A DNA stretch of 64,000 nt, taken from positions 3,377-67,376 of the forward strand of contig NZ_DAMCTG010000009.1 of NCBI RefSeq assembly GCF_032113835.1, in the 5' to 3' direction. The stretch comes from Achromobacter sp. GTDB taxonomy: Bacteria; Pseudomonadota; Gammaproteobacteria; Burkholderiales; Burkholderiaceae_B. The notes beneath the pieces are model-generated. The model was not told the DNA's origin and searched no databases. It worked only from the letters and a program-made list of their open reading frames with translations. The translations under genes and the position numbers were made by a program. This document shows, in pieces, positions 1 to 64,000 of the stretch (position 1 is its first letter; every line of letters starts with the position of its first letter).

Positions 1-253
1 GGCGCTGGAAGGCGGCAGTCATGAACGCGCACGCATGTGGAAAGCGCCTGGCATGGCAGTGGTAATGGGCGGCAGCCCCGACAAAAGCCGCAATGCTAGA
101 GCCGCCGAATGACGCATTCGTGACACGCCGGACGAACGCCGTTCGCCGTCGCCACGCAATCGTCACCTGCGCGATTTCGGGCGTCCCTATACTGGCGGGA
201 TCGCGCCGCTGCACGAATCACCCGGTAGCGCTGCGGCGGAAAAACCTCAAGGA

Positions 254-652
254 ATGCGTATGCGCAAGATGTGTTTCTACGCGGGGCGTGCGGGCCTGCT
301 GTGCCTGGCGGCGATGGCGTGGATGCCGCAGGCGGCGGCGCAGGCGAAGGCCGAAGGCGGCAATGGAACCGATGCTTCTTCGGCGGCTTCGGCGGCTTCG
401 GCCGGCAAACCCGCTGCGCCGAGCGGCGCGTGCATCGAGACCGAAGTGAATGGCTACCGGGCCTTGTCCTATGACTGCCTGAACCAGAAGATGGCGCCCA
501 CAACCGCGCCCAAGCCGCCCGCCGTGCTGGGGTCCGAAGCGATCACGCAGGGACCGCCAAATCAGATGGGCCTGTCCACGCCGGCCACCATCGGCAACCG
601 CATGGGCAATACGTTCGGCACATCGGCCTATCCGCAGCGCCCGGCCCCCTGA
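254..652 (+). CDS. Hypothetical secreted protein (signal peptide, Ala/Pro-rich)
   Basis: 132-aa ORF. The hydrophobic N-terminus LLCLAAMAWMPQAAAQA looks like a Sec signal with an AxA site. AAGGA lies just upstream of the second ATG (260), so the start may be 260. No family recognised. Confidence 0.45.
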   Translation: MRMRKMCFYAGRAGLLCLAAMAWMPQAAAQAKAEGGNGTDASSAASAASAGKPAAPSGACIETEVNGYRALSYDCLNQKMAPTTAPKPPAVLGSEAITQGPPNQMGLSTPATIGNRMGNTFGTSAYPQRPAP

Positions 653-659
653 TCTGGCT

Positions 660-1025
660 TCAGGCCATGCGGGTGATGAAGTAGATCTTCTTGACGAACT
701 GGTCCACTTCCCAGCGGCCCGTATAGCCTTCGGGCATGACGAAGGCCTCGCCAACCGTCAGCTCATGCACCGTGCCGTCCGGGTCCACGAGGCGCGCCGC
801 GCCTTCGACGATGTAGCCAAATTCGATGTAGCCGGTGGTGTTGGACTGGAAGGATCCCGCCGTGCTTTCCCACACGCCGGCTTCGGCCTTGCCCGCATTG
901 CCTTCAAAGGCGGTCACGGTGCGAAAGGCCGCATCGCCGGAAATCGGGCGGCGCGGCTTGCCAGGCACCGGATTCTTCATCGGGCCGGCATCGATGCGGA
1001 CGAGCCGCGATTGATCGTTCTTCAT
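660..1025 (-). CDS. Cupin-fold protein (DUF861/EutQ-like small cupin)
   Basis: The C-terminal beta-barrel pattern GYIEFGYIVEGAARLVDPDGTVHELTVGEAFVMPEGYTGRWEV is typical of single-domain cupins. I chose the internal start MKNDQ, which sits just after the stop of the upstream regulator gene. Confidence 0.7.
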   Translation of the reverse strand: MKNDQSRLVRIDAGPMKNPVPGKPRRPISGDAAFRTVTAFEGNAGKAEAGVWESTAGSFQSNTTGYIEFGYIVEGAARLVDPDGTVHELTVGEAFVMPEGYTGRWEVDQFVKKIYFITRMA

Positions 1026-1073
1026 GGTGGTTCCTGTGTCTTTCTTTAGCGTATCGATGCGCCGGCCGCGCAC

Positions 1074-1628
1074 TCAGTGCGCCGCCACCACCAGCACTTC
1101 GGCCATCGCCCGGCTGACAGTGCGCATGCGGTGCGGCAATTCGGAGTCGAAATAAACGGAGTCGCCGGTTTCCAGGCGGAACTGGCGTTCGCCCACGTGG
1201 ACCTCGATGGCGCCCTTGAGCACCAGCAGGAATTCCTCGCCCGGGTGGGGGAACACGGCCGCGGCGTCCGGAAACTCGCGCGGGGGATGGACCACGAAAG
1301 GTTCCATCGCCTTGACCTTGCGCCGCCCGGCCAGCGACTCGTAATGATATTCGCTGCCCAGCCCGCGGCGCTGCAGGGCCTCGCGGTCGGCAACCCGGAC
1401 CACGCTGACCACTTCATCCTGCGCCGCGTCGTCCGCGCCGACCAATTGCGACACGCCCACGCCATAGGCTTCGGCCAGGCGCAGCACCGTCGAGATCGAG
1501 GGCTCGCTCAAGCCCCGCTCCAGCTTCGAGAGGTAGCTCTTGGTCAATCCCGTGCGCTGCGCAAGCTGTTCCAGGGACAAGCTTTGCTGGCGGCGCAAGG
1601 TGCGAAGGCGGTGCGGCAGGTCGATCAT
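1074..1628 (-). CDS. XRE-family HTH transcriptional regulator with C-terminal cupin sensor domain
   Basis: N-terminal HTH LRRQQSLSLEQLAQRTGLTKSYLSKLERGLSEPSISTVLRLAEAYGV, followed by a cupin (EEFLLVLKGAIEVHVGERQFRLETGDSVYFDSELPHR). Start placed at MIDLPH. Confidence 0.85.
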   Translation of the reverse strand: MIDLPHRLRTLRRQQSLSLEQLAQRTGLTKSYLSKLERGLSEPSISTVLRLAEAYGVGVSQLVGADDAAQDEVVSVVRVADREALQRRGLGSEYHYESLAGRRKVKAMEPFVVHPPREFPDAAAVFPHPGEEFLLVLKGAIEVHVGERQFRLETGDSVYFDSELPHRMRTVSRAMAEVLVVAAH

Positions 1629-1706
1629 GGGGCGGAAAGGCGCAAATACAACCGGCAAGAATGCCCCAAAAGGGCGTCGCCGTCGAGCGTCCCCGCCCCG
1701 CCCGCG

Positions 1707-2492
1707 TCAGCTCAGGACATCGGCGTGCGTCCGCAACGCCCGGCGCGCGTAGTACGAAAACCCCACCTGCGACCGCTTCGGCGTCAGGATCCAGTCGTGG
1801 GCCTCGTGCCCCAGTTCGGGCGGAATCGGCTGGATCTTGCCGGCGGCCATGGCCAGCAACTGCATGCGCGCCGCGCGCTCGAACTGCAGCGCCAGCACGC
1901 AGGCCTCTTCCACCGTTCCGGCCGCGATCAGCATGCCGTGATGCGACAGCAGGATGGCGCGCTTGTCGCCCAGCGCCTTGGAAATGATCACGCCTTCCTC
2001 GTTGCCCACCGGCACGCCGGGCCAGTCCTTCAGGAACGCCACGTCGCCGTAAAGCGGACAGTTGTCCATGTGCGAGACCTCCAGCGGAACCTCCAGCATC
2101 GACAGCGACGCCACGTGCAGCGGGTGCGTGTGGATGATGCAATTCACGTCCGGCCGCGCGCGGTAGATCCAGGAATGGAAGCGGTTCGCCGGATTGGGCA
2201 TGCCGCCGCCTTCCTGCACCACCAGGTCCTCGTCGACCAGCAGCAGATTGCTTGCCGTGATCTCGTCAAAGCCCAGGCCCAGCCGCTGCGTGAAGTATCG
2301 GTTGGGTTCGGGCGCGCGCGCGGTGATCTGGCCCGCCAGGCCCGAATCATGCCCGCCGTCGAACAGGATGCGGCAGGTCAACGCCAGCCGCTCGCGCAAC
2401 GTCCATTGCGGGGTCTCGAACTGGCGCTGCATTTCCGCCTGCGCGCGCGCGATCAGTTCGTCTTTTCCCAAGTGCATCGTATCGGCCATCAT
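1707..2492 (-). CDS. Class II aldolase/adducin-family protein
   Basis: 261 aa. It has the family hallmarks GLAGQITAR, CIIHTHPLHVASLS (metal-binding His pair) and LLSHHGMLIAAGTVEEA. Confidence 0.9.
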   Translation of the reverse strand: MMADTMHLGKDELIARAQAEMQRQFETPQWTLRERLALTCRILFDGGHDSGLAGQITARAPEPNRYFTQRLGLGFDEITASNLLLVDEDLVVQEGGGMPNPANRFHSWIYRARPDVNCIIHTHPLHVASLSMLEVPLEVSHMDNCPLYGDVAFLKDWPGVPVGNEEGVIISKALGDKRAILLSHHGMLIAAGTVEEACVLALQFERAARMQLLAMAAGKIQPIPPELGHEAHDWILTPKRSQVGFSYYARRALRTHADVLS

Positions 2493-2499
2493 GTCTCCG

Positions 2500-3144
2500 T
2501 CATGCCGTTTCGATCAACGGCGTAAATCCCGGCAGGCCGCGCATGCGCGCCAGCCAGGCAGTGATGTGCGCAAAGCCGGACAGGTCATAACCGCCCTCGT
2601 CCGCCATGCTCGTGTAAGGGTACAGCGCGATATCCGCGATGGTCGGAACCGCGCCCACCAGGTAGTCGCGGCCCGCCAGGTGAGCGTCCATCAGCGCGGC
2701 GGCCTTCATGCCAGTGGCGCGCCACGCCACCATCTCCGGATCGTCTGCTTTTGCCGTCTGGCGCAGGTGGATCAAGAGGCGCGGCTGCGCGAAGGCGTGC
2801 ATGTGCTGGGTCTGCTCGAAGCTCAGCCAGCTCGACACCTGCGCCTGCGCCAGCCGGTCTTCGGGAAGCCAGGACGTCCCCTTGCCCAGATACCAGAGAA
2901 TGGCCTGCGACTCCGCCAGCCATTGCCCCTCCGGCGTCAACAACGCGGGCACCTGCCGCCAAGGATTGATGCTCGCGAAGGCATCGGTCTCCAGGTCACC
3001 CTGGACGATGTCGAACGTGCGCCGCTTGACCGGCAGGCCCATCAGCCCGCAGGCCAGCCGGATCTTCCAGGCGTTGCCCGATCGCAGCGTATCCGCCAGT
3101 TCCAGCGGCTTGCCCGCCAGCGGGTGAGTCACCTGAGTGTTCAT
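2500..3144 (-). CDS. Glutathione S-transferase family protein
   Basis: 214 aa with an N-terminal thioredoxin-like GST fold (SGNAWKIRLACGLMGLP ... VPALLTPEGQWLAESQAILWYL) and a helical C-domain. It lies 8 nt downstream of the aldolase gene. Confidence 0.8.
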   Translation of the reverse strand: MNTQVTHPLAGKPLELADTLRSGNAWKIRLACGLMGLPVKRRTFDIVQGDLETDAFASINPWRQVPALLTPEGQWLAESQAILWYLGKGTSWLPEDRLAQAQVSSWLSFEQTQHMHAFAQPRLLIHLRQTAKADDPEMVAWRATGMKAAALMDAHLAGRDYLVGAVPTIADIALYPYTSMADEGGYDLSGFAHITAWLARMRGLPGFTPLIETA

Positions 3145-3172
3145 GCGTGGCTCCTTGTCATGTGCGCGTTTG

Positions 3173-4135
3173 CTAATCCATTTTGATGTTGGCGCGCTTC
3201 ACGATCTCGGCCCACTTGGCCTTTTCACCGCCGATGAAGCGCTGGTACTCGTCGGGCGTGCCCGTGTAGAGCTGCGTGCCCTGCGCGGCCAGCTTTTCCT
3301 TCAGCTCGGGCGACGCGAGGGTCTTTTGCAGCGCCGCATTCAACGCGGCCATGACCTCGGGCGGCGTGCCCGCCGGCGCAAAGAAGGCATTCCACGAACT
3401 GATCTGCAGGCCCGCATCGCCCGCCTCGGTGCTGGCCGGCACGGCCGGCGCGGACGGCAATCGCTTGTCGGACGCGACCGCCAGCGCGCGCAATTTGCCC
3501 GACGTCACATGCGGCATGATGACCGGACTGGCGTCCATCACCACATCCACCTGCTCGCCGATCGCCGCATTCACGGCCTCGCTGCCGCTCTTGAACGGCA
3601 CGTGCACGATGTCAACGCCAGCAGTCAGCTTCAGCAGTTCCAACCCCAGATGCGGCGAACTGGCGTTGCCCGCCGAACCGAAGTTCAGCTTGGCCGGATT
3701 GGCCTTGGCATATTTGACGAACTCGGCGAATGACGCCGCGGGCACGCCCGCCCGCACGGCCAGCAGATACGGAGAACCGGACACCATGCCCACCGGCGCA
3801 AACTTGTCCGCGTCGTAGCTGAGCTTGGCGTAGATCAGCGGGTTCACAACCTGCGTGCCTACCGTCCCCATGAAGATCGTGTACCCATCGGCCGGCGCCG
3901 TGGCCGCCACCTGCGCCGCGATCACGCCGCCCGCGCCGGGCCGGTTCTCGATCACGATGCCCTGCCCCAGCACGTCACCCATTCCCTTGCCCACCTGCCG
4001 GGCGACGATATCCGTGATGCCGCCGGCGCCAAACGGCACCACCAACCGGATCGGCCGGTCAGGATATGCCGCCTGCGCGCCTCCTGACGTAGCTGCTGTT
4101 ATTGCCACCGCGGCCACCAAGCTCAAGACCTTCAT
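3173..4135 (-). CDS. Bug-family (TctC-like) tripartite tricarboxylate transporter substrate-binding protein
   Basis: Signal peptide followed by the canonical Bug start AYPDRPIRLVVPFGAGGITDIVAR. Length 320 aa. Confidence 0.9.
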   Translation of the reverse strand: MKVLSLVAAVAITAATSGGAQAAYPDRPIRLVVPFGAGGITDIVARQVGKGMGDVLGQGIVIENRPGAGGVIAAQVAATAPADGYTIFMGTVGTQVVNPLIYAKLSYDADKFAPVGMVSGSPYLLAVRAGVPAASFAEFVKYAKANPAKLNFGSAGNASSPHLGLELLKLTAGVDIVHVPFKSGSEAVNAAIGEQVDVVMDASPVIMPHVTSGKLRALAVASDKRLPSAPAVPASTEAGDAGLQISSWNAFFAPAGTPPEVMAALNAALQKTLASPELKEKLAAQGTQLYTGTPDEYQRFIGGEKAKWAEIVKRANIKMD

Positions 4136-4377
4136 GCCATTCCCCTTGTGCGCGCCGTCGCGGCGCTATGACACAAAGTGTCCTATAGAGCATTGATTTT
4201 CCGCAAGGGGAATTTGATTAGGGAAATCCTTGAGCAGCAGGAATAGGCATTGGTGAAGTCCACCATCATCGTGCTTGGCGGCCTGTCCACCTGCTCGCCT
4301 GGCGCCTGCACGCGGCGCATTGCCTTATTCTTAACCCCTATACGCAATCGCCACATCAGGACAAAAGAGAACTCCTC

Positions 4378-5211
4378 ATGCACATTCACCGGATCGCTGC
4401 ATTCACCAGCCAGGGTCAAGGCGGAAATCCCGCCGGCGTCGTTCTTGCGGATCAACTCCCTTCGCCCGAGGAAATGCAAAGGGTGGCAGCCGAGGTCGGC
4501 TATTCGGAAACGGTCTTCTCTTGTCCGAACGGCGATGGCTCGTGGCGCACCCGGTACTACTCACCTGAAGCCGAAGTCGCGTTTTGCGGGCATGCGACCA
4601 TCGCGCTAGGCGCGGTGCTGGGGCAAACCTTGGGGCCGGCCCGGTATCCCCTGGCCCTGGCGAACGCCCATATCGAAGTCTCGGCTGAAATCCAGGATGG
4701 CGAATGGGTAAGCGTGCTGCGCTCGCCGCCGACCCACAGCGCACACGCCAACCCCGGGCTATTAACCGAGGCGCTCGAACTCTTCGGCTACTCACCGAAC
4801 GACCTGGATCCCACGCTCGCGCCCAGCATGGCCAACGCGGGGATCGACCACTTGATTGTCCCGCTCGTTTCACGCGCCGCGCTGGCGCGCATGAACTACG
4901 ACCTCGACCAAGGACGGCGCTTCATGCAAGCCCATCGCATCGGAACCATCGCGTTCGTGTTCAGCGAGAGCGATACCGTCTTCCACGCGCGCAACGCGTT
5001 TGCCATTGGCGGCGTCCTGGAGGACCCCGCAACCGGCGCGGCCGCCGCGGCCTTTGCCGGAATGCTGCGCGACCTGGGCCGGAAAGCGCATGGCGAAATC
5101 GTCATCCTGCAAGGCGAAGACATGGGCATGCCCTGCCGAATTGAAGTGGAATTTACGAGCGAATTGGGATCCCCGGTGAATGTGCGCGGCAAGTCATCTG
5201 TAATCGGCTAG
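4378..5211 (+). CDS. PhzF-family isomerase (phenazine biosynthesis-like protein)
   Basis: 277 aa. It has FTSQGQGGNPAGVV near the N-terminus and a duplicated DapF-like fold pattern (EVAFCGHATIA ... EDPATGAAAAAF). Confidence 0.85.
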   Translation: MHIHRIAAFTSQGQGGNPAGVVLADQLPSPEEMQRVAAEVGYSETVFSCPNGDGSWRTRYYSPEAEVAFCGHATIALGAVLGQTLGPARYPLALANAHIEVSAEIQDGEWVSVLRSPPTHSAHANPGLLTEALELFGYSPNDLDPTLAPSMANAGIDHLIVPLVSRAALARMNYDLDQGRRFMQAHRIGTIAFVFSESDTVFHARNAFAIGGVLEDPATGAAAAAFAGMLRDLGRKAHGEIVILQGEDMGMPCRIEVEFTSELGSPVNVRGKSSVIG

Positions 5212-5269
5212 ACGCGCGGGCTGACTGGCGCGGGGCGGTGAGAATCCGCCACCGCGTTCATCACGATGT

Positions 5270-6514
5270 TCAAGAAGGCTCGGGGGAAACACGCCCATCC
5301 CGGGGCAAGAAAAACAGCACCAACAACGAGCATGCGCCGGCGCAAAGGAACGCGATATCGTACCTGCCGCTAATCGCCACCGTCGCCGCGAAAGCAGCCG
5401 GCGCCACGATATTCACCAAACTGACCAATATCGAGGCGCCTGCAGCAGTTTCCGAGATTTGGTGGGCAGGCGAGCGCCGGGCGACCTCCGCAATTTGCAC
5501 ACCGTTCCAACTTGCCGCGGAACAGCCAGCGACAAGGGCTAGAACCATGAGAGACCACAGCGGCCATTGCGGGGTGGTAAATCCCAAGAGGATCGTCGTG
5601 CCTGCAGAGAACAGGGCAGCAATCGACAAACTTCCAGTGGCCGAACCTAAGCGGTCCGACAGCCAACCCAACGCAATTCTGCCGACTACCCCTCCTACCT
5701 GCATCACGGCAAATATCGCACCCGCCAAGCTCAAGGAAAATCCCAGCCTGTCCACCAGGTAAACCACGGTGAATGCGAACCAGCAGCTTTGGGATACGGC
5801 AAACAGGCTGCCCACAATCGACATCTTCAACAAGCCGGCATTATTTCCTAGCGACGCCAACGGCACGCTGAGCATGCGTAACGAGTGCAGCGTAGGCACG
5901 ATGGATGTCCGCCGCCGCTTCGCCGAACCCCTCACATCCAGTATCTCGCTCAATCGCCAGGTCAGCGCGGTTGGCACCAACACAATCACCGCACACACAA
6001 TGAGGGCCAGCCGCCAACCGACAAGGGCGATCACTACGGGAATACACAGCCCCGCGATCATTCCTCCGAGTGGCACACCCGCCTGCTTGACCGAGAACAT
6101 GAGATTGCGCATCTCCGGCGGCGAGAATCTCTGCAGCACCTCACTTCCCGCCGGGTTCGCGGCCCCGTTGCTCATACCCATGGCAAAGCAAGCCACCAGG
6201 GCCACGGCCATGCTCGGATAATAGAAAAGCCCCATGCTTGCCGTTCCCACGACCAGCGCAAGCTGCAAGCTGCGCGTTCCGCCAATTTGCCGAAGCATGG
6301 ACGAGCCAACCACGAGAATCATCAAGCCGCCCAAAGCGTTGCTCGCAGTCAGGTAGCCGATGGAACTCCCGCTCCATCCGAACTCTTCGGACATCGCAGT
6401 AGCAACGATCGGGATGAGGCGTGAAAGAAACGCGGAGACAGTCTGTAGCGTGAAAATGGCTACTACAGGCACGACCCACGCGGTCGAGGTGATCTTCATG
6501 GCGGCGGAACCCAA
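5270..6514 (-). CDS. MFS transporter
   Basis: 414 aa with roughly 12 hydrophobic segments and a charged central loop (SAKRRRTSIVPTL). The start could be the internal MKIT 15 nt downstream. Confidence 0.85.
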   Translation of the reverse strand: MGSAAMKITSTAWVVPVVAIFTLQTVSAFLSRLIPIVATAMSEEFGWSGSSIGYLTASNALGGLMILVVGSSMLRQIGGTRSLQLALVVGTASMGLFYYPSMAVALVACFAMGMSNGAANPAGSEVLQRFSPPEMRNLMFSVKQAGVPLGGMIAGLCIPVVIALVGWRLALIVCAVIVLVPTALTWRLSEILDVRGSAKRRRTSIVPTLHSLRMLSVPLASLGNNAGLLKMSIVGSLFAVSQSCWFAFTVVYLVDRLGFSLSLAGAIFAVMQVGGVVGRIALGWLSDRLGSATGSLSIAALFSAGTTILLGFTTPQWPLWSLMVLALVAGCSAASWNGVQIAEVARRSPAHQISETAAGASILVSLVNIVAPAAFAATVAISGRYDIAFLCAGACSLLVLFFLPRDGRVSPEPS

Positions 6515-6804
6515 GATGGTGACGAGGGTGATCCCTCGTTAAGGCCAGGCGAAATGATACCTACTGTGCGGCGCCTGATTCATCCATGGGAACGGTATTG
6601 GGCCTGCCTTTGGTTTGAAGGCGCTAAAACCGCCCGGAACCGCTTGCCGGCAAACTGCTTCCATACTCCATATGAAGTATGCGTGTCCTTATGCCACGAT
6701 TTAGGATCCCGAGTGTATTGGCCGTGCCGCATCAATTCGCGGAACTGACAGGAGGCCTTCAGAACATCGTTAAGAAGCCTCTAGTGAACAGTGTGGAGAC
6801 TACG

Positions 6805-7566
6805 ATGAGCGACTATGGCACGAGGCTTCTATCGAAGGGCATGCAAGGCGCTGATGTCGAGGAGCTGCAAATACGTCTGGCGGGGTTTCGTGGGACTCTG
6901 CCAGACGGCGAATTTGGGCCTGGCACCGAATTGCAAGTCACCAAATTCCAAATCGACGTGATGGGCAAGGGAGCTGCCAGCGGCATCGCGGACAGCTCGA
7001 CTTTCAAAGCCATTGATGTGTTCGCGGATAAGTTCCCATTCGACTTTTCCCAATTGAAGTGCTCCTGCGGCAAGTGCGATGGATTCGGACAGGGCAAGTT
7101 CAGGGGAAAGTACCTGGGCAATCAAAAGACCGAGGCCTTCCACCTTTACGAATATCCAGGAATTCACCGCATGCTTCTTTGGGCCGTGCGAGCCGCTTAT
7201 TTCTACATGCCGGAGCATCGATTCAGCTTCAGTTCCGGCTATCGCTGTTCTGTCGACAATCAAAAACATCGTCGCAACACGACAAATCACTGCGGTAAGG
7301 CGGTTGATCTCGATGTCGCGCTTAAGCGCGGTGAAACCAAGCAAGATGACGCCTCAAAGTGTCGAGAAATTCGAGGAAGGCTGGTGGAACTGTCGAATGC
7401 CCAAATCGGATGGACAGCCAGGAATCGAAAGTCCCTGGAACCAGACAACATAGCTCCGACATGGGTTCATTACGACGTGCGATCCTATGACGAAAAATAT
7501 CTTGCCGATCAGTACTTCTGCAAGGACTTAGATGCGCTCAATGCACGTGTGCCGATCCTATTCTGA
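6805..7566 (+). CDS. Peptidoglycan-binding domain + peptidase M15A-type zinc D-Ala-D-Ala carboxypeptidase-like hydrolase
   Basis: N-terminal PG_binding_1-like repeat (GMQGADVEELQIRLAGFRGTLPDGEFGPGTELQVTKFQ). The M15 metal-site pattern is SSGYRCSVDNQKHRRNTTNHCGKAVDLD ... WVHYDV. Start at ATG 6805, preceded by GGAGAC. No signal peptide. Confidence 0.8.
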   Translation: MSDYGTRLLSKGMQGADVEELQIRLAGFRGTLPDGEFGPGTELQVTKFQIDVMGKGAASGIADSSTFKAIDVFADKFPFDFSQLKCSCGKCDGFGQGKFRGKYLGNQKTEAFHLYEYPGIHRMLLWAVRAAYFYMPEHRFSFSSGYRCSVDNQKHRRNTTNHCGKAVDLDVALKRGETKQDDASKCREIRGRLVELSNAQIGWTARNRKSLEPDNIAPTWVHYDVRSYDEKYLADQYFCKDLDALNARVPILF

Positions 7567-7621
7567 GGCTACCTAACTCATAGATCGACCGCCGAGAAGA
7601 CTTACGTGCAGGAAACCGACG

Positions 7622-8494
7622 ATGCTGAAGATCGCTTACAGCGCACGCAATACTGCGCTGTACCACCCGGAGCTGAGCGGTACCGTCTTGCAAAGCGCCA
7701 AGTGGCCCAGCGAGGTGGCGTTGGCCGCCGAGTTATCGCGCCTGGCGTACGTGCGCGCCGAGGAGCCCGCCCGGGACCAATTTGCACGTTTGGAAAGAGC
7801 GCTGGACAACGGCGGTTTTGCATCGCCCACTCTCCTGGTGAATACGACAGAGGATGCCTACGGCTACGCGACCATTAACGAAGATGGGTTCTGCATCTTG
7901 GCTTTTCGCGGCACCCAGGCCGACCACGTTGAGGACTTCCTGACGAATATCCAGGTTATGTCCACACACTGGCCAACGGCCGGAGAGGCGGGCAGCGTTC
8001 ATAAGGGATTTCGAGATAGCGCGGCCGGGTTGCTCCAGCAGACCAGCACCTGGCTGCGAGACGTCGCGACCCGACGCAAGCGTTTGCTGATATGCGGCCA
8101 TAGTCTGGGTGGCGCAATCGCCACTCTCCTTGCCATTCCCTTCAATGCCGATGCGCTGATCACCTTCGGCTGCCCACGTGTGGGAGATGACGACTTCGTT
8201 TACGCCCTCGAGTCACGCGCAAAGCTGCGGATGATTCGGGTAGTCGACTGTTGCGACGTTGTGCCGACGGTGCCTCCGCCTTACATGGGCTACCACCACG
8301 CAGGCGAGGCGCTGCATATCGATCACCAGGGCCAGATCCTTGATAGCCCAAGTTATTCAGAACTGCGGCTTGATCGTCGTGCCGGCCGCAGGGCCTACTC
8401 ATCGCTCTGGCTGAAAGATCCTGCAAGAAGCGTTCCTTTCCGTGAACTCGCTGACCATGCTCCCATCAACTACATCCGCGCCTTTTGGCGCTAG
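7622..8494 (+). CDS. Class-3 lipase (alpha/beta hydrolase, Lipase_3 family)
   Basis: Nucleophile elbow LLICGHSLGGAIATLLA, preceded by ILAFRGTQ. Downstream are FGCPRVGD and a C-terminal His (DHAPINY). No signal peptide. Confidence 0.8.
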   Translation: MLKIAYSARNTALYHPELSGTVLQSAKWPSEVALAAELSRLAYVRAEEPARDQFARLERALDNGGFASPTLLVNTTEDAYGYATINEDGFCILAFRGTQADHVEDFLTNIQVMSTHWPTAGEAGSVHKGFRDSAAGLLQQTSTWLRDVATRRKRLLICGHSLGGAIATLLAIPFNADALITFGCPRVGDDDFVYALESRAKLRMIRVVDCCDVVPTVPPPYMGYHHAGEALHIDHQGQILDSPSYSELRLDRRAGRRAYSSLWLKDPARSVPFRELADHAPINYIRAFWR

Positions 8495-8503
8495 GAAGAC
8501 ACG

Positions 8504-9985
8504 ATGTCTTACCTGATGGCTCGTCCGTTGATTGCCGACCAAGGAAAAATCAGGCTTTGGGTTGGCCTGTTCGACGTAGCAACGGTTCCAGATATCACCT
8601 TCAGCCTTGGTGGAAAAGACTGGCGACCGATAGATTCCGAGGGGTTGTTTCCCATTCGGGATGACACGAACCTGGCCGGGGCGCCTCGCAATTATCAAGG
8701 CGTCTACACGTTCGCTGCGGCGAACCACAATCAAGAGCATTACATTACCGTGGCCGCAGGCGGGACGGCCACCCCGTTTGAAATCCGGGTTAAATCCCTG
8801 CCGGCGAAGGTTTCATCGGAGCCACGGGATTCATTCAAGATCTTGCTGGCATCGTGTTATTGCGTCAGCACCGACAAGACCGACGTGGGCGACTTCGTAG
8901 ACCGGTTGAAAATCAAACCCGATATCGCTCTGTTCGCTGGCGACCAGGTCTATCTCGACCAGCCGCCGGCACAGACGATGCCATCGGCGCCCGATGCCCT
9001 GCGTGGCGAAATCTCCATCAAGTACCGGCGAAACTGGCTCTCCCGGTGGACGGGTCAAAGCGGTTTGCAGAAGGCCTTGGCCAAAGCACCTGCCATCTGC
9101 CTTCCAGACGATCATGAATACTGGAACAACTATCCCTGGGAGCAATTCTGGAAAAGAGGAACTCAGCATAAGCCGACGGCCACAGGGTGGAACGATTGGG
9201 ACGACGCCGCAGGGGAGCTTTTCCAGGATTACCAGCTAGGCGGAAAGCCGGGCGCACAGCAAGCCTGGACGACGTTGGATATTGACCCACTGTGTCTGCT
9301 ATTTATCGACACCCGCAGCCATCGTCTGCTTGACTTTGGCAGTCCGGTCGGGCTGATGCCGGCAGCGGCGAACCAGGCGCTGGTGGACTGGAAAGACAAG
9401 TTAATCGCTCATCAACGCAATGGCACTCCGCATATAGGCGTCCTCGCCACGGGCCAGAGCTTGCTGAGCGAGCCGTCGCGGTTTCCCAAACTAAAGGACG
9501 CAGAGCTTGCGAACTACGAGGAACATTACTCGATGATCCTCGGCGTGCTTGAGGAGCTTGCCGTGAACCGGATTCAGGTAGTGCTCCTGACGGGAGACGT
9601 GCATTGGAACCGCGTCGCCCAGGCCCACAGCAGGCGCACGTTCAGAACCTGCCTTACGGAAGTGATCTGTTCACCGAGCAGTCTCTGCGAAATTCCCGTG
9701 CTTGACCAATGGGCCAGCATCAAGAACAAGTTCAAGAAATTCTTCGGCGCCGACGAAACCTGGTTTCGCCATTTCGAGCCGAAGGCCTTCACACATCCCG
9801 TCGGCAAGGCCAGGCAGTTCTTACCCGATGGCGACCGCATGACTCGCTGGAAGGGCAATCACATCGCGATCATCGAGTTCATCAAACTCGGCGGTGGCGC
9901 AAAGATGAAAGTCACCTATCACCCCCTGACCTCGCCGCCCTCGCTCTCGGCTTCCACCGGTTTCTACAGCTTGCTCAATACCTGA
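8504..9985 (+). CDS. PhoD-like/calcineurin-like metallophosphoesterase-fold protein
   Basis: Metallophosphatase-type motifs appear in order: ILLASCYC, ALFAGDQVYLD, LPDDHEYWNNYP, VVLLTGDVHWNRVA. The gene starts 10 nt after the lipase stop, suggesting an operon. Confidence 0.6.
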   Translation: MSYLMARPLIADQGKIRLWVGLFDVATVPDITFSLGGKDWRPIDSEGLFPIRDDTNLAGAPRNYQGVYTFAAANHNQEHYITVAAGGTATPFEIRVKSLPAKVSSEPRDSFKILLASCYCVSTDKTDVGDFVDRLKIKPDIALFAGDQVYLDQPPAQTMPSAPDALRGEISIKYRRNWLSRWTGQSGLQKALAKAPAICLPDDHEYWNNYPWEQFWKRGTQHKPTATGWNDWDDAAGELFQDYQLGGKPGAQQAWTTLDIDPLCLLFIDTRSHRLLDFGSPVGLMPAAANQALVDWKDKLIAHQRNGTPHIGVLATGQSLLSEPSRFPKLKDAELANYEEHYSMILGVLEELAVNRIQVVLLTGDVHWNRVAQAHSRRTFRTCLTEVICSPSSLCEIPVLDQWASIKNKFKKFFGADETWFRHFEPKAFTHPVGKARQFLPDGDRMTRWKGNHIAIIEFIKLGGGAKMKVTYHPLTSPPSLSASTGFYSLLNT

Positions 9986-10010
9986 ACGGACTTCACTAGG
10001 AGATTGACAC

Positions 10011-10772
10011 ATGGCCATGAAATTCACACCGGTATCCGTTTCGAACCCCGCCTTCGTCAAGCAGAAGCGCCGAGCCGCGCAGGGCAACCTGGACTGGCTG
10101 TCCCGGGCACTCGCGGATTTCGGAGACAAGGAACCTTTGAACTTGTCCTATATTCTTCTGGTTGGCGGCAACGACACCCTCTCATGGAGGCTGCGCACGG
10201 CCCAGTCGCACCTGCGCTTTGACTTGTTGCCGTCCTACTGGACTTCGGCGGTGCTGCTTAAGCTGCACAAGCAGGGGCTGGAAAAATCCACCGTGATTCA
10301 TGTGCCGCTGATACAGCCTGGCGAAGGCTTGTTTGCCACCGAGCGCAACGGCGTGGTGGAATCGCGCCTGGCCGATTTCGACGATGCTGGTGTCTGGAAA
10401 AATATCGCCCTTATCGCCCTGCCGGTCCCTCAAAAAGACGTGCTGGCGCAGCTCGAGCAATTCGAAAGAGGCCGCGGCTACGTCGACGCACTTGAGCACG
10501 TCCTGCGCTGGCTGGCCTTTGCCTGGGGCGTAGCGCGAACGCCAAATCCCATTCATGACGGCATTGGACTTCCGTCAGCATGCATGCTGGAAGCGCTGTT
10601 TGCCGCAGCCGGGATGGATATCACGCCGGGGCTGGAAACCCGTGCATCCAGCCCCGAGGCAATCTGGGCAACAGCGCTGTATTGGTACAACTACTATGAG
10701 ATCAATCAGCGAACTCCTCCCAAAGGCCGCTTTTTCACTCCGCACGACTATGACATCACCGACGGCAAATAA
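10011..10772 (+). CDS. Hypothetical protein
   Basis: 253-aa ORF, co-directional with and 26 nt after the phosphoesterase gene. Codon usage looks coding. No motif recognised. Confidence 0.55.
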   Translation: MAMKFTPVSVSNPAFVKQKRRAAQGNLDWLSRALADFGDKEPLNLSYILLVGGNDTLSWRLRTAQSHLRFDLLPSYWTSAVLLKLHKQGLEKSTVIHVPLIQPGEGLFATERNGVVESRLADFDDAGVWKNIALIALPVPQKDVLAQLEQFERGRGYVDALEHVLRWLAFAWGVARTPNPIHDGIGLPSACMLEALFAAAGMDITPGLETRASSPEAIWATALYWYNYYEINQRTPPKGRFFTPHDYDITDGK

Positions 10773-10802
10773 GTGCGAGCGTCCTGCTGGATAGCCCAAT
10801 GA

Positions 10803-11435
10803 ATGCTGCGGAAGCGAACGGGCGGAAAGCGCTTCCGCGCCCGATACTTCGGGCCGAAAGCGCTTCACGTGAGATATGACGTCGTCACGCAGCGTCGCCA
10901 GTTCCATTTGGGCAACCATCTTGCAGGTCGGCTTGGGCAGGATGTCCACGCAGCGGTCATGGACGTTGGACGAAAGGTCTACCGCGCGGGCTTGCTGGAA
11001 CCCTTGCTGGTGCTTGCCTTTCTATTCCAAGCCGTCAGCGGTCTTTATCTGGCCTGGCGCTGGAGTCACGCGCGGCAAGATGCGTTTCGTACCTTTCAGA
11101 TTGCGTCCGGCGTATTCCTTTCGGTCTTCATCCTCGGCCACATGAACTCCGTGTTCGTGTACGCCAGGACCTACCTGGGGATTCCGACCGACTGGCGTTT
11201 GCGACGGGCGCACCGACAGGCCTCATACACGACCCATGGAATATCCCCCCTGGTGCCGCATTACGCACTTGGCGTCTTCTTCGTGCTTGGCCATCTATTC
11301 GCGGGTTTGAGGGGCGTGCTCAACGCACACGGATATCGCCCGAAAGCGGCCAGACGCGTCATGCAGGGTGGCCTCATGCTCAGCGCAGCCGTGGCTGCAG
11401 CCATCATCGCCGCCATGTGCGGCGCAAGAATCTAA
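10803..11435 (+). CDS. Putative membrane protein, possibly a degraded cytochrome-b-like subunit; start uncertain
   Basis: The C-terminal two-thirds contain three hydrophobic helices with conserved-looking His residues (LVLAFLFQAVSGLYLAW, IASGVFLSVFILGHMNSVF, VFFVLGHLFAGL). The first roughly 50 aa are basic and non-hydrophobic, so the real start may be M53 (10959) or the gene may be damaged. Confidence 0.35.
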   Translation: MLRKRTGGKRFRARYFGPKALHVRYDVVTQRRQFHLGNHLAGRLGQDVHAAVMDVGRKVYRAGLLEPLLVLAFLFQAVSGLYLAWRWSHARQDAFRTFQIASGVFLSVFILGHMNSVFVYARTYLGIPTDWRLRRAHRQASYTTHGISPLVPHYALGVFFVLGHLFAGLRGVLNAHGYRPKAARRVMQGGLMLSAAVAAAIIAAMCGARI

Positions 11436-11770
11436 GCGATCCGAGATCATCCGCATCCGGGTTTTATCCCTCATGCCGGCACTGCCGGCGACACACCCAC
11501 GACGTCAAGGAGTAAGCACGAATGCTCGTTTCCATTCATTCCATGCTGGAGAGCCGATGGTTTTGGCAGAACTTAGGTCGCAATTGGCGAGACTCGAGAA
11601 ATCCACCATTGATTTCGTCTCGAATTTGTGTAGCCTTTTGAACCAGCAATCCCGTCGCACCGCTTTGACAGATCGGCAGCCAGCGCTCACTGCTCTTCTT
11701 GCTGGATGCACACTGGTTGGCATGTCCGCATTTCACTCGTAAGTATTTCCTCAAATACCAGAGGGCGAAA

Positions 11771-13183
11771 ATGGCTGAACCACAGACGCTGGCGGAGCGG
11801 AAAACGGTAGGTCGGCAGGCGCGGCGCCGAGCGAAGCGATCTCAACATGCGCAGATCGGCAACACGGCGCGTGATCCCATCGAGCTTCTCAAAAAAAATA
11901 GTGCCGGCCGCGTCGAGGCGCTGATTCCATTACGTTATGGGCGCATGGCGGTGTCGCCGTTCACGTTCTTTCGAGGCAGCGCGATACTCCAGGCGCACGA
12001 CCTTGCGGGGACCGTCGATTCCGGCATCGTCTTTCCGATCTGCGGGGACGCCCATCTGATGAACTTCGGCGGCTTTGCTACGCCGGAACGACAGCTTGTC
12101 TTCGATCTGAATGACTTCGACGAAGCCGCGACGGGTCCATGGGAATGGGACGTGAAGCGTCTTGCGGCGAGCCTGGCAATCGCCGGTCAACATGCCGGCG
12201 CTAAAAAAGGCACGATCAGCGACTTCATACACACGGCCGTCCTCGAATACGCCGCGCGCATGCGCGAGTACTCCGGCTTCAGCGCCCTCGAAATGTGGCA
12301 CGAAATGCTTTCCTTCGAACGGCTGCGGGACAGTGCGGCAACGGACGAGGGGCGCAAACTTATCGACAAGACGATTGCAAAGGCCGGCACCCGCACCCAC
12401 GAAAGCGTATTGAGCAAAATGGCCGTGCAGCGCGACGGCGCCTGGACAATCCAGGATGCCCCGCCCGCGTTGTTCCATCCGGCCGGCCCCGCCTCGTTGC
12501 TGGGACCCACCAGCAACTGGAGCGATACACATGCCTGGCGAGGCAAGCTGGCCAAGGCATTCGAGGCTTATACCGAGACGCTATCTGCGGACCAACGCAC
12601 CTTGCTCCGGCACTACACGCTGAACGACATCGCCTTCAAGGTCGTCGGTGTGGGCAGCGTAGGCACCTTCTGCCTGGTAATGCTGTTCATCGATGGACAT
12701 GGGAAACCCTTGTTCCTGCAAGTCAAGGAAGCGCGCAATTCGGTGATCGCCGACTACTACCCCGCGCCAGGCGAGAAGCACCAGGGCGAACGCGTGGTGG
12801 TCGGACAGCGGCTGCTGCAAGGAGCAAGTGATGCCTTCCTTGGCTGGACGTCCGGGCCTGCTGGCCGGAACTTCTATTTCCGGCAGTTGCGTGACATGAA
12901 GGTGTCGGCGGAGATCGAGCGTATGAGCAATACCTTGCTGCTGGGCTATTCCCGCTTTTGTGGCTGGGCAATGGCGCGAGCCCACGCCAAGGCCGGCGGG
13001 AAGGCCGTCGAGATTTCTGCCTATCTCGGGCGTGGTGAGGCCTTTTCCGACGCGCTGAACAAATACGCATTGGCCTACGCGGATCAGAACGAGGCGGACT
13101 ACACCGCCTTCATTCGTGCGTGCCGCTCTGGAAAGCTGGAAGCCCGTAGCGACGAAGACATGGCGGCGGACTTCCGTATCTGA
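11771..13183 (+). CDS. DUF2252 domain-containing protein
   Basis: Characteristic DUF2252 N-terminal region (RVEALIPLRYGRMAVSPFTFFRGSA ... CGDAHLMNFGGFATPERQLVFDLNDFDEA). ATG 11771 is preceded by GAGGGCGAAA. Confidence 0.85.
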   Translation: MAEPQTLAERKTVGRQARRRAKRSQHAQIGNTARDPIELLKKNSAGRVEALIPLRYGRMAVSPFTFFRGSAILQAHDLAGTVDSGIVFPICGDAHLMNFGGFATPERQLVFDLNDFDEAATGPWEWDVKRLAASLAIAGQHAGAKKGTISDFIHTAVLEYAARMREYSGFSALEMWHEMLSFERLRDSAATDEGRKLIDKTIAKAGTRTHESVLSKMAVQRDGAWTIQDAPPALFHPAGPASLLGPTSNWSDTHAWRGKLAKAFEAYTETLSADQRTLLRHYTLNDIAFKVVGVGSVGTFCLVMLFIDGHGKPLFLQVKEARNSVIADYYPAPGEKHQGERVVVGQRLLQGASDAFLGWTSGPAGRNFYFRQLRDMKVSAEIERMSNTLLLGYSRFCGWAMARAHAKAGGKAVEISAYLGRGEAFSDALNKYALAYADQNEADYTAFIRACRSGKLEARSDEDMAADFRI

Positions 13184-13262
13184 AAGCGCCGCGTGTTGGC
13201 GATGACCTTGTGCGGGTATGGCGCTTGCGCCACTACCCGCAGGTACGCATTCCAGCTATCGC

Positions 13263-13952
13263 TCAGCGTATCGGGAAGAACGTGCCGGCCAAGGATCCAT
13301 TCGCGCCGCAGTAAGGCGGATTCGATGCCCCCGCGCGGGGCGGCTGTTCCTCGACGACCAAGGCATCACCCTGGCGTTTCAGGTTCAGTACCCAGCCCTT
13401 GGTGTCGACGCTCTTGACCTGCAGGCGCTCGCCCTTGGCCTTGCCGGACGCCTCCGCGTTGCACGACCAGCTTCCGGTGCGCGGCTTTTCGGCCGAACCT
13501 TCGTACAGGATGTCGCCGTCGGGCTTCTTCCAGAGCGTGATCTCGCCGGAGATGTTGCGCCATCTGCCGGTAAAGCCCTTGCGTTCGGCCAAGTCCAGGG
13601 AGGCGAGGAACGCGTCCCGGTGTTTCATGCGGGTCGCGATTTCCTCGACCGGCTTGTTTTTGTCGAAAGGCTTCTCGAAGGCCTCGTCGCGCACCTGGGT
13701 GAAATCGCGCTGGTCGCGCAACAACGCCTCGGCCGTGACGGCGTCCAGGGATTTGCGCGCTTCGTTGTAGCGCTTGGCGATGCTCGAATCGAGCGCCGCG
13801 AGCTGCGGGTTCGCGCAGATGGCCTTTTCGGCGCCCGTGCGCGCCTTGGCGCAGTCGAACGAAGGCGAGGCCTCTGGCGCCGCCGTAGCGGTCAGGGAGA
13901 GTGCGCACAGCGCAGCGGCGCAGGCGGCGGGGAGCAGGGTTTTGGTCAGCAT
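13263..13952 (-). CDS. Lysozyme-inhibitor LprI-like (DUF1311) secreted protein
   Basis: Signal peptide MLTKTLLPAACAAALCALSLTATA. DUF1311 pattern: FDCAKARTGAEKAICANPQLAALDSSIAKRYN ... LLRDQRDF. Confidence 0.75.
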   Translation of the reverse strand: MLTKTLLPAACAAALCALSLTATAAPEASPSFDCAKARTGAEKAICANPQLAALDSSIAKRYNEARKSLDAVTAEALLRDQRDFTQVRDEAFEKPFDKNKPVEEIATRMKHRDAFLASLDLAERKGFTGRWRNISGEITLWKKPDGDILYEGSAEKPRTGSWSCNAEASGKAKGERLQVKSVDTKGWVLNLKRQGDALVVEEQPPRAGASNPPYCGANGSLAGTFFPIR

Positions 13953-14042
13953 GGTGCCGTGGATGATAGCGAGAAATTGCGAGGCGCAGAAGTGAACACA
14001 TCTTGCGTTCACCAATCAGGATACGAACGCTGGCCGGGGCCA

Positions 14043-14360
14043 CTAGAACTTATCGAACACGACGGCCATCCTGTGGCCCAATACTTTTCCCAGCTCGAGG
14101 GCCAATGCGTCGCCTACGCCCGGTCCATCGAATCCAAATGCGAGGTTTCCCAATCCCCATGCGAGCGGTAAAAATCGCCATTGATTGATACTGTCCGATT
14201 GTCGACAGCTTGGGCACTCAAGCTCGCCTCGTTCCCCGTCATACCAGGCGGAAATCAATTCGTCCCACGGGACGGAGCCGGCATCATGCGCGGCGGAGCA
14301 ACACGGGCAGCGCAGCGCCTCGACCTCCTGCGGACCGGCGTTGTAGACACGCCGCCCCAC
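14043..14360 (-). CDS. Small zinc-ribbon protein (hypothetical)
   Basis: 105 aa with two CxxC pairs (RCPCCS ... ECPSCR). GTG start preceded by GGAG. Confidence 0.45.
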   Translation of the reverse strand: MGRRVYNAGPQEVEALRCPCCSAAHDAGSVPWDELISAWYDGERGELECPSCRQSDSINQWRFLPLAWGLGNLAFGFDGPGVGDALALELGKVLGHRMAVVFDKF

Positions 14361-14384
14361 GATTGCTCCTATCCCGTTAGTGCC

Positions 14385-14582
14385 CTACTCGTTTACCCAT
14401 TCGGCCCACCGAGCGATATCGGGGCCAGGCGCGTGGCTGACAGGAGAACAAGCGACCTCGGCGTCGGAGGAGGGAACAGCGATGCCCATTGCCTCCATCC
14501 AACGCATGCCGCGCTCGGCGAAAACGGGCGCGTCTTCCAAGGAGACATCGAGATCGACGATATAGGTGGGTGAATCGCTCAT
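14385..14582 (-). CDS. Small acidic hypothetical protein
   Basis: 65-aa ORF, in the same frame as the downstream zinc-ribbon ORF and separated from it by a single TAG plus 8 codons. Confidence 0.35.
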   Translation of the reverse strand: MSDSPTYIVDLDVSLEDAPVFAERGMRWMEAMGIAVPSSDAEVACSPVSHAPGPDIARWAEWVNE

Positions 14583-14668
14583 GGGATACCGAAATGCGAT
14601 ACGTGGTTTCGTAGAAAAAGCCGCACCAGTATATTCATTGGATCGCTCCCCGCACCGCGATCAGGATT

Positions 14669-15112
14669 TCAAGGCCCCTTGCGCTCGGGGCCTTCACCGC
14701 CCTGCCCGTCTTCGCTTCCCGCAAGCGGCAGGCTCTCGTCGAGCCATCCCGTGATCCCGCCGCGCATCACCTTTACCGGCCGCCCCAGTTGAGCCAGCCG
14801 GATAGCGCCTCGTGTCGCGCCATTGCAATGCGGACCTGCGCAGTACGTCACGAACAGCGTGTCCGCGGGATAGCTCGCCAATTTCGACTCGACTAGCTTC
14901 CCGTGCGGCAGATTCACGGCGCCAGGCACATGGCCCTGTGCGAACAGTGCTGGACTACGCACGTCCAGCAGCACAAAGCCGGGTGTGCCGCTGGCGAACG
15001 CGCTGGCGACATCGGAACAATCGGTCTCGAATTGAAGTTCCGCGCGAAAGTGGGCGAGCGCGGATTCGCTGTCGGCGGCGGGGATGGCGGTGACGGGATT
15101 GGGGGTCGGCAT
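14669..15112 (-). CDS. Rhodanese-domain sulfurtransferase
   Basis: LLDVRSPALFAQGHVPGAVNLP plus the active-site loop FVTYCAGPHCNGATRGA. Start taken at MPTPN. Confidence 0.85.
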   Translation of the reverse strand: MPTPNPVTAIPAADSESALAHFRAELQFETDCSDVASAFASGTPGFVLLDVRSPALFAQGHVPGAVNLPHGKLVESKLASYPADTLFVTYCAGPHCNGATRGAIRLAQLGRPVKVMRGGITGWLDESLPLAGSEDGQGGEGPERKGP

Positions 15113-15240
15113 GAGAGAACCTTGAACAATAGGCCTGAGGAAGATATTCGCCCGGAAAGACTGATCCAGGAGCCTCATTCTGACGTCGGATCGCGATCTG
15201 GATAAGTGGCGTAAATGCCATTAACCGGTAACATCACGCC

Positions 15241-16200
15241 ATGGACAAACATCTCGTCGTCACGCTGGCCTACGACCGGCTCTGCACTTTCGAATTCGGC
15301 TGCGTGACCGAACTGTTTGCGCTCGAACGTCCGGAGCTCGGCGTCGATTGGTATCGCTTCGCGGTCTGCGCAAGCGAGCCCGGCCCGCTGCGCGCGGCTG
15401 GCGGCATCACGGTTGCCGCGCCCTACACCCTCAAGCTGCTCGATCAGGCGGACACGATCGTGGTCCCCGGCTGGCGCGATGCCGACGAAATGCCGCCAGC
15501 GCCCTTGCTGAAGAAGCTCCGCAAGGCGTACGAGCGTGGCGCACGGCTTTGCTCGATTTGCTCCGGTGTGTTCGTGCTGGCGGCGGCGGGTGTCCTCGAT
15601 GGAAAGACCGTGACCACCCACTGGCAATACGCCGCCAAGTTGCAGCAGCGCTACCCGCAAGTGCGCGTTGAGCCGGACGCCCTGTATGTGGATGAAGGAC
15701 GGATCATCACGTCAGCGGGCTCGGCAGCCGGTCTGGACATGTTGCTCCACCTGGTGCGACGCGACTACGGAGGCGCCGTGGCAAATCGGGTCGCGCAAAG
15801 ACTCGTGGTCGCTCCGCATCGCGAGGGTGGACAGGCGCAGTTCGTGCCGCGCCCCATGCCGCACGATGAGAGCGGGCGCCTGGCCAAGCTGATGGATTGG
15901 ATGCGCCTTCATTCCGCGTTGCCGCACACCTTGCGCTCGCTGGCCGAGCGCGCAGCCATGAGCCCGCGCACGTTGCAACGGCAGTTTCATGACGCCACGG
16001 GCATGGCGCCGTATGAATGGCTGGTCCGGGAACGGGTAGCGGCCGCGCGCGACATGCTCGAAGCCAAAACGCCTTTGCCGATTGGCCGCATTGCCGAGCT
16101 GGCCGGGTTCGGCTCGGAGGAGTCGATGCGCCGCCACTTTCGGCGCATCGTGCTGACGAGTCCGGCCGCTTACCGGGAAAAGTTCGGCAACGCCGCGTAG
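15241..16200 (+). CDS. GlxA-family transcriptional regulator (DJ-1/PfpI domain + AraC HTH)
   Basis: N-terminal DJ-1-like domain (DTIVVPGW ... LCSICSGVFVLAAAGVLDG). C-terminal AraC HTH (LAERAAMSPRTLQRQFHDATGMAPYEWLVRERVAAARDMLE). Confidence 0.9.
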   Translation: MDKHLVVTLAYDRLCTFEFGCVTELFALERPELGVDWYRFAVCASEPGPLRAAGGITVAAPYTLKLLDQADTIVVPGWRDADEMPPAPLLKKLRKAYERGARLCSICSGVFVLAAAGVLDGKTVTTHWQYAAKLQQRYPQVRVEPDALYVDEGRIITSAGSAAGLDMLLHLVRRDYGGAVANRVAQRLVVAPHREGGQAQFVPRPMPHDESGRLAKLMDWMRLHSALPHTLRSLAERAAMSPRTLQRQFHDATGMAPYEWLVRERVAAARDMLEAKTPLPIGRIAELAGFGSEESMRRHFRRIVLTSPAAYREKFGNAA

Positions 16201-16242
16201 GTGTTTTAAAGAGACCTGCTCAAGTCGTGGCAGCCGTCTGCC

Positions 16243-16980
16243 TCACCAGCGGATCGTATACGGATCATCCCCCAGCCCCCATACGCCGTCTTTCCGTTCC
16301 AGCATGATGTGCCGGGTCTGCCACTCGTCGGGCTGATCCTTCGAGGGAAAGCCGCTTATCTGGGGGTAAAACGCGGGGTCCGCCGCCCAATCCGCGGTGG
16401 CGCGATCCAGCCGCCATTCAAATTTCACCGCCGACACCGCGTTGGGGTTGTCGTCGAACGGATTCTTGCCCGGCTTGGAGTAGTCCAGGATCTTGCCGAC
16501 CTGCAGGCCAGGAGCGCAGAATTTCGCGGTGTAGACCAGTTTGGAAGCGAGGCGGGCCTCGCCATCGGTGTAGTAAGCACGGCCCTTTTCGGTCAGCGCC
16601 ATGTGGCTGGTGGCGTCGTCGGGATCCTCATCCGGTTTTGGCGGTGAACCGTCTCCGTCAGCACTGACGCGCTTGACCGTGATGAGTCCGTGTTTGATCA
16701 GCCCTTGCACGACCTTGTCCTGTTCTTCCAGGAAGACCGTGTAGACATCGGTCGGCAAGGGCCGCACACCCACCACATTGACGCAGGCGCTGCCTGGGGC
16801 ATTGGTGGGCGTTTCCATGGCGGTGACCAGGATCTTGTGTATCTTGCTTTCGGTCAGGCCTGGACCCAGTGGGGATTCCTTCCAGACATAAAACCCCACG
16901 GCTGCGGCGATCGCCAGACCCAAGGCCCAGGCCTTGCGCGGAATCCGGCGGCGTTTGGTCGTGCGCTGCTGCTGATTCAT
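16243..16980 (-). CDS. Membrane-anchored hypothetical protein
   Basis: Start at MNQQQRTTKRRRIPRKAW, followed by one TM helix (ALGLAIAAAVGFYVW). The remainder is predicted soluble. No family recognised. Confidence 0.6.
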   Translation of the reverse strand: MNQQQRTTKRRRIPRKAWALGLAIAAAVGFYVWKESPLGPGLTESKIHKILVTAMETPTNAPGSACVNVVGVRPLPTDVYTVFLEEQDKVVQGLIKHGLITVKRVSADGDGSPPKPDEDPDDATSHMALTEKGRAYYTDGEARLASKLVYTAKFCAPGLQVGKILDYSKPGKNPFDDNPNAVSAVKFEWRLDRATADWAADPAFYPQISGFPSKDQPDEWQTRHIMLERKDGVWGLGDDPYTIRW

Positions 16981-17154
16981 TCCCTTCCTTGCGGCTGGTG
17001 GACTCGCGATAGTAACGCGGAGCGCAAGGGGCCTGCGAGGCGCGGGTGGCGACCTCACGCGACTGCCGGGCCAGGGCATCTGCCATAAAAGCCATAGACC
17101 CGCGAGCGCCACCGTCATCCAGAAAGTGACCCCGCGGGCCGTCCACTTCCGCTA

Positions 17155-17754
17155 TCAGGGCTCGTATTTCGAGATCTTCGTTCCCTCGATCGAGACGCCG
17201 GCCATCAGGCCTCCGTTGTTCATCACGAAGCCAACAATCGGCTGCTTCGCGGTGTTCGTATCGATGCGTCCGTTGGCGCCGATATTGACGATCGCCACCG
17301 TGGCGTCGGCGCCGACAGTCCAGCCGCTGCTGTTGCGAAACTTGTTCAAGGCGTCATCCGTCATGAACAGCAGGACCATGGCCTTTGATTGCGCGCCCGC
17401 CTGAAAGCCGATCGACCCGGACGTGGTGCGGTAGTAGCCTACCGCCGACTGACCCACGCGCAGCACACCTTTGCCGTGCTCGGCGCCGACGATGAAACTT
17501 CCGCTGAGCACATCTGGAAACACCAGCACGCCCCTGGCACGAGCGACCAGTTCCCTGGACGACGGTGCGGCTTCGTAAAGCTTGGATAAGGTTGCATTGG
17601 CTGCGCTGTCCAACGCTTCCCGCGTATCGGTCTTCGGCGCGGCCGACGGTTTGGACGGTGGCGTCGTGGTACAGCCGCCAAAAAGGAGGCCAGCAGCACT
17701 GATGATTAAGAGGGCCATACCGGTCCGGCAGACGGCGGAATGCTTGTGAAACAT
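17155..17754 (-). CDS. SYLF/YSC84-like (DUF500) lipid-binding lipoprotein
   Basis: Lipobox LLFGGC. SYLF-type core: ARGVLVFPDVLSGSFIVGAEHGKGVL ... GSIGFQAGAQSKAMVLLFMTDDAL ... GWTVGADATVA. Confidence 0.8.
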   Translation of the reverse strand: MFHKHSAVCRTGMALLIISAAGLLFGGCTTTPPSKPSAAPKTDTREALDSAANATLSKLYEAAPSSRELVARARGVLVFPDVLSGSFIVGAEHGKGVLRVGQSAVGYYRTTSGSIGFQAGAQSKAMVLLFMTDDALNKFRNSSGWTVGADATVAIVNIGANGRIDTNTAKQPIVGFVMNNGGLMAGVSIEGTKISKYEP

Positions 17755-17822
17755 GACGTTCTCCTTTTGTGGTGTGTCGCACGGAAAGTTTGGTAACGCA
17801 TGAAAAGGCAGGCCCTGCGCGT

Positions 17823-18293
17823 TCAAGGCCCGACCTGATAGCCGCGCTGCTGCATGCAAGCGGCATAGGCCGACGATGTATTCGCACTCTGCTGCGCCTG
17901 GTCCGCGCGATCCTGACGCCGGTCCTGGCGTTGACGCGACCCGCCCACCACCATGCCCGCTGCGGCGGCGTCCTTCGCCTGGTTCTGTCGGTACGCCTGC
18001 TTGGTATCGTCATCCACACGGTCATACACCTCTTCGTGCTGGCGCCCACGCGCGCCCGCGACAACAGCGCCCGCCGCGGCGCCCGCTGCGGCGCCGCGGG
18101 CTCGTCCGCCGGCCGACGGCGTCTCGGCGGGCGCCGCGCTCGTCGTGTTGGCCGACTGCGCCTGGCATGCGGCGATGTCCTGCTGGGTCAGTTCAGGAGT
18201 CTGACCTTTGAGCGGCGTAACGGTCTGGGCGGTCGTCGACAGGCAAACGCCTGAGAGCAGGATCGCCATATAAGGGAAAATCGACTTGTTCAT
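17823..18293 (-). CDS. Secreted protein or lipoprotein with Gly/Ala zipper-like segment
   Basis: Signal or lipobox-like N-terminus MNKSIFPYMAILLSGVCLS. Central GRARGAAAGAAAGAVVAGARG. Rich in Q/R/D. Confidence 0.55.
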   Translation of the reverse strand: MNKSIFPYMAILLSGVCLSTTAQTVTPLKGQTPELTQQDIAACQAQSANTTSAAPAETPSAGGRARGAAAGAAAGAVVAGARGRQHEEVYDRVDDDTKQAYRQNQAKDAAAAGMVVGGSRQRQDRRQDRADQAQQSANTSSAYAACMQQRGYQVGP

Positions 18294-18430
18294 GAAAAGC
18301 TCCCTGAATATCAAGGTCCGGGATTCTCGGAGCGCGGCATCCCTCGTCCGAGCAATTAGGCGTGGCGCGCCGGCGCCTTCCAGCATTCCGGCCGCGCCGA
18401 CGATGTTCGCGGCGCTCGGCACGCTGGCGT

Positions 18431-21172
18431 TCATGTCCCGATCACGGAAGGCTTGATCAGTTTTATGCCTCGCGACGCGTTGTAGCCGTGGATCTCCTTG
18501 ACATCGAGCTTGCGCATGAACCCGACGGTGTGGGCATCAATGATCTGTCCCGGCACCATGATGGGAAACCCCGGCGGGTACGGAATGACGAAATTGGCGG
18601 ACACCAGCGCGGGCCCGGCTTCCAGGCGTTTATCCAGTTCCGCGCTCGCTAACGGGAGATACTCGCAGTCCTCTTCGTTGTAGGCGGCAAAGAATGCCGC
18701 GCGGACGTTGCCTTCCGGCGTGATGCTGCCCGGATCGTCGCGGTATCCATCGTGGAATTGGCTGAAATTCGGCAGGTCCGGCACATCCTCCATCAGACTC
18801 CGGACCCTTTCCGCGAAGGCGGTCCGCCCGGCTTCGCCCGATTCCCTCAACCGCCTTTCGATCTCTTCCGAAATCTCGAGCAGCACCTTGATAAGCGACG
18901 CGACGTCACTGCGGGTGTTGTTGATATTGCTCTGCAACAGCACGCTATTGCGCGAGGTCTTGTTGAGCTGGATGTTGTAGCGCGACGCCAGCAGATTCTT
19001 GAACGCGGTGCCGTCATACCCTGCCGTGCCACACACTAGGGTGAGGCGCGTGGGGTCCAGACAGAATTCATCGTCCTTGAGCGCCTTGGCGGCGGTCAGC
19101 CAGTTCGTGCCGGGAGCCAGAAAATCAACAAAGCCCGAAGCCCGAAACTCCTCGGGGATCATCTTGTCGGCTCCCAGGACACTGAAGTATTTGGAAATCA
19201 GCGGATGCTTGGAAACCTCGCGCCGAATGGCCAAAGCGACCTCAATGGCGCGCATGACGAGTTCGTAGCCTTCCAGCTCCATCTGCCGGCGAGCGACGTC
19301 CAGCGACGCAATGATCTGGGCATTGGGCGACGTGGACGCGTGAATGAAAACCGCCTCGCGGAATGCCGACACATGATGTTCGTAGTCTTCGTCGCGCACC
19401 GCCACGATCGACCCCTGCCGCAGACTGGACATGGACTTGTGCACGGAGTCCGTCTCGTAGACCCGTATCCGCATGGTCCGCGGGTTCGGCGTCAGCTCCC
19501 GGTCCAGCACGCGCGGATCCTTGGGATCCAGGTCTTCGCCCAGTTCGCTGCACTGCGCCTCCCAGGCTTCCTGCGCCTTGGGATCGTCCCGCCACTCGTG
19601 CAAGGCTGCTGCAGCGCCCATGGCGGTGCGCATGCGCAGGAACGGAGACCAGCGCGCAAACCCAAACCAGGCTTCATCCCATAGGAAGATCAGATCCGGT
19701 TTGATGGCCAGGCATTCGGCCATGACGCGGCGGGTATTGTAGATATGGCCGTCAAAGGTGCAGTTGGTCAGCGTCACCATGGCTGCCTTGTCCAGGCGCC
19801 CCGCCGCTTTCAGGTCCAACAGCGCCTGCTTGACGGTGCGTAGGGGCACGGCCCCGTACATCGAGTACTCCGTCATCGGGAACGCTTCCACGTATAGCGG
19901 CTGCGCGCCGGAGAGCACCATGCCGTAGTGGTGCGATTTGTGACAATTGCGGTCCACGATGACGATATCGCCTGGCTTGGTCACCGCCTGATAGACCATC
20001 TTGTTTGACGTCGAGGTGCCGTTCGTGACGAAGAATACGTGATCCGCGCCGACTGCCCGCGCGAACTTCTCCTGAGCGACCTTGATGTTGCCGGTCGGCT
20101 CCAGCATGCTGTCCAGGCCGCCTGTCGTGGCGGAAGTTTCTGCCAGGAACAGATTCAAGCCATAGAATTCGCCGAAATCGCGGATCCAGTTCGACTTGAT
20201 GATCGACTTGCCACGTGCGATGGGCAGTGCATGGAAGGTGCTGATCGGCTTGGCGGCATATTGCTTTAGGTTGTCGAAGTGTGGTGTGGATTGCCGGTCT
20301 CTCACCCCTTCCAGAATATTCAGGTGCACCTCCATGGGCTCCTCGACCTCATAGAACACGCGGCGTATGGCCGACGCGCTGGGGTCTCCGGCAAGCTGCT
20401 CCACCTTCCGGTCGGTGAGCAGATAGATGTCCAGCTCGGGCCTTATGTTGGCAATCAGGCGGGCCAGCTTCACGCCAATCTCTCTCGGCGAATCCACCGT
20501 GGTGTCCAGATGCTGATAGACGGACAGGTAGTCGCGCAGCAGCGAAGCATCGTGCTTGGACGGCACGGGAATGCCGTCGTAGATGACCACTGCCTCGAGC
20601 TTGCCATTGAGAATGGTCGCCAGCAACGCATCCTCGACGCTACCCACCATGACGGGCTCGTAGATCAATGTGTCGTCGTGACGCCGAAGCTCGCGTATTT
20701 CGCGGCACATGGCGGCGACGCGCGCCGGCGGCGCCGGGCTGACGAAAAGCGCCTCAAAGTAGGGCCGCCGCGCAAGGCTTCCGGCCATCCCGGGTGGCGT
20801 GCGGTCCGGCCCCTCCCCAGCCGACTCCTCGGCCGCCTCCCTCTCCCCTTCGTCGTAGCGGTAGCTACCCGACAGCAGTGCGTTGCTCATGCGCAGCACC
20901 AGCCGCGCGGCGCCCATCGCATCGCCATCGGCGATTCGGTCGTCCAGCGTGCGCAGCAATTGCACGCCGGGGTATGCAAAGTAGCTCTCCATCGGCCGCA
21001 GATCGCTCAACGCGTCCTGCACGGCGCCGGACCCGCCCGCCCCCTTGCCGCTGCGTACTTCGGCGGCCCACGTCTGCGCCTTGGCGTTCAGGTCGCGCCA
21101 TCGGTCCAGCCGAGCAGCGGAGATGGAGAACAAATGGTCGAGTTGTTGCCCTTCGTGTATCTCGGTCGACAT
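18431..21172 (-). CDS. Orn/Lys/Arg decarboxylase family protein (large PLP-dependent, biodegradative type)
   Basis: About 913 aa with a response-regulator-like N-terminal wing. The major domain has the PLP-lysine motif DSVHKSMSSL and the C-terminal domain of the family. ATG at 21172 is preferred over the TTG at 21184. Confidence 0.9.
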   Translation of the reverse strand: MSTEIHEGQQLDHLFSISAARLDRWRDLNAKAQTWAAEVRSGKGAGGSGAVQDALSDLRPMESYFAYPGVQLLRTLDDRIADGDAMGAARLVLRMSNALLSGSYRYDEGEREAAEESAGEGPDRTPPGMAGSLARRPYFEALFVSPAPPARVAAMCREIRELRRHDDTLIYEPVMVGSVEDALLATILNGKLEAVVIYDGIPVPSKHDASLLRDYLSVYQHLDTTVDSPREIGVKLARLIANIRPELDIYLLTDRKVEQLAGDPSASAIRRVFYEVEEPMEVHLNILEGVRDRQSTPHFDNLKQYAAKPISTFHALPIARGKSIIKSNWIRDFGEFYGLNLFLAETSATTGGLDSMLEPTGNIKVAQEKFARAVGADHVFFVTNGTSTSNKMVYQAVTKPGDIVIVDRNCHKSHHYGMVLSGAQPLYVEAFPMTEYSMYGAVPLRTVKQALLDLKAAGRLDKAAMVTLTNCTFDGHIYNTRRVMAECLAIKPDLIFLWDEAWFGFARWSPFLRMRTAMGAAAALHEWRDDPKAQEAWEAQCSELGEDLDPKDPRVLDRELTPNPRTMRIRVYETDSVHKSMSSLRQGSIVAVRDEDYEHHVSAFREAVFIHASTSPNAQIIASLDVARRQMELEGYELVMRAIEVALAIRREVSKHPLISKYFSVLGADKMIPEEFRASGFVDFLAPGTNWLTAAKALKDDEFCLDPTRLTLVCGTAGYDGTAFKNLLASRYNIQLNKTSRNSVLLQSNINNTRSDVASLIKVLLEISEEIERRLRESGEAGRTAFAERVRSLMEDVPDLPNFSQFHDGYRDDPGSITPEGNVRAAFFAAYNEEDCEYLPLASAELDKRLEAGPALVSANFVIPYPPGFPIMVPGQIIDAHTVGFMRKLDVKEIHGYNASRGIKLIKPSVIGT

Positions 21173-21232
21173 GGCAGTCCCCAATTGGTTTGCGAAAGCC
21201 CACTGGCCACGCTGGCGGGGCTCGCAGTGCCT

Positions 21233-22921
21233 CTACGAAAGAATCATGATCACCACCATTCCCCAGATCGTCAGCAAGGTATTGCCCACGGCGTAGGTCA
21301 CCGTGTACCCGAGTCCCGGCACCTGGCTCTTGGCCGCTTCGCACACCATGCCCAACGCGGCCGTAGTGGTGCGCGAGCCTGCGCAAATTCCAAGAATCAA
21401 CGCCGGGTCGAAGCGGAAGACGAACTTGGCAATGAACATGCCCAGCACGAGCGGCACAGTCGTCGCGAAGATGCCCCACAGGAACAGGCTGATGCCGAGC
21501 TTCTGCAAGCCCGCGACGAAGCCCGGCCCTGCGGAAATACCGACTACCGCAATAAACACGTTCAAACCCACGGAGTTCATGAACCACAGCGTGGGTTCGG
21601 GAATCCGGCCAAAGGTGGGATGGATGGCGCGGAACCAGCCAAACACGATGCCGGCGATCAACGCGCCACCCGCTGTCGAAATCGTGAGCGGGATACCGCT
21701 GACGTTGATCACGATCGCGCCGATCAGCGCGCCGATGGTGATCGCCAACGACACGAAGGCGACGTCCGTCACAGTCGTGGGCCGGTCGACGTAGCCCAGA
21801 TTCTTGGCCGCGGCATTGATGTCCTGGGTCCGCCCGACCACGGTGATCACGTCGCCGCGGAACAGTTCCGTCTTCGGCAGGATGGGGATCACCGTCTCGG
21901 TCGGCCCGCGCCGGATCTTCTTCAGAAACACGCCGCGCGCGCCGGGCCAGTGCGCCAGTTCCTCCAGCCGCTTGCCGTCCACGCTCTTGTTCGAGACGTA
22001 GATATCGACACCCTCGGTCTTGATGTCCAGCAGTTCGGCGTCCTCGACCTCCCGGCCGCTCGGGCCTAACCGGGCGATCATCTGGTCGCGCTTGCCGCCT
22101 ACCGCGACGATGTCGCCGGCTTCGATGACGGTCGCCTGGTCCACCTCGATGATCTTGCCGCCCCGCCGTATCCGCTCGACAAAGGCCCGGAAGCCGGCCT
22201 GCGTGCCCGCTTCAACCTCACCGACCGTCTTGCCGATGAAGGGGCTGTTCTCAGCGATGGCGTAGGCGCGCACTTCGAACTCGTACCAATGGGTAGCATC
22301 CGCCGCGCCTTGCCCCGCGCCCAGCTTCTGCTCATAGGCCTTGCATGCCGCCACCAGGTCGATGCCAAGCAATTTCGGGCCGATCTGCGCCAGGATGATC
22401 GCCGATCCCACGGTGCCGAAGATGTACGTGACCGCGTACGCGATCGGCATGGCGTCCAGCAACGCCTGCGTTTCCTCCGGCGTGCGGCCCAGCCGGTTGA
22501 TCGCATCGGTCGCCAGGCCCATGGAGGCGGAAATGGTCTGCGAGCCCGCAAACAGCCCGGCCGCGGAACCCAGGTCGTAGCCCGCGAGCATCGCCGCGAC
22601 GACTGCAGCCCCTAACGAGAGCAAGGCCATGATCACGGCGAAGATCGCCTGCGGCAGCCCATCCTTCGCGATGCCACGCACGAACTGTGGACCCACGCCG
22701 TAGCCCACGGCAAACAGGAACATCAGGAAGAAGACCGACTTCACGTTGGGGGATATCTTGACCCCGAGAATGCCGATGACGATCGCGACCAGCAGGGTCG
22801 AGGTCACCGCCCCAAGGCTGAAGCCCTTGAAGCTCTTACCGCCTATCCAGTAACCGATACCAAGCGCCAGAAAGATGGCGATTTCAGGATAGGCCTTCAG
22901 CGTAGCAACAAACCAGTCCAT
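21233..22921 (-). CDS. AspT/YidE/YbjL-family transporter (duplicated permease halves with central TrkA-C/RCK_C domains)
   Basis: 562 aa. The N- and C-terminal blocks are hydrophobic. The central soluble region contains two RCK_C-like repeats (GKTVGEVE ... [14 protein letters not shown] and GKRLEELA ... [11 protein letters not shown]). Confidence 0.9.
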
Positions 22922-23389
22922 GACTCTCTCCTTGCCGATCCAAAGATGGAAAGCTCCGTGTCATGCAGTGCGGCGGGTGCTAGTCCGAATAGACGTGGGC
23001 GAGCAGCGTGTTTCGCGGCCGCAGCGCGAAGCGCGAAACTGATTCGAACGGGGAAAGGCTGGCTGGATGAGACGTATCGCGAACATTCATTGCGGCCTCC
23101 GATGCATAAGACAACGGTCAATGAAGACTCTTGCGCGGCTCGAGAGAGCGGCAAGCGCCGAAATGCGATTTGTCACATGGGACTTGTTCTGGTCAGGCGC
23201 CAGCTGTAGCGCACCATGCTTGATGCGAAATCCACCCGTTGCGGGCGGTGGTCTTAATGGTCCCAAAAATGCTGCTTCTGCGGATGAATATACTGCGCCG
23301 AAAAGAAAACAGCACCATCGTTTTTACAGTGACGTATGGCGCCATGGCGGGTTGCCAGTCGCCTTGCGGCTGGCGGTCGCGCGATAGTA

Positions 23390-23409
23390 GGGCTGCCGCG
23401 CGGCAGCCC
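23390..23409 (-). terminator. GC-rich hairpin immediately downstream of the ABC ATPase gene
   Basis: GGGCTGCC-GCGC-GGCAGCCC: an 8-bp perfect stem with a 4-nt loop, 6 nt past the stop at 23415. It has no clear U-tract on the minus strand. Confidence 0.4.
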
Positions 23410-23414
23410 CGGTT

Positions 23415-24140
23415 TCAATGCCGGATCTCCGCCAGAAACTTCTGCGCGCGGGCCGTCTGCGGCCGGTTGAAGAAGGCATCCGGCGTTCCGGTTTCCACAA
23501 TCCGCCCGGCGTCCATGAACCACACGCGATCCGCGACTTCCCGGGCAAAACCCATCTCGTGTGTGACGCACACCATGGTCATGCCGTCCTTAGCCAGCCC
23601 CTTCATGACCTGGAGCACTTCGCCGACCATTTCCGGGTCCAGCGCGCTGGTCGGCTCGTCGAACAGCATAACGGGCGGACTCATTGCCAGGGCTCGGGCA
23701 ATGGCCACGCGCTGCTGCTGACCGCCCGACAATTGCGCGGGAAAGGCATCCGCCTTGTGGGCAAGCCCCACCCGTTCCAACAGTTGCATGGCGCGCTCGC
23801 GCGCTTCGGGGCGGCGGGCGCGCTTGAGCTGCAGCGGCGCCAGCATCAGGTTTTCCATCACGGACAGATGCGGAAAGAGATTGAACTGCTGGAACACAAA
23901 GCCGATATGGCTGCGCAGCGCGTCCAGGTGAACGTCCTTGCCGTAGATGTCCTTGCCGTCGACTTCAATGACGCCCTTCTGGATGGGTTCCAGCCGGTTG
24001 ACGGTGCGGATGAGCGTGGACTTGCCCGAGCCGGAAGGCCCGCACACCACGACCACCTCACCCCGGTCGACCTGCGCCGTCACATCGGCCAGCGCCTGAT
24101 ACTCGCCATACCACTTCTGCACTTCGGAAAATCGGATCAT
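23415..24140 (-). CDS. Polar amino-acid ABC transporter ATP-binding protein
   Basis: Walker [10 protein letters not shown], signature LSGGQQQR, Walker [13 protein letters not shown]-loop CVTHEMGFA. The start ATG at 24140 overlaps the permease stop (ATGA). The longer track ORF to 24851 is a read-through artefact. Confidence 0.95.
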
Positions 24141-24853
24141 GTGGGCACCACTTTCTGGGCAGGCGCAAGTCCGGCGCGCCGTCGGCCTATGCGGCGTTCG
24201 GTCAGGTGCACCAGGGAACTCAGGCCAAAATTCAGGACGAAATAAGTCAGCGCAAGCAGCCCGAAGACTTCGAACGGCTTGGTCAGCAATACGCTGTTGA
24301 TCTGGTTGGCTGCGTACGTCAGCTCCTGGACACTGATCACATAGGCCAGCGAGGTTTCCTTCACCGTGGACACGAACTGGCTCAGCATGCTGGGCAGCAT
24401 GTTGTAGAGCGCCTGCGGCAGGATGACGCGCCGCATGGTCTGCATGTACGACAGGCCCAACGCGCGGCTGGCTTCCTGCTGCCCGGGCGGCAACGCCTGG
24501 ATGCCGGCGCGGATGATCTCGGCCAGATAGGCGCTTTCGTAGCAGACCAGCGCCACCACCATCGTGGTCGTGCCCGCGACGGGACGGCCGATGATGATGG
24601 GCACGAAGAAGTATGCCCAGAAGATGAACATCAGCAGCGGCAGGCCGCGCACCAGGTAGACCACGGCCGACGAGGGCCAATAGAAGATGCGGTACGGGCT
24701 GATGCGGCCCAGCGCCAGCAGCACGCCGCAGGGCAGCGCCAGGGCGAGGCTGACGGCAGCCAGACCCAGGGTCGCGGCCAGGCCGCCGATCGGACCGTGC
24801 GGATATTGGCCGATCAGGAGCAGCAGCCAATTGTCTTTGAGAATGTCCCACAT
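24137..24853 (-). CDS. Amino-acid ABC transporter permease (His/Glu/Gln/Arg/opine family)
   Basis: 238 aa with an EAA-type loop ([24 protein letters not shown]) and multiple TM helices. Confidence 0.9.
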
Positions 24854-24855
24854 GG

Positions 24856-25557
24856 TCAGCGCACTCCCAACGGACGATAGCGTCGTTGCAGCATCGCGCC
24901 GCCGCCCATGATCAGGAAGGACAGCACGAGATAGATCACCGTCACCACCGCATAGGCCTCGAACGTGCGGAACGTGTTGTTCTCGATCTCTCGCCCGGCC
25001 GCCGTCAGCTCGGTGACGCCGATGGCCATCGCCAGGCTGGTGTTCTTGAGCAGCAGCAAGGTCTGGTTCAGCAACGGCGGGATTGCAATGCGGAAGGCCT
25101 GCGGAAGCACCACCTTGCGCATTGTCTTCAGGAAGCTCAAGCCTAGCGCGCGGGCCGCCTCGACCTGCCCGGGCGGAATGCCGCGCACCGCGCTGCGCAG
25201 GTCTTCGCAGACGTAGGCAGACATCACCAGCCCGATCGCAATGCAGGAAAGGATGAATTCGCTGCCATGACTGTTGAGCCAGTCGGTGACAGGGGCCGGC
25301 AGCAGCGCGGGCACGCCGAAGTACCAGAACATGATGTGCACCAACATGGGCACATTGCGGTGGAACGCGACATACGTCGCGATCAATCCATTGGCGACAG
25401 GCGAGCCCGTCAGGCGGATCACCGCCAGCAGGCTGCCCACGAAGAACGCCAGAATCCAGGAAAGCCCGGCCAGCGCCAGGGTGGTGATCAACCCCCTGAG
25501 CAGCCAGTCCGGATACTCGCCCTGGAAAATGGCGCTGAAGTCGAAGATGTAATGCAT
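24856..25557 (-). CDS. Amino-acid ABC transporter permease
   Basis: EAA loop [24 protein letters not shown]. Start taken at MHYIFDF (ATG 25557). Confidence 0.9.
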
Positions 25558-25585
25558 CGAACCAGGCTCCAGCGCGCGCAGCGCA

Positions 25586-26413
25586 TCAACCCTTGATTTC
25601 TTCGATGCGGAAGTCGCGCTTGATGTTGAACTGGGTGCCGGCGCCAAACCACTTGTCAAAGGTCTTGGTGGCCTGTCCGGACGCTTCCATGCCGTCCAGC
25701 ACCTTGTTCACCTGATTCAGCATCGCAGTGTCGCCCTTGCGCACGCCGACGCCCCACGGTTCGATGAACAGCGCAGGCTCCAGGATCTTGACCGGCACGG
25801 CGCTCGAGGCGGCCTGGTGCTGCAGCTTGACCAGCATCAGTTCCGAACCGACGAAGCCGCTGACCTTGCCCTGCTGCAACGCCAGGAACGCGCCGCTGGG
25901 ATCCTTGAACGTGACCGGATCGACGTTCGGGATGTTCTTGCGCGCGCCCTGCTCCGACGACGAACCGCGCACGGCGCTGACGCGCTTGCCGGCAAGGTCG
26001 GCGGGCGCCTTCAGATCCTTGTCCGATTCGCGCGACAGTATTTTTTGCGGGCTGACGAAATGCTGGTGCGAATAATCGATCTGCTTGGCGCGCTCGGGCG
26101 TCCAGCCCAGGTTGGCGGCCACCACGTCGACGCGGCCGGCGATCAGTTCGGGGATGCGCGCCTCGACGGCGATCAGCTTGAGCTCGAGCGGCACGCCCAG
26201 GCTGTCGGCCAGCGCCTGGCACACGTCGACTTCATAGCCGACGATGCCGCGGGTCTTCGGGTCCTGGAAGCTGAACGGCTCGGCCGTGCCCATGGTGCCG
26301 CAGATGAACTTGCCGCGCGCCTTGATGTCCTGCAGCGTGTCGGCATTGGCCGCGGGGGCCAGCGTTGCGGCCAGGCCAACGATGGCGACGAAAGAGGAGA
26401 TGAACGTCTTCAT
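25586..26413 (-). CDS. Amino-acid ABC transporter periplasmic substrate-binding protein
   Basis: Signal peptide MKTFISSFVAIVGLAATLAPAANA, then the family-3 SBP pattern (IKARGKFICGTMGTAEPFSFQD ... GYEVDVCQALA). The track ORF upstream of 26413 is a spurious extension. Confidence 0.9.
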   Translation of the reverse strand: MKTFISSFVAIVGLAATLAPAANADTLQDIKARGKFICGTMGTAEPFSFQDPKTRGIVGYEVDVCQALADSLGVPLELKLIAVEARIPELIAGRVDVVAANLGWTPERAKQIDYSHQHFVSPQKILSRESDKDLKAPADLAGKRVSAVRGSSSEQGARKNIPNVDPVTFKDPSGAFLALQQGKVSGFVGSELMLVKLQHQAASSAVPVKILEPALFIEPWGVGVRKGDTAMLNQVNKVLDGMEASGQATKTFDKWFGAGTQFNIKRDFRIEEIKG

Positions 26414-26457
26414 GGAATTCCCTTGGTATGTAGGTATGGGTGCTGCAAAAAACGGCT

Positions 26458-27675
26458 TCAGGCCAGGCGCGCGCATGCTTCGCGAATGCGGCGGCAGCCC
26501 TCTTCGATGTTTTCCATTGAGGTCGCGAAGCTCAGCCGCAGATACGGCGACAGGCCATAGGCCGCGCCGTCCAGACAAGCCACGCCCGCCTCGTCCAGCA
26601 GATACATCACGACGTCGAGGTCGCTGCCCAGCTTTTGGCCGGCCGGCGTGGTTCTGCCCAGCAGCCCTTCGACCGACGGATACACGTAGAACGCGCCTTC
26701 CGGGACCGGGCAACGAATGCCGGGCACCTCGTTCAGCAACGACACGATGCGGTCGCGCCGGGCGTGGAACAGCGCATTGGCGTCCCGCACGCACTGCTGA
26801 TCGGCAGTCAGTGCGACGCGCGCGGCCGACTGGCTGATCGCGCTTACGCAACTGGTGCTTTGCGAGATCAGCGTGGCCATGGCCTTGATCAGCGCCTTGG
26901 GACCGCCGGCGTAACCCAGGCGCCAGCCCGTCATCGCGTAGGCCTTCGACACGCCATTGATGGTCAGCGTGCGCGCAGCCAGTTCGGGCGCCACCGCAGC
27001 GGGGGACTGATGCCGCGCTTCGCCATAAGCCAGATGCTCGTAGATCTCGTCAGTCAGCAACCAGACGTGCGGATAGCGTGCCAGCACGGCTGCCAACGCA
27101 CGCAACTCGTCCGCGCCGTACATCGCGCCAGTGGGATTGCTGGGCGTGTTCAGCAGGACCCACTTCGTGCGCGGCGTGATGGCGCGTTCCAAGGCGTCCG
27201 GGGTCAGTTTGAAGCCGTCCGACTCGGGGCAGACCACCACGACCGGCGTGCCGTCATTGACCAGCACCATGTCGGGGTACGAGACCCAGTACGGCGCCGG
27301 GATGATGACCTCGTCGCCTGCCTGCACGGTGGCGGCCAGCGCGGTGAAGATCAGCTGCTTGGCGCCCACGCCGACGATGAGTTCGTCCGTGCCATATTCC
27401 AACCCGTTCTCATGCTGGAATTTGGCGCGCACCGCTTCGAGCAGCGGCTTGGCGCCGACGGACGACGTATAGCGGATGTCGCCGCTGTTGAGCGTGTCGA
27501 TGCCTGCCTGGACGATATGCCCCGGCGTGGGCAGGTCGGGTTCGCCGACCGTGAAGTCGACGATGTCGCGGCCCTGGGCGCGCAGTTGGTCGACCCGGCT
27601 CTTGGCCATCATGCTGGGCGACGGTTTGATGGCGCGGGTGCGTTCGGCCAGGAAATCTGCGGTGACGGCGTTCAT
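26458..27675 (-). CDS. Class I/II PLP-dependent aminotransferase (aspartate aminotransferase-like)
   Basis: 405 aa with the PLP-lysine motif NGVSKAYAMTGWRLGY, and PSNPTG upstream. Confidence 0.9.
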   Translation of the reverse strand: MNAVTADFLAERTRAIKPSPSMMAKSRVDQLRAQGRDIVDFTVGEPDLPTPGHIVQAGIDTLNSGDIRYTSSVGAKPLLEAVRAKFQHENGLEYGTDELIVGVGAKQLIFTALAATVQAGDEVIIPAPYWVSYPDMVLVNDGTPVVVVCPESDGFKLTPDALERAITPRTKWVLLNTPSNPTGAMYGADELRALAAVLARYPHVWLLTDEIYEHLAYGEARHQSPAAVAPELAARTLTINGVSKAYAMTGWRLGYAGGPKALIKAMATLISQSTSCVSAISQSAARVALTADQQCVRDANALFHARRDRIVSLLNEVPGIRCPVPEGAFYVYPSVEGLLGRTTPAGQKLGSDLDVVMYLLDEAGVACLDGAAYGLSPYLRLSFATSMENIEEGCRRIREACARLA

Positions 27676-28346
27676 GCGAGCCCCTTCGCGGCAAACGCGG
27701 CCTGCATCCAGCTCTGGCTTTTCTCGCCCGTGGCGATTTCCGCCATGATGCGCGCTTCCTTGTCGGCATGCGCACGGGCCGCGGCGATCAGGGCCTCGGC
27801 TTCCGACGCCGCGAAGCTGACCAGTCCGTCTTCGTCGCCCACAAGAATGTCGCCCGGGTTGATGACCTGCCCGCCGATCGACACCGGCACGTTGACCTCG
27901 CCGGGGCCGTCCTTGTAGGGGCCGCGGTGGATATGGCCGCGCGCATAGCAGGGGAAGCTGTCGGCTTCGAAGGCCGCAACGTCGCGGATGGCGCCGTCCA
28001 CGACAACGCCCGCGCAGCCATGGATCTGAAGATAGCGCTTCATGATTTCGCCAAGCACGGCATTGGACAGATCGCCGCCGGCATCCACCACCAGCACGTG
28101 ACCCTGCTGGATCTGCATCATGGCCTTGTAGATCAGCAGGTTGTCGCCGGGCCGGGTCTTGACCGTCAGCGCGGTGCCGACCAATTTGCCGCTTCCGTTG
28201 TAGCGGCGCAGTCCGGTGATGCCCTCGCGGCGCGCGAGGTTGTCGCTGAGGTGCGGGGTGACGATGCCTGCCAGCGCTTGCAGTACGGAGGCGGGCGCAA
28301 CGGGAGAGGCGGGCAAGATGCGCGCGCCGGTGGAGATGGAAGCCAT
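27672..28346 (-). CDS. RraA-family protein (HMG/CHA aldolase / oxaloacetate decarboxylase-like)
   Basis: GDNLLIYKAM ... GHVLVVDAGGDLSNAVLGEIM ... GCAGVVVDGAIRD, typical of RraA-like proteins. The stop overlaps the aminotransferase start by 4 nt. Confidence 0.85.
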   Translation of the reverse strand: MASISTGARILPASPVAPASVLQALAGIVTPHLSDNLARREGITGLRRYNGSGKLVGTALTVKTRPGDNLLIYKAMMQIQQGHVLVVDAGGDLSNAVLGEIMKRYLQIHGCAGVVVDGAIRDVAAFEADSFPCYARGHIHRGPYKDGPGEVNVPVSIGGQVINPGDILVGDEDGLVSFAASEAEALIAAARAHADKEARIMAEIATGEKSQSWMQAAFAAKGLA

Positions 28347-28560
28347 GTCGGTCTGCTTGTCCTGAGTCGAAGGACGCTCCGTTTCTCGCGCTGTCGCTGG
28401 CAAAACGGGGCGGCCGGTAATGAATCAGACCGAATGGTGCGAGCTTTTGCGATTCCGAAAAAGGGATTAAATTTCAGCGAACTTCATCACTTTTCAGAAT
28501 ATAGGGGTTACCCCCTATCGGAACTTTCGGAATGAACCTCAAGATCTGCCGGGCACGCGC

Positions 28561-29460
28561 ATGCTGACTTTCAAACAGATCGAAGCGCTTTATTGGACGG
28601 TCCGGCTGGGGACATTTTCTGCGTCGGCGCAGAAGCTGCACACGACGCAATCGGCCATCACCAAGCGCATCCAGGAACTGGAAGCCGACTTCGACATCGC
28701 CCTTTTTGACCGGTCGGGCCACCGGGCCGAGCTGACGGCCCGGGGGCATGAGATCTATGCCCTGGCCGAACAGATGCTGGGCCACCGCGACCGTCTGCTG
28801 GCGCGCTTGAAGGGGCAGCACACGCTGACGGGCACCTTCCGGTTCGGCATCACGGAGATCACCGCGATGACCTGGCTGCCCGCCCTGATCCGGCTGCTGC
28901 GCGCGCACTATCCGCGCATCACGCTGGAACCGCATATCGATCTGGGCGCCGACCTGCTCAAGCGTCTGCAGGCCGGGCAACTGGACATGGCATTTCTACA
29001 CGGCGAGTTCGCCGAACCGAATCTGCAGGTCGTCGCGCTGCAGCGCCTTGAATTTGCCTGGATGGGCAGCCCCGACCTGATCGACGCCAGCCACATCTAC
29101 ACCCCGGCCGACATTGCCAAGTTGCCGCTGCTGCGGCAGAGCCGCGAGTCCGGGCTGAACATGATCTACGACGGCTGGCTGCGCCCGCACACGGCGGCGA
29201 GCAACATCTTCACCATCAACAGCCTCATCGCGATGGCCGGATTGACCGCCGCCGGGTTTGGCGTGAGCTGCCTGCCACGCGATTATTTCGCGGACATGGT
29301 GAGCACGCGGCAACTCGTCATCGCCCGAACCAGCGTCGCGCCGCCGCAGTCGGTGTACAGCGCAATGTTCCGCAGGGACGCGGACGTGGCGTTTTGCGAG
29401 AGCGTGGCGGAATTGGCGGAGAGTTGCTGCGAATTTTCAACGGGGTGGCGTTTGCGTTGA
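28561..29460 (+). CDS. LysR-family transcriptional regulator
   Basis: N-terminal HTH (FKQIEALYWTVRLGTFSASAQKLHTTQSAITKRIQELE) plus a substrate-binding domain. It is divergent from the ABC/aminotransferase operon. Confidence 0.9.
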   Translation: MLTFKQIEALYWTVRLGTFSASAQKLHTTQSAITKRIQELEADFDIALFDRSGHRAELTARGHEIYALAEQMLGHRDRLLARLKGQHTLTGTFRFGITEITAMTWLPALIRLLRAHYPRITLEPHIDLGADLLKRLQAGQLDMAFLHGEFAEPNLQVVALQRLEFAWMGSPDLIDASHIYTPADIAKLPLLRQSRESGLNMIYDGWLRPHTAASNIFTINSLIAMAGLTAAGFGVSCLPRDYFADMVSTRQLVIARTSVAPPQSVYSAMFRRDADVAFCESVAELAESCCEFSTGWRLR

Positions 29461-29476
29461 CGCGCGAAACGAAGTT

Positions 29477-30080
29477 CAGAACATATTTCGCGGTCGCCCC
29501 GTCATCGCACAGGCAGCATCGTCCTGCATCAAACAATCGATCACCGCCCGCACTGCGGGAAGCCGCCCGTGTTTGTGCGGCGTCAGGATGGTCGTGGAGA
29601 CGCGGCCGGCAGTCCATCCTGGCAGCACCTGCACTAGCCGTCCCCGACGGCCTGCGCGGAAAACACTTTAGGCAGACAGACAATGTCAAGCCCCATTTCC
29701 GCCGCCGGGAATAACGACACGGATTCGTCGGCATAAAACACCGGTTTCGGCGCGGCCTGCGCGATGTTGGACGGCGCGGACACCAGTGTGATCGGCTCGT
29801 CACGCATGCGCCGCCGCACGAGATCGGAGTCAGTAAGCGCTGCGTAGTGCCTTCGGACCGCGACGTCGAAGCCCTCCCGAACCAGATCGACAAAGCGGTC
29901 GGTGACGTGCAACTGGATGCGCAGCTCCGGGAACTGCCGCGCCAGCGTGGGCAAGCGATCGGCAAGCTGGAACTGCGCGATCAGCACCGACGCCCGCCAT
30001 GTCGGTGCTTCGCATCCCAACGTCACACCGGCGTTGGGAATATTCCTCAGCGCGACGACGGGAATAACTCGCTGGATTAA
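29477..30080 (-). pseudogene. LysR-family regulator remnant: HTH domain missing and internal 1-nt frameshift
   Basis: Only the effector-binding domain is present (LARQFPELRIQLHVTDRFVDLVREGFDVAVR ...). The frame is broken at about 29634-29637. The typical LysR C-terminus (LVQVLPGWTAGRVSTTILTPHKHGRLPAVRAVIDCLM, my own translation) continues in a neighbouring frame down to the TGA at 29477. Upstream, the frame ends at a TAA in AT-rich DNA near 30080, with no HTH. Confidence 0.7.
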
Positions 30081-30213
30081 ATATTAAAGATATTGTCCTG
30101 CGCGTCCGTTATTAGCAAAAAAAGACCTTCAAGAAGCCGCCGCTAGCCGGACGCAGCCGGGAGAATCTGACGACAGAACGAATTAATAACTCAGGACAGG
30201 ATTTGTCCCGAGT

Positions 30214-30227
30214 GGAGACTAGTCTCC
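30214..30227. promoter_or_regulatory. Perfect 14-bp palindrome GGAGACTAGTCTCC upstream of the island's first gene (candidate operator)
   Basis: Read directly from the sequence. It lies about 170 nt upstream of ATG 30394 in the AT-rich leader. An adjacent short inverted repeat is GGACA-ggatt-TGTCC (30194-30208). Confidence 0.3.
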
Positions 30228-30393
30228 CTTGGCAGCTGTGATTCACGCACCCGATTCGCATCTCAAGGAGGCTGACATGTACTCTCAGACCGCTTCGCCT
30301 ACGAAACGTCGTAATTTCACAAACGTGTGGTATTGTTTCAATACTATTCAAATAGTAATGCTGACTCCCCTAGTAGTTTGATGACGAATCGCC

Positions 30394-31272
30394 ATGGACT
30401 TTGAGATTCCCTCTTGCCTGACTGATCAGCCCGCCCTCTCAGAAGCGTATCTGGCATATCAATCAAGTAGACAAACGTTGAACGAATCGGGCCTGAAAGT
30501 GGCAGCGTGCGGTGTCTACAACGCAGGAAAAAGTTCATTATTGAATACGTTGGTGGACCGTTTCGACGCCGAAACGGAGGCTTTCAGGACCGGGGACGTG
30601 CGAGTTACCACGGAAGTTTCCGAGCTGAAATTCAATCAGCTGACGTTCGTCGACATGCCCGGCGTCGACGGTTCCTCGGAAGATGATGAAACCGCCTGGC
30701 AAGGCATTCTTCGCAGCGATTACTTCCTGTATGTCCACCGCCTTCGCGCCGTCGAGTTTGAGCAATCCGAGCTTGATTTCCTTAAGCGTCTGAAAGATGA
30801 GGTGGATGACATCGATTCACGGCTGGTACTCGTTATCAGCCAGATCGACGACGTCAGCAGCGACGAAGATGTGATTCGCAACACCGCCACCATCCGCGAC
30901 ACGTTTATCAAGGCGGCCGGTTTCGAGCCTGAACAGACTTTTTCCGTGTCGGTAACTCGATACGTAAAAGGGATGCGTGAAGGCAAGCAGGGGCTGACCA
31001 CTCGCAGCGGGATCCCGCCGCTAAAGCAATGGATTGACGTAATCAGCAGTCCTCCCGCGCAGGTCCAGTGGGAGCGTCTCCGCACCGATCGCCTAAATAG
31101 TCAGAGAGAAGCCTTGGCGGCGCAAATTCTTGCGCTCGCCGAGCAAGTGGACAGCGACATCCATGACGCAATGGAGAAGCGCCAATCGCGCCTGCGTTCG
31201 TTGGAAGAGGATATGCGAGGTCTGCTTCAAACAATCAAGGGCGCGTTGGCGCGCATTGATTCCCTAGCCTGA
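30394..31272 (+). CDS. Small dynamin-like/HSR1-type P-loop GTPase with C-terminal coiled coil
   Basis: G1 GVYNAGKS (30511-30534), G3 DMPGVDG, G4-like VISQID. The C-terminal third is helical and heptad-like (REALAAQILALAEQVDSDIHDAMEKRQSRLRSLEEDMRGLL). Confidence 0.8.
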   Translation: MDFEIPSCLTDQPALSEAYLAYQSSRQTLNESGLKVAACGVYNAGKSSLLNTLVDRFDAETEAFRTGDVRVTTEVSELKFNQLTFVDMPGVDGSSEDDETAWQGILRSDYFLYVHRLRAVEFEQSELDFLKRLKDEVDDIDSRLVLVISQIDDVSSDEDVIRNTATIRDTFIKAAGFEPEQTFSVSVTRYVKGMREGKQGLTTRSGIPPLKQWIDVISSPPAQVQWERLRTDRLNSQREALAAQILALAEQVDSDIHDAMEKRQSRLRSLEEDMRGLLQTIKGALARIDSLA

Positions 31273-31328
31273 CAAGGCACCTGCTCAGCGCCTTCCTCTC
31301 CTCAGGATCTTCCCAAAAGGAAAGTTTT

Positions 31329-31871
31329 ATGTTGCCCTTGCTTTTTGCCGGAGGTCTCGTGGCAGGCCTCGGAAAACTGATTTACGACGCAGTAACTTCC
31401 GATAGCGATTCTTCGCCTAGCTCTCCTTCGGTTGACGAGCAGGCAAAGTCGGCCCAGTCGCAACGAAAAAAAGAACTGCGAACTGAAGCCAGTAGACGAC
31501 TGCTGGCCGATACCGAGACGGCGGTAACGTTCCTGCTTGAGAAGCACGCAGTTCTCCTGACGGGTCGCGCAAAAACACCTGCAGCGCAAGTAACAGACGA
31601 ACCCGCACGCACACTAAATCCTGCAGCGAGCTGGCCTATGCCCACGGGAGTGTCGGGCTCCACCACAGGTTCCTCGACTGACGAGGACGTCCTCTCCATG
31701 CGCAACTTGCGTGACTTGAGCGGAGCCCGGCCGAGCAAAAAGGGATTCGACGCGCTGAAACCCTTAACCGATGAGTTGACTTACACGCAGGAATACCTGC
31801 AAGAGCGTAAGACCATCGCGAAAATGCGCAAACAGCGCGACGCACTTAGAACCCTTGCCGAGGCGCTATGA
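31329..31871 (+). CDS. Small membrane-anchored protein (N-terminal TM helix, disordered linker, C-terminal helix)
   Basis: MLPLLFAGGLVAGLGKLIY is a TM segment. It is followed by a Ser/Pro/Thr-rich region and a basic helical tail. AAGGAAAG precedes the ATG. The stop overlaps the next start (ATGA at 31868-31871). Confidence 0.65.
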   Translation: MLPLLFAGGLVAGLGKLIYDAVTSDSDSSPSSPSVDEQAKSAQSQRKKELRTEASRRLLADTETAVTFLLEKHAVLLTGRAKTPAAQVTDEPARTLNPAASWPMPTGVSGSTTGSSTDEDVLSMRNLRDLSGARPSKKGFDALKPLTDELTYTQEYLQERKTIAKMRKQRDALRTLAEAL

Positions 31872-33748
31872 AAAACAACCCCATGACGCGCAGACCCGAC
31901 CTTGCTGCCGACGACGAAAAGCGCGCAATGACCCGCGATGAATTTCTGCAGGTGTTTCGAAACCTCGCGGGCCGGTTTGAGGAGAATCAACAGAAAGCCT
32001 CTCAGACCGAACACTCCTTCTTTTCCGGTTTGAACACCTGCCGCGACCTCGCAGGCATCAACCCGTTTGAGTCCAGCAGACTTGACGACGACCACCCATT
32101 GCGTCAGCACCTCCATGGCGCAGTTGATCGGATCAAGGACGTGTTTGTAGCGTGGGATGAGACCATCGACAAACTCGAGACACACGCGACCTTCAAAAAG
32201 CAGATTGAAGATTCGCTGTTGGTTTTCGTATATGGCAAGGTCAAGGCCGGCAAGTCTTCGCTCGGCAACTACATTGCCCGGGGATGCACCAAACCTGTAC
32301 CGATGGCGGCCGGTGAGGCTGGCGCGCCCGTGTTTTTTGTGCAGGAAGGCCGCGAACTCACGGAAAAGGTGAGCGCCGAATCCATTCGTCGAGCGGGTGC
32401 CTTTAAGGTTGGAGAAGGTGAGACGACCAGCGCAATTCAGGGCTTTCAGTTACCCGGACTAACCTGGGTTGATTCTCCTGGTCTGCATTCCAAGCATGCG
32501 GAAAATGGCGAATTAGCGCAGAAGTATGTGGACGCTGCTGACCTGATCCTCTACCTCACAAATTCCATGGCGCCTTGTAAGCGCAGCGATCTGGAAGAGC
32601 TGAAGACGTTGGGGAGCAAAGAGCACAATCTGGCGGTCTTGATCACTGGTAGCGACCAGTGGATTGAGGATGAAGACGAGAATGGCGACCCGCTCAAAGA
32701 GCTGGCAATGAAGACGCAGACCGTTCGCGAACAACAGATCCATTATGTCCGCGACTCATTGCGAAAGCAGCACTGCGATGTCCAAAGCAAGTCAACCGGA
32801 GTCATGGACAAGACCTTGCAGCGCGCAAAAGTGCATTCGGTTTCGGTCGTCTACGCCGAAGAGCACCCTGATAGCGTCGGCATGCAGTCCAGCGGCATGG
32901 GAGCCATGTTGTACGACGTAGCGATGCTTGCCCAGAGCGCAGGCGTACGCGACAAGCTGGTCCGCCCGCTCAAAAATCTACGTCATTTCTTGAATGTTAT
33001 GCGGACTGCGCATTTGCCAAAGATTCAGTCCGCCCTCAACGGACTGACTGCGTCCATCGCCACGACGAAGAGCAAGGCTGAAACCGATGCGCGTCAACGA
33101 ATCCAAGGGATTGCACTGCGCATCGCTCCGGCCATCGATGCTTTGATCGAACAGCACGCAAGCGCCAAAGACAGCCGGGCATTCAAGACCGCGCTGGCGC
33201 AGGCGTATTCACGCTGGTTGGGCGAGGCCCGGGATTCCATAGCGGATGCATATGCAAATTCCCTCGGCGAACGTCTGACGCGCGCGATGGATTCCGCTAT
33301 TGACCTACTTCCCGACTTCGAGGACGTCAAAAAATCAATCCCGCGTCGCTCGACCGTGAACGCAAAGCGAGGCGCCGCATTGGGCGGCGCGCTGTCCGCA
33401 CTGGCAGCGCTGGCCGTACCGGGTGGCGTACTGCTAGCTGCTGGAGCGGCGGTCTTATCCTCCGCCCTGGGCGGGTTCGCAGGCAAAAAGATTGGCGCCA
33501 CGTTGGATGACACCGAGATTGCCGAAATGGTCATTGGCAACAACGCGAATGAGGTGGGTGCAAAAGCTCGCGCGGTGTTAAGCGAAAAATTCAGACGCGA
33601 AAGCGAAACCACGCTCACCAACTTGCAGTTGAGTTGCTATTCCGAGTTGGAAGCGTGGCTTTCCGGCCTGAACCGGGAGGTGAATCAGGTGACCGCAAGA
33701 ACCGAAGCGTTGTTGTCCGAATTGGACGCGCAACTAACCAACGCCTGA
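31868..33748 (+). CDS. Bacterial dynamin-like protein (GTPase + helical stalk + hydrophobic paddle)
   Basis: G1 GKVKAGKS (32234-32257), G3 WVDSPGLHS, G4-like LITGSD. A long helical region follows. A Gly/Ala-rich hydrophobic hairpin GAALGGALSALAALAVPGGVLLAAGAAVLSSALGGFAG (about 33371-33481) is typical of BDLP membrane paddles. Confidence 0.85.
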   Translation: MKNNPMTRRPDLAADDEKRAMTRDEFLQVFRNLAGRFEENQQKASQTEHSFFSGLNTCRDLAGINPFESSRLDDDHPLRQHLHGAVDRIKDVFVAWDETIDKLETHATFKKQIEDSLLVFVYGKVKAGKSSLGNYIARGCTKPVPMAAGEAGAPVFFVQEGRELTEKVSAESIRRAGAFKVGEGETTSAIQGFQLPGLTWVDSPGLHSKHAENGELAQKYVDAADLILYLTNSMAPCKRSDLEELKTLGSKEHNLAVLITGSDQWIEDEDENGDPLKELAMKTQTVREQQIHYVRDSLRKQHCDVQSKSTGVMDKTLQRAKVHSVSVVYAEEHPDSVGMQSSGMGAMLYDVAMLAQSAGVRDKLVRPLKNLRHFLNVMRTAHLPKIQSALNGLTASIATTKSKAETDARQRIQGIALRIAPAIDALIEQHASAKDSRAFKTALAQAYSRWLGEARDSIADAYANSLGERLTRAMDSAIDLLPDFEDVKKSIPRRSTVNAKRGAALGGALSALAALAVPGGVLLAAGAAVLSSALGGFAGKKIGATLDDTEIAEMVIGNNANEVGAKARAVLSEKFRRESETTLTNLQLSCYSELEAWLSGLNREVNQVTARTEALLSELDAQLTNA

Positions 33749-33808
33749 TATTCAATCGGGCGACACCGTGACGTCGGCTGCCCTTAGTTATTCCAAGACA
33801 TTACCATT

Positions 33809-35458
33809 ATGAAGACCGAAAACCCGCTAGTTCGCTTGCTCGATGACTTCTCTGAGATCCGTCCCGTCCTGGACTCCGTTTTTGAGGGGGACGCCAACGC
33901 GTTGGCGCGAGTAGCGCAGACCGCAGAAAAGTTGTCCAAAGACGCAAGGGAGGGACAACTCCAAACGCTGGTGTTCGGTCATTACAACGCGGGCAAATCA
34001 ACGTTCATCAATGCGTTGATGGGCGAGGAAGTTGCGCCCACGGGAGACGTACCGTTAACCGCACGCATCAATCCTTACGACTGGCATGGCCATCTACTCT
34101 TTGACTCACCAGGCATCGATGCACCGATCGATCATGAAATGATCACGGACGATTTCCTGCAACATCGGTGCAACGCCATCATCTTCGTGATTTCGACAGG
34201 TGGAGCGGTCGAGGAAGCGTCAACGTGGGAACGCCTGTGTTCATTCGTCAAGGACAAGAAGGCGGTACTTATCGTCATCAACGACAAGTCGGGCCTGGAT
34301 CTCAACGGAACCGAATTCGTGCGGATCCGGACGACGGTCTATCAGAATATGCAGTTGGCGGCAGCTAAGTTGGGCATGGAAGACCCAGCCGAGCATATCA
34401 ATGTAATTCACGTCAAGGCACAGACCGCACTCAAGGCACGACTGGAGAACAAGCCGACGCTGTTGGCGCGAACAGGTATCCAGGACGCTGAGGATGTATT
34501 GCGGAGATTCTTCAGTACGGCCACGGAGAAGATGCTGCGCTCGGACAGCGAGCGGGCGCGCAAACTGGTCAACGAAGCCATCGAGCGACTGGCGAAGCAA
34601 TCCGGTGACAGCGGCAGTATCGCGCTGACCGAATGCCGCAACAGGGTCGAGCAGGAGCGTACGCGCCTCGAACTCGCGCTTGTTGATGCAGTGCGAAGAC
34701 TCGTCGCGCGTGAAGTGCAAGAGACCCAAAACGCTTTGGCCCGTTTCGAAATGAACGATGCCGAACAGGTGAAGCAACGCCTCATTGAACACTTGGAGCA
34801 CTCGCAGGCGCGGATCCGGCAAGGGATTGAAAGGCAACTGCAAATCGAGTTTGAGAGCACCGATATCGTGGTCCACGACGCGGCCAAGTTGCTGTCCCAG
34901 TTGGTCACCAAGGGCAGCATGGGGTTCGACGATGTGGAGATGCGTGCTTCCGGATTTTCATATGACGGCGAATCCAGCAAATCCGGTGAAGCATCGAGTT
35001 CGGCTTGGTTCGATGCTTTCAAGTCGATTAATACCGAAAAATGGACAGAGGCGGGCATCAAGGAACTGCTGAAACAAGGCAAGGGCTGGTTCCCCAGCCT
35101 GTTTAAGGGAATTGGCCCCAAGACCATGGGGAAATGGGCGAGCACGGCCGGTCGGGCGGTCGGCCCCCTCCTGGCGATCGGCCAGGGAGCCTGGGAGCTG
35201 TATCAAGCCAGCCAGGAGGAAGCAGAGCACCGCGAGCGGCACCGCAAGTTTGTCGAACAGGTGATGGCAAGTGTTCGCCAGTCCTTCAGCGACGCGGTCA
35301 CCGAATACGAAGTGAAGATCAACGAAATCTCTAAAGGCGCCCTGACTCCCATCCTGGAAGCGTTGGACCAACGAGCGATTGAACTGCAATCGCGGAACGA
35401 AGCCCAGCAAGCGATGCAGGAACGTTTGGCAACTTGGACGCGAAAGCTCAACTATTGA
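33809..35458 (+). CDS. Bacterial dynamin-like protein (GTPase + helical stalk)
   Basis: G1 GHYNAGKS (33977-34000), G3 FDSPGIDAP, G4-like VINDKSG. The C-terminal half is predicted to be long helices. The hydrophobic segment (GRAVGPLLAIGQGAW) is much weaker than in the preceding protein. Confidence 0.85.
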   Translation: MKTENPLVRLLDDFSEIRPVLDSVFEGDANALARVAQTAEKLSKDAREGQLQTLVFGHYNAGKSTFINALMGEEVAPTGDVPLTARINPYDWHGHLLFDSPGIDAPIDHEMITDDFLQHRCNAIIFVISTGGAVEEASTWERLCSFVKDKKAVLIVINDKSGLDLNGTEFVRIRTTVYQNMQLAAAKLGMEDPAEHINVIHVKAQTALKARLENKPTLLARTGIQDAEDVLRRFFSTATEKMLRSDSERARKLVNEAIERLAKQSGDSGSIALTECRNRVEQERTRLELALVDAVRRLVAREVQETQNALARFEMNDAEQVKQRLIEHLEHSQARIRQGIERQLQIEFESTDIVVHDAAKLLSQLVTKGSMGFDDVEMRASGFSYDGESSKSGEASSSAWFDAFKSINTEKWTEAGIKELLKQGKGWFPSLFKGIGPKTMGKWASTAGRAVGPLLAIGQGAWELYQASQEEAEHRERHRKFVEQVMASVRQSFSDAVTEYEVKINEISKGALTPILEALDQRAIELQSRNEAQQAMQERLATWTRKLNY

Positions 35459-35474
35459 TCGATAGCGCCATTCG

Positions 35475-35510
35475 CCCCGATCCCCCTATAGCAAGGCGCG
35501 GTCATCGGGG
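35475..35510 (+). terminator. Weak hairpin between the GTPase module and the nuclease/helicase module
   Basis: CCCCGAT (35475-35481) pairs with ATCGGGG (35504-35510) and is followed by TTTA. The loop is large (22 nt), so this is only a weak candidate. Confidence 0.25.
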
Positions 35511-35639
35511 TTTACGCAGACGGATTCGCGTCGACGTCCCACTTCGGCAAGCTGCCAGAAAGGGCGTCGGGCGGACACATTGTCAGCGCAGTGCCGGACG
35601 CCCGTGCGTGCCGGTGTGATGAATCCATGAACAGAGCAG

Positions 35640-36956
35640 ATGACTATGCAGTGGGGTTTGTTGGGACCGGCGGCGCTGTCCGGAGAAAGGCGGACGAGGA
35701 CCTTGGGCATCGGGCGCGCTGTCCGGCGCTTTAATGAACTGGCCGTGCCGGGTACGGGTGGTGTCTGGTTCGGCAAGCAGGTCTTCCTTGCAATCCTGGG
35801 AGTCCGCGTGGCCGAACTGGCTCGCGACGCAAGAATGCCCGTTGGCAATATCGAATGCGCCAATGCGATCGAGGCGTTGGCATGCTGGCTTGGCTACAAC
35901 GAGAGCAAATGGGCGCCGCACCCGCGCTTGCGCGGCATCAACACATTACCTCGTGAACACGCCCTGGATTTTCGTACGTTGCGCCGCCCGGGCTTTTACG
36001 TTTCACAACCCACGCGCATGGCGGTTGGGCAAAGTCTGATGCCTCTGGGGTTGGCGGAGGGGCCTCGCCGGCGCTTCAACGCCCTAGCAACCACCGAGGC
36101 CGGCAGAAACTTGATCGCTTTGGCATGTGGCGACGGCGGGCGGCACGACATCGTGACGCAACTGCTGAACTGGGTGCAGGGAAAATCTGTCAGCTGGCCA
36201 CCGCGTTTCGTGAAGCTGCTCTCTCCTTGCGTGCCGCTCACACTCGCCGCCCGGGGACTGCTCCACTCTCAGTTTATTCTGGGGTCAGATAAAGAAGACG
36301 GCACACACAAGGATCGACGGCGCGCTGCGTTGCGATGGGTTGACGACCTGCGCAGTCACCCCCCTTCAGGGCCGCTGGGCTGGGAGGATCGGCCTGCAGC
36401 CATCGTCGATGACGCGCATTGGAAGGATTTACAGGCAGGCGCGCAACTCATGGCTTGTCGCGCGCAAGCCATAGTCGTGCTCGATGAGCTTGAGCGCAAA
36501 CTCGCCCTGTCTCCCAAAGAAATGCTACGCGTCGAAGAAGCGGCAGGAATGCTAGGCGACGAGCTTGCCGATCTAAAGGTGGCCGCTGATCGTTATCTAT
36601 CGTTTTCGCATCCCGATGCGGACGCCATGGCTTTTGGTCGCGAATGCGCCCTGCCTTCTACTTCCGATCGGCTCGAGCATCTGTTGCGCCGAGACGATCG
36701 GGTACTGCGGCTTGTTGCGCGCGAAGTCAAACCTGGACCAGCATTCCGCCGTGCGATGCGCAACGAAATCGCATCAGATCCGGCGCTGTCCGCGGATCCT
36801 GAAGACGCCGGCGTATCCGACGGCATCATCGACTGGCCCGCGAACCTATCGTTCCGAGTTCGCAACCTTTATGTGCTTAACCGAGATTTGCTCGAAGAAC
36901 CGAACGCGATGCGTAACGAGACCACAAACCAGATCTTCGTGGACGCCGAACTATGA
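35640..36956 (+). CDS. Hypothetical protein (no recognisable motif), first gene of the nuclease/helicase module
   Basis: 438-aa ORF. The stop overlaps the next start (ATGA at 36953-36956). I could find no catalytic or nucleotide-binding motif by eye. Confidence 0.7.
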   Translation: MTMQWGLLGPAALSGERRTRTLGIGRAVRRFNELAVPGTGGVWFGKQVFLAILGVRVAELARDARMPVGNIECANAIEALACWLGYNESKWAPHPRLRGINTLPREHALDFRTLRRPGFYVSQPTRMAVGQSLMPLGLAEGPRRRFNALATTEAGRNLIALACGDGGRHDIVTQLLNWVQGKSVSWPPRFVKLLSPCVPLTLAARGLLHSQFILGSDKEDGTHKDRRRAALRWVDDLRSHPPSGPLGWEDRPAAIVDDAHWKDLQAGAQLMACRAQAIVVLDELERKLALSPKEMLRVEEAAGMLGDELADLKVAADRYLSFSHPDADAMAFGRECALPSTSDRLEHLLRRDDRVLRLVAREVKPGPAFRRAMRNEIASDPALSADPEDAGVSDGIIDWPANLSFRVRNLYVLNRDLLEEPNAMRNETTNQIFVDAEL

Positions 36957-38944
36957 AGGCGCCCTCCTTGTTGCACTTGTTCGACGCGCCGGACGACTAC
37001 AACGGCCTGTTTGGCTGGGTATGCGGCTATTCTGGCGACGATCTGTTTCTCAACGAGGCGGCTGAGCGATTTACCCGTCGCACGCATGCGCAGCGCGCGA
37101 AGGCGGGCGAGATCTCATTGGGATTGATCCTGGATCCGCAGCATGAACCTCTATCGCTGCTCGATGTGCCAGGCGTCGCCCACCTTCCCTTGCGCGACGC
37201 GAATCTCCAGCCGTTCAAGCTGATGCACGCCAAGGTCGCCCTACTGGGCTTCCGCAACGCAGACGCCGATCAATGGCGGCTGCGCTTGATCGTCTCGACC
37301 GGCAACTGGACCCGACAGACCGTTGAGGAAAGCCTGGACCTTGCGTGGACGATCGAAGTGTCTTCTGCGGACCTGAACGCGGAGGCGCGTGACCTGTCAT
37401 TGCGATGCGCCGACGTAAACGCTGCCTCTGAATTTTTGAACTGGCTCGCCTCGCATTTCGATACCCGCATCCTTGAAGCCATGACGGAAAACCCGTGCGC
37501 GGCGGATCGTATCAGCCGGTTCAACGGGTGGGTCAGCCAATGCGCATCTCGGTCGCAGGGGCATACCCCCCGGTTTTTCGACAATCGCTCGCACGGCCTT
37601 CTTGAACAGCTTCCCGCCTTGATCGAGAAGCACGCCGGCAAGGTTCGCCGCAACTATCTGGCCATGGCATCGGGCTTCTTCGAGGATTCGCCTCAAGCTG
37701 GAGCGGACAGCCCGGCCGAGCAGGTTCCCACTGTGCTGGCCAGTATTGAAGATGCATTACGCGCACAAGACATGCTGACACGCAGCGCTCTGGTCGAGAT
37801 CTACGTCAACCCGGATGGTTGCCAAGCGGTAGCCCGCTGTCTGGATGCGATGACGAAGCGCCAGTGGAGGGTCGTGGAGCCGGGACAACCCGAACAAGTG
37901 TTTCGCGCGGACGTCCGACGCACGCTGCACGCGAAATTTCTCCTGGGCGGCAACGATGTCGGCGATGCCTGCAGTAGCGGCTGGCTCTATCTGGGATCGG
38001 GGAATCTTACCCGTCCCGGCTTCGTCGAGCGTGCGCGTCGGGCGCGCGGCAACCTCGAAGCGGGGGTTGTTTTTTCCTTGCCAAGAACGCTGTGGTTGCC
38101 GTCCAAGGATCCCTCGGTACCGGCAATGACCGTATTATTGCCAATCCAGTCTGATGGCGTTCCCATAACGGTCACTGACCATCTCAAGGCAGGCGACCCC
38201 ATGCCGGAGCTCAACGGATCTTTTGTTGCCGGCCCGATAGCCTATTTGCAATGGATCCCAACGGAAGACGCAGGGCTATTACGCGCACCTGGCCGCAGCA
38301 ACTTGGACTTTGACGTGCTGGGTCCGGATGGGCAAACCTGCCCCAGGCTCGGACTGGACTGGCTGTGGCCAGGGGGGGCGCCTCGCCAGGCGAGGTTGCG
38401 TTGGGGAGTGCACGGGAATCACCAGCAGCAAGTGCCGGTGGTCGACCAATATGGCCGGATCGCAGGCGCGGAACTACCCGGACTGGCACTGCAGGATCTC
38501 GCAGCCCAATTGCTCAATTTTCCTGCGATTGACGATGGCGATGACGACAATGGCGACGGCGACGCCGATCAAGATCCGTCAAACCAGCGCCACCCCGACG
38601 CGCGCAACTCGGCCAGTCCTCCCCCCACGGCAGCGATACGGACGATGATGACGCAATTAGAACTCATCGCTCAGAAGCAGGTTCAAGTGGCAGTCGCCGA
38701 CTGGTCGGCATGGTGCCACCGACTTGAGCAGATCCTGTGCCAGGCGCGGGAGAGCACCGCGCTGGCCGATTTTCGTCGTCTGAAGATCAATCCGCTCAGT
38801 TGCCTGCTGCAAGCGGCCTTCCGCCCCGTCTACGCGAACGATGCCCGCACACCAAGCGGTCGGCGCTACGAAGAAGCATTGGAACGCGTCGCGGAATCGT
38901 GGGGCGTGCGGAGTGGATACCTGGCCTTTGGAGAGGATGAATAA
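36953..38944 (+). CDS. Phospholipase D-family (double HKD) protein, nuclease-like
   Basis: HKD motif 1: LMHAKVALLGF ... LIVSTGNWT (37226-37312). HKD motif 2: LHAKFLLGG ... LYLGSGNLT (37928-38008). A C-terminal region of roughly 300 aa is unassigned and includes an acidic D/G tract. The stop overlaps the next start (TAATG at 38942-38946). Confidence 0.85.
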   Translation: MKAPSLLHLFDAPDDYNGLFGWVCGYSGDDLFLNEAAERFTRRTHAQRAKAGEISLGLILDPQHEPLSLLDVPGVAHLPLRDANLQPFKLMHAKVALLGFRNADADQWRLRLIVSTGNWTRQTVEESLDLAWTIEVSSADLNAEARDLSLRCADVNAASEFLNWLASHFDTRILEAMTENPCAADRISRFNGWVSQCASRSQGHTPRFFDNRSHGLLEQLPALIEKHAGKVRRNYLAMASGFFEDSPQAGADSPAEQVPTVLASIEDALRAQDMLTRSALVEIYVNPDGCQAVARCLDAMTKRQWRVVEPGQPEQVFRADVRRTLHAKFLLGGNDVGDACSSGWLYLGSGNLTRPGFVERARRARGNLEAGVVFSLPRTLWLPSKDPSVPAMTVLLPIQSDGVPITVTDHLKAGDPMPELNGSFVAGPIAYLQWIPTEDAGLLRAPGRSNLDFDVLGPDGQTCPRLGLDWLWPGGAPRQARLRWGVHGNHQQQVPVVDQYGRIAGAELPGLALQDLAAQLLNFPAIDDGDDDNGDGDADQDPSNQRHPDARNSASPPPTAAIRTMMTQLELIAQKQVQVAVADWSAWCHRLEQILCQARESTALADFRRLKINPLSCLLQAAFRPVYANDARTPSGRRYEEALERVAESWGVRSGYLAFGEDE

Positions 38945-41535
38945 TGGATTGGAACGCAGTCGCGTCGACACTGATCGAGTCTGCCGAGAAAGCCGAGGGA
39001 TCCGCAGGTGGCGCATGGTCATTGAATGATGGCCAACGCCGCAGCGTGATGGCGCTAGCCCGTCGCATAACGAAAAATGGCGTGGTTATTGCCGACGAGG
39101 TCGGCATGGGAAAAACCCGCATCGCCGTGACCCTGGCCCGCGCCGTCATCGAACAAGGTGGGCGGGTTGCTGTGCTCGTACCCCCTGGCCTGGGATTTCA
39201 ATGGCAGCAGGAAATGCACGAGGGCGGCGTGGAATGTCCACCCTTGCTAAGAAGCCTGGAACAGTATTTCAAGCCCTGGGACATCAGCCAGGGCGTCTCG
39301 CCGTCATGGTCAACGCAGGATGTCGTACTACTGTCACATCAAATCGCAAACTGGCGTATTGGCGAAGGTACCCGCGCCCCATACTGGTCCTTGCTGCCGC
39401 TGTTGTACGCCACATGGCGCAAGGTCTGCGATGGCCGCTATCCCAGACATTTCCACGCAGCGCCCGAACTATCCGATCCGCGGATTCGTGCTGCGGCCGA
39501 AGACATCGTGGCTTGGGCAGAGCGAGAAGGAGGTATTCCCGTCGATTTCCTGAATAGGCTCGTGACAGAGGCGCCGTGGCCAGCGGCGATGAACTCTGGC
39601 GAGTACCGCTCGGGTACCGATCTTCGTATAGCGCTGGAACGAGCCGTGGGTATCGGCTTAGGATTTTTCGATCTCATCATCATCGACGAGGCGCACAAGA
39701 GCCGGGGCGACGCGACGGGGCTATCGCGAGTACTGAATAATGTCGCTCTGACTCCCGCCGACGGTCGCAAGCTCGCCATGACGGCCACGCCCGTTGAACT
39801 TGATGCCGAGCAATGGCAGGACGTGCTGGACCGCATTGCCATTGAGACAGCAGACGGCCGGTTCTTGCCCGATCATGAGCAAACGTCGCTTGCTATAAGC
39901 AGCTATGAAAAGGCAGTCGACGCCGTCAAAGCGCAGCCGAACGACGCCGAAAAGAGGGCGAACTTTCGGGTCGCGGCGCGCGAGTTCGAAAAGACGCTGG
40001 CTCCGTATCTGGTTCGGCGCGACAAGCGCGAATCCCAATCTGTGCAGACATTCGCGCTTCACTCGGGCTTGTCACCTCATGCGTATCGTCGAGAACGTCA
40101 GCTCATCATTGATCCAACGACGCTTTCACCCGCTTGGCAGCAAGCGATATGCGCGGCGGAAGCGCTATCCGTCGCCGCTTCGCAAGGAACCTTACCAGCA
40201 GCGCAACGGTTACGGCTGACGGTGGGCAGCGGCCACGGCATCGCCAAAGTCATTGATCAGCTTCAGCAGGATGACATTGAAGATTCCGAGCAAATGGCGG
40301 CTGACCGTTCGGCCGAGAATGTGACGAATTCCGAGTCGTCGAGATCCCAGCGCGTGGATTGGTGGCTCAGCGTGTTGCGTCAGACCTTGACGAACAAGAA
40401 CGCACTTCTCGACCACCCCGCCATACAAATCGCGGTTCAAGAAATTGAGAATGCCGATGCCAGGGGTGAAAAGGTTCTGGTTTTTGGCCGCTACACCGCT
40501 CCCATGAAAATGCTGGTCGACTTGTTGAATGCTCGTCAGATGCTCAGGGCCTTGCGGGACAACCGCCCGTGGCCTCAAAGCGGCGTGCGTGAGAGCGAAC
40601 ACGACGCGGTGAAAGCGGCGCAGCGTCAGTTGAAAATTCTGTCGGATGAGTCGATCGACAGTATCAATGCCCAATTACAGATTCAGTACGAGGGCTTAGA
40701 GGCCCGTCGCCAGACGGCCCGCGACCACCTGTTCAATAACCTTCGCGCCGGGCTTGAAGCGCATCCCGACAACAGCGCCGCAAAGCTCCTGTTTGGCGCA
40801 TTCGTGAGCAATCCCGTTGGACAGGCTGCCGTTACGCGGGCGGTGATGGAGTTACTTGCCCGCGATGAAGCGAGTCCGCAGGAATGGGCCGACGCCTTCG
40901 TGAACCTCGTCGACGCGGCCATGGACCGCGAGGACATTGACGAGCGCGGCGAAGCCGGTCTGAATGAGGCGGGAGCGGCCGCTTTGTGGCCGAAACTGGC
41001 GGAACGCTTTGACGACGAATATCGCAACCCGCAGGGTGGATTTGCGCGATTGATGTACGGCGAAACAAAGCATGTGACCCGCCGATTGCTGCAGCTGGCT
41101 TTCAATCGTCAGGATAGCTTTCCCAGGGTGCTGGTGGCGCAATCTGTTGTTGGACGCGAAGGGCTGAATCTGCATAAGGCGTGCCGCACAGTTCTGCTGC
41201 TGCACCCTGAATGGAATCCAGCGGTGGTTGAACAACAGATTGGGCGGGTGGACCGGCTGGGCAGCCGATGGGAACAGTTGCTTGACGCGGCGATCGCAAA
41301 GGGCGTTCGAGGCACAGATCTACCGCGCATCGAAATCCTGCCCATCGTTTTCCAGGGCACATATGACGAGCATAACTGGATGGTTCTGAAATCGCGATGG
41401 GATGCGTTGAGGGCGCAACTTCACGGCACCGTGCTTCATGTACCTGATGTTAATGAGGATCCCCTGCTGCGTGAGCTCGCAAATGAAATCAATGGCGCGG
41501 CACCAAATTTTTCCCCTAAACCGCCCCCTATTTGA
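38944..41535 (+). CDS. SNF2-family helicase/translocase
   Basis: Motif I ADEVGMGKT (39094-39117), motif II IIIDEAHKSRG (DEAH at 39685-39696). C-terminal RecA lobe: KVLVFGRY, VLVAQSVVGREGLNLH, motif VI EQQIGRVDRLG. Confidence 0.9.
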   Translation: MDWNAVASTLIESAEKAEGSAGGAWSLNDGQRRSVMALARRITKNGVVIADEVGMGKTRIAVTLARAVIEQGGRVAVLVPPGLGFQWQQEMHEGGVECPPLLRSLEQYFKPWDISQGVSPSWSTQDVVLLSHQIANWRIGEGTRAPYWSLLPLLYATWRKVCDGRYPRHFHAAPELSDPRIRAAAEDIVAWAEREGGIPVDFLNRLVTEAPWPAAMNSGEYRSGTDLRIALERAVGIGLGFFDLIIIDEAHKSRGDATGLSRVLNNVALTPADGRKLAMTATPVELDAEQWQDVLDRIAIETADGRFLPDHEQTSLAISSYEKAVDAVKAQPNDAEKRANFRVAAREFEKTLAPYLVRRDKRESQSVQTFALHSGLSPHAYRRERQLIIDPTTLSPAWQQAICAAEALSVAASQGTLPAAQRLRLTVGSGHGIAKVIDQLQQDDIEDSEQMAADRSAENVTNSESSRSQRVDWWLSVLRQTLTNKNALLDHPAIQIAVQEIENADARGEKVLVFGRYTAPMKMLVDLLNARQMLRALRDNRPWPQSGVRESEHDAVKAAQRQLKILSDESIDSINAQLQIQYEGLEARRQTARDHLFNNLRAGLEAHPDNSAAKLLFGAFVSNPVGQAAVTRAVMELLARDEASPQEWADAFVNLVDAAMDREDIDERGEAGLNEAGAAALWPKLAERFDDEYRNPQGGFARLMYGETKHVTRRLLQLAFNRQDSFPRVLVAQSVVGREGLNLHKACRTVLLLHPEWNPAVVEQQIGRVDRLGSRWEQLLDAAIAKGVRGTDLPRIEILPIVFQGTYDEHNWMVLKSRWDALRAQLHGTVLHVPDVNEDPLLRELANEINGAAPNFSPKPPPI

Positions 41536-41609
41536 TACGCGAGGCGCCGCGCAAAGCCTGATTCCACCCCTCGCGCGGCAAAATTCTTTTGCGCAAACTG
41601 GAACATACG

Positions 41610-42578
41610 ATGACGCGTCTCGAGTTGGTCGACCATCTTGCAATACAGTTTGCCCACGCGCAGAAATCAGAACGCTGGGCGATGTACCGTCTGATTGCGC
41701 CAGTGGTTGACCATGCCAACGCCAGCATGGGATTACGCGATTATTTTGAGTTCAATCAGACCAGCCTGCACGGCACGTCGCAATCAGTCGATATCGCGCT
41801 GCTTGACAACTCGGGCTTGCCCCGAGTCATGATTGAGGCCAAGCGCCTTGATCGCGCCATCGCCGCAGAACAGATTGCGAAGTATCTGCCCGCAGATACG
41901 CGCGGCATCGTCACAAACGGGCTGCATTGGGTCTTGTGTCTGAACGGAAGAGACAAGCTGGTCACATTGTGCGATGCCAAGAGCCGTGAAATGCGCCCCC
42001 ATGCGTTGGATGAAATCGTCGCATTCATTCGCGGCGAGTCGCTATTGCCTCAGGAATGGCGAAGCCAACAGGATGGCTACGTCGCATCGTTCATTAGACC
42101 GGAACGGCTAACCAAAACGGCATCTGCGCAGCGGGCCGTCAACGCCGTGACAGTTGTGCGCGAGATGCGCGGCTTTCGCGCTGAACTGGACCGGCTTCCC
42201 GGAATCTCCCCGCTGGACCGAGTCCTGCTCACAGCGATGGCGCAAGCGTTTGAGGAACTGGGGCAGATATCTTCTACGCTGCGAATCGAATTTCGCAAGA
42301 CGAGGGTCAGCATTTTCGGCGAGTGCCTGGACGGCAGGCGCATTGCGCGTCTTGAGTTAGGCAAGCGCCAGCCAGACGTCCTGATCCTTACGGAGCTTGT
42401 TCAGGGTGACGAGATTCTCTGCGGCCTGGCACAACCCGCGCCGCATGACAAAGGGCCGCACATGCGAAGGTACCGGTTGAGTCATGACATACAAGCTGCT
42501 TCGTTCGGTCGTGCGATGGCGGCATTGCTGAACGTTTGTGACAAACCTAATAAAAATCGCGCTGTGATGTCGGCATAG
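41610..42578 (+). CDS. PD-(D/E)xK nuclease-fold protein resembling the N-terminal domain of type I restriction HsdR
   Basis: SVDIALLDNSGLPRVMIEAKRL (D at 41790, ExK at 41835-41843), followed by AAEQIAKYL ... GIVTNGLHWVL. This matches the D...ExK...Q..Y...TNG..W layout of HsdR_N-type domains. ATG 41610 is preferred over the TTG at 41589. Confidence 0.65.
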   Translation: MTRLELVDHLAIQFAHAQKSERWAMYRLIAPVVDHANASMGLRDYFEFNQTSLHGTSQSVDIALLDNSGLPRVMIEAKRLDRAIAAEQIAKYLPADTRGIVTNGLHWVLCLNGRDKLVTLCDAKSREMRPHALDEIVAFIRGESLLPQEWRSQQDGYVASFIRPERLTKTASAQRAVNAVTVVREMRGFRAELDRLPGISPLDRVLLTAMAQAFEELGQISSTLRIEFRKTRVSIFGECLDGRRIARLELGKRQPDVLILTELVQGDEILCGLAQPAPHDKGPHMRRYRLSHDIQAASFGRAMAALLNVCDKPNKNRAVMSA

Positions 42579-42634
42579 GAAATGGCCAGAGAATCTCATC
42601 GTTGTGCTGACACGACTTCGACCTGAGTTTGGCG

Positions 42635-44119
42635 CTACTTCCTGGCTACCCGTTCGACCTTCAAGTCCACATTCCGCCCGTTAATCAGTGCAGTGGCTTC
42701 CTTGATCTGATAATCGGCCTCGAACTCGCAGAACTCCTTGGTCTTCATCGGCACCAGGGTGCTCGAACTGAACGAATCCCATGCCCGGCCATCCAGGCCT
42801 TCGTTCATCGTATTCATGCCAAACGGACTGAAAGCCAACGTGCGCTGCGTCGTCGCGCCCTGGTCGTTCTTCAATTCGACCGTGACGCGCAGATTGGCGA
42901 TTTCACTGAGTTTGTCGGTGGTGACGACAAAATGCGGTTCGCAGGCCAAGGCGCCGTCGTTGCCGCCGTGGTACGTCGACTTATGCAGCAGGCGCAGCGT
43001 GGGCGCCGCTTTGCCAGCCTGTTTGCGCTGGTCCAGATCGCTTTTGCAATGGGCCAGGAATTTGGCGTCGTCCTGCGCATCCGGCTGATGGTTGCGGCGC
43101 TCCTGACGATATTGCAGGGCCTTCTTGCAATCGGTCTTCACCGACTGGCCGTTGTAGTAGATCCAGCTCAGGAATCTTGGTGCACGGGCTGAACCCTGCT
43201 CAATCGCCTCTTCAAACAGAGTACGCGCGCGGGCGTAATCGACCGGAACGATTTCGCCCAGGTAGTAGATTTCGCCCAGATTGACCAAGGCATCCCGGTC
43301 GCTTTGCGCCGCCGCGCGCTCGAACCATGACACGGCGACTGCCGGGTCGCGATCCACGCCCCACTTGCCTTCTACGTAGGCAAGGCCTAGAAGATTCTGC
43401 GAGTGCGGCTCGCCGGCCTCCGCCGCGCGTTGCCACCACTTGAAGGCTTCGGCGTCCTTTTTCTCGACCTGCGAATAGCCGAAGTTGTAGAGGCTACCGA
43501 CCTGAAAGAGCATCCCGGGTTCTTTATCCCGCTCGGCCCAAACCCGCGCCAAGCGCAGCGTGTCCAGTTTGGTGAAGCCGATGCGCGCCATCATCGTGCG
43601 GGCGTCGGAGGAGGCAGACCCGACATGACGTCGCAGGTATTCGATGACCGGCAGCCGCATTTCGACGTCGGTTTCGGCTTTGGCCTTGCCCTCGTAGACG
43701 ATGTGGCGCTGGCGCTCCATCTCCTTGACGTCGTCGAGGTTGTCGAAGTCGTCCTTGGCGATGAGGCCGATGTAGCGTTCAGCGATGCTGGCGTCCTTGT
43801 CGATGCCGATGCCGTACTCGAAGAAATAGGCGGCGTTGGCGCACCCGTATTGGCCGCCCTGATGGCACGCCAGCGCGTAGTTGGCGATGGCCAGTTTGAC
43901 GTCGCGGGCGACGCCCACGCCGTGTTCGTACATGAAACCTAGCGCCATGAGCGCGTCAAGCTCCTTGTCTTTGGCGAGGTCTTGAAGCGCTTTCAACGCT
44001 GAGGCGTCTTGCTGGACGGCGCGGTCATAGAGGCGTTCGGCCAGATGGTCTTGCTGGGCGGCGGCCGAGAAGGTGGATCCCACCAGCACTGCGGCGGCGA
44101 ACTTCAAATATTTGGACAT
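42635..44119 (-). CDS. Secreted Sel1-like (SLR/TPR) repeat protein with unrelated C-terminal domain
   Basis: Signal peptide MSKYLKFAAAVLVGSTFSAAA. Multiple Sel1 repeats are present (LGFMYEHGVGVARDVKLAIANY, AAYFFEYGIGIDKDASIAERY, LGLAYVEGKWGVDRDPAVAVSWF, LGEIYYLGEIVPVDYARARTLF). The last roughly 120 aa are non-repeat. Confidence 0.8.
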   Translation of the reverse strand: MSKYLKFAAAVLVGSTFSAAAQQDHLAERLYDRAVQQDASALKALQDLAKDKELDALMALGFMYEHGVGVARDVKLAIANYALACHQGGQYGCANAAYFFEYGIGIDKDASIAERYIGLIAKDDFDNLDDVKEMERQRHIVYEGKAKAETDVEMRLPVIEYLRRHVGSASSDARTMMARIGFTKLDTLRLARVWAERDKEPGMLFQVGSLYNFGYSQVEKKDAEAFKWWQRAAEAGEPHSQNLLGLAYVEGKWGVDRDPAVAVSWFERAAAQSDRDALVNLGEIYYLGEIVPVDYARARTLFEEAIEQGSARAPRFLSWIYYNGQSVKTDCKKALQYRQERRNHQPDAQDDAKFLAHCKSDLDQRKQAGKAAPTLRLLHKSTYHGGNDGALACEPHFVVTTDKLSEIANLRVTVELKNDQGATTQRTLAFSPFGMNTMNEGLDGRAWDSFSSSTLVPMKTKEFCEFEADYQIKEATALINGRNVDLKVERVARK

Positions 44120-44319
44120 CGACTGCTTTCCTGTGAACAACGGCGGTCGCTGTGGCGCAAACGACCGGGGCGATTGTATCTGCGCCATCTGTCTTGCCGG
44201 TTTCGCGCAGATCAAGGAGACCGCATTGGTCCTGGATTCAGGCTGGCCGCGCGGCGGCGCACCATTTGGTGCGATAGACTCCCGGCTTGTTTGGGATTGA
44301 ATCAGCAGGAGTTCACGCA

Positions 44320-44763
44320 ATGAGCAGCATTTTTCCAGACGATCTGTGGGCGGTGGGCGAAGCCCGCATCAACGGTCTGCCGGTCGTCATTCGCTTTCGC
44401 ACCGGGCTGCCGCCCGAGTCCGATCGCCAGGTCAACGACAACCTGATCATCATCACCTGGGCGTATCAGGGCATCGAGACCGGCATGCCGAACGACGAAG
44501 ACAAGCTGCGCACCAATGCGTTTGAAGAAGCCATCGAACAGGGTTTCGAGAATTCGGACGCCGGCGTGCAGGTGGCATGCCTGACCGGTAATCATCAGAA
44601 AGAGTGGCGCTACTTCACGCCGAATGTCGAAGCCTTCCTGGATGCGTTCAACACGTGCCTGGCGGGACATCCGGTCTATCCGATTGAACTGCGCATGTTC
44701 AAGGACCCTGACTGGAATGCCTTGTCGGGATTGCAGCCCGAAGGATCTGAGCAGCTGCATTGA
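44320..44763 (+). CDS. DUF695-like protein
   Basis: 147 aa. The start WAVGEARINGLPVVIRFRTGLP ... LIIITWAY resembles DUF695 family proteins. CAGGAG precedes ATG 44320. Confidence 0.6.
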   Translation: MSSIFPDDLWAVGEARINGLPVVIRFRTGLPPESDRQVNDNLIIITWAYQGIETGMPNDEDKLRTNAFEEAIEQGFENSDAGVQVACLTGNHQKEWRYFTPNVEAFLDAFNTCLAGHPVYPIELRMFKDPDWNALSGLQPEGSEQLH

Positions 44764-44945
44764 TGGACGTCAAGCGGCGGGCTGTGGCTGCGGACCGTCG
44801 CGATTATCAACAACAAGGGGCGCCTAAGCGCCACATTTCTCCCATCCCTCATCAGTGGCGATAGGGACTGACGTGCCGTTTTCAGCTAGTTTTGCGACTG
44901 CAATAGCGGCGCATCGAAGAGCGGGCGCGGAAGATCCTGCCGAGG

Positions 44946-44975
44946 GCATGGACCGGCGGCGCGCCCGATCCATGC
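44946..44975 (-). terminator. Hairpin downstream of the FAD oxidoreductase gene
   Basis: GCATGGACCGG / CCGATCCATGC: 10 of 11 bp pair, with an 8-nt loop, 15 nt after the stop. No U-tract. Confidence 0.3.
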
Positions 44976-44989
44976 CATGCGCAAACACT

Positions 44990-46384
44990 TCAAGGCGCGG
45001 CCGGTTTGATGTTCTGGTTATGCCGGAACAGGTTGTGCGGGTCGTAGCGGGTCTTTACCTGGACCAACCGGTCGAAGTTCTCGCCATAGGCCGCGCCCAC
45101 CCGTGCAGTCTCGTCCTGCGTGAGGAAGTTCACGTAGACGCCGCCTTGCGACCAGGGCTCGGTGGCCTTGAAGATGTCGCGTGCCCAGGCGATGCACCGT
45201 TCATCGTCTTTCGGATCGTCCCAGCGTCCGTGCACGTTCATGGCGAATTGCGCGGACCGGTGCGGATACGCGGTGGCGGGCACCGGCACCTGCATCGCCG
45301 CGCCGGCGATGTGGCCAAAGAAGATCTCGCACTGTGGCGACGGCACGTTCTGGACTGCTGACACGACGGCGTCGATCAGGCCGTCGTCCAACTCCCCGAT
45401 GTTGTGGGACTTCCAGTAGTTGCGCGCGCCGGGCGTGAGCAACGGATCGAACGCCTTCTGCCAGGCCGCGTAGGGCATCGGCCCAAGGTGTTCGCCGTAG
45501 GGTTCGCCCAGACCGCGCACCACTTGCAGGGCGTCCGGCCCCTTGTCCACGCCGCCCGTGTAGCACGACGCGAAGGCCACGATGGGCTTGCCGTGCACGG
45601 CTTCTGGCAAGAAAGGCAGCGGCGGCGCCTGGCGCAGCACGGCCCACACGGTGAGTTCCGGCGGCATGGTCTTTAGCGCGTCGCGGTATCGCGCCAGCGC
45701 CTCGCGGCCCTGTTCCAGCGGCACCACCACCAATCCGCCATAGACCTCGGGACCCACGGGATGCAGCCGGAATTCGAACATCGTGACCACGCCGAAATTG
45801 CCGCCGCCCCCGCGCAGCGCCCAGAACAGGTCCGGGTTTTCGGAGTCACTGGCGTGCAGCAGTTGGCCGTCCGCCGTGACGACATCGGCAGACACCAGAT
45901 TGTCGATGGTCATGCCGAACCGGCGCGTCAGCCAGCCGAAACCGCCTCCCAACGTCAGGCCGGCCACGCCGGTCGTGGAATTGATGCCCAAGGGAACGGC
46001 CAGGCCAAACGCCTGCGCTTCGTGGTCGAAATCGGACAGGGTGGCGCCGGGCTCCACGAACGCCCTGGCGCGCGCGGGGTCGATGCGCACCGATTTCATG
46101 GGTGACAGGTCGATCATCATGCCGTCATCGCATACGGCGGTGCCTGCGATGTTGTGGCCGCCGCCGCGCACGGAAATGACCAACTGATTCTCACGCGCGT
46201 AATCCACGGCGCGGCGCACGTCGGCGGGACCCGCGCATCGCGCGATGACGGCGGGCCGCCGGTCTACCGTGGCGTTCCAGATCTTGCGGGCCTCGTCGTA
46301 ACCGGCGTCGCCCGCAGTCAGGATATGGCCCCGGGCAGAGGCGCGCAGATTTTCCAAGGTGCTGCTGGACAGTTTGTTCATCAC
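44990..46384 (-). CDS. FAD-binding oxidoreductase (FAD_binding_4 / BBE-like)
   Basis: PAVIARCAGPADVRRAVDYARENQLVISVRGGGHNIAG is the PCMH-type FAD-binding signature. The C-terminal YVNF ... RLVQVKTRYDPHNLFRHNQNI is the BBE-like tail. Confidence 0.9.
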   Translation of the reverse strand: MMNKLSSSTLENLRASARGHILTAGDAGYDEARKIWNATVDRRPAVIARCAGPADVRRAVDYARENQLVISVRGGGHNIAGTAVCDDGMMIDLSPMKSVRIDPARARAFVEPGATLSDFDHEAQAFGLAVPLGINSTTGVAGLTLGGGFGWLTRRFGMTIDNLVSADVVTADGQLLHASDSENPDLFWALRGGGGNFGVVTMFEFRLHPVGPEVYGGLVVVPLEQGREALARYRDALKTMPPELTVWAVLRQAPPLPFLPEAVHGKPIVAFASCYTGGVDKGPDALQVVRGLGEPYGEHLGPMPYAAWQKAFDPLLTPGARNYWKSHNIGELDDGLIDAVVSAVQNVPSPQCEIFFGHIAGAAMQVPVPATAYPHRSAQFAMNVHGRWDDPKDDERCIAWARDIFKATEPWSQGGVYVNFLTQDETARVGAAYGENFDRLVQVKTRYDPHNLFRHNQNIKPAAP

Positions 46385-46607
46385 ACATCTCCTCGAAGGC
46401 GATGCATTTACAAACAGCGTCTAAAGCAAGCCGTCTATCTGCTTGAGCGCGACATGGGATTTGTCTCCTTGAAAAAGGGGCCATGACCCTGTGCACATGA
46501 ATGCCCGGCGAACGCCGCGCGGGGGGAAGGCGGCAGACGCCCTGTGCCGTGCGCCGGAGCGTGCGTGATGGGGAAAAGTATAGGCCTTTGACCGCGCGGG
46601 CAGGGGT

Positions 46608-46847
46608 CTACGGATCGTTTTTAAGGACGCCGCGTATGTTGAGGACCGCCAGGCCCAGTTGCAGCGCAATAAGCGCCCAGGCGTCATCGTGCAAGCCCCA
46701 CGCCACCCACAGCACGTTGCTGGCGAGGAAAACCCAGAAACCCGCGTTGCGGCGCCCGGCGCTGCGCGACGCGACCAGCCAGGCGGCGGCAAGCGACGCC
46801 GCCATGGCCGGCCACTGCAGGAAGTCCCACAACGCATCCAGCGTCAT
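46608..46847 (-). CDS. Small membrane protein (2-3 TM)
   Basis: 79 aa, hydrophobic and Trp-rich (WPAMAASLAAAWLVA, FWVFLASNVLWVAWGL, ALIALQLGLAVLNI). Confidence 0.55.
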   Translation of the reverse strand: MTLDALWDFLQWPAMAASLAAAWLVASRSAGRRNAGFWVFLASNVLWVAWGLHDDAWALIALQLGLAVLNIRGVLKNDP

Positions 46848-46881
46848 CGGCTACCGTCCCCGCTCAATCCGCGCGTCGGGG

Positions 46882-47079
46882 TCACGGTTTGGACCGCGCG
46901 CCCTGACCGCGATTGCGCTGGCTCTGCTGGTCCTGGCCAGTGCCGATCTGCGTCGTATGGCCCTCCTTCTTCGTGCGGTTCTGCGTGTCGCCGTGACTCG
47001 CCTGCGACTCGCGGGGCGTGTCGTCCTGGCTGCGGTCGGGCGCGTCCGTTTTGTGCGTGCTGTCCTTGTGTTTAGTCAT
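46882..47079 (-). CDS. Small hydrophilic, stress-protein-like polypeptide
   Basis: 65 aa, rich in K/D/T/Q/H. It has a strong SD (AAGGAG, 6-nt spacer). It lies immediately downstream of the BON-domain gene. Confidence 0.55.
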   Translation of the reverse strand: MTKHKDSTHKTDAPDRSQDDTPRESQASHGDTQNRTKKEGHTTQIGTGQDQQSQRNRGQGARSKP

Positions 47080-47126
47080 GATCTGCTCCTTTGGTCAGGG
47101 TCATCGTGGTTCGTGTCGGGGACCGG

Positions 47127-47870
47127 TCATTCCTTCGCAGTGCCGACGTTTCCGACATTGCCGGCGCTGCCGGGGCCCGAGCTGCTCGCGCCTGAACTCG
47201 AGCCCCCTCCGCCTCCAACGCGGATCCGGTTCTCGACATCGTTCACGCCCGCGCACTCGACCGTGCAATCCTCGACGTGGTATTTGGTGCGCCGATTGGG
47301 CACGGTGCCTTCCAGCACGACATGGCCGTCCAGGACCGCGACCGAAACGTCGCTCACGTCCAGGCCGCTATGGGCCAGCGCTTCGCACACGTTCTCGCGG
47401 ATGCGATCGTCCGAACGGATGTAGCCCTTGGGATCGGTCCGGCGCGATGCGCGATCCCGCCAGGCTGTCGGGCCGCGGTTATAGCCGCCCCGTTCGGCGG
47501 TTTCGAATGACATGGATTCCTCGCGCCACGCGGGGCGGTCGCCGTAGTAACCGCCTTCGTCATCGCCAAAGGACGTGGGACCGTCGTAGGCCTGGTCCCG
47601 GCCGCCGTAGGCGCGGTCGCGGTCGCCATATGCACGGCCGCGCCCCTGGCCTTCATAAACCTGTTGCCGCTGGTACGAAGGATTTTCATTGGAAAACCCG
47701 CCGTAGCTGCTTTGGCCCGGATCGGCACTGCGGCTGCGCACCGGTTCCCGGGTCTCGCGCGTGCCGCCCTGTCGCGTGCCTTCGCCCTGGTAACCGTAAG
47801 ACGGTGCGGGGTCCTGCCACGGTTCCCGGTCGCCGCGATAGTTCGACGAGTTCCTCGGGTCTCTGCTCAT
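47127..47870 (-). CDS. BON-domain protein with low-complexity G/R/Y/D-rich N-terminal region
   Basis: C-terminal BON domain (RIRENVCEALAHSGLDVSDVSVAVLDGHVVLEGTVPNRRTKYHVEDCTVECAGVNDVENRIRV). Start at MSRDPRN with GGGAGAG upstream. The longer track ORF (to 48440) is an extension artefact. Confidence 0.8.
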   Translation of the reverse strand: MSRDPRNSSNYRGDREPWQDPAPSYGYQGEGTRQGGTRETREPVRSRSADPGQSSYGGFSNENPSYQRQQVYEGQGRGRAYGDRDRAYGGRDQAYDGPTSFGDDEGGYYGDRPAWREESMSFETAERGGYNRGPTAWRDRASRRTDPKGYIRSDDRIRENVCEALAHSGLDVSDVSVAVLDGHVVLEGTVPNRRTKYHVEDCTVECAGVNDVENRIRVGGGGGSSSGASSSGPGSAGNVGNVGTAKE

Positions 47871-47971
47871 ATCGTCTCTCCCGTTGCAAGTTGCGAAACA
47901 GGCAGGCCGGACTCGCGTTGAAACTTTGAAACTTTGAAACGCGTGCCCGTGCCCGCCCGCTTCATGCTGGC

Positions 47972-47987
47972 AGCAAGTGCTGTGCCG
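47972..47987 (-). promoter_or_regulatory. Candidate sigma54 (-24/-12) promoter upstream of the BON gene
   Basis: The minus strand reads cGGCACagcacTTGCt, i.e. GG-N10-GC spacing with the GGCAC and TTGC cores, about 100 nt upstream of ATG 47870. Confidence 0.3.
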
Positions 47988-48429
47988 GGCGGAGGCCGGG
48001 CGACCGGCGGCGACGGGTCCACGCTTTATGGCCGATAGGCCAACGTCGGCTGCGGTGCTAAGAATGGGCCATGCGGGCAGAACGCCGTGGCAAGGCCCAA
48101 CAACCGCATCCGGCAACATGACACGACATTCAGGAGATGAATATGGCTTCAGGATCCAGGCTGTCCGATGTAATCGTAAAACTCCCCGATCGCTCCACAT
48201 GCCGCGTAGAACGGCGTTTGATCGCAAGGAGAAGCAAGGAAGCATCCGGCGTCCCCATCTACGTCTGCACCCTGCCCACCGGCGAGCCGGTGACATGGCT
48301 GGGAGGGGGCAAGTACCGCCTGCCATGCGGCTCGGTAGGCGTGGCGGTGGCGCACAAACCACCTGATAGATGAGGCGGCAGGCGGCACGCGGCTTGCTGG
48401 CGGCCCGGGTGTTCAAAGGAGGGATGGAC

Positions 48430-48954
48430 ATGAACGCCATCGAACGGGTCGCCGCTTACATGCACGAACATTCACTGAAGCTGGTGACGGCCGAGTCGTG
48501 CACGGCGGGGCTGATCGCCGCCACGCTTGCGGACATCCCGGGCGCGGGCGCGCTGCTTGACTGTGCATTCGTCGCCTACTCGCCGCAGGCCAAGCAGAAA
48601 TGCCTGGGCGTAGCCCCACGCACGCTGCAACATCACAACCTCACAAGCGAAGCCGTGGCGCGGGAAATGGCGCTGGGCGCGGCCCGCAACAGCCCGGCGA
48701 ATGTCGCGATTTCCAATACGGGCGTCACCGACGATACCGACCCGGAGATTCCCGCCGGCACGCAGTGCTACGCGTGGGTGTTCAAGGCGGGACCGGCAGA
48801 CGCCTCACCCGCGATCTATACCGAGACGGCGCGCTTCGAGGGCGATCGCAATGCCATCCGCCGCGCCAGCGCCGAACACGCCCTGGCGCAGCTGATCGCG
48901 TATCACAAGCAGTGGCAGGATGGCGCCCGCCCCTCCTCGTCCCGATCAGCCTGA
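48430..48954 (+). CDS. CinA-family protein (PncC-like nicotinamide-nucleotide amidohydrolase domain)
   Basis: LKLVTAESCTAGLIAATLADIPGAG is the CinA C-terminal-domain signature. AAGGAGG lies upstream; the start is either 48424 or 48430. Confidence 0.8.
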   Translation: MNAIERVAAYMHEHSLKLVTAESCTAGLIAATLADIPGAGALLDCAFVAYSPQAKQKCLGVAPRTLQHHNLTSEAVAREMALGAARNSPANVAISNTGVTDDTDPEIPAGTQCYAWVFKAGPADASPAIYTETARFEGDRNAIRRASAEHALAQLIAYHKQWQDGARPSSSRSA

Positions 48955-49634
48955 GCACCGGCGCCGTCCGGCCCGGTGTCCCACCCCATGCGCAGCGCGG
49001 TCGCGAATCCGCCTTCGACGCGCGAGTATGGCCGAGCGCTTGTACTGACGCGCGGCAGGCAGGACCATGCGATGTGCGCCCCGCCGGCTTCCAGCTTGTC
49101 GACCAGGGCCTGGTCCTCGCTACACGTGAGCGCCGCAAATCCGCCGATGCGCCGGTACGTGTGCGCGGCGATGCCCAGGTTTGCGCCATGCACGTGCCGG
49201 TGACCGTCGCGGTCGTGGTAGTGCGCGGCGAACACCTGGCGGGCGCGCTGCGCAAACTCGCCATGCGCATCCCAGCCCGTGACCGATACCGTGCCGCACA
49301 CCACTTCCGCATTCAGTGAAAGCTGGTCGGCCAGCCAGCCGGGCGACACGCTGGTGTCGGCGTCGGTGAAGGCAAGCCAGCGCGCGCCGGCATTGAGCAG
49401 ATGTTGCGCGCCCGCCCCGCGCGCCACGCCGACGTTGCGCGCCTGGACCATCAGAAGATCCACCGGCCAGCCCGTCGCAAGGCGCGCCGTCTCATCCTCG
49501 CAGTGATCCAGCACCACGACGATACGAACCGATTCCCGGCCAAGACGCGGATGGCGGGATGCGCGCATGACGGCTCGCAGGCACTCTTTGATGTGGCGCT
49601 CCTCGTTGTGCGCCGGAATGCATACGCCGATCAT
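48903..49634 (-). CDS. Family 2 glycosyltransferase
   Basis: IGVCIPAHNEERHI ... VVVLDHCEDET ... FTDADT (DxD) matches the GT2 pattern. Confidence 0.85.
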   Translation of the reverse strand: MIGVCIPAHNEERHIKECLRAVMRASRHPRLGRESVRIVVVLDHCEDETARLATGWPVDLLMVQARNVGVARGAGAQHLLNAGARWLAFTDADTSVSPGWLADQLSLNAEVVCGTVSVTGWDAHGEFAQRARQVFAAHYHDRDGHRHVHGANLGIAAHTYRRIGGFAALTCSEDQALVDKLEAGGAHIAWSCLPRVSTSARPYSRVEGGFATALRMGWDTGPDGAGAQADRDEEGRAPSCHCL

Positions 49635-50236
49635 GAAGGGCTTCCTTGTTGGGGTTGTCTGCGCCAGACGTCCAGGCGGAACTCGTCTTCTACGTGATGC
49701 ACGCGGCGCGATAGCCCGGGCAACGCGCCGATGGCCGCGTGCAGCGCGTCCGTGTTCTGGAGACGGTCATCGAAATCCGGCCGCCAATGGCAGGCCACGA
49801 TCTCGCCATCCTGCGCAAGCGATGCATCGACGGCGCTCAGAAACCTGCACAGCGCGACGCCATCCAGGTAATACGCCACCTCCGACAGCACGATGAGGTC
49901 AAAGCCGCCCGCCGGGGTCTCGGGCCACTGCCGTGGCAGGTCCAGCGACAGGACTTGCACGTGGTCCATGCCTTCGCCGGCGACGCGGGCGCGGCAACGC
50001 TCGGCCGCGACCGGCGCGGCGTCAACCGCGCAAACCTGCGCGCAGCGCAGCGCCAGGCACCGGGTCAGCTCCCCCGTGCCGCAACCCGGCTCGAAGGCAT
50101 GGCGATACTGTTCGCGGCCCAGGGCCGCCAGCAGCAGGCCGCGCTTGCGGCGTTCGTACCAGGCGCTGGCCACGCGCCACGGGTCGGGATCCGCCTGGTA
50201 CAGCCGTTCGAAATGGTCCGCGGCTACAGAGTCCAT
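49631..50236 (-). CDS. SAM-dependent methyltransferase (NodS-like)
   Basis: DPWRVASAWYERRK ... FEPGCGTGELTRCLA (motif I) ... DLIVLSEVAYYL. The start MDSVAADH at 50236 overlaps the upstream gene by 13 nt. The stop overlaps the GT2 start by 4 nt. Confidence 0.85.
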   Translation of the reverse strand: MDSVAADHFERLYQADPDPWRVASAWYERRKRGLLLAALGREQYRHAFEPGCGTGELTRCLALRCAQVCAVDAAPVAAERCRARVAGEGMDHVQVLSLDLPRQWPETPAGGFDLIVLSEVAYYLDGVALCRFLSAVDASLAQDGEIVACHWRPDFDDRLQNTDALHAAIGALPGLSRRVHHVEDEFRLDVWRRQPQQGSPS

Positions 50237-51264
50237 GGCGCACCTTCGTCGCTGAGCACCGCTTGCCCATGTGCGGCCTGGTCGCGCTCCGCATGGCTCT
50301 GCCGGATGAACACGGGCAGGTCGGCCATCACCTGCGCAAAGTCCGCGTCGCGGCACAACGGCCCCGCGCCCAACGCCCGCGCGGCCCGCTCCAGCACCAC
50401 GGACGCAGCCGCTTCCACGGCCAGGCGCGCGCGGGCGCAGGCCAACGCGCACGCCTCCCGCGGATGCGCGTCGATCTCGGCGGCAGTCTCGCGCAACACG
50501 GCCCGAGCCTGCGCCAGGGCCACGTCGACGGCGCCAAGATGCGCCAGGCGATGGGGGTCGGCGGCATTCCTGGGCAAGGCCCGGTGCAACGCCTGGGCGA
50601 TGTGCAGCAGCCCGCCGTACCAGCAAGCCGCGATGCCCGCCCCGCCGTGCAGAAAACCGGGGCGATGCACGTACGCGCCCGGCCCGCCCACGAGCGAGCA
50701 GGGCACGTCGCGAAAGATCACGTCCACGCTGGCCGACGCGCGCATGCCCACGGCATGCCAGCCGGCATCGGTCACCTGTACGCCCTCCTGATCCATTGCC
50801 ACCGCAGCCAGACACGCCTCGCCCGCCGGATTCCAGCCGCTCACGATCGCGTGGGTCACGGCCGCCGCGCCGGAACACCACGCCTTGACGCCCTGCAGCA
50901 CTATCGTGCCGTCGGGCTGCGGCGTGATCTGCACGCGATGGTCCGGCGGCTCCGCGCACCACACCGCCCAGCGGCTGTCGGCGGGTGCGCCGGGCGCATG
51001 CAGCTCGGCCAGAATGGCGAGCGCATCGGTGTGTCCTTCATACAGCTTGGCCAGACTCAGGTCTGCCGCAGCCACGCGGGCCAGCGCGCGCCATCGATCC
51101 AGAGTTCGGCCGGACGCCGGCAGGGGAAGTTGATCGCATCCCTGCTCTACAAGGACGCGCAGCCATCGCCCGGGATCCAACGGCGCGTGGGTGTGGGATA
51201 GCACCTCATTCAATTGCTGGGGCGCGGAATGCCGTTGAGGTGACGGGTCTGGACGTTCGGTCAT
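50224..51264 (-). CDS. Acyl-CoA dehydrogenase-fold protein
   Basis: Middle beta-domain and C-terminal helical-domain patterns are present (LQGVKAWCSGAAAVTHAIV ... WHAVGMRASASVDVIF ... GGAGIAACWYG). Start at MTERP. Confidence 0.7.
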   Translation of the reverse strand: MTERPDPSPQRHSAPQQLNEVLSHTHAPLDPGRWLRVLVEQGCDQLPLPASGRTLDRWRALARVAAADLSLAKLYEGHTDALAILAELHAPGAPADSRWAVWCAEPPDHRVQITPQPDGTIVLQGVKAWCSGAAAVTHAIVSGWNPAGEACLAAVAMDQEGVQVTDAGWHAVGMRASASVDVIFRDVPCSLVGGPGAYVHRPGFLHGGAGIAACWYGGLLHIAQALHRALPRNAADPHRLAHLGAVDVALAQARAVLRETAAEIDAHPREACALACARARLAVEAAASVVLERAARALGAGPLCRDADFAQVMADLPVFIRQSHAERDQAAHGQAVLSDEGAPWTL

Positions 51265-51321
51265 GGTGTCGCGTACATGCTGCAGTGGGACTTCGACCCC
51301 ATACAGCAAGCGCCGTGCCCA

Positions 51322-51993
51322 TCACCGCGCGGGCGGCTTCCACCCCAAGGGCAATGCATCGCCCTCCACGCATGCGACCAACGACGCCCCCTGCCCGCCT
51401 TGCACCGCATGGCCTCCGGTGAAATCGGAGAACGCCGGCAGCACGGTGATGCCGGCGCGCAGCCAGAACGCGGGCCAGCTACGCGGCACGCCCGGCACGC
51501 GCGTTTTCGGATGCACGTGTCCGGCGATGACATGCCGGCCCTGTGTGTCCGGCGTCGGCAGATGGCGAAACAGGAATGGACCGTCGGCCCACGCCTCGCC
51601 CAGCTGGCGCATGCCCAGCGCCGGGGCGTCCAGCGCACGGTCGTGGTTGCCGGCCAGCACCGCCACATCCACGTCCGGATTCGCCTCGCGCCACGCGATC
51701 CAGGCATCGCGCCACGCGGCCTGCGCGGCGGGGCCGTGCAGGACGTCGCCGACGATCAGCAATTCGGTGGCGGCCGTGGTGGAGATCAGGTCCGACAGGC
51801 GCCGCAGGTCGTCCATGGTGGCGCCTCGCGGCACGGCGATGCCCGCCTGGCGAAAGACATGGCTCTTGCCCAGGTGCAAATCCGCGATCACCAGCCGGGA
51901 CCGCGCCGGCCAGTGCAAGGCGCGCGCGCCCAGCAGGACGACGGGCTCGCCCGCCAGCGCCATCGCAAGCCCCGCCTCAGGCGATTCGCGCAT
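51322..51993 (-). CDS. pdeM: Ligase-associated DNA damage response endonuclease PdeM (metallophosphoesterase)
   Basis: IADLHLGKSHVFR, VGDVLHG, LAGNHD, GHVHP metallophosphatase motifs. It sits directly downstream of the Lhr-like helicase with a 17-nt overlap. Confidence 0.85.
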   Translation of the reverse strand: MRESPEAGLAMALAGEPVVLLGARALHWPARSRLVIADLHLGKSHVFRQAGIAVPRGATMDDLRRLSDLISTTAATELLIVGDVLHGPAAQAAWRDAWIAWREANPDVDVAVLAGNHDRALDAPALGMRQLGEAWADGPFLFRHLPTPDTQGRHVIAGHVHPKTRVPGVPRSWPAFWLRAGITVLPAFSDFTGGHAVQGGQGASLVACVEGDALPLGWKPPAR

Positions 51994-54451
51994 AGCGCTT
52001 CTCCAGTTGCTCGGCGGCGCGTTTGACGCGCGCCTGCCAGGTTTCGGTGCTGAGCTGCCCGCGCAGGCTTTCCGTCCATAACGGAAACGACAGCGGCGTC
52101 AGCGCGCGCGGCTCGCACAAGGCCAGCTCACGCCGCTGGCAGTCCTGCAGCGCCGCCAGGAGGCGCGGCGCCTCCAGTTGCAGCTCGAAGACTTCACGCT
52201 CGGCCTGCGCCAGCAGCAGATGGTCGGGATCGTAGCGGCGCAGCACGTCGTAGAGCAGCCCGCTGGAGGCCTGCACCTGCCGCAGCGAACGCGCCGCCTG
52301 ACCCGGCAGCGACGGCGTCAGAAGACCGGCGACGCGTGCAATCTCGCGGAACTGGCGGCGCGCCATTTCGCCCAGGTTGACGCCATCGCGCAGGTCGTCG
52401 GCCATGTTGTCGGGACTGAGCAGCGCGCGCAGCAACGTGCCGTCCAGCGCGGCCGGTTCGGCCAGCGTCAGCATCAGGCCGTAATCGTTGACGGTATAGG
52501 AGATGGTGTTGGGCTGGCGCCGGCCCCAACGCAGCGCGACCATCGCGGCGATGCCTTCGTGCACGGCACGGCCAGCGAACGGAAACAGGAAGAGATGCGA
52601 GCCGCGCCGCGTCTTGATGAGTTCGGCGACCAGCCGGCCGTGGTCGGGCAACGCGCTGGCCTGCTCCTGGATGCGCAGCAGCGGCGCGACGGCGCGCATT
52701 TCCGGGTGTTCGCCCGGATGGGAATACAGGCTTTCGACCTCGCTCGCCAGTTGCGTGGACAAGGGCATGCGGCCGCCCTGCCACGTGGCAACAGGGCCAT
52801 CGCCGCCCTTTGCGCGGCGCACGTAGGCGACCATGCCTTCCAGCCGCACCAGTTCCAGCGTGCGGCCCGCAAACTGGAACCGGTCGCCGCGGCGCAAGCG
52901 CGCCAGAAAGCCTTCCTCGACCGACCCGAGGCTGCCGCCCCGCAGATACTTCACGGCCACCGCGCCGTCCGACGTGATGGTGCCGATGGACAGCCGATGC
53001 CGGAACGCGATGCGCCGGTCGTGCACGCGGTAGCAGCCGTCTTCGTCGCGCACGACGCGGTGATAGTCCGGATACTTTGCGAGCGCGCGTCCGCCCTGCA
53101 CGATGAAGTCCAGCACGGCCTGCCAGGTTGCGGCGTCGAGCGTGGCGTAGGCGTGCGTGCCGCGCACCTCCTCAAACAGTTCGCCGGCGTCGAACCCGCC
53201 GCCCAACGCCAGCGTCACGGCGTGCTGCGCCAGCACGTCCAGGCTGCCGATGGGCGGCGGGCGGGATTCGATCTCGCCCCGCGCGATCGCCTGCCGGGCC
53301 GCGGCATATTCGATCAGTTCCAGCGCCTGCGCAGGCACGCAGACCACGTTGCCGGATTCGCCCGGCCGGTGCTTGGCGCGGCCGGCGCGCTGCAACAGAC
53401 GCGCCACGCCCTTCGGGCTGCCGATCTGCAGCACCTGGTCCACCGCGGGGAAATCCACGCCCAGATCCAGACTGGACGTGGCCACCACGCAGCGCACCGT
53501 GCCATCGCGCAGCCCTTGCTCAACTGTGGCGCGCAGCTTGGGATCCAGCGAGCCGTGATGCAGCGCCAGCGTGCGCGGGTCCTCCGGCCAGATCGATTCG
53601 AGCGCGCGATGCCACAGTTCGGCCTGCGCGCGCGTGTTGGTAAAGAGCAGCGTTGCGCGCACGTCGAAAAGACGCTTGAAGACGCGTTCGAGCTGCGAGA
53701 GCCCCAGGTGGCCCGCCCACGGCAGCGCCCGGCTGCGTTCCGGCAGCAAGGTGGAGATCTGGATCTTGCGCGGCTTGGCGCCCGCCACCAGCGCGCTGTC
53801 CGGCGCCTGCGGCAGCAGCACCGCGCGGGCCTCATCCAGGTTGCCGAGCGTGGCCGACAGCCCCCACGTGCGCGCGGCCGGCGACAGCTTGCGGACCCGC
53901 GCCAGACATAACTGCAACAGCACGCCACGCTTGTTGCCCAGGAGTTCGTGCCATTCGTCGACCACGATGCTGCGCAAGGCGCGAAAGCGCAGCGAGGCAT
54001 CCGCGTAGGACAGCAACAGCGCCAGCGATTCGGGCGTGATCACCAGCACGTGCGCCTTGCCCTGCCGGGCCAACCGCTTGTCGCGCGCGCTGGCATCGCC
54101 CGTGCGCAACGCGACGGTCCAGTCGATGCCCAGATCGCTGGCCGTCTGCGCCAACGCCCGCGTCGTATCCGCGGCCAGCGCGCGCAGCGGCGTGACCCAC
54201 AGCACGCGCGGACCCTCGCCCGTGGCCGCTTTTTCCGGCATGACTTTGGTGGCGCCTTCATGCAGCGCCTCGAGCAACGGGCCGCCAAATGCCGCCAGCG
54301 TCTTGCCGCTGCCGGTCGGCGTATGCAACAGGCCCGACTCGCCGTCCAGATAGCGGCGCCACGTCTCGCGTTGAAAAGGTGCGGGCTTCCAGCCGCGCGC
54401 CGCGAACCACGCGACCAGCGGCGCATCGCGGCCCCGGGCCGTGCCGCTCAT
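51977..54451 (-). CDS. Ligase-associated DNA damage response DEXH-box helicase (Lhr-like)
   Basis: Motif I HTPTGSGKTLAAF, motif II VVDEWHEL, motif VI QRAGRAKHRPG. 824 aa with the Lhr-type C-terminal extension. Confidence 0.9.
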   Translation of the reverse strand: MSGTARGRDAPLVAWFAARGWKPAPFQRETWRRYLDGESGLLHTPTGSGKTLAAFGGPLLEALHEGATKVMPEKAATGEGPRVLWVTPLRALAADTTRALAQTASDLGIDWTVALRTGDASARDKRLARQGKAHVLVITPESLALLLSYADASLRFRALRSIVVDEWHELLGNKRGVLLQLCLARVRKLSPAARTWGLSATLGNLDEARAVLLPQAPDSALVAGAKPRKIQISTLLPERSRALPWAGHLGLSQLERVFKRLFDVRATLLFTNTRAQAELWHRALESIWPEDPRTLALHHGSLDPKLRATVEQGLRDGTVRCVVATSSLDLGVDFPAVDQVLQIGSPKGVARLLQRAGRAKHRPGESGNVVCVPAQALELIEYAAARQAIARGEIESRPPPIGSLDVLAQHAVTLALGGGFDAGELFEEVRGTHAYATLDAATWQAVLDFIVQGGRALAKYPDYHRVVRDEDGCYRVHDRRIAFRHRLSIGTITSDGAVAVKYLRGGSLGSVEEGFLARLRRGDRFQFAGRTLELVRLEGMVAYVRRAKGGDGPVATWQGGRMPLSTQLASEVESLYSHPGEHPEMRAVAPLLRIQEQASALPDHGRLVAELIKTRRGSHLFLFPFAGRAVHEGIAAMVALRWGRRQPNTISYTVNDYGLMLTLAEPAALDGTLLRALLSPDNMADDLRDGVNLGEMARRQFREIARVAGLLTPSLPGQAARSLRQVQASSGLLYDVLRRYDPDHLLLAQAEREVFELQLEAPRLLAALQDCQRRELALCEPRALTPLSFPLWTESLRGQLSTETWQARVKRAAEQLEKRYARIA

Positions 54452-56052
54452 CGCGCCAGCGCCTTCAGCGTGTCGAGCTGGTCGGCCTGATTCGCCGGCT
54501 TGTCGTGCCGCCAGCGCAGGATGCGCGGAAAGCGCACGGCGATCCCGGACTTGTGCCGCTTGGAGATGTTCACGCCTTCGAAGCCCAGTTCAAAGACCTG
54601 CACCGGCTCCACCGAGCGCACCGGACCGAAGCGCTCGCGCGTGTGGGCGCGCAGCCACCGGTCCAGCTCCAGGATCTCCTTGTCGTCCAAACCGGAGTAG
54701 GCCTTGGCAATGGGCACCAGCGCATCGCCGTCCCACAGCCCGAAGGTGTAGTCGGTGTAGAGCGTGCTGCGGCGGCCGTGGCCGGATTGCGCATAGAGCA
54801 GCACGGCGTCGATGGTCAGCGGGTCGATCTTCCACTTCCACCAGTCGCCTCGCCGCCGGCCGCTTTGGTACGGCGCGCTGCGGCGCTTGAGCATGAAACC
54901 TTCGACGCCGCGTTCGCGCGATTCGCCGCGCAGCGCGTGGGCCTCGTCCCAGCTTGCCGGCGCAACGGCCGGCGATACCCGCAGACGCGGATCGGGGTGG
55001 CGGCGCAACAGCGCCTCCAGCTGCTCGCGGCGCTCGGCCTGCGGCAGCTCGCGCAGGTCGGCGCCTTCGAGTTCAAGTAGGTCGTACGCCAGCAACTGGA
55101 CCGGGAACTCCGCCAGCCACTTGGGGCCGGGTTTCAGGCGCTGGATGCGGGTCTGCAGCGCCGAGAACGGCATGGGGTCCGTGTTGCCGTCCTGCCAGGC
55201 CAGCAGTTCCCCGTCGATGACGCAGTCCACGTCCAGCGCGGCGGCCGCCGCTTCCACTTCCGGAAAGCGGCCGTCCAGCCGTTCTTCACCGCGCGACCAG
55301 AGGGAAACCTCGCCGCGCCGCCGGATGAGCTGCGCGCGGATGCCGTCCCACTTCCATTCAAGCAGCCACTCGCCGATGGGACCCAGGACGGCGGGATCGC
55401 CTTCGAGCGGCGACGCGAGAAAAAACGGATACGGCTGCTGACGGTCGCCGGGCAGTTCCTCGGCGCTGAGCAGATCGCGCAGAAACGCAGGGCTGGGCGA
55501 CCACGCGCCCAACATGCGCTGCGCGATACGGGCGATGGGCACGCCCGACATTTCGGCCAGCGCCTGCTGCACCATGCGCTGAGACACGCCGACGCGCAGC
55601 GCGCCGGTCAGCAGCTTGTTGAAGACCAGGCGCTCTGCATACGGCAGGCCCAACCATGCCGAGACGACGACCTCCCGCCGCTCTAGCTCGTCGCGATTCG
55701 CGACCGGCAGGAGGATTTCTTCGATCCAGTCGGCCAAGCCTCGATCCGGCGCGGCCACGGTCGGATCCGGAACGAGCAGCGCCAGGGTTTCGGCCAGATC
55801 GCCGACCTGGTCGTAGCAGGCGTCCAGCAGCCAGGGCGCCGTGCCGGATGCGTCGGCCGCCCAGGCCCGCAATTCGCCCACGCCCGCGATCTTCTTGCGC
55901 GTGCTGGTGATCTTGCCGCCTGCCAGCAGATACAGCGCCCAGACCGCATCGCGCGGCGGGGCATCGCGGAAGTACGCCACCAGCGCCGCGCGCTTGTCCA
56001 AGGTGGCGGTGCTGCGGTCCAGCTCCTGATACAACGCCGCGAATCGCTTCAT
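54448..56052 (-). CDS. ATP-dependent DNA ligase
   Basis: Adenylation motif I EWKWDGIR (KxDG). Downstream are EGFMLKR and WWKWK (motif V/OB region). 534 aa. Overlaps the helicase start by 4 nt. Confidence 0.9.
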   Translation of the reverse strand: MKRFAALYQELDRSTATLDKRAALVAYFRDAPPRDAVWALYLLAGGKITSTRKKIAGVGELRAWAADASGTAPWLLDACYDQVGDLAETLALLVPDPTVAAPDRGLADWIEEILLPVANRDELERREVVVSAWLGLPYAERLVFNKLLTGALRVGVSQRMVQQALAEMSGVPIARIAQRMLGAWSPSPAFLRDLLSAEELPGDRQQPYPFFLASPLEGDPAVLGPIGEWLLEWKWDGIRAQLIRRRGEVSLWSRGEERLDGRFPEVEAAAAALDVDCVIDGELLAWQDGNTDPMPFSALQTRIQRLKPGPKWLAEFPVQLLAYDLLELEGADLRELPQAERREQLEALLRRHPDPRLRVSPAVAPASWDEAHALRGESRERGVEGFMLKRRSAPYQSGRRRGDWWKWKIDPLTIDAVLLYAQSGHGRRSTLYTDYTFGLWDGDALVPIAKAYSGLDDKEILELDRWLRAHTRERFGPVRSVEPVQVFELGFEGVNISKRHKSGIAVRFPRILRWRHDKPANQADQLDTLKALAR

Positions 56053-56094
56053 GCCTGCGTCCGTTCCCCTGTCGATCTTTGTTCGATGGCCGTC

Positions 56095-57099
56095 CTAGTC
56101 GTCTTCGCCGTACTGCGTCACCAGCGTCTCGGCGGCGATGCCCGACTCATTCAGCGTGCGAACCAGCGCATCGGTGTCGCCGTGCGTGGCGATGACGCGT
56201 TTGGCGCCGGTGTCGCGGATGGTGCGCAACAGGTCGGGCCAGTCGGCATGGTCAGACACGACAAAGCCGCGGTCCATGTTGCGGCGCCGCCGGTTGCCGC
56301 GCAGCCGCATCCAGCCGGACGCAAAGCCGTGCTGCGCCTTGCGAAAGCGCCGCAGCCACGCGCTGCCCGCCGCCGATGGCGGCGCCAGGATCAGCTCTCC
56401 AGCAAATCCCGTTCCCGAGGCAGCGGTAGGGCCATCCGCGTCAATGACCAGCCGCGTGTCGGCCAGCGGCACGCCGGCCTTGCGATACACGTCCACGCCG
56501 GCGGCGATCGCGCCATGCAGGTAGACAGGCCGATCCGCAAAGGGGATCAGTTCGGCCAGCACGCGCTGCGCCTTGCCCAAGGCGTAGCAATAGAGAATGG
56601 CGGCCTCGCCCCGCGCGGCGCAGTGGTCGCGCCATTGCACGATGTCGCGCGCCACGTCCGAGGCGCTGGGCCAGCGGTAGATGGGCAGGCCGAAGGTCGC
56701 TTCGGTGATGAAGGTGTCGCAAGGCACCACTTCGAACAGGCTGCACGTCGGATCGGGCTGACGCTTGTAGTCGCCGGACACGACCCAGACTTCGCCGTCG
56801 ACTTCGATGCGCACCTGGGCGGATCCCAGCACGTGGCCGGCCGGATGCAGCGACACGCGCGCATTGCCCAGCGTGAAGACTTCGCCATACGCATGGACCC
56901 GGTAGTCCTGGTCGCCCAGCCGCCATTGCAGGATGGGCAAGCCTTCGGCGCTGGTGTGATAACGCCCCATGCCCGAGCGCGCATGATCGCCGTGGCCATG
57001 GGTCAGCACCGCGACCTCGACCGGCCGCCAAGGATCGATATGAAAGCCGCCGGCCGGACAATACAGGCCTTCCGGACGCAATTGCACGATGTCGCGCAT
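56095..57099 (-). CDS. Ligase-associated DNA damage response exonuclease (metallo-beta-lactamase/beta-CASP)
   Basis: MBL motif LTHGHGDHA. 334 aa. First gene of the conserved exonuclease-ligase-helicase-PdeM array. Confidence 0.85.
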   Translation of the reverse strand: MRDIVQLRPEGLYCPAGGFHIDPWRPVEVAVLTHGHGDHARSGMGRYHTSAEGLPILQWRLGDQDYRVHAYGEVFTLGNARVSLHPAGHVLGSAQVRIEVDGEVWVVSGDYKRQPDPTCSLFEVVPCDTFITEATFGLPIYRWPSASDVARDIVQWRDHCAARGEAAILYCYALGKAQRVLAELIPFADRPVYLHGAIAAGVDVYRKAGVPLADTRLVIDADGPTAASGTGFAGELILAPPSAAGSAWLRRFRKAQHGFASGWMRLRGNRRRRNMDRGFVVSDHADWPDLLRTIRDTGAKRVIATHGDTDALVRTLNESGIAAETLVTQYGEDD

Positions 57100-57283
57100 G
57101 GCACCTCCCGATCGGCGCGGCGCGACAATTTCGCGGCCGCATGTCTTTGGTTATACCCCGCGAGGACGCAGAAAAAGTGCGCTGAAAACGCACCGCTAAC
57201 ATCCGATGAAAAATTAAAAGTTCAGTTGCAGACGGGGGGCAACGTAAGCCGGTAGTGTGGAGCGGTGGCTTAAAGGAGAGAAT

Positions 57284-57361
57284 ATGCGTACCAATCACAT
57301 CCTCACGATTATTGTTGTGGTCGTCGTCGCTTCGATCGCCCTGTCGATCGTTCCCTGGTAA
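57284..57361 (+). CDS. Candidate 25-aa hydrophobic micro-ORF (MRTNHILTIIVVVVVASIALSIVPW)
   Basis: Not in the ORF track because it is under 60 aa. ATG at 57284 is preceded by AAAGGAGAG with a 4-nt spacer. There is one predicted TM helix. TAA at 57359-57361, 38 nt before the next gene's ATG. Confidence 0.3.
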   Translation: MRTNHILTIIVVVVVASIALSIVPW

Positions 57362-57399
57362 TTCCTTGGCAGCGAGGCCGGACATGACACGGACTCTTC

Positions 57400-58803
57400 A
57401 TGCCCTCTGCCTTGCCGCCTTCCTTGCTGGACCTGACGCTGCGCTCCATCCCGCGTCGTTATCGCGTGGGGCCATTGCCCGCTGCACGCAGCGGGCTTGA
57501 AGATTCCAATCCGGCGACGGCCCTTGCCATCGCCATTGAACAGGCCCGCGTTGCCCTGAGTGAAGGCGCGGCGCCCACACCCGCCTGCGAACGCCTGTTT
57601 GTCGACGCGCTTTCGCGATTGATTCTTGACGCGCTGCGCGAACGAGGCGGAGATCCTGCGTTTCAGGCCATGGTGCTGCGCCATCGATCCCCGCTGGTGC
57701 GCGAACACGCGTCGTTGTCGGCGCACGCGCAGGCGGACCGGCGCGCGGTGCGAACCTCGGTCGATGCGTTTGCGCATCCTGGCAAGCGCCGTGGGATGCC
57801 GGCCGGGCCGCTGGTACACGCGCTTGCTTCGTTGCATGCGGCGGCGACGGCGGAGGACTGGGCCGTGTTGAGCGAAAACGCACAGGCTTTGCTTGCTGCG
57901 CCCTCTTCAGTCTTTGCGGCGGACCCGGCGATGGCCGGCCCGCTGGATCGGTTGATGAACGACCCCGCGTTGGCGCGTCTTCGGCGGATGGACGCGTTGG
58001 CGGCGGATCCGCTGGTGCAGCGCTATCAAACGCTTTGGCAACGGCAAGGTGCCCGCCCCGGCACGCCGCAGGCTGCCGCGCAGGGGTTGGACGCACGCCG
58101 CCGCGGCATCGCCGTCGAAGCGTTGGCCGAGCAGGCGATTGCCGCGCTGGCCGCGCAGCTTGCGCAACGGACAGGCGAGATCTATCGGGTTGCAACGTCG
58201 ATGCGCGTGCCGGCGTCGATTCCGGGCAACGCCGACCGCGCCAAGACCGAATGGGACGTCGCGCTGCTGCGCCAGTCGGGTAGCGACGCGTCGGCTCCGC
58301 TTTGGGATGTGTGCCTGCTGGTGGAGGCCAAGGCCTCAACGGACGCGGCGACGACGGATCTTCCCCGGTTGCTGCGCGGTCTTCGGCTATTGGCGCACGC
58401 GGACGTGCAGACCACTTATGTGTTCGAGAGCCATCAGGGCCCGGTCCGGCTGCGCGGCGCGGCGTTGGCAGCGCTGTCGGTGGACGATGCCGATCTTGCC
58501 CGGACAATTCTGTACGTTTCCGACGCGCCGGCAGATGCCGCGCCACGCTTGCTGAACGCTGCGGGCAGGATGCAATTGTTGTCGGCGCAGGAAAGCCTGG
58601 ACTATGCCAGTTCCGTGGCCGCAGGCGTCGCGCCGGATGCGTCGGCGCTTGCGCCTGTATGGCAACAGTTGCTTGCGTCGCCCCGCTGGAGCGCCGTGCT
58701 GAACCAGTTCGCGCTGCTGCGGCAGGTCCGTGAGCTGATGGCGCACGTAAATGATGTCCACGCTGCCATCACGCGCCTGGATCAGGACCGCGTCGGCGCA
58801 TAA
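57400..58803 (+). CDS. Conserved hypothetical protein with a PD-(D/E)xK-like motif
   Basis: 467-aa Ala-rich ORF. The segment TEWDVALL ... LWDVCLLVEAKAS has the D...D/E-x-K arrangement of restriction-endonuclease-fold proteins. No other motif recognised. Confidence 0.6.
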   Translation: MPSALPPSLLDLTLRSIPRRYRVGPLPAARSGLEDSNPATALAIAIEQARVALSEGAAPTPACERLFVDALSRLILDALRERGGDPAFQAMVLRHRSPLVREHASLSAHAQADRRAVRTSVDAFAHPGKRRGMPAGPLVHALASLHAAATAEDWAVLSENAQALLAAPSSVFAADPAMAGPLDRLMNDPALARLRRMDALAADPLVQRYQTLWQRQGARPGTPQAAAQGLDARRRGIAVEALAEQAIAALAAQLAQRTGEIYRVATSMRVPASIPGNADRAKTEWDVALLRQSGSDASAPLWDVCLLVEAKASTDAATTDLPRLLRGLRLLAHADVQTTYVFESHQGPVRLRGAALAALSVDDADLARTILYVSDAPADAAPRLLNAAGRMQLLSAQESLDYASSVAAGVAPDASALAPVWQQLLASPRWSAVLNQFALLRQVRELMAHVNDVHAAITRLDQDRVGA

Positions 58804-59747
58804 GCGCTGTCGTCAACAGCGGCCCCGCCCCAATCCTGCGCGTGCCGCTCGATGTGCGCGCGGATGAAATCCGCCAGCACGCGCGTGGCCATGGACGGAA
58901 ACCGGTTCGGCGCGGTCAGCAGATAGATGGCGTCGCCCACGCCCTCCGGCTCGAACCCCGGCAGCACCTGCACCAGCGTCTGGTCACGCAGCAGTTCCCA
59001 CACCGCATAGCGCGGCAGCAGGGCCACGCCCAGGCCCGCCAGCACCGCGTCACGCAGAAACGGATAATCGCCCGACTGCAGGCGCGGCGCGACGCGCAGG
59101 ATCAGCGGGTCGCCATGCGCCTGCTTGAGCCGCAGGTCGAAACGCCGGCCCATCGATTGCGGTGCGATCAGGTCGCAGCGGCCCAACCGCTCCACGCGTT
59201 GCACCGGCCCGTTGCGCGCCAGGAAGTCCGGCGACGCGCACAGGCACCACTGGATGTCGCATAGCCGCCGCGCCACGTGATCTTCGGGCGGGGACGACGT
59301 GATCTTGAGCGCGATGTCGACTTCGGCGGAGATCAGGTCGCCGATCCCGTCGTTGATGTGCACGCGCAGCGCAATGTCGGGATGCGCGCGCGCGAATTCC
59401 AGCAACACGGGGGCAAGGTAAAGGTGACCAAGACCGGTGGGCAGACGGATGCGCACATCGCCGCGCACGGTCCCGTCCAGGCTGTCGATGGCCGCCTGCA
59501 CCGCGCGCATCTCGTCCAGCAGCCGGATGCCGTGCTGGTACAGCAACTGGCCGGCCTGCGTCAGCTCGACATGCCGGGTGGTGCGCCGGAACAGCTGCGC
59601 GCCCAGATCGAGTTCCAGCCGCTTCAGGCGATGCGACATGTTCGACCGCGTCATGCCGCAACGCTGCGCAGCCGCACTCAGGTTGCGCGACTCGACCATT
59701 GCGACAAACAGTCTGACGAGGTTCAGGTCCGGCTTATTGTCAATCAT
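58782..59747 (-). CDS. LysR-family transcriptional regulator
   Basis: HTH LNLVRLFVAMVESRNLSAAAQRCGMTRSNMSHRLKRLE plus a LysR substrate-binding domain. It is divergent from the CoA-transferase operon. Confidence 0.9.
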   Translation of the reverse strand: MIDNKPDLNLVRLFVAMVESRNLSAAAQRCGMTRSNMSHRLKRLELDLGAQLFRRTTRHVELTQAGQLLYQHGIRLLDEMRAVQAAIDSLDGTVRGDVRIRLPTGLGHLYLAPVLLEFARAHPDIALRVHINDGIGDLISAEVDIALKITSSPPEDHVARRLCDIQWCLCASPDFLARNGPVQRVERLGRCDLIAPQSMGRRFDLRLKQAHGDPLILRVAPRLQSGDYPFLRDAVLAGLGVALLPRYAVWELLRDQTLVQVLPGFEPEGVGDAIYLLTAPNRFPSMATRVLADFIRAHIERHAQDWGGAAVDDSAYAPTRS

Positions 59748-59851
59748 GGTTCACCATTCCCGGCACAAACCGGTGGATTGTCCAATGCGTCAGCCGAGTC
59801 TAGCATCGTCTTCATCGCCTTCGAACCCTTGCTCCGGACCGACATCCACCC

Positions 59852-61063
59852 ATGCCCTCCCAGCCGATCGATGCTTCCAAAGGACCCTATTCCGGACTGC
59901 GCGTGCTGGACCTCAGCCAGGGCATCGCAGGCCCGTACTGCGCGCAGATGCTGTGGCAGCAAGGGGCCGACGTCGTGAAGGTGGAACCGCCAGACGGCGA
60001 CTGGGGCCGGCACGTCGGCGTGCTTCGCGACGACCAGAGCGCACTATCCATCGCCTACAACGCCGGCAAGCGCGGCATGTGCGTGGACGCGCGCCAGCCG
60101 CAGGGCAAGACGTTGCTGGCGGACATGGCGCGGCGCGCGGACCTCGTGATCCAGAATTTCCGCCCCGGGGTCGCTGAGCGCATGGGGGTGGGCTACGACA
60201 GCCTGGCCGCGCGTTGCCCGGGCCTGGTCTACGTGTCCATCAGCGGCTACGGGCCGGACGGCCCCTACGCCAACGCCCCCGCCTCCGACTCCGTGATGCA
60301 GGCGGACAGCGGCCTGATGTTCGCCAACCAGACGACCGCCGGCGAACCGCGCCGCATCGGCCTCCTGATGGCGGACATCGCCACCGCGCTGTACGCGGTG
60401 CAGGCGGCCAGCGCCGCGCTCTATCAGCAGGCGCGCAGCGGCCTCGGCCAGCATGTGCAGCTGAATCTGCTGCAGGCGTGCGCGGCCTTGCAGGTGAACG
60501 ACATCCTTGCGTACGGCATTGCGGGACAGCGGGAGGCCGTGGCGGTCAGCGCCCCCAATGGCGTCTTCGACACCGCGGATGCGCGCCTGTCCGTGCTGGC
60601 GTTGAACAACGACCAGTTCGCGCGGTTGTGCCGCGCGCTCGAACGCACGGACTGGCTGGCGGACCCCGCCCTGTCCACCAACGCGGGACGCATGGCGCAG
60701 CGCGAGCGCCTGCATCGGGACATGGCGGAACAATTGGCGCAGCACCCTGCCGCGCACTGGGTGGAACGCCTGGCGCGCGAGGACGTGCTGCATGCGTACG
60801 TGCGGGATTACGACGGCCTGGCGGCGCATCCGCAGGCGGCGCACCTGGGACTGCTGGAACCGTTGGCGCAGCCCGGCGGCGCCCCCCTGCCGTTTGCGCG
60901 CGCGGCGGGCGCCTTGTCACGCCGGCCGCTTGCCGCGGCGCCGGCCGTCGGGGAGCACACCGTGGATGTGTTGACCGAATGGGGCGTGGCGCCCGCCGAC
61001 ATCCAGGCCATGCTGGACGCCGGCGTGCTGCGCCAGGCGGCACCCGCCAAGGAGGCCCGCTGA
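59852..61063 (+). CDS. CaiB/BaiF-family (type III) CoA-transferase
   Basis: GLRVLDLSQGIAGPYCAQMLWQQGADVVKVEPP is the family N-terminal signature. 403 aa. Confidence 0.9.
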   Translation: MPSQPIDASKGPYSGLRVLDLSQGIAGPYCAQMLWQQGADVVKVEPPDGDWGRHVGVLRDDQSALSIAYNAGKRGMCVDARQPQGKTLLADMARRADLVIQNFRPGVAERMGVGYDSLAARCPGLVYVSISGYGPDGPYANAPASDSVMQADSGLMFANQTTAGEPRRIGLLMADIATALYAVQAASAALYQQARSGLGQHVQLNLLQACAALQVNDILAYGIAGQREAVAVSAPNGVFDTADARLSVLALNNDQFARLCRALERTDWLADPALSTNAGRMAQRERLHRDMAEQLAQHPAAHWVERLAREDVLHAYVRDYDGLAAHPQAAHLGLLEPLAQPGGAPLPFARAAGALSRRPLAAAPAVGEHTVDVLTEWGVAPADIQAMLDAGVLRQAAPAKEAR

Positions 61064-62136
61064 TGCGCGCCCTGGTCTGCCATCGCCATGGTCCGGTTGA
61101 GGACGTGTTGCCCGGCGAGCTTCCCGAGGCGCCGGCGCCCGCGCCCGACGAGGTCACCATCGCCGTCGAGCATGCAAGCGTCAGCCACGCAACCAAGCTG
61201 CTCATCGAGGGACGCTATCAAAGCCGTCCGCCGCTGCCTTTTGCGCCGGGCACGGAGGCCGCCGGCCGCATCATCGCGTGCGGCGACAGGGTCACGCGGT
61301 TCAAGCCCGGCGACAAGGTCGTCGCGCTGGCGCGCTGGGGCTGCTATGCCGAACGCCTGACCGTGCCGGAATACACCGTCTATCCCGTGCCCGATGATCT
61401 GCCGCTTCTGACCGCGTTGCCCATTCCCATTTCGTACGGCACCGCGTGGGGCGCGCTGTTGTGGCGCGCCGCGATGCAACCCGGCGACACGGTGCTGGTG
61501 CTGGGCGCGGGCTCGGGCGTGGGATTGGCGGCCGTGGAGATTGCATCGGCGCTCGGCGCGACGGTGCTGGCCTGCGCCAGCACGCCGGCCAAGCGCCAGG
61601 CCGCGCTGGACGCGGGCGCTGCGCATGCGTTCGCAGCAGACGAGGCCATGCCGCAGGCCGTCAAGGCGGTCAGCGACGGGCGTGGCGCGGACGTGGTGCT
61701 GGACGCCGTGGGCGGCGACGCCTTCGAACGCAGTGTGCGCGCCGCGGCGGCCAATGCCCGAATGGTGTCTGTGGGATTCGCCAGCGGCCGCATCCCCGAT
61801 GTGCCGCTGAACCTGCTGCTTGTGAAGAACATTGCCCTGCATGGGTTTTTCTTTGGCCGCTACATCGGCTGGACGCCCGCGGACGAACGCATCGTTCACG
61901 CGCCCGCCATGCAGCGGACCATGTCCACCCTGTTCGACTGGGCCCGCCGCCAGCGGATCCGGCCGGCTGTAACGGCGATCTATCCGATCACCGGCCTTTC
62001 CGCAGCACTCGCCGCCCTGGAAAGCCGACAAGTCGTCGGCAAGGTGGCGATCACGATAACGACGGAGACAACCCCATGCGTACCAACGACTTCCGGCGCG
62101 CCGCCTGGCCGCGCCACCTTGCCGCCGCGGCGCTAG
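61063..62136 (+). CDS. Zinc-type/MDR-family NADPH:quinone oxidoreductase-like protein
   Basis: MRALVCHRHG ... GTEAAGRIIACGDRVTRFKPGDKV ... GDTVLVLGAGSGVGLAAVEIA (Rossmann). The ATG overlaps the CoA-transferase stop (TGATG). The 3' tail overlaps the next gene by about 60 nt. Confidence 0.85.
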   Translation: MRALVCHRHGPVEDVLPGELPEAPAPAPDEVTIAVEHASVSHATKLLIEGRYQSRPPLPFAPGTEAAGRIIACGDRVTRFKPGDKVVALARWGCYAERLTVPEYTVYPVPDDLPLLTALPIPISYGTAWGALLWRAAMQPGDTVLVLGAGSGVGLAAVEIASALGATVLACASTPAKRQAALDAGAAHAFAADEAMPQAVKAVSDGRGADVVLDAVGGDAFERSVRAAAANARMVSVGFASGRIPDVPLNLLLVKNIALHGFFFGRYIGWTPADERIVHAPAMQRTMSTLFDWARRQRIRPAVTAIYPITGLSAALAALESRQVVGKVAITITTETTPCVPTTSGAPPGRATLPPRR

Positions 62137-63071
62137 CCGCCGGCTGCGTCAGCCTGCCTGCCGCCGCGCACGCCGCCGGCGACTATCCCAGCAAACCCAT
62201 CACCATGGTGGTGCCCTACCCGCCGGGCGGCCCGACCGACATCGTGGCGCGATTGGTGGCCGCCGAGATGTCCAAGACCATCGGCCAGAGCATCGTCGTC
62301 GACAACAAGCCCGGCGCCAGCGGCATGATCGGCGCGGACCTCGTCGCGCGCGCCGCGCCCGATGGCTACACGTTCCTGGCCAACGCGTCGCTGCACGTCA
62401 TCAACCCGTACATCTACGCGTCGATGCGCTACGACGCCTTCAAGGACTTCGCGCCCATCACGCAGCTTGCGGACGTGCCGCTCGTGCTGGTCGTGCCGGA
62501 AACATCAAAGGTGCGCACCGTGCAGGACCTCGTGGCGCAAGGCAAGGCTCAGCCATTGAACTTCGGATCGGCGGGTTCGGCGTCCGCGCAGCAGCTTGCC
62601 GGCGAATCGTTCAAGGTGCGATCCGGCCTGCCAATGCAGCATGTGCCCTACAAGGGCAGCGCACCCGCGCTGACGGATCTGGTGGGCGGGCAGATCCAGT
62701 TGATGTTCGATTCCATGCCGTCAGCCATGCCGTTCATCAAGTCGGGCAAGCTGCGGGCGGTGGCGGTGACGACCAGCCGCCGCGTCGATGAACTGCCCGA
62801 CGTGCCCACCATGGCCGAATCCGGATTCCCGGGCTTCGACATCAGCACGTGGTACGGCCTGTGGGCGCCCAAGGGCACGCCGCCGGCCATTGTGGCCAAG
62901 CTGTCCGAGCACGCGGCCCGGGCGCTCAAGCAACCCAATGTGGTGACGCAGTACGCCGGCCTGGGCGCCAAGCCGGTGGGATCGGATCCCGCCACGTTTG
63001 CGCGTTTCAACGTGTCCGAGGGCGAAAAGTGGCGGGACATCGTCAAGGCGGCGCAGATCACGCCGCAATAG
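62076..63071 (+). CDS. Bug-family (TctC-like) substrate-binding protein
   Basis: Signal peptide, then DYPSKPITMVVPYPPGGPTDIVAR. ACGGAGA precedes ATG 62076. The longer track ORF starting at 61446 is an extension artefact. Confidence 0.9.
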   Translation: MRTNDFRRAAWPRHLAAAALAAGCVSLPAAAHAAGDYPSKPITMVVPYPPGGPTDIVARLVAAEMSKTIGQSIVVDNKPGASGMIGADLVARAAPDGYTFLANASLHVINPYIYASMRYDAFKDFAPITQLADVPLVLVVPETSKVRTVQDLVAQGKAQPLNFGSAGSASAQQLAGESFKVRSGLPMQHVPYKGSAPALTDLVGGQIQLMFDSMPSAMPFIKSGKLRAVAVTTSRRVDELPDVPTMAESGFPGFDISTWYGLWAPKGTPPAIVAKLSEHAARALKQPNVVTQYAGLGAKPVGSDPATFARFNVSEGEKWRDIVKAAQITPQ

Positions 63072-63116
63072 TGGAAATCCGCGTCCGCGGGCGGGGCTGG
63101 CCGCGCCCGCGGATTG

Positions 63117-64000
63117 TCACCATGCGTACTTCAGCGTGGCGAGCACCAGGCGCCCCGCGCCATAGGTGCAGGCCGTGGCGGTGACGCAGGTGCCGACGTA
63201 GGTGCGGTCAAACAGGTTGCTCGCGTTCAGATCCAGCGTCAGTCCGCGCATGGCGGGCTGCAGCTGGCCAAAATCGTAGGACAGCGCCGCATCGAACAGC
63301 GTGACCGCCGGAATCCGCAGGGTGTTGGCCGGGTCGCCCCAATCGGCGCCGATGTAGCGCACGCCCGCCCCCAACCCCAGACCTTGCAACGGGCCGCCCT
63401 GAACCTTGTAGCCCAGCCACGCGGCCGCCTGATGCGCCGGCGCGTAGTACTGCTTCTTGCCCTGGCGCGACTCCGGCACACCATTGACGATATCGACGTT
63501 GGCGCTACGCGTGACCACCGCATCGACGTAGGCGTACGACGCGATCAGATCCCATCCCCGCGCCAGGTTCGCCTTGCCTTCCAGTTCGATGCCGCGCGCC
63601 CGGATCTGGCCGGTCTGCGTCTGAAAGCCCGGCGGCCGTCCGGGCGTCGTGTCGCTGGTCAGCACGTTGTCCTGCGTGAGCTGATACGCCGACAGCGTGA
63701 CCAGGCTGTCGCTGCCGGGCGGCTGGTATTTCATGCCGGCTTCGATCTGCCGGCCCTCGGCAGGCCGGAAGGGGTTCGAATTGAAGTCCGTCCCGCCGGT
63801 CGGCGCGAAGGACGTGGAATACGCCACATACGGCGCCAGGCCGTTCGCCATCAGATAGGTCAGCCCGGCGCGCCCCGTAAAGGCGGAATCGTCCTGCGAC
63901 GTCTTGGCCGACGTCAATTGGTTGCGCGTCGTGCTGCGCGCCATGTCGTAGCGCCCGCCCAGCGTGAGCAACCAGCCGCCATAGGAAATCTGGTCCTGCA
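63117..64000 (-). CDS. TonB-dependent (siderophore-type) outer-membrane receptor, C-terminal part (gene runs off the window)
   Basis: Beta-barrel repeats and the terminal RLVLATLKYAW with a C-terminal aromatic residue. The ORF is open at the window end. Confidence 0.85.
   Translation of the reverse strand, partial: QDQISYGGWLLTLGGRYDMARSTTRNQLTSAKTSQDDSAFTGRAGLTYLMANGLAPYVAYSTSFAPTGGTDFNSNPFRPAEGRQIEAGMKYQPPGSDSLVTLSAYQLTQDNVLTSDTTPGRPPGFQTQTGQIRARGIELEGKANLARGWDLIASYAYVDAVVTRSANVDIVNGVPESRQGKKQYYAPAHQAAAWLGYKVQGGPLQGLGLGAGVRYIGADWGDPANTLRIPAVTLFDAALSYDFGQLQPAMRGLTLDLNASNLFDRTYVGTCVTATACTYGAGRLVLATLKYAW

Follow-up and report, generated by a model that had tools for sequence, protein, structure and literature searches.

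A cassette of four co-oriented ORFs (g1, g2, g3 and g4) lies on the + strand at positions 30394-35458 of the window, by which we mean the whole 64,000-nucleotide stretch of Achromobacter sp. DNA that was analysed. The products are 292, 180, 626 and 549 aa long, respectively. The gene calls agree with those of a preliminary description of this DNA (30394-31272, 31329-31871, 31868-33748 and 33809-35458, all +), and the 4-bp ATGA overlap of g2 and g3 that it reported is seen in the sequence. Together the four genes form an operon that was acquired horizontally and codes for three dynamin-type GTPases and one small membrane-anchored protein; the locus has the following features:

30316..30345, + strand: candidate sigma-70-like promoter, ~50 bp 5' of g1 in a 370-bp AT-rich spacer (score 9/12)
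30394..31272, + strand: g1, short LeoA-type GTPase, 292 aa (Pfam MMR_HSR1/Dynamin_N, PADLOC LeoA, AF2, Foldseek)
30511..30534, + strand: P-loop of g1, GVYNAGKS, aa 40-47 (motif, family invariance)
30652-30663, + strand: G3 motif of g1, DMPG
31051..31266, + strand: C-terminal 72-residue helix of g1, aa 220-291 (AF2, pLDDT 89-95 there)
31329..31871, + strand: g2, small, predicted membrane-anchored protein, 180 aa (hydropathy, architecture kept in 22 orthologues)
31329..31397, + strand: N-terminal hydrophobic segment of g2, MLPLLFAGGLVAGLGKLIYDAVT, aa 1-23 (Kyte-Doolittle peak 1.65)
31868..33748, + strand: g3, LeoBC-type bacterial dynamin-like protein, 626 aa (Pfam Dynamin_N, PADLOC LeoBC 4e-19, AF2)
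32234..32257, + strand: P-loop of g3, GKVKAGKS, aa 123-130 (motif, family invariance)
32471-32482, + strand: G3 motif of g3, DSPG
33368..33487, + strand: Gly/Ala-rich hydrophobic hairpin of g3, aa 501-540 (Kyte-Doolittle peak 2.18)
33809..35458, + strand: g4, LeoA-type dynamin-like protein, 549 aa (Pfam Dynamin_N 1.3e-15, PADLOC LeoA)
33977..34000, + strand: P-loop of g4, GHYNAGKS, aa 57-64 (motif, family invariance)
34103-34114, + strand: G3 motif of g4, DSPG
35081..35167, + strand: tip motif of g4, K-x-W-x-P-x-LFKGIGP-x-T, aa 425-453 (conservation)

The GTPase motif set (G1 GxxxxGKS/T, a G2 Thr, G3 DxxG and a G4-type Asp) is present in g1, g3 and g4, and the P-loop and G3 pairs previously quoted for them were all found (GVYNAGKS/DMPG, GKVKAGKS/DSPG and GHYNAGKS/DSPG, respectively). 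A Pfam search matched Dynamin_N to each of the three proteins above the gathering score (1.3e-10 for g1, 9e-12 for g3 and 1.3e-15 for g4), and the PADLOC LeoA and LeoBC models match the same three with E-values of 1e-14 to 1e-25. This dynamin-like four-gene constellation is far beyond chance. When compared with one 95%-identical relative, every gene displays a dN/dS of 0.14-0.34 (0.28 for g2).

The g1 protein comprises an N-terminal helix (residues 13-29), a G domain (34-217) and a lone long helix (220-291). Its AF2 model (pLDDT 87) contains only this one N-helix and one C-helix, without a dynamin stalk, and no hydrophobic segment was detected with a 19-residue Kyte-Doolittle window. Across 26 family members there is no variation at G40, G45, K46, S47, S48, T72, D87, P89, G90 and D152, the last of these residues falling in a G4-like motif, SQID (aa 149-152). 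The match to the PADLOC LeoA model (1.2e-21) covers model positions 44-320 of 559 only, i.e. its N-terminal half, and the paralogue nearest to g1 is the g4 G domain (26% over 190 aa). Foldseek searches with the g1 model recovered Cj-DLP1, IniA, mini-MFN1, Irga6 and LeoA (~1e-8 to 1e-7), and also retrieved GIMAP2 and Toc34, while the best direct PDB sequence match is Irga6 (1e-5) and distant g1 orthologues give weak AIG1 matches in Pfam. With ~290 aa and a G domain followed by C-terminal helices, g1 resembles the GIMAP/AIG1, IRG/Irga6 and Toc34 GTPases; however, the similarity is limited to the G domain, and a different polypeptide carries the anchor. Acinetobacter and Diaphorobacter have longer homologues of g1, 419-430 aa in length, which hhalign aligns with g1 residues 32-284 at a probability of 99.7%.

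In g2, an N-terminal hydrophobic helix is followed by an Asp/Ser-rich linker, a charged predicted helix, a variable middle and a C-terminal predicted helix. The N-terminal TM helix earlier ascribed to this protein corresponds to hydrophobic residues 1-23; every orthologue has M, L and P as its first three residues, and all of them share the hydrophobic run with a DD and a Ser run after it. The N flank of this segment carries no positive charge and the C flank is acidic and Ser-rich; these charges are ambiguous as to topology, and hence the bulk of g2 could face the periplasm. No family in Pfam, PADLOC or NCBIfam matches g2, and a phmmer search of 1.84 billion representatives drew in only 13 relatives, which span 143-187 aa with the exception of one weak 700-aa match and include no GTPase fusion. 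As judged by such searches, relatives of g2 appear to be detectable only within this type of cassette.

The g3 protein has two N-terminal helices, a G domain (117-355) in which a ~70-residue insertion separates G1 and G3, stalk helices, a hydrophobic hairpin and a C-terminal helix (560-625). The residues invariant in 57 family members are G123-K126, G128-S131, T187, D202, P204, G205 and D263. Its AF2 model (pLDDT 79) shows five long stalk helices forming a dynamin-type trunk, between which the hairpin is placed with low confidence, as expected for a membrane segment. The paddle-like hairpin that the preliminary description noted in this protein maps to residues 501-540, with a PGG turn and basic residues at either flank, and is the sole convincing paddle among the GTPases. 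Foldseek matches of g3 include MFN1/2, IniA, BDLP, Cj-DLP and LeoA, and its model is of the mitofusin/BDLP type, hydrophobic hairpin included. Single-protein searches of the PDB gave weak G-domain matches alone, and for the single g3 sequence no match, so that family profiles were required; the g3 family profile matched BDLP (2j68) with an e-value of 1.8e-8.

The corresponding profile of the g4 family matched BDLP (1e-12), Cj-DLP1 (2e-12) and, over its C-terminal region, LeoA (4aur, 1e-5). The PADLOC LeoA model aligns with g4 over its full length (9.6e-26, positions 41-547 of 559), and these full-length and profile matches suggest that g4 has a dynamin-type helical stalk. In 22 orthologues, G57, Y59-S64, T84, D99, P101 and G102 are invariant. 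As had been suspected, g4 has no convincing paddle, the 19-residue Kyte-Doolittle scan revealing no hydrophobic segment. Its conserved tip motif, in which K425, P429, L431, K433, G434, G436, T439 and P453 are invariant, is a candidate amphipathic loop for peripheral membrane binding or partner binding. The equivalent stretch in a two-gene relative from Acetobacter is hydrophobic (Kyte-Doolittle peak 1.87).

The promoter candidate upstream of g1 is no commoner than in shuffled sequence, and its position is its sole support. A scan for terminator-like sites on the + strand found none between g1 and g4, with the promoter and terminator scans both performing no better than on shuffled sequence. 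Rfam models matched no RNA element over 29400-36000. A small ORF 5' of g1 with a strong Shine-Dalgarno at ~30278 was rejected because it is not conserved in the 95%-identical relative.

More than 40 loci, with identities down to ~30%, retain the order g1-g2-g3-g4, among them loci of Achromobacter, Pseudomonas, Pectobacterium, Azonexus, Neomegalonema and a Klebsiella plasmid. This order is seen in 28 of 28 loci of the close family and, among distant g3 homologues, in all five sampled non-plasmid contigs as well as the Klebsiella plasmid, whose 30%-identical cassette receives the same PADLOC assignments (LeoBC for g3, full LeoA for g4 and half LeoA for g1). The four genes are an obligate module with strict co-occurrence and order; one two-gene relative, on an Acetobacter vaccinii plasmid, has g3 and g4 without g1 and g2. 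The close g1 family was detected in at least 19 of 185,579 species genomes, a lower bound from a pattern-limited search. Homologues of g3 occur on 41 plasmids, 24 of which are conjugative, and the cassette is common on conjugative plasmids of Klebsiella, Raoultella and Citrobacter and on islands of Pseudomonas and Pectobacterium. Searches of INPHARED phages and IMG/VR viral contigs produced no match, and nothing was found when the cassette of the Klebsiella plasmid was compared by megablast with 5,426 complete E. coli genomes.

The composition of the cassette is foreign to its surroundings, with a GC3 of 0.59-0.69 in its genes as against 0.82-0.85 in the flanking genes, and an Azaca/DISARM-like cluster with a PLD protein and a SNF2 helicase lies directly 3' of it in the window. 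The neighbours of its relatives include Zorya I, type I R-M, pPIWI_RE, BrxR/WYL regulators, integrases and IS elements. Nine of 109 flanking ORFs, taken from 15 species, are WYL regulators, and others match Mokosh, Juk, NERD-UvrD, a type I MTase, ZorA and GmrSD. This defence and mobile neighbourhood was judged qualitatively, from the loci examined, and some related dynamin pairs are located in catabolic clusters and not in defence islands. No att-like direct repeats were found at the island edges, and the window has no tRNA genes. The cassette is accessory, a low-GC3 island, and not core: its distribution is patchy and its context is one of defence islands and mobile elements. Taken together with the Dynamin_N matches, these observations are the opposite of two outcomes that the preliminary description had named as counting against it, a lack of dynamin homology and a conserved core location.

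The kinship to LeoABC and Eleos that it had proposed is supported by PADLOC (LeoBC for g3, 4e-19; LeoA for g4, 9.6e-26), by the profile matches and by the AF2 and Foldseek comparison, in which g1 and g3 group with BDLP, mitofusin, IniA and LeoA. The Eleos or 'Dynamins' system of Bacillus vietnamensis (Millman et al. 2022) likewise has a LeoBC-type GTPase followed by an adjacent LeoA-type one, both with intact P-loops and resident in defence islands. Both P-loops are required in two-gene Eleos, which adjoins defence systems in 60% of cases; the only Eleos tested, a two-gene Bacillus operon, is active against jumbo phages only (10.1101/2022.05.11.491447). A dynamin system that DefenseFinder calls on an island of Pseudomonas did not protect against the phages tested (PMC12595487). 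The present layout is, as previously remarked, more elaborate than the published two-gene form: upstream lie two further, strictly conserved genes, one for a short third GTPase and one for a small protein with a membrane anchor, and the proteobacterial proteins are distant from the characterised Eleos proteins.

The LeoABC locus of ETEC H10407 (Michie et al. 2014, PDB 4AUR) is also a dynamin operon of several genes that lies on an island gained by horizontal transfer, with a small upstream product bearing a membrane anchor and a soluble LeoA-type partner, and the likeness extends to the LeoA profile match of g4 and the Foldseek matches to 4aur. There, however, one dynamin is cut inside the G domain, LeoC having the P-loop, switch 1 and a C-terminal TM, and LeoB the part from DxxG onward (PMC4159319), whereas here g3 is uncut, the G domain of g1 is complete (G1-G4), and g2, anchored at its N terminus, lacks any GTPase motif. 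Scores against NCBIfam NF041922 (LeoA/HP0731) are far below its cut-off of 325 bits (27.6 for g3, 16.7 for g1, no match for g4), and the proteins are therefore distant from ETEC LeoA. Campylobacter DLP1/DLP2 (5OWV), Nostoc BDLP (2J68) and B. subtilis DynA rank near the top of the structural and profile matches. They belong to the same fold class (G domain, helical stalk and membrane paddle, the paddle being convincing here in g3 only), and their genes are similarly paired in operons; heterotypic assembly on membranes is likely. These are two-unit systems, DynA being a two-unit fusion, whereas separate genes are used here, and a third truncated GTPase with a separate anchor protein is described for none of them. 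Against the DynA family NF052648 (cut-off 1600 bits) the best score is 30.2 bits, for g4.

With a probability of roughly 0.6, we consider the locus to be a variant of the anti-phage system Eleos (LeoBC + LeoA, 'Dynamins') that has four components and was acquired horizontally. The preliminary description had further read g1 and g2 as a split dynamin. In that case a third dynamin would be cut at the paddle, with g1 providing the N-helix, G domain and descending stalk and g2 the membrane segment and ascending, GED-like helices, and the operon would hold three complete dynamin-like units. The constant g1-then-g2 order and close spacing, their combined 472 aa, the existence of the 419-430 aa g1 homologues, and the succession of one long unpaired helix in g1 and a hydrophobic segment at the start of g2, which is the order expected for a paddle cut, all fit such a scheme. 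Nevertheless, we regard it as improbable: the g2 family shows no profile similarity to dynamin C-terminal halves (hhalign probability 3.8% against the g4 family and 0.1% against the C-terminal extension of the long Acinetobacter g1 homologue, an extension that itself has no hydrophobic segment); g2 matches none of the family databases; the ETEC split falls inside the G domain and not at the paddle; and no g1-g2 fusion occurs among the 13 g2 representatives or among 32 g1 clusters, the listed g1 clusters being 221-295 aa and none of them long enough for one. The split dynamin survives as a topological analogy only.

It is also rather unlikely that the cassette is mobile cargo with a role in membrane maintenance or vesiculation rather than in immunity, serving envelope-stress repair in the manner of DynA and IniA, or vesicle and toxin release in that of LeoABC. 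LeoABC knock-outs halve vesicle release (PMC4159319), DynA and IniA are reported to function in membrane repair, distant two-gene relatives lie inside cat/ben catabolic clusters on Acinetobacter and Diaphorobacter plasmids, and no phage phenotype is known for the four-gene family. Against this, the four-gene form adjoins unrelated validated defence systems and WYL/BrxR regulators in many independent contexts, matches the Eleos HMMs and is patchily distributed. Defence islands pack unrelated systems tightly, and g1-g2 might accordingly be an independent system merely neighbouring a standard two-gene Eleos, as the Acetobacter vaccinii plasmid with its g3 and g4 could suggest. This we find very hard to credit, in that g1-g2 was never seen without g3-g4, every examined g1 homologue being followed by g2, g3 and g4; the g2-g3 overlap here has counterparts in distant relatives, where the two genes abut or overlap; and the four genes stay together while the flanks vary on either side.

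Returning to the four-component Eleos variant, we infer an anti-phage function, and with it the physical interactions, g2 topology and trigger of the following model. The LeoBC-type g3 and LeoA-type g4 would be the canonical bacterial dynamin-like pair, g3 embedded in the inner membrane through its hydrophobic hairpin and g4 soluble with a conserved tip loop, with g1 and g2 as two further obligate components preceding the pair. At the membrane, the four proteins would come together as a machine that has three GTPase heads, to which g2 and the g3 hairpin would supply membrane attachment. Docking of g1 via its long helix, via G-domain dimerisation with g3 or g4, or both, could then control assembly-stimulated GTP hydrolysis. 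On infection the complex may remodel, tether or seal the membrane, such that phage entry is blocked or lysis delayed, a proposal based on how DynA behaves and on the need of the Bacillus Eleos for its P-loops.

We know of no established mechanism for Eleos, and to our knowledge the literature and annotation tools treat it as two genes. No paper on a four-gene Eleos or dynamin system was found in the literature searched, and the layout, which recurs in many proteobacteria and plasmids, seems to be undescribed so far. More tentatively, the cassette could represent a distinct and widespread subtype of dynamin immunity, a 'type II Eleos', in which g2, as a membrane-anchored adaptor, would join the truncated third GTPase g1 in a sensing or regulatory arm gating the GTP-driven membrane remodelling of the LeoBC/LeoA pair; if so, it would be a heterotrimeric-GTPase machine without a described counterpart in bacterial or eukaryotic dynamins. 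A conserved four-component form changes what must be cloned to test Eleos, and makes g1 and g2 natural handles for studying the recruitment and activation of dynamin-like proteins at the membranes of bacteria. As it is common on conjugative plasmids and islands, the cassette may matter for phage therapy and plasmid-borne immunity, and it is one more instance of the parallel that links dynamin-type defence in bacteria with the eukaryotic immune GTPases (Mx, IRG and GIMAP).

The four co-oriented open reading frames and the GTPase motifs quoted in the preliminary description were all recovered from the window at 30394-35458, where they make up the following four-gene cassette:

30394-31272, + strand, g1, ORF of 292 aa
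31329-31871, + strand, g2, ORF of 180 aa
31868-33748, + strand, g3, ORF of 626 aa
33809-35458, + strand, g4, ORF of 549 aa

Gaps of 56 bp and 60 bp separate g1 from g2 and g3 from g4, respectively, and g2 runs into g3 through a shared ATGA. The Pfam Dynamin_N and MMR_HSR1 models matched g1, g3 and g4 above their gathering scores, and family alignments revealed that the P-loop, the switch-I Thr, the DxPG motif and the G4 Asp are invariant across all three GTPase families. In contrast to these, g2 had no family match in Pfam, PADLOC or NCBIfam. Comparison with a 95%-identical Achromobacter relative gave dN/dS values of 0.34, 0.28, 0.14 and 0.15 for g1 to g4 respectively; hence all four are real genes under purifying selection. 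The likeness to Eleos noted in the preliminary description, alongside one to the ETEC LeoABC operon, was borne out by the PADLOC Eleos models, which assigned g3 to LeoBC (4e-19), g4 to LeoA (9.6e-26, covering model positions 41-547 of 559) and g1 to part of LeoA (1.2e-21, model positions 44-320 only). By these models the g3-g4 pair is Eleos-like; it falls outside the curated LeoA/HP0731 and DynA models of NCBIfam.

The three GTPases differ in their equipment beyond the G domain. The g3 model, built from a 57-sequence alignment (pLDDT 79), has two helices N-terminal to its G domain (117-355), long helices forming a stalk and a helix at the C-terminus, and its Foldseek matches were mitofusin 1/2, IniA, BDLP, Cj-DLP1/2 and LeoA; the g3 family profile likewise matched BDLP (1.8e-8). 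A Kyte-Doolittle scan located the hydrophobic hairpin anticipated in the 626-aa protein at residues 501-540, a Gly/Ala-rich segment (peak 2.18) that has basic residues on either side and turns at a PGG; it lies in a low-confidence region of the model. The same scan detected no hydrophobic segment in g4, as had been suspected for the 549-aa protein. The g4 family profile matched BDLP (1e-12), Cj-DLP1 (2e-12) and, in its C-terminal region, LeoA 4AUR (1e-5). Residues 425-453 of g4 carry a tip motif, K-x-W-x-P-x-LFKGIGP-x-T, that is invariant. In the g1 model, derived from a 26-sequence alignment (pLDDT 87), residues 13-29 form an N-terminal helix and residues 34-217 the G domain, after which one helix of 72 residues extends from 220 to 291. 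The model grouped with Campylobacter DLP1, IniA, mini-mitofusin 1, Irga6 and LeoA in Foldseek searches (E ~1e-8 to 1e-7). Within the operon, g1 is closest to the g4 G domain, a paralogue with 26% identity over 190 aa. Taken together, these observations indicate that g1 is a dynamin-type head without a stalk. The Kyte-Doolittle scan found no hydrophobic segment in it.

In spite of the absent family match, the architecture of g2 is kept in all orthologues: an N-terminal M(P)LP-hydrophobic helix is followed by an Asp/Ser-rich linker, a highly charged predicted helix, a variable middle and a C-terminal predicted helix. The N-terminal TM helix proposed earlier corresponds to hydrophobic residues 1-23 (Kyte-Doolittle peak 1.65). 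It lacks positive charge on its N side and has an acidic/Ser-rich C side; thus, the bulk of g2 could face the periplasm, in which case it could be an envelope sensor that touches g3 only within the membrane. The preliminary description had instead read g1 and g2 as one dynamin split into two genes, which has a topological argument in its favor, given the lone long helix at the end of g1 and the membrane segment at the start of g2. However, profile comparisons of g2 with the g4 family and with the C-terminal extension of a long g1 homologue returned probabilities of 3.8% and 0.1%, this extension has no hydrophobic segment, and no fusion proteins were encountered among the relatives of either g1 or g2. 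A split is known from ETEC, where the P-loop and switch 1, together with a C-terminal TM helix, belong to LeoC (206 aa), and everything from DxxG onward to LeoB (572 aa), so that the cut lies inside the G domain (PMC4159319). In the cassette, by contrast, the G domain of g1 is complete, g3 is in one piece and GTPase motifs are missing from g2. We therefore consider the split unlikely.

The close g1 family is a rare one. It comprises 32 clusters (90% identity) of ~290 aa (221-295 among the clusters listed) and was seen in 19 of 185,579 species genomes, a lower bound since the scan was restricted to a pattern. Three of the hosts are Achromobacter (one at 95% identity) and about ten are Pseudomonas; the others are Castellaniella, Rivihabitans, Paucimonas, Neomegalonema and two Azonexus. 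None of the 28 close-family loci departs from the order g1-g2-g3-g4, and the g2 position is always taken by an ORF of 177-206 aa that shares the N-terminal motif. The g3 family is far larger (at least 587 clusters), and the arrangement of a short GTPase, a small protein with a hydrophobic N-terminus, and proteins of ~600 and ~545 aa recurs with all five distant homologues (29-40% identity) sampled from non-plasmid contigs. These homologues comprise a P. protegens-type protein, one from Pectobacterium versatile and three from metagenomic contigs. One of the three metagenomic loci (L043) has two small genes in the g2 slot (4939-5947), encoding 162 aa (weak DUF1232 match) and 163 aa, and another large dynamin gene close by.

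Searches with tblastn placed g3-type genes on 41 plasmids; 24 of these plasmids are conjugative and mostly from Klebsiella, Raoultella or Citrobacter. On a K. pneumoniae IncFIA plasmid the cassette genes are named in RefSeq, in order, GTPase, hypothetical protein, dynamin family protein and GTPase, and PADLOC reads them as in the window (LeoA-half, none, LeoBC, LeoA). An Acetobacter vaccinii plasmid carries a two-gene relative with g3 and g4 only. Acinetobacter and Diaphorobacter plasmids encode a long g1-type GTPase (419-430 aa, without a TM segment) and, after it, a g3-type protein of 519-537 aa that has no hairpin:

3499-6368 of L039, Acinetobacter johnsonii pIC001A, long g1-type/g3-type pair
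3496-6344 of L041, Diaphorobacter plasmid, long g1-type/g3-type pair

This pair sits between catA/benE and catM, inside catechol/benzoate (aromatic-catabolism) clusters, a non-defence-looking context for the same GTPase lineage.

Across ~30-44 kb of the window GC drops from 63-70% to 54-60%, and GC3, at 0.82-0.85 in the flanking metabolic genes, is down to 0.59-0.69 in g1-g4 and the four genes that follow. The cassette's surroundings are:

29634-30026, - strand, LysR substrate-binding fragment, 5'-truncated, without the N-terminal HTH
35640-42578, + strand, four low-GC3 genes 3' of the cassette
42635-44320, - strand, Sel1-repeat protein of 561 aa, GC3 0.76, right edge of the low-GC region
44287-44763, + strand, 158-aa ORF, right edge of the low-GC region
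44990-46384, FAD/BBE oxidase, beyond the Sel1-repeat protein and the 158-aa ORF

The LysR fragment adjoins a 370-bp AT-rich spacer (30020-30393) ahead of g1, and together they look like the scar left where the island inserted on this side; a search for a matching direct repeat, an integrase or a tRNA gave none. The four downstream genes encode a 438-aa protein with no family match, a 663-aa protein with weak PLD and PADLOC ZacB (8.5e-10) similarity, an 863-aa SNF2/ResIII helicase (PDC-M27C 2e-21, DrmD 4e-17, ZacC 1e-10) and a 329-aa HSDR_N-like protein. They probably constitute a separate Azaca/DISARM-like candidate defence system, and join the cassette only in its closest relatives (L001, L010).

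Related cassettes elsewhere adjoin Zorya type I with type I R-M; type I R-M with a nuclease; a pPIWI_RE module; integrases, BrxR and an ADP-ribosylglycohydrolase; a WYL regulator with UvrD/PDDEXK proteins; IS66, MqsA and an SNF2-NOV_C protein; an integrase with IS21; HsdR with Abi_2; WYL with NERD-UvrD; and, on the K. pneumoniae IncFIA plasmid, an S-4TM/TrlF system, a GNAT toxin-antitoxin pair and IS5. A pooled scan of 109 flanking ORFs from 15 species recovered nine WYL regulators, along with Mokosh, Juk, NERD-UvrD, type I MTase, ZorA, GmrSD, caspase-like and integrase matches. As WYL regulators lie near 9 of the 15 species-level loci, WYL-controlled expression of the cassette is suggested in many hosts. 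The cassette was not found in phage genomes (INPHARED) or viral contigs (IMG/VR). This absence, and its island and plasmid neighbours, imply that it is accessory cargo of islands and plasmids and not the conserved core locus that the preliminary description had raised as a possible refutation.

Several clades carry additional genes. A possible fifth component in the distant clade is a small zinc/iron-binding protein of the CxxCxxCC type (PF03692, YkgJ-like), whose gene lies at the end of g4 or overlaps that end (L009 14870-15172, L031 14954-15199, L042 9493-9678 and most Pseudomonas-type loci); the gene is absent from the window and close relatives. Achromobacter-type relatives (53-67% identity) encode, 5' of g1, a 242-aa protein without a known family, a 341-aa WYL+WCX regulator, a 45-47-aa hydrophobic mini-ORF and a small CxxC...CxxC zinc-ribbon ORF (L002/L003 7308-9535, L029 7523-9583, and upstream of g1 in L011/L012), and 3' of g4 a 543-aa UvrD_C_2 protein; none of these occurs in the window. 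A ~375-aa GTPase (MMR_HSR1 + DUF697, P-loop GKTGVGKST) directly follows the cassette in several Pseudomonas loci (L019 15026-16162, L020 15165-16301, L022, L026, L028), and L037 has an additional 295-aa AIG1-like GTPase.

Bacterial dynamin-like proteins are described as mostly heterotypic pairs acting on membranes (PMC6104087), and phage defence by DynA is reported to require membrane binding (PMC12998192). The two-gene Eleos of Bacillus requires the P-loops of both proteins and is active against jumbo phages only, and Eleos adjoins defence systems in 60% of cases (10.1101/2022.05.11.491447). Beyond architecture, conservation and context, we infer that the cassette is most likely a membrane-bound machine with three GTPase heads. 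The hairpin would insert g3 into the membrane, with g4 peripheral to it; g1 would be recruited via its long helix and/or G-domain dimerisation, and g2 would serve as a second anchor or adaptor. Assembly driven by GTP would then seal, tether or remodel the membrane during infection.

Eleos has been described as two genes (10.1101/2022.05.11.491447), and a 2025 study using DefenseFinder on a Pseudomonas island labelled two ORFs "dynamins" (PMC12595487), whereas the cassette has four and is, as had been supposed, more elaborate. We found no description of a four-gene Eleos or dynamin form within the literature searched. The combination of three GTPases and an anchor protein thus apparently went unrecognised so far, yet the four-gene form occurs widely, and databases already contain it under generic names. 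While not surprising in kind, the cassette offers a concrete, testable lead into how Eleos works.

What the first reader, a model, noticed from the sequence alone, without database searches (positions are those of the whole stretch)
30394..42578. Are the GTPase module and the nuclease/helicase module one eight-gene system?
All eight genes share strand, composition and island boundaries. The only sizeable internal gap (35459-35639, 181 nt) contains just a weak hairpin with a 22-nt loop and no clear terminator. I do not know of a described physical link between membrane-remodelling dynamin-like GTPases and a PLD/SNF2/PD-(D/E)xK DNA-targeting set. If they are functionally coupled (membrane sensing or sealing plus DNA degradation), that would be new biology. 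The alternative is two independent systems stacked in a defence island, which is common.
Basis: inference. Interest (0 to 1): 0.7.

Follow-up and report, generated by a model that had tools for sequence, protein, structure and literature searches.

The report
Three stacked defence modules, not one
The eight genes are three separate, independently mobile candidate anti-phage modules placed side by side, but the dynamin-like module and the nuclease/helicase module sit next to each other in unrelated bacteria more often than chance predicts, which hints at an optional partnership.

Summary
The eight same-strand genes and the 181-nt gap are real. They are not one conserved system.

**Three modules**
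- **A, g1-g4 (30394-35458):** a four-gene membrane-anchored dynamin-like GTPase cassette of the Eleos/LeoABC type. It is collinear in about 80 metagenome loci.
- **B, g5-g7 (35640-41535):** an Azaca-like trio made of an all-alpha protein, a double-HxK PLD enzyme and a DEAH SF2 helicase. It is collinear in all 68 of 80 species-level loci that are long enough.
- **C, g8:** a solitary PD-(D/E)xK gene found elsewhere in unrelated islands.

**Evidence for separateness**
- Outside the window's own lineage, 75 of 79 trio loci have no dynamin-like gene within 10 kb.
- About 77 of 80 GTPase loci have no trio.
- Sister Achromobacter islands carry 7.7 kb (three genes) between A and B, and lack g8.
- Klebsiella plasmids keep A beside only an 81-codon stump of g7.

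**The twist**
- Dynamin-like cassettes of at least four subfamilies directly flank the trio in at least six independent arrangements, in either order and any orientation. Two are tightly packed (10-12 nt).
- After WYL regulators, they are the trio's commonest immediate neighbour.

**Verdict:** stacked autonomous modules. A facultative A-B partnership is plausible but unproven.

The parts
30316..30345 (+). Promoter-like site (TTCACA-18-AATACT, 9 of 12) 49 nt upstream of g1. It is the only + strand consensus match in 29.9-43.0 kb.
   Evidence: Two sites were found against 4.3 expected in shuffles, so it is not above chance. Listed only as the candidate entry point for transcription.
30394..31272 (+). 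g1: 292-aa small GTPase, first gene of module A. P-loop GVYNAGKS at 40-47, DMPG at 87.
   Evidence: (MMR_HSR1 42 bits, Dynamin_N 42 bits, PADLOC LeoA 1e-21). Homologue present at the same position in 56 of 80 GTPase loci; the rest are cut by contig ends.
31329..31871 (+). g2: 180-aa small protein with an N-terminal hydrophobic helix (MLPLLFAGGLVAGLGKLIY), a Ser/Asp-rich linker and a charged C-terminus. Predicted membrane anchor of module A.
   Evidence: sequence; 49 of 62 proteins in the same slot of other loci have an N-terminal hydrophobic 19-mer (KD >= 1.6), although their sequences fall into several unrelated clusters. No Pfam or PADLOC family.
31868..33748 (+). g3: 626-aa dynamin-like GTPase (LeoBC-like). 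P-loop GKVKAGKS at 123, DSPG at 202. Overlaps the g2 stop by 4 nt.
   Evidence: (Dynamin_N 45.8 bits; PADLOC LeoBC 4e-19).
33809..35458 (+). g4: 549-aa dynamin-like GTPase (LeoA-like), last gene of module A. P-loop GHYNAGKS at 57, DSPG at 99.
   Evidence: (Dynamin_N 58 bits; PADLOC LeoA 1e-25); the family profile matches BDLP, mitofusin, SynDLP and the C-terminal part of LeoA (4aur, 3e-5).
35459..35590 (.). Module junction: about 130 nt with no counterpart in the sister Achromobacter islands. No terminator, promoter or structured RNA detected.
   Evidence: In L081/L082/L168 this position holds three genes (NERD-UvrD 543 aa, AddB-like 898 aa, AddA-like 1064 aa), about 7.7 kb.
35591..35639 (+). 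Leader of about 50 nt that travels with the trio (about 80% identical upstream of g5 homologues in L081/L082).
   Evidence: Homology with the sister islands resumes at 35583-35591, not at the g5 start codon.
35640..36956 (+). g5: 438-aa all-alpha protein of unknown fold, first gene and signature of the trio (module B).
   Evidence: no Pfam or PADLOC family, and no DUF6361/ZacA match in any of 25 members. AF2 model with pLDDT 82; no PDB fold match; only 518 representative clusters among 1.84 billion proteins.
36953..38944 (+). g6: 663-aa PLD-superfamily protein with two invariant HxK...GN motifs (H92-A-K94...G117-N118; H326-A-K328...G348-S-G-N351). Predicted nuclease. Overlaps g5 by 4 nt.
   Evidence: PLDc_2 20.6 bits, sub-threshold; ZacB 8.5e-10; invariant in 77 homologues. 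No PDB sequence relative. The single-sequence AF2 model was unusable.
38944..41535 (+). g7: 863-aa SF2/SNF2-like ATPase (GMGKT at 54-58, DEAH at 248-251, motif VI QQxGR at 764-768). Overlaps g6 by 1 nt.
   Evidence: PDC-M27C 2e-21, DrmD 4e-17, ZacC 1e-10; RapA helicase-C region.
41589..42578 (+). g8: solitary PD-(D/E)xK-type gene of about 322-329 aa (D68...E83-A-K85). The likely true start is the ATG at 41610. This is module C.
   Evidence: Homologues sit alone in unrelated islands: next to CBASS and integrases in L166, next to an AddAB-like pair and restriction enzymes in L167, and among phage/ICE-like genes in L165. Absent from all trio and GTPase loci except L001.

Best explanation
The 12.2-kb tract is a composite defence island in an Achromobacter genome. 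It is built from three cassettes that each exist on their own elsewhere.

**Module A (g1-g4)** is a four-part, membrane-associated dynamin-like GTPase machine.
- It comprises a small GTPase, a small N-terminally anchored membrane protein and two dynamin-like proteins with intact P-loops.
- It is a divergent relative of the Eleos/LeoABC anti-phage system.
- Inferred: it acts at the inner membrane by GTP-driven remodelling or sealing during infection.

**Module B (g5-g7)** has the architecture of Azaca: an unknown adaptor, a PLD-family nuclease and an SF2 helicase.
- Inferred: the three proteins form a complex in which ATP-driven translocation by g7 licenses DNA cleavage by g6.

**Module C (g8)** is a stand-alone PD-(D/E)xK nuclease-like gene.

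The modules do not depend on each other. In this genome they may be co-transcribed by read-through, because no terminator separates them.

On top of this, A-type and B-type cassettes are found adjacent more often than random stacking predicts, in variable order and orientation. The best reading is co-selection of two complementary layers (a membrane stage and a DNA stage), or sharing of the same WYL-regulated island slots. They are not subunits of one machine.
For: **Shown: each module is autonomous**
- The g5-g6-g7 trio is collinear in 68 of 80 species-level loci spanning Burkholderiales, Pseudomonas, Desulfovibrio, Planctomycetota, Acidobacteriota and others. Of the other 12, 11 are cut by contig ends and one is degraded.
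- g1-g4 and g8 are found only in L001, the 95-97% identical Achromobacter MAG.
- The arrangement g1, anchor slot, g3, g4 is collinear in the 80 metagenome loci (g3+g4 in 77; g1+g3+g4 in 56). This includes the closest relatives, L085 (59% g4 identity) and L086 (53%), and both lack the trio.
- Sister Achromobacter islands read WYL, g1-g4, NERD-UvrD, AddB-like, AddA-like, g5-g7. They sit at a different chromosomal site and have no g8. DNA homology to the window is limited to 30427-35449 (71%) and 35591-41541 (76%).
- 31 Klebsiella, Raoultella and Citrobacter plasmids carry module A alone, beside an 81-codon g7 C-terminal remnant. That stretch is 92% identical to the trio-then-GTPase contig L093.
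- g8 homologues are solitary.
- GC content steps from 56% to 60% at the A/B boundary.
- Each cassette type has its own WYL/WCX regulator directly upstream in other genomes, within the flanks of 25 of 80 loci for each type.

**Shown: catalytic motifs are intact and invariant**.

**Shown: the adjacency recurs**
- Dynamin_N cassettes abut the trio in L010, L051, L075 and L078, besides L001.
- They also abut it in L093/L094, in the reverse order and with a 10-nt spacer.
- The trios involved are only 40-46% identical to each other, and their nearest relatives lack dynamins. L005 is 94-95% identical to L010, and homology stops at the trio's end.
- Among 132 immediate neighbours of the trio, WYL regulators number 13 and LeoA/LeoBC 4. 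No other family exceeds 3 members, apart from Cas3c (10) and mad8 (4), which I did not trace to individual neighbours.

**From the literature**
- The two-gene dynamin system occurs in about 1% of genomes (10.1101/2022.05.11.491447).
- In Azaca, ZacA, ZacB and ZacC are all needed for DNA cleavage (10.1101/2025.07.10.664194).
- Azaca and Dynamins share GI-hotspot 9 of Pseudomonas LESGI-1 islands (PMC12629846).
Against: - No experiment bears on function. Anti-phage activity of either module is inferred from homology and island context.
- The enrichment rests on small numbers. Excluding the discovery case it is 4 of 79. Binomial P for at least 4 of 80 is 0.009 if the chance of adjacency is 1%, but 0.08 at 2% and 0.57 at 5%. 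The true background for defence-island neighbours was not measured.
- In the window itself nothing rules out a single transcript: same strand, no terminator, and no recognisable promoter in the gap.
- In L093 and L078 the two cassettes are 10-12 nt apart, so they look like single operons.
- Both cassettes diverged by similar amounts between the window and the sister islands although the chromosomal sites differ. So in Achromobacter they have travelled together.
Confidence: 0.75

Rival explanations
1. Facultative two-layer super-system. Where they are adjacent, the dynamin-like cassette and the nuclease/helicase trio work together. For example, GTPase-driven membrane remodelling at the phage entry site, or on phage-derived membrane compartments, senses infection or exposes phage DNA. 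The PLD/helicase complex then degrades that DNA. Each can also work alone with a narrower range.
For: - At least six independent juxtapositions involve at least four dynamin subfamilies.
- All are immediate neighbours, although 10-kb flanks were surveyed.
- The arrays are tightly packed in L093 (10 nt) and L078 (12 nt).
- Dynamin-like proteins are the commonest non-regulator neighbour identified for the trio.
- The two cassettes were retained together in Achromobacter at two different chromosomal sites.
- There is no terminator in the window's gap.
Against: - The orientation is convergent in L051 and divergent in L075. Order is variable, and a 7.7-kb insert separates the cassettes in sister islands.
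- More than 90% of each cassette type occurs without the other.
- No trio subfamily is specific to dynamin-adjacent loci.
- Module A spread on Klebsiella plasmids after losing the trio.
Confidence: 0.2
2. Pure stacking. The adjacency has no functional meaning. Both cassettes are cargo of the same kind of island slot, often behind homologous WYL regulators or in shared hotspots. Recombination at those slots brings them together by chance.
For: - WYL/WCX regulators of one homologous cluster precede both cassette types.
- L093 keeps a 104-aa WYL remnant in front of g5.
- Azaca and Dynamins are both listed as occupants of one Pseudomonas hotspot (PMC12629846).
- Dynamin operons lie next to known defence systems in 60% of cases.
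- With a background adjacency of 2-5%, the counts are not significant.
Against: - Far commoner defence families such as restriction-modification and Gabija do not appear as often as dynamins among the trio's immediate neighbours.
- The trio is very rare: 128 hits among 185,579 species genomes and 518 representative clusters. Yet it turns up beside one clade of module A.
- Every one of the adjacencies is immediate rather than scattered across the 10-kb flanks.
Confidence: 0.3
3. One obligate eight-gene (or seven-gene) system. All genes are subunits or steps of a single machine, transcribed as one operon.
For: - Same strand, short spacers, no terminator in the 181-nt gap.
- L001 keeps the identical arrangement.
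- L093 has a compact seven-gene array.
Against: - 75 of 79 other trio loci and about 77 of 80 GTPase loci lack the partner.
- g8 is never linked elsewhere.
- Sister islands interpose three genes and lack g8.
- Plasmids keep module A after the trio was truncated.
- The cassettes differ in composition.
Confidence: 0.04

Closest known systems
Eleos (formerly 'Dynamins'; LeoA/LeoBC), and LeoABC of ETEC H10407
   Same: - Consecutive dynamin-like GTPases with intact P-loops in defence-island context.
- PADLOC LeoA/LeoBC profiles match g1, g3 and g4 (1e-14 to 1e-26).
- The g4 family profile matches the C-terminal region of the LeoA structure 4aur.
[quoted passage not shown]
   Different: - Four genes rather than two or three.
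- It includes a dedicated small membrane-anchored protein (g2 slot) that is conserved in architecture but not in sequence.
- No DLP_helical (PF18709) domain was detected in g3 or g4.
- The NCBIfam LeoA/HP0731 model scores 17-28 bits against a cut-off of 325.
- Identity to canonical LeoA-type proteins (cluster c27) is confined to the G domain.
Azaca (ZacABC)
   Same: - Three-gene order: uncharacterised protein, PLD-family nuclease, SF2 helicase.
- PADLOC ZacB matches g6 (8.5e-10) and ZacC matches g7 (1e-10).
- HxK and Walker A/DEAH motifs are invariant.
- In Azaca all three proteins and the helicase Walker A are needed for DNA cleavage. This is the mechanistic model adopted here.
   Different: - g5 and 24 relatives show no match to ZacA (PADLOC) or DUF6361 (Pfam), even at E <= 1.
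- The g5 model has no known fold.
- g7 scores better against PDC-M27C and DrmD than against ZacC.
- The trio often carries an upstream WYL regulator, an AAA ATPase plus DUF2779, or an AddAB-like pair.
Fused PLD-helicase anti-phage proteins (NCBIfam NF042964; PADLOC PLD_Helicase) and the DISARM DrmC/DrmD pair
   Same: A PLD-family domain is combined with an SNF2-like helicase. g7 hits NF042964 (3.9e-14), PLD_Helicase (2.4e-11) and DrmD (1e-22).
   Different: - PLD and helicase are separate genes here, with an extra g5 partner.
- No DrmA, DrmB (DUF1998) or methyltransferase is present.
- All scores are far below the curated cut-offs (80 vs 610 bits for DrmD).
Bacillus subtilis DynA (housekeeping bacterial dynamin with a phage-resistance phenotype)
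   Same: A dynamin-family GTPase acting at the membrane during phage infection (PMC8844932, PMC12998192; listed).
   Different: - DynA is a single two-headed chromosomal housekeeping protein, not an island-borne multi-gene cassette.
- NCBIfam DynA model scores are negligible here.

Membership tests
Single conserved multi-gene system (the eight-gene hypothesis) | Components co-occur and stay collinear across diverse genomes | tested here: not met
   - g1-g4 and g8 are absent from 79 of 80 species-level trio loci.
- The trio is absent from about 77 of 80 GTPase loci.
- g8 is solitary elsewhere.
Single conserved multi-gene system (the eight-gene hypothesis) | No independent transcription signals between the parts (one operon) | tested here: inconclusive
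   - No consensus promoter or terminator in 35459-35639.
- The gap is not structured.
- A leader of about 50 nt travels with g5.
- RNA-seq or 5'-RACE is needed.
Eleos / LeoABC dynamin-like defence system | Two adjacent dynamin-family GTPases | tested here: met
   g3 and g4 score 45.8 and 58.2 bits on Dynamin_N against a cut-off of 27. PADLOC LeoBC and LeoA give E = 4e-19 and 1e-25.
Eleos / LeoABC dynamin-like defence system | Intact GTP-binding motifs (P-loop mutants abolish defence in the tested system) | tested here: met
   GxxxAGKS and DxPG are present in g1, g3 and g4 and invariant in the g4 family.
Eleos / LeoABC dynamin-like defence system | Curated family model (NCBIfam NF041922 LeoA/HP0731) or the DLP_helical domain | tested here: not met
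   - NF041922 scores 16.7-27.6 bits against a cut-off of 325.
- PF18709 was not detected in g3 or g4. It scores 1e-121 in the c27-type proteins of L078 and L051.
Eleos / LeoABC dynamin-like defence system | Protects against phage | not testable with these tools
   Context only: WYL regulators and defence genes neighbour the cassette.
Azaca (ZacABC) | Three-gene operon: ZacA, PLD nuclease ZacB, SF2 helicase ZacC | tested here: met
   Gene order and domain classes match. The genes are translationally coupled, with overlaps of 4 and 1 nt.
Azaca (ZacABC) | ZacA carries DUF6361 | tested here: not met
   No DUF6361 or ZacA hit for g5 or any of 24 relatives at E <= 1.
Azaca (ZacABC) | ZacB and ZacC profile membership | tested here: inconclusive
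   ZacB gives 8.5e-10 over residues 89-375 of g6. ZacC gives 1.1e-10 for g7, but 7 other PADLOC models score better.
Azaca (ZacABC) | ATP-dependent cleavage of (modified) phage DNA by the three-protein complex | not testable with these tools
   The mechanism is taken from 10.1101/2025.07.10.664194. Only motif conservation was shown here.
DISARM | DrmA + DrmB (DUF1998) + DrmC core with a methyltransferase | tested here: not met
   Only a partial DrmD-like match for g7 (80 bits against a cut-off of 610). There is no DUF1998 or methylase among the eight genes.
PD-(D/E)xK nuclease superfamily (g8) | D...(D/E)xK catalytic motif in an alpha/beta core | tested here: inconclusive
   - The motif D68...E83-A-K85 is visible.
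- HSDR_N scores 20.6 bits against a cut-off of 25.1. Five homologues carry a precomputed PF04313 hit.
- No structure model was made.

The most novel reading that the evidence does not exclude
Dynamin-like GTPase cassettes and Azaca-like PLD/helicase trios form a recurrent, facultative two-layer defence pairing. The membrane-remodelling module detects or acts on the phage entry site, or on phage-made membrane compartments. That makes the invading DNA accessible to, or triggers, the nuclease/helicase complex. This would be the first functional link between bacterial dynamins and a DNA-targeting immune effector.
Probability: 0.15. Interest if true: 0.8.

Novelty: new variant of a known kind. Interest (0 to 1): 0.5.

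Why it matters
**Annotation.** The tract should be recorded as three units: a four-gene Eleos-like cassette with a membrane anchor, an Azaca-like trio with a new first subunit, and a solitary nuclease-like gene. It should not be recorded as a novel eight-gene system.

**Biology.**
- How bacterial dynamin-like defence systems stop phages is unknown.
- They are repeatedly recruited right beside one rare nuclease/helicase trio, in both orders and on both strands, and sometimes fused into one tight operon. This gives a concrete, testable pairing for synergy experiments.
- It is also a rare handle on what the dynamins might do.
- The Klebsiella plasmid cassette, carried on at least 31 plasmids with a g7 stump, shows the pairing can be broken without loss of the dynamin module. 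That argues for autonomy.

Tried and rejected
- **Transcription signals in the gap.** The consensus scan found no promoter or terminator there. Folding gave z = -1.0. Rfam found nothing in 29.4-45.0 kb. The question stays undecided.
- **tRNA or integrase boundaries.** There are no tRNAs in the window. The flanking genes are a LysR regulator, an aminotransferase, a Sel1-repeat protein and an FAD oxidase, with no integrase or WYL gene.
- **Identity of g5.**
  - Pfam, PADLOC and NCBIfam gave no family.
  - The AF2 model is good (pLDDT 82), but Foldseek against the PDB gave no match (best E = 0.68).
- **PLD fold of g6.** There is no PDB sequence relative. Single-sequence AF2 gave pLDDT 36, which is unusable. 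An alignment-based job was not possible, because only window sequences or proteins returned by the search for homologous proteins may be submitted. The call rests on motifs.
- **Phage origin.** The trio is absent from IMG/VR. For the GTPase family only P-loop fragments matched. A phage origin is rejected.
- **Supplementary tables of PMC12629846.** I searched them for explicit Azaca-Dynamins co-occurrence and found no text hits.
- **DISARM and fused PLD-helicase membership.** Considered and rejected on missing core genes and far sub-threshold scores.
- **Three extra trio contexts.** These gave no dynamin. One has an AddAB-like pair, one an SRA-domain gene, and one a WYL gene plus DUF2779.


Full report
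**1. What is in the window**

Eight + strand ORFs occupy 30394-42578. Spacings are 56, -4, 60, 181, -4, -1 and 53 nt.

Domain content:
- g1 (292 aa), g3 (626 aa) and g4 (549 aa) are dynamin-family/TRAFAC GTPases. Dynamin_N scores 42-58 bits against a cut-off of 27. PADLOC LeoA/LeoBC gives E = 1e-14 to 1e-26.
- g2 (180 aa) has no family.
- g5 (438 aa) has no family.
- g6 (663 aa) has a sub-threshold PLDc_2 hit and a PADLOC ZacB hit (8.5e-10).
- g7 (863 aa) is an SF2/SNF2-like helicase. Its best PADLOC hits are PDC-M27C (2e-21), DrmD (4e-17) and ZacC (1e-10).
- g8 (329 aa) has a sub-threshold HSDR_N hit.

Sequence features:
- All three GTPases have GxxxAGKS P-loops and DxPG motifs.
- g2 starts with a hydrophobic helix followed by a Ser/Asp-rich linker.
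- g6 has two HxK...GN motifs (H92/K94 and H326/K328), invariant in 77 homologues.
- g7 has invariant GMGKT, DEAH and motif VI.
- g8 shows D68...E83-A-K85.

The gap:
- It holds no consensus promoter or terminator.
- It folds no better than shuffles (z = -1.0).
- No Rfam family matches anywhere in 29.4-45.0 kb.

Composition is lower than the flanks throughout, but not uniform: module A is 56.0% GC, the trio 60.0% and g8 56.9%, against flanks of 63.5-68.5%. The organism is an Achromobacter: the closest homologues are 95-97% identical in an Achromobacter MAG.

**2. From the nuclease/helicase side**

I aligned g5 homologues (A1) and used the alignment to scan one genome per species, with 10-kb flanks. 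This gave 80 loci.
- tblastn and phmmer with all eight window proteins show g5-g6-g7 collinear in 68 loci. Eleven more are cut by contig ends and one is degraded.
- The taxa range from Burkholderiales and Pseudomonas to Desulfovibrio, Planctomycetota and Acidobacteriota.
- g1-g4 and g8 appear only in L001, the near-identical Achromobacter MAG.

The trio is therefore a self-contained three-gene cassette. It is also rare: 128 confirmed stretches among 185,579 species genomes, and 518 representative clusters among 1.84 billion proteins.

**3. From the GTPase side**

I aligned g4 homologues (A2) and scanned metagenome contigs.
- The 80 loci show a conserved collinear cassette: g1 homologue, a small gene, g3 homologue, g4 homologue. 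g3+g4 are present in 77 loci and g1+g3+g4 in 56; the rest are cut by contig ends.
- The small gene varies in sequence (several unrelated clusters). In 49 of 62 cases it begins with a hydrophobic helix followed by an acidic/Ser-rich stretch. The slot therefore encodes a membrane anchor.
- The closest relatives of the window's cassette, L085 (59% g4 identity) and L086 (53%), have no trio within their flanks.

**4. The sister Achromobacter islands split the two modules**

g5 homologues at 73-76% identity (A. aegrifaciens and metagenome contigs) and the matching g4 homologue lie in an island with this gene order:
- WYL/WCX regulator
- g1, g2, g3, g4
- NERD-UvrD helicase (543 aa)
- AddB-like PDDEXK_1 protein (898 aa)
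- AddA-like UvrD/PDDEXK protein (1064 aa)
- g5, g6, g7

That island has no g8. It sits between glmS and capsule-type genes. The window's island sits instead between a LysR regulator/aminotransferase and Sel1/FAD-oxidase genes.

DNA homology between the window and these islands is confined to two blocks, 30427-35449 (71%) and 35591-41541 (76%).
- About 130 nt of the gap are unique to the window lineage.
- The last 50 nt or so travel with g5.

The A/B boundary is thus a real cassette junction. Even so, in Achromobacter the two cassettes have stayed in the same island across two chromosomal sites.

**5. g8 is a third, unrelated module**

Its family has 81 proteins of about 310 aa. Members occur singly:
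- beside CBASS genes and integrases in Pseudoalteromonas (L166);
- beside an AddAB-like pair and restriction enzymes in Halioglobus (L167);
- among phage/ICE-like genes in L165.

It is never found with the trio or with dynamins.

**6. The unexpected part: the adjacency recurs**

In the reversed direction:
- L093/L094 carry trio then GTPase cassette as a compact seven-gene array. g7 stops at 6768 and g1 starts at 6778, and the genes overlap throughout.
- Klebsiella, Raoultella and Citrobacter plasmids (31 records) carry the same GTPase cassette at 92% nt identity. Only the last 81 codons of g7 remain upstream, and the unit is bounded by 89-bp inverted repeats.
- The plasmid cassette therefore derives from such a composite by truncation, and it has spread without the trio.

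Among the 80 species-level trio loci, family HMMs and Pfam detect Dynamin_N cassettes directly next to the trio in four more genomes:

| Locus | Organism | Dynamin-like proteins | Position relative to the trio |
|---|---|---|---|
| L010 | Burkholderia | 851 + 582 aa | downstream, same strand |
| L051 | Pseudomonas | 568 + 745 aa (the 568-aa protein has DLP_helical, 1e-121 in its L078 homologue) | downstream, convergent |
| L075 | Pseudomonas | three proteins | upstream, divergent |
| L078 | Duganella | 806 + 568 aa | upstream, same strand, 12-nt spacer |

Independence of these cases:
- The trio proteins of these loci, of the window and of L093 are only 40-46% identical to one another.
- Their nearest relatives lack dynamins. 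L005 is 94-95% identical to L010, yet homology stops exactly at the trio's end.
- The dynamin-like proteins fall into at least four subfamilies.

That makes at least six independent juxtapositions.

**7. Is this more than island stacking?**

Among the 132 immediate neighbours (at least 150 aa) of the trio:
- WYL regulators are the commonest, with 13 members.
- LeoA/LeoBC (Dynamin_N) follow with 4.
- PADLOC also lists Cas3c (10 members) and mad8 (4 members). I did not trace which neighbours these are. mad8 had weakly matched g4 itself.
- No other effector family exceeds 3. The much commoner restriction-modification families do not reach the list.

Supporting points:
- The published prevalence of the two-gene dynamin system is about 1% of genomes.
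- All the adjacencies are immediate (0-1 small gene between), although about 10 kb was surveyed on each side.

The statistics are modest:
- At a 1% chance of adjacency, P(at least 5 of 80) = 0.0013 and P(at least 4 of 80) = 0.009.
- At 2% these become 0.02 and 0.08.
- At 5% they are not significant.

The true background for defence-island neighbours was not measured. Three further trio contexts looked up individually had no dynamin.

A recent survey lists Azaca and Dynamins among the occupants of one Pseudomonas island hotspot (PMC12629846). That fits either reading. A text search of its held supplementary files for the terms Azaca and Dynamins found no occurrences.

**8. A shared regulator family**

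A homologous cluster of WYL/WCX proteins sits directly upstream, on the same strand, of the trio in many loci and of the GTPase cassette in many others. It lies within the flanks of 25 of 80 loci for each type. This has three implications:
- Each cassette is normally regulated on its own.
- Both are marked as defence-island cargo.
- Recombination at WYL genes offers a non-functional route to juxtaposition.

L168 has a single WYL gene ahead of the whole array. L093 has only a 104-aa WYL remnant. The window has none.

**9. What the modules most likely do**

Module B:
- It has Azaca's architecture. In Azaca, ZacA, ZacB (PLD) and ZacC (SF2 helicase) are all required for cleavage of T4 DNA, and the helicase Walker A motif is essential (10.1101/2025.07.10.664194).
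- I infer the same logic for g5-g6-g7.
- It is not a recognisable Azaca member. g5 and 24 relatives have no DUF6361/ZacA match.
- The confident g5 model (pLDDT 82) has no PDB fold match.
- g7 scores better against other SNF2-type defence helicases than against ZacC.

Module A:
- It is an Eleos/LeoABC-type system, in a four-gene form with its own membrane anchor.
- The tested Eleos needs both P-loops and protected only against jumbo phages. Its mechanism is unknown.

Module C is a probable stand-alone nuclease.

None of these activities was or could be tested here.

**10. Verdict**

The eight genes are not one system. They are three stacked, separable modules (confidence about 0.75 for autonomy; about 0.04 for an obligate single system).

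The dynamin-like/trio pairing is nevertheless recurrent enough to deserve a direct test. I put a genuine functional partnership at 0.15-0.2 and meaningless hotspot stacking at about 0.3. The remainder is unspecified co-selection.

Co-transcription in this particular window cannot be excluded, and would not by itself imply coupling.

Noticed in passing
L027 3571-9483; L028 228-6070; L177 2070-7917; L168 13442-19336 (also L081-L084): An AddB-like (PDDEXK_1, about 900 aa) plus AddA-like (UvrD + PDDEXK, about 1050 aa) pair lies directly upstream of the trio, on the same strand, in at least five independent loci. The same pair also occurs without the trio (L167). It could be a five-gene variant of the trio or another recurrent neighbour.
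   Followed up: partly
e.g. L012 8997-9971, L085 4860-5897, L168 4839-5864, L172 9018-9998: WYL + WCX regulators of one homologous cluster sit directly upstream of both the trio and the GTPase cassette in different genomes (within the flanks of 25 of 80 loci of each set). The window has none.
   Followed up: partly
L012 5364-8995; L011; L064; L172 6900-8984; L179 5812-7287: A two-AAA-domain ATPase (about 700 aa) and a DUF2779 protein (about 500 aa) often precede the WYL gene and the trio. The ATPase cluster occurs in 15 trio loci. This may be a further module or an accessory of the trio.
   Followed up: no
e.g. L099 7344-7607; about 30 of the GTPase loci: A small (about 90 aa) CxxCxxCC zinc/iron-chelating-domain protein directly follows the g4 homologue in about 30 loci. 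In some loci it lies instead between g1 and the anchor gene. It is absent from the window's clade (window, L001, L085, L086, L168).
   Followed up: no
L092 2679-2767 and 7910-7997; L171 (Klebsiella pneumoniae pIncFIA_HI1, NZ_CP060424.1 15057-20116): On Klebsiella, Raoultella and Citrobacter plasmids the GTPase cassette, with an 81-codon g7 stump, is bracketed by 89-bp inverted repeats (87% identical). This suggests mobilisation as a unit. The stump is annotated as a 74-aa hypothetical protein.
   Followed up: partly
L085 11744-13375; L168 11731-13362; L148; L149; L086: A NERD + UvrD-like helicase (543 aa) follows the g4 homologue in several GTPase loci. A NERD-domain protein also lies convergent to the trio on the Pantoea plasmid (L172 15886-17850).
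   Followed up: no
L178 7378-7791: A 137-aa SAD/SRA (ScoMcrA-type, modified-cytosine-binding) protein lies 210 nt upstream of a trio. This hints that some trios may be coupled to recognition of modified DNA.
   Followed up: no
L110 (g1, anchor gene, g3, g4, then c27/c28 on the opposite strand): Two different dynamin-like cassettes (the four-gene type and the canonical DLP_helical LeoA type) lie next to each other in one metagenome contig.
   Followed up: no
window 42635-44760: The low-GC tract continues past g8 through a minus-strand 561-aa Sel1-repeat protein and a small ORF, so the island's right edge is near 44.8 kb rather than 42578.
   Followed up: partly
window 4378-11435: A second lower-GC stretch (55-60% against about 65%) carries + strand genes for a PhzF-like protein, a peptidoglycan-binding protein, a class-3 lipase, a PhoD-like phosphatase and three proteins with no family. 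It may be another acquired cluster.
   Followed up: partly

What the first reader, a model, noticed from the sequence alone, without database searches (positions are those of the whole stretch)
35640..42578. Methylase-less four-gene module: unknown protein + double-HKD PLD + SNF2 helicase + HsdR_N-like PD-(D/E)xK protein (candidate novel defence system)
Four co-directional genes sit in the low-GC island. The first three overlap stop to start (ATGA at 36953-36956, TAATG at 38942-38946), which implies translational coupling and a stoichiometric complex. The fourth follows after about 70 nt. The module combines two different nuclease folds with an SNF2 translocase: a PLD protein with two HKD motifs in one chain and a stand-alone PD-(D/E)xK domain. 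It also has a 438-aa protein with no motif I can recognise. No DNA methyltransferase, specificity subunit or DUF1998-type partner is present anywhere in the island, so it is not a classical R-M system or a DISARM system. From memory, the nearest named systems pairing a helicase with a PLD nuclease are Azaca (ZacABC) and Mokosh. I cannot verify membership, and the extra PD-(D/E)xK gene and the gene order would still be atypical.
Basis: partly seen in the sequence, partly recalled or inferred. Interest (0 to 1): 0.88.

Follow-up and report, generated by a model that had tools for sequence, protein, structure and literature searches.

The report
Conserved three-gene PLD–SNF2 defence candidate
The four genes are real, but only the first three (an unknown protein, a Tdp1-like phospholipase-D-fold enzyme and an SNF2 motor) form a unit conserved across many bacterial phyla. 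That unit is most likely an unnamed, methylase-less, Azaca-like anti-phage/anti-plasmid nuclease system, and the fourth gene is an unrelated neighbour.

Summary
Four co-directional ORFs sit at 35640-42578 in a lower-GC island. The ATGA and TAATG overlaps, the two HxK motifs, GMGKT/DEAH and a D…ExK motif are all present.

- g1-g2-g3 is a strictly conserved operon. In 79 other loci from Proteobacteria, Desulfobacterota, Planctomycetota, Acidobacteriota and Nitrospirota, g2 follows g1 in 67/69 loci with room and g3 follows in 61/62. The 4-nt overlaps recur and the three proteins co-evolve (r 0.87-0.91).
- g4 follows in 0/56 loci. Elsewhere its family is a solitary gene. It is not part of the system.
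- No methyltransferase is conserved nearby. Neighbours are rich in defence genes and WYL regulators.
- g1 has no Pfam, PADLOC, NCBIfam or PDB match and a confident all-alpha model with no fold match.
- g2 is a two-lobed PLD-superfamily enzyme with HxK…N motifs and no motif Asp. Its closest fold is human Tdp1, and its only PADLOC hit is ZacB, weakly.
- g3 is an SNF2-family translocase.

The architecture mirrors Azaca (ZacA-ZacB-ZacC). However, the ZacA/DUF6361 criterion was tested and not met, and the ZacB and ZacC scores are low.

Best reading: an undescribed Azaca-like three-gene ATP-dependent nuclease system. Function is inferred, not shown.

The parts
35459..35639 (+). Intergenic region upstream of g1. 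It is the presumed promoter region of the trio.
   Evidence: A 181-nt gap follows the last dynamin-like gene. No sigma-70 consensus was found. [quoted passage not shown]
35640..36956 (+). g1: 438-aa protein of unknown fold. It is the proposed sensor/adaptor subunit, analogous in position to ZacA.
   Evidence: No Pfam, PADLOC or NCBIfam hit. The family has 517 clusters at 50 % identity. The AF2 model has pLDDT 81 and pTM 0.80 and is all-alpha. Foldseek finds no match in PDB or BFVD. An invariant N-terminal WGLLGP motif and many invariant Arg residues are present.
36953..38944 (+). g2: 663-aa two-lobed PLD-superfamily phosphodiesterase/nuclease (Tdp1-like HxK…N motifs). It also has a beta-rich domain and a helical C-terminal domain.
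   Evidence: H92/K94/N118 (nt 37226-37234, 37304-37306) and H326/K328/N351 (nt 37928-37936, 38003-38005) are invariant. The AF2 model has pLDDT 83 and pTM 0.86. The best Foldseek hits are human Tdp1 (E 9e-10) and the PPK1 PLD-like lobes. Pfam PLDc_2 hits 25/30 orthologues and Tyr-DNA_phospho 17/30. The only PADLOC hit is ZacB at 8.5e-10.
38944..41535 (+). g3: 863-aa SNF2-family ATP-dependent DNA translocase.
   Evidence: Walker A GMGKT (nt 39103-39117), DEAH (39685-39696) and motif VI QQIGRVDR (41233-41256) are present. They are conserved in 61-62 of 63 orthologues. Pfam gives ResIII and Helicase_C. A profile search hits only SNF2-family structures: Snf2, SMARCA5, RapA, ISWI and Rad54. The best PADLOC hits are PDC-M27C at 2e-21 and DrmD at 4e-17, with ZacC at 1e-10.
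36953..36956 (+). ATGA stop/start overlap of g1 and g2.
   Evidence: Seen directly. A 4-nt overlap is the modal arrangement in related loci.
38942..38946 (+). TAATG stop/start overlap of g2 and g3, preceded by GGAGAGG.
   Evidence: Seen directly. Overlaps are the rule in related loci.
41610..42578 (+). g4: 322-aa stand-alone PD-(D/E)xK protein (D61, E76-x-K78 at nt 41790-41792 and 41835-41843). It is a neighbour, NOT part of the conserved system.
   Evidence: Weak HSDR_N hit at 4.5e-4. The catalytic residues are invariant in 20 homologues. g4 is absent downstream of the trio in 0/56 loci. Elsewhere it is solitary, next to Wadjet-like, CBASS, AAA_13 and ScoMcrA/Tn7 genes.

Best explanation
g1, g2 and g3 (35640-41535) encode a three-subunit, methylase-less, ATP-dependent nuclease system that restricts invading DNA from phages and/or plasmids. 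It works in the manner of Azaca (ZacABC).

Proposed mechanism (inferred):
- The three proteins are made in fixed ratio from one translationally coupled mRNA and assemble into a complex.
- g3, an SNF2-type motor, loads on double-stranded DNA and translocates using ATP.
- g1, a new-fold, Arg-rich all-alpha protein, provides target discrimination or licensing. Because no methyltransferase protects self DNA, the cue must be a property of the invader. Candidates are hypermodified bases, as suggested for Azaca and T4, or unusual DNA ends or structures.
- g2 carries one complete PLD-type active site built from its two HxK…N lobes. It cuts the phosphodiester backbone through a phosphohistidine intermediate.

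The fourth gene, g4, is an independent single-gene PD-(D/E)xK nuclease that happens to lie next to the trio in this Achromobacter lineage. The dynamin-like (Eleos-type) genes upstream are a separate system in the same island.

Shown here: gene structure, strict co-occurrence and co-evolution of the trio, conserved catalytic motifs, fold assignments, absence of a methylase, and a defence-rich neighbourhood.
Inferred: complex formation, the roles of the subunits, the target and the defence phenotype.
For: Operon and coupling:
- The overlaps are in the sequence and recur in most related loci.

Co-occurrence:
- g2 follows g1 in 67/69 loci with room, and g3 follows in 61/62.
- g1 and g2 hit exactly the same 7 plasmids, and a full trio was confirmed by tblastn in the three examined: Pantoea, Leisingera and Desulfosarcina.
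- Pairwise-distance matrices of the three proteins correlate at r 0.87-0.91, Mantel p 0.001.

Active enzymes:
- The HxK/N residues of g2 and the Walker A, DEAH and motif VI of g3 are nearly invariant.

Folds:
- g2 resembles Tdp1 and PPK1-type two-lobed PLD folds.
- g3 matches only SNF2 translocases.

Defence context:
- PADLOC families matched among 118 neighbour proteins within 4 kb of the trio in 79 other loci include WYL regulators (14), IetA-like AAA (6), LeoA (4, best E 2e-171), DrmD, BrxH and DpdE.
- BREX lies directly downstream in Achromobacter JUb104.
- Eleos-like genes lie directly upstream in the window.
- WYL+WCX regulators sit immediately upstream on the same strand in 11 or more loci.

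Mobility:
- Distribution across five phyla is patchy, with roughly flat 38-47 % identity.
- The trio is present on conjugative plasmids.
- It sits in a lower-GC island.

Analogy:
- ZacB is the sole PADLOC match of g2 in three divergent versions, and the match spans both catalytic motifs.
- Azaca has the same order: unknown protein, PLD, SF2 helicase.
- All three Zac proteins and the ZacC Walker A motif are required for cleavage of T4 DNA in vitro (bioRxiv 10.1101/2025.07.10.664194).
Against: - There is no experimental evidence of protection for this family, and no literature on it was found.
- g1 shows no similarity to ZacA/DUF6361. The assignment of a sensor role is by elimination.
- The g2 motif and fold are closer to the repair enzyme Tdp1 than to the classical HKD nucleases (Nuc, BfiI). 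Endonuclease activity is therefore not guaranteed.
- Recurrent AddAB-like and RecD-like neighbours and WYL regulators would also fit a DNA-damage or repair role.
- The family was not found on phage genomes or IMG/VR contigs. That is neutral for defence, but it removes one line of support.
- Current DefenseFinder models could not be run.
Confidence: 0.62

Rival explanations
1. It is simply Azaca, an already known system. On this view g1 is a ZacA orthologue diverged beyond HMM recognition, g2 is ZacB and g3 is ZacC, so nothing new is present except a distant subtype.
For: The three-gene order and similar protein sizes match Azaca. ZacB is the only PADLOC family hit by g2 and by two divergent g2 orthologues (8.5e-10, 4e-9, 5.5e-7). 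ZacC hits g3 at 1e-10 to 1e-14. Both systems lack a methylase.
Against: The ZacA HMM and Pfam DUF6361 give no hit in 24 + 10 + 2 family members, even at permissive thresholds. The ZacB match is 27-36 bits and covers only profile positions 108-335 of 586. g3 scores higher with PDC-M27C, DrmD and BrxH models than with ZacC. NCBI names all g1 homologues 'hypothetical protein' rather than DUF6361.
Confidence: 0.2
2. The four genes, including the PD-(D/E)xK gene g4, form one system with two nucleases.
For: g4 is co-directional and lies 74 nt downstream with no terminator-like hairpin in the gap. The arrangement is kept in the 95-97 % identical Achromobacter MAG.
Against: g4 is absent in 0/56 other trio loci. 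It is also absent in other Achromobacter species with 73-76 % identical trios. The g4 family has 78 clusters and occurs as a solitary gene beside unrelated systems. The gene downstream of g3 differs in almost every locus.
Confidence: 0.04
3. The trio is a DNA-repair or genome-maintenance module. A Tdp1-like phosphodiesterase would remove protein or other adducts from DNA ends, delivered by an SNF2 translocase, rather than acting in immunity.
For: The best fold matches of g2 are Tdp1. 17/30 orthologues weakly hit Pfam Tyr-DNA_phospho. The motif is HKN-type, lacking Asp. AddAB-like and RecD-like genes lie directly upstream in several lineages. WYL regulators are also known from DNA-damage responses (established knowledge).
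Against: The family is rare and patchy (128 matching stretches in the collection of 185,579 species representatives). It is located on plasmids and in variable islands. Its immediate neighbours are dominated by defence genes. A housekeeping repair function would be expected to be vertically inherited and syntenic.
Confidence: 0.1
4. It is a remnant or variant of DISARM, BREX, Dpd or a type I/III restriction system that has lost its modification genes.
For: The best NCBIfam and PADLOC helicase hits of g3 are DrmD, BrxH and DpdE models.
Against: The scores are far below the family cut-offs (DrmD 80 bits against 610; DpdE 47 against 500). No DrmA, DrmB/DUF1998, PglZ, BrxC or MTase is conserved next to the trio in 79 loci. 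The same compact trio recurs across phyla, which is not the pattern of a decayed remnant.
Confidence: 0.03

Closest known systems
Azaca (ZacA-ZacB-ZacC; Millman et al. 2022; biochemistry in bioRxiv 10.1101/2025.07.10.664194)
   Same: Both are three-gene, methylase-less operons in the order uncharacterised protein, PLD-superfamily enzyme, SF2 helicase. ZacB is the only PADLOC model that matches g2, and the match spans both catalytic motifs. A nuclease-NTPase logic is expected for both.
   Different: g1 lacks the DUF6361/ZacA signature. The ZacB and ZacC matches are weak and partial. g3 is closer to DrmD- and BrxH-type SNF2 models than to ZacC. g2 has Tdp1-like HxK…N motifs. The family was found here only in Gram-negative phyla, whereas the characterised Azaca (BmAzaca) is, from my own recollection rather than any source retrieved here, from a Bacillus.
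Tdp1 (tyrosyl-DNA phosphodiesterase 1, eukaryotic PLD-superfamily repair enzyme)
   Same: Both are single-chain two-lobed PLD folds with two HxK…N motifs and no motif Asp. Tdp1 is the best Foldseek match (E 9e-10, TM about 0.5 on the Tdp1 length).
   Different: Sequence identity is about 12 %. g2 has an extra 250-aa C-terminal region (beta-rich plus helical domains). It is encoded in an operon with an SNF2 motor in defence islands, and no evidence exists for phosphotyrosyl substrates.
SauUSI-type type IV restriction enzymes / 'PLD-helicase' anti-phage proteins (NF042964, PADLOC PLD_Helicase)
   Same: They combine a PLD nuclease, an SF2 ATPase and a target-recognition module, and they are methylase-independent.
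   Different: In those the functions are fused in one polypeptide. Here they are three proteins. The NF042964 score is 52 bits against a cut-off of 1100, and it falls only on the helicase.
DISARM class 1 (DrmD SNF2 helicase + DrmC PLD + DrmA/DrmB + DrmMI)
   Same: An SNF2-like helicase and a PLD-family protein occur in one defence locus.
   Different: No DrmA, DrmB (DUF1998) or methyltransferase is present. g2 does not match DrmC models. The DrmD score is far below threshold.

Membership tests
Azaca | [quoted passage not shown] | tested here: not met
   There is no Pfam DUF6361 hit in g1 or in 33 other family members at E up to 1-10. There is no PADLOC ZacA hit in 24 members plus two divergent plasmid versions. 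Remote homology by profile-profile or structure comparison could not be tested because no ZacA sequence or structure was obtainable.
Azaca | ZacB: PLD-family nuclease | tested here: inconclusive
   The ZacB HMM is the only PADLOC hit of g2 (E 8.5e-10, 36 bits, profile positions 108-335 of 586). It also hits two divergent orthologues at 4e-9 and 5.5e-7. This is a superfamily-level match, not a full-length one.
Azaca | ZacC: SF2 helicase with an essential Walker A motif | tested here: inconclusive
   The ZacC HMM gives E 1e-10 for g3 (profile positions 596-901 of 1019). It is outranked by PDC-M27C, DrmD and BrxH. The Walker A motif is present and conserved.
Azaca | Three-gene operon in the order A-B-C, without a methylase | tested here: met
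Azaca | ZacABC-dependent cleavage of T4 (glucosyl-hmC) DNA and protection against T-even phages | not testable with these tools
   This needs wet-lab work.
DISARM | DrmA helicase + DrmB (DUF1998) core, plus a methyltransferase | tested here: not met
   No such genes are in the island or recur next to the trio. DrmD NCBIfam scores 80 bits against a cut-off of 610.
Type I / III restriction-modification | Cognate methyltransferase (and specificity subunit) | tested here: not met
   None is present in the island or conserved in 79 related loci.
Mokosh | Upf1-like SF1 RNA helicase (MkoA) paired with a PLD nuclease | tested here: not met
   No Mko model hits g1, g2 or g3 at E <= 0.01. g3 is SNF2/SF2.
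Tdp1 (PF06087) | Two HxK…N motifs in one chain and a Tdp1 fold | tested here: inconclusive
   The motifs are present and invariant. Foldseek against Tdp1 gives E 9e-10. The Pfam hits are weak (17/30 orthologues, best 1.7e-5, and none for the window protein).
SNF2 family (g3) | SNF2-type RecA lobes with motifs I, II and VI | tested here: met
   The profile search finds only SNF2-family structures. The motifs are conserved. The Pfam SNF2-rel_dom hit is just below threshold, while ResIII and Helicase_C are above it.
PD-(D/E)xK nucleases (g4) | D…(D/E)xK catalytic motif | tested here: met
   D61 and E76-A-K78 are invariant in 20 homologues. The HSDR_N hit is weak (4.5e-4) but is also precomputed for several homologues.

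The most novel reading that the evidence does not exclude
The trio is an independent, so far undescribed defence family, related to Azaca only at the level of shared superfamily folds. In it, a new-fold protein (g1) licenses a Tdp1-like phosphodiesterase. The system would recognise and attack a DNA end or adduct feature of invaders rather than a sequence or a base modification. Candidate features are protein-linked or chemically blocked termini of phage genomes, or relaxase-bound transferred strands. This reading would also explain the recurrent AddAB-like and RecD-like end-processing partners.
Probability: 0.15. Interest if true: 0.85.

Novelty: new variant of a known kind. Interest (0 to 1): 0.6.

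Why it matters
If the trio protects against phages or plasmids, it adds a widespread but unannotated family to the nuclease-NTPase class of immune systems. The family gave 128 matching stretches in the species-representative genome collection and has more than 500 clusters at 50 % identity across five or more phyla. All its members are currently labelled 'hypothetical'.

Its first protein has no recognisable fold or domain. It is therefore a candidate for a new way of telling foreign DNA from self DNA without methylation.

Its nuclease is a bacterial, operon-embedded relative of the Tdp1 branch of the PLD superfamily. That raises a testable question about what chemistry these immune PLDs actually perform.

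The result also corrects the unit to clone: three genes, not four. In addition, it flags g4 as a separate single-gene nuclease candidate.

Tried and rejected
- Pfam, PADLOC and NCBIfam scans of all four proteins and their neighbours gave no full-length system assignment.
- I looked for DUF6361/ZacA in g1 relatives in four ways. These were Pfam on 24 + 10 members, PADLOC on 24 members, and PADLOC on divergent plasmid versions. All were negative.
- I tried to obtain real Azaca sequences for a profile-profile test. I searched paper text and supplements and ran tblastn of g2 against plasmids at E <= 1. None was obtained, so remote homology between g1 and ZacA remains untested.
- Foldseek of the g1 model against PDB and BFVD found nothing with E below 0.8. 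A profile search of g1 against PDB sequences also found nothing.
- A search for the trio on phages (INPHARED) and on IMG/VR viral contigs found none.
- A search for att-like direct repeats, tRNA genes or integrases bounding the island found none that were convincing.
- The promoter/terminator scan was uninformative.
- Seven literature searches for a named PLD + SNF2 + unknown system, Tdp1-like defence proteins and PDC-M27 found no description of this trio.
- I considered and rejected DISARM, BREX, Dpd, Mokosh, the SauUSI-type fusion and a type I/III remnant. See the membership tests.

Full report
**1. Observation**

The four ORFs exist as described:
- g1 is at 35640-36956 (438 aa).
- g2 is at 36953-38944 (663 aa).
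- g3 is at 38944-41535 (863 aa).
- g4 is at 41589(TTG) or 41610(ATG) to 42578.

The ATGA overlap at 36953-36956 and the TAATG overlap at 38942-38946 are in the sequence. The second overlap is preceded by GGAGAGG. g4 starts 74 nt after the g3 stop if the ATG is used.

- g2 has H92/K94 and H326/K328.
- g3 has GMGKT at 54-58, DEAH at 248-251 and QQIGRVDR at 764-771.
- g4 has D61 and E76-A-K78.

The region lies in a stretch of lower GC. The trio is 0.60, g4 is 0.57 and the upstream dynamin genes are 0.56. The left flank is 0.62 and the right flank is 0.68. No tRNA, integrase or convincing flanking repeat marks the island.

None of the island genes is a DNA methyltransferase, a specificity subunit or a DUF1998 protein. 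The only methyltransferase-like gene nearby (49631-50962, minus strand) is NodS-like and lies outside the island.

**2. What the unit is**

A search with an alignment of g1 relatives found 128 stretches encoding a g1 relative in a collection of one genome per species. Eighty of these loci were fetched.

tblastn of the four window proteins against the 79 loci other than the near-identical Achromobacter MAG (L001) gave these counts:

| Gene | Loci with room on the contig | Loci where the gene follows, co-linear |
|---|---|---|
| g2 | 69 | 67 |
| g3 | 62 | 61 |
| g4 | 56 | 0 |

The exceptions for g2 and g3 are visibly damaged copies (L069, L080).

The hosts span several groups:
- Beta-, Gamma-, Alpha- and Zetaproteobacteria
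- Desulfobacterota
- Planctomycetota
- Acidobacteriota
- Nitrospirota

Identity to the window protein is roughly flat at 35-47 % across these hosts. That pattern fits horizontal spread.

Other evidence that the trio is one unit:
- In the plasmid collection, g1 and g2 hit exactly the same seven records. A complete trio was confirmed by tblastn in the three examined: Pantoea, Leisingera and Desulfosarcina.
- Four-nucleotide start/stop overlaps are the modal arrangement at both junctions in the related loci.
- Pairwise distance matrices of g1, g2 and g3 from 47 loci correlate at r = 0.87-0.91, Mantel p = 0.001.
- The catalytic motifs of g2 and g3 are kept in 58-62 of 61-63 orthologues.

The conserved, co-evolving unit is therefore the trio.

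**3. The fourth gene**

g4 belongs to a small family (78 clusters) of roughly 310-aa proteins. They have an invariant D…ExK motif and a conserved C-terminal region. No PDB relative was found by sequence.

Outside the two near-identical Achromobacter genomes, g4 relatives are solitary genes in unrelated places:
- beside Wadjet-like genes in Ralstonia
- beside CBASS in Pseudoalteromonas
- beside an AAA_13 ATPase
- among ScoMcrA/Tn7-like cargo
- in one case among metabolic genes

Other Achromobacter species carry trios 73-76 % identical to this one but have no g4. There the trio is followed by sugar-metabolism genes or by BREX. The gene downstream of g3 differs in almost every locus. g4 is thus a separate, possibly defensive, single-gene neighbour.

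**4. The three proteins**

*g1.*
- It has no hit in Pfam, PADLOC or NCBIfam. None of 33 further family members hits anything meaningful.
- An exhaustive profile search found 517 clusters at 50 % identity.
- The AlphaFold model is confident (pLDDT 81, pTM 0.80) and all-alpha. Foldseek found nothing in PDB or BFVD.
- The family has an invariant N-terminal WGLLGP motif in a segment predicted to be disordered, and many invariant arginines. I read this, as inference only, as a docking peptide plus a nucleic-acid-binding surface.

*g2.*
- It models confidently (pLDDT 83, pTM 0.86).
- Its significant structural matches are human Tdp1 (E about 1e-9) and the PLD-like lobes of polyphosphate kinase. The small HKD nucleases do not appear among them.
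- Its two motifs are HxK followed 25-26 residues later by (T/S)GN, with no Asp at K+5.
- Of 30 orthologues, 25 weakly hit PLDc_2 and 17 weakly hit Tyr-DNA_phospho.
- After the PLD core come a beta-rich domain, an acidic disordered linker and a helical domain.

*g3.*
- It matches only SNF2-family translocases in a profile search of PDB sequences.
- It matches DrmD, BrxH, DpdE, PDC-M27C and ZacC models only weakly and partially.

**5. Context**

PADLOC families matched among 118 neighbour proteins within 4 kb of the trio in other genomes include:
- WYL regulators (14 members)
- IetA-like AAA ATPases (6 members)
- LeoA (4 members, best E 2e-171)
- DrmD, BrxH and DpdE, among others

A WYL+WCX regulator lies immediately upstream on the same strand in at least 11 loci. 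In the window itself the trio is preceded by four genes that include three dynamin-like GTPases matching LeoA/LeoBC (Eleos). No methyltransferase cluster recurs next to the trio. The family was not found on phage genomes or IMG/VR contigs.

**6. Mechanism**

The best-supported explanation is a three-subunit, methylase-less, ATP-dependent nuclease:
- g3 is the SNF2 motor.
- g2 is the PLD-type phosphodiesterase.
- g1 is the discriminating or licensing subunit.

The closest working analogue is Azaca. According to bioRxiv 10.1101/2025.07.10.664194:
- ZacA is a DUF6361 protein, ZacB is a PLD nuclease and ZacC is an SF2 helicase.
- All three are needed to cut T4 DNA in vitro.
- The ZacC Walker A motif is essential.
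- The system protects strongly and selectively against T4.

Because the trio has no modification enzyme, self/non-self discrimination must rest on a feature of the invader. Whether that feature is base hypermodification, DNA ends or structures is not known.

The following are all inferred: complex formation, subunit roles, the target and the phenotype.

**7. Comparison and membership**

Against the Azaca definition:
- The operon architecture is met.
- The ZacA/DUF6361 criterion was tested and not met.
- ZacB and ZacC give only weak, partial matches. ZacB is nevertheless the sole PADLOC hit of g2 in three divergent versions, and the match spans both catalytic motifs.

I therefore do not file the trio as a member of Azaca. 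I do consider that it works like Azaca, and it may be a very distant relative. A profile-profile or structural test of g1 against ZacA could not be run, because no ZacA sequence could be obtained with the tools.

DISARM, BREX, Dpd, Mokosh, SauUSI-type fusions and type I/III systems each fail a defining feature.

A DNA-repair reading remains a minority rival. It rests on the Tdp1-like enzyme, the SNF2 motor and the AddAB-like neighbours. The patchy, plasmid- and island-borne distribution argues against it.

**8. Novelty and verdict**

Seven full-text searches found no description of this trio. All database names for its members are 'hypothetical' or a generic 'phospholipase D family' label.

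I rate it a new variant of a known kind, namely the PLD + SF2 nuclease-NTPase systems of the Azaca type. Its first subunit is of unknown fold.

The candidate system is real and unannotated, but it has three genes, not four.

Interest is 0.6. It is worth cloning, but function is unproven and the architecture has a named precedent.

Noticed in passing
window 30394-35458 (+): Four co-directional genes lie directly upstream of the trio. Three are dynamin-like GTPases matching PADLOC LeoA/LeoBC (Eleos), and one is a 180-aa ORF with no hit. Dynamin/LeoA genes also lie next to the trio in Achromobacter aegrifaciens (L088) and in 4 other loci.
   Followed up: partly
window 41610-42578 (+); L081-L084, L090, L091: The g4 family is a solitary protein of about 310 aa with a PD-(D/E)xK domain (D61, ExK76-78) and a conserved C-terminal domain. 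It recurs beside Wadjet-like, CBASS, AAA_13 and ScoMcrA/Tn7 cargo genes. It is a candidate single-gene defence nuclease in its own right, with no PADLOC model.
   Followed up: partly
L086 3900-6998; L012 5364-9971; L087 3506-6851; about 20 loci in all: A two-AAA-domain ATPase of about 700 aa (it hits the IetA and TRIP13 models) recurs within a few kb upstream of the trio in about a quarter of loci. It is often paired with a WYL+WCX regulator and sometimes has no protease partner. It may be an optional regulatory or accessory module rather than a separate ietAS system.
   Followed up: partly
L088 2342-9908; L089 13-7642; L085 1252-7001; L027 3664-9483: A RecD-like helicase plus an AddB-like PD-(D/E)xK protein plus an AddA-like UvrD-nuclease lie directly upstream of the trio in other Achromobacter species. 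The AddAB-like pair (PD-(D/E)xK + UvrD) is also upstream on an alphaproteobacterial conjugative plasmid (L085) and in L027. On the Leisingera plasmid the stop/start codons overlap into g1. This module is absent from the window.
   Followed up: partly
L069 11307-13081; L080 11251-11724; L024 13275-14681: Some trios are damaged. g2 is truncated in a Zoogloea MAG. Only a g2 fragment and no g3 remain in Desulfovibrio desulfuricans SFAD67. In Iodobacter arcticus, tblastn matched only g3 residues 443-858, leaving about 1.4 kb unmatched between g2 and that segment.
   Followed up: no
window 42635-44320 (-): A 561-aa Sel1-repeat protein converges on g4 inside the lower-GC stretch. Its role is unknown.
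   Followed up: no
window 38534-38620 (g2 residues about 528-555): An acidic low-complexity linker (DDGDDDNGDGDADQD…) has very low pLDDT. It sits between the beta-rich and helical C-terminal domains of g2 and is variable among orthologues.
   Followed up: no
window 49631-50962 (-): A NodS-like SAM-dependent methyltransferase lies outside the island. It is not a DNA methyltransferase family and is unlikely to be linked to the trio.
   Followed up: no
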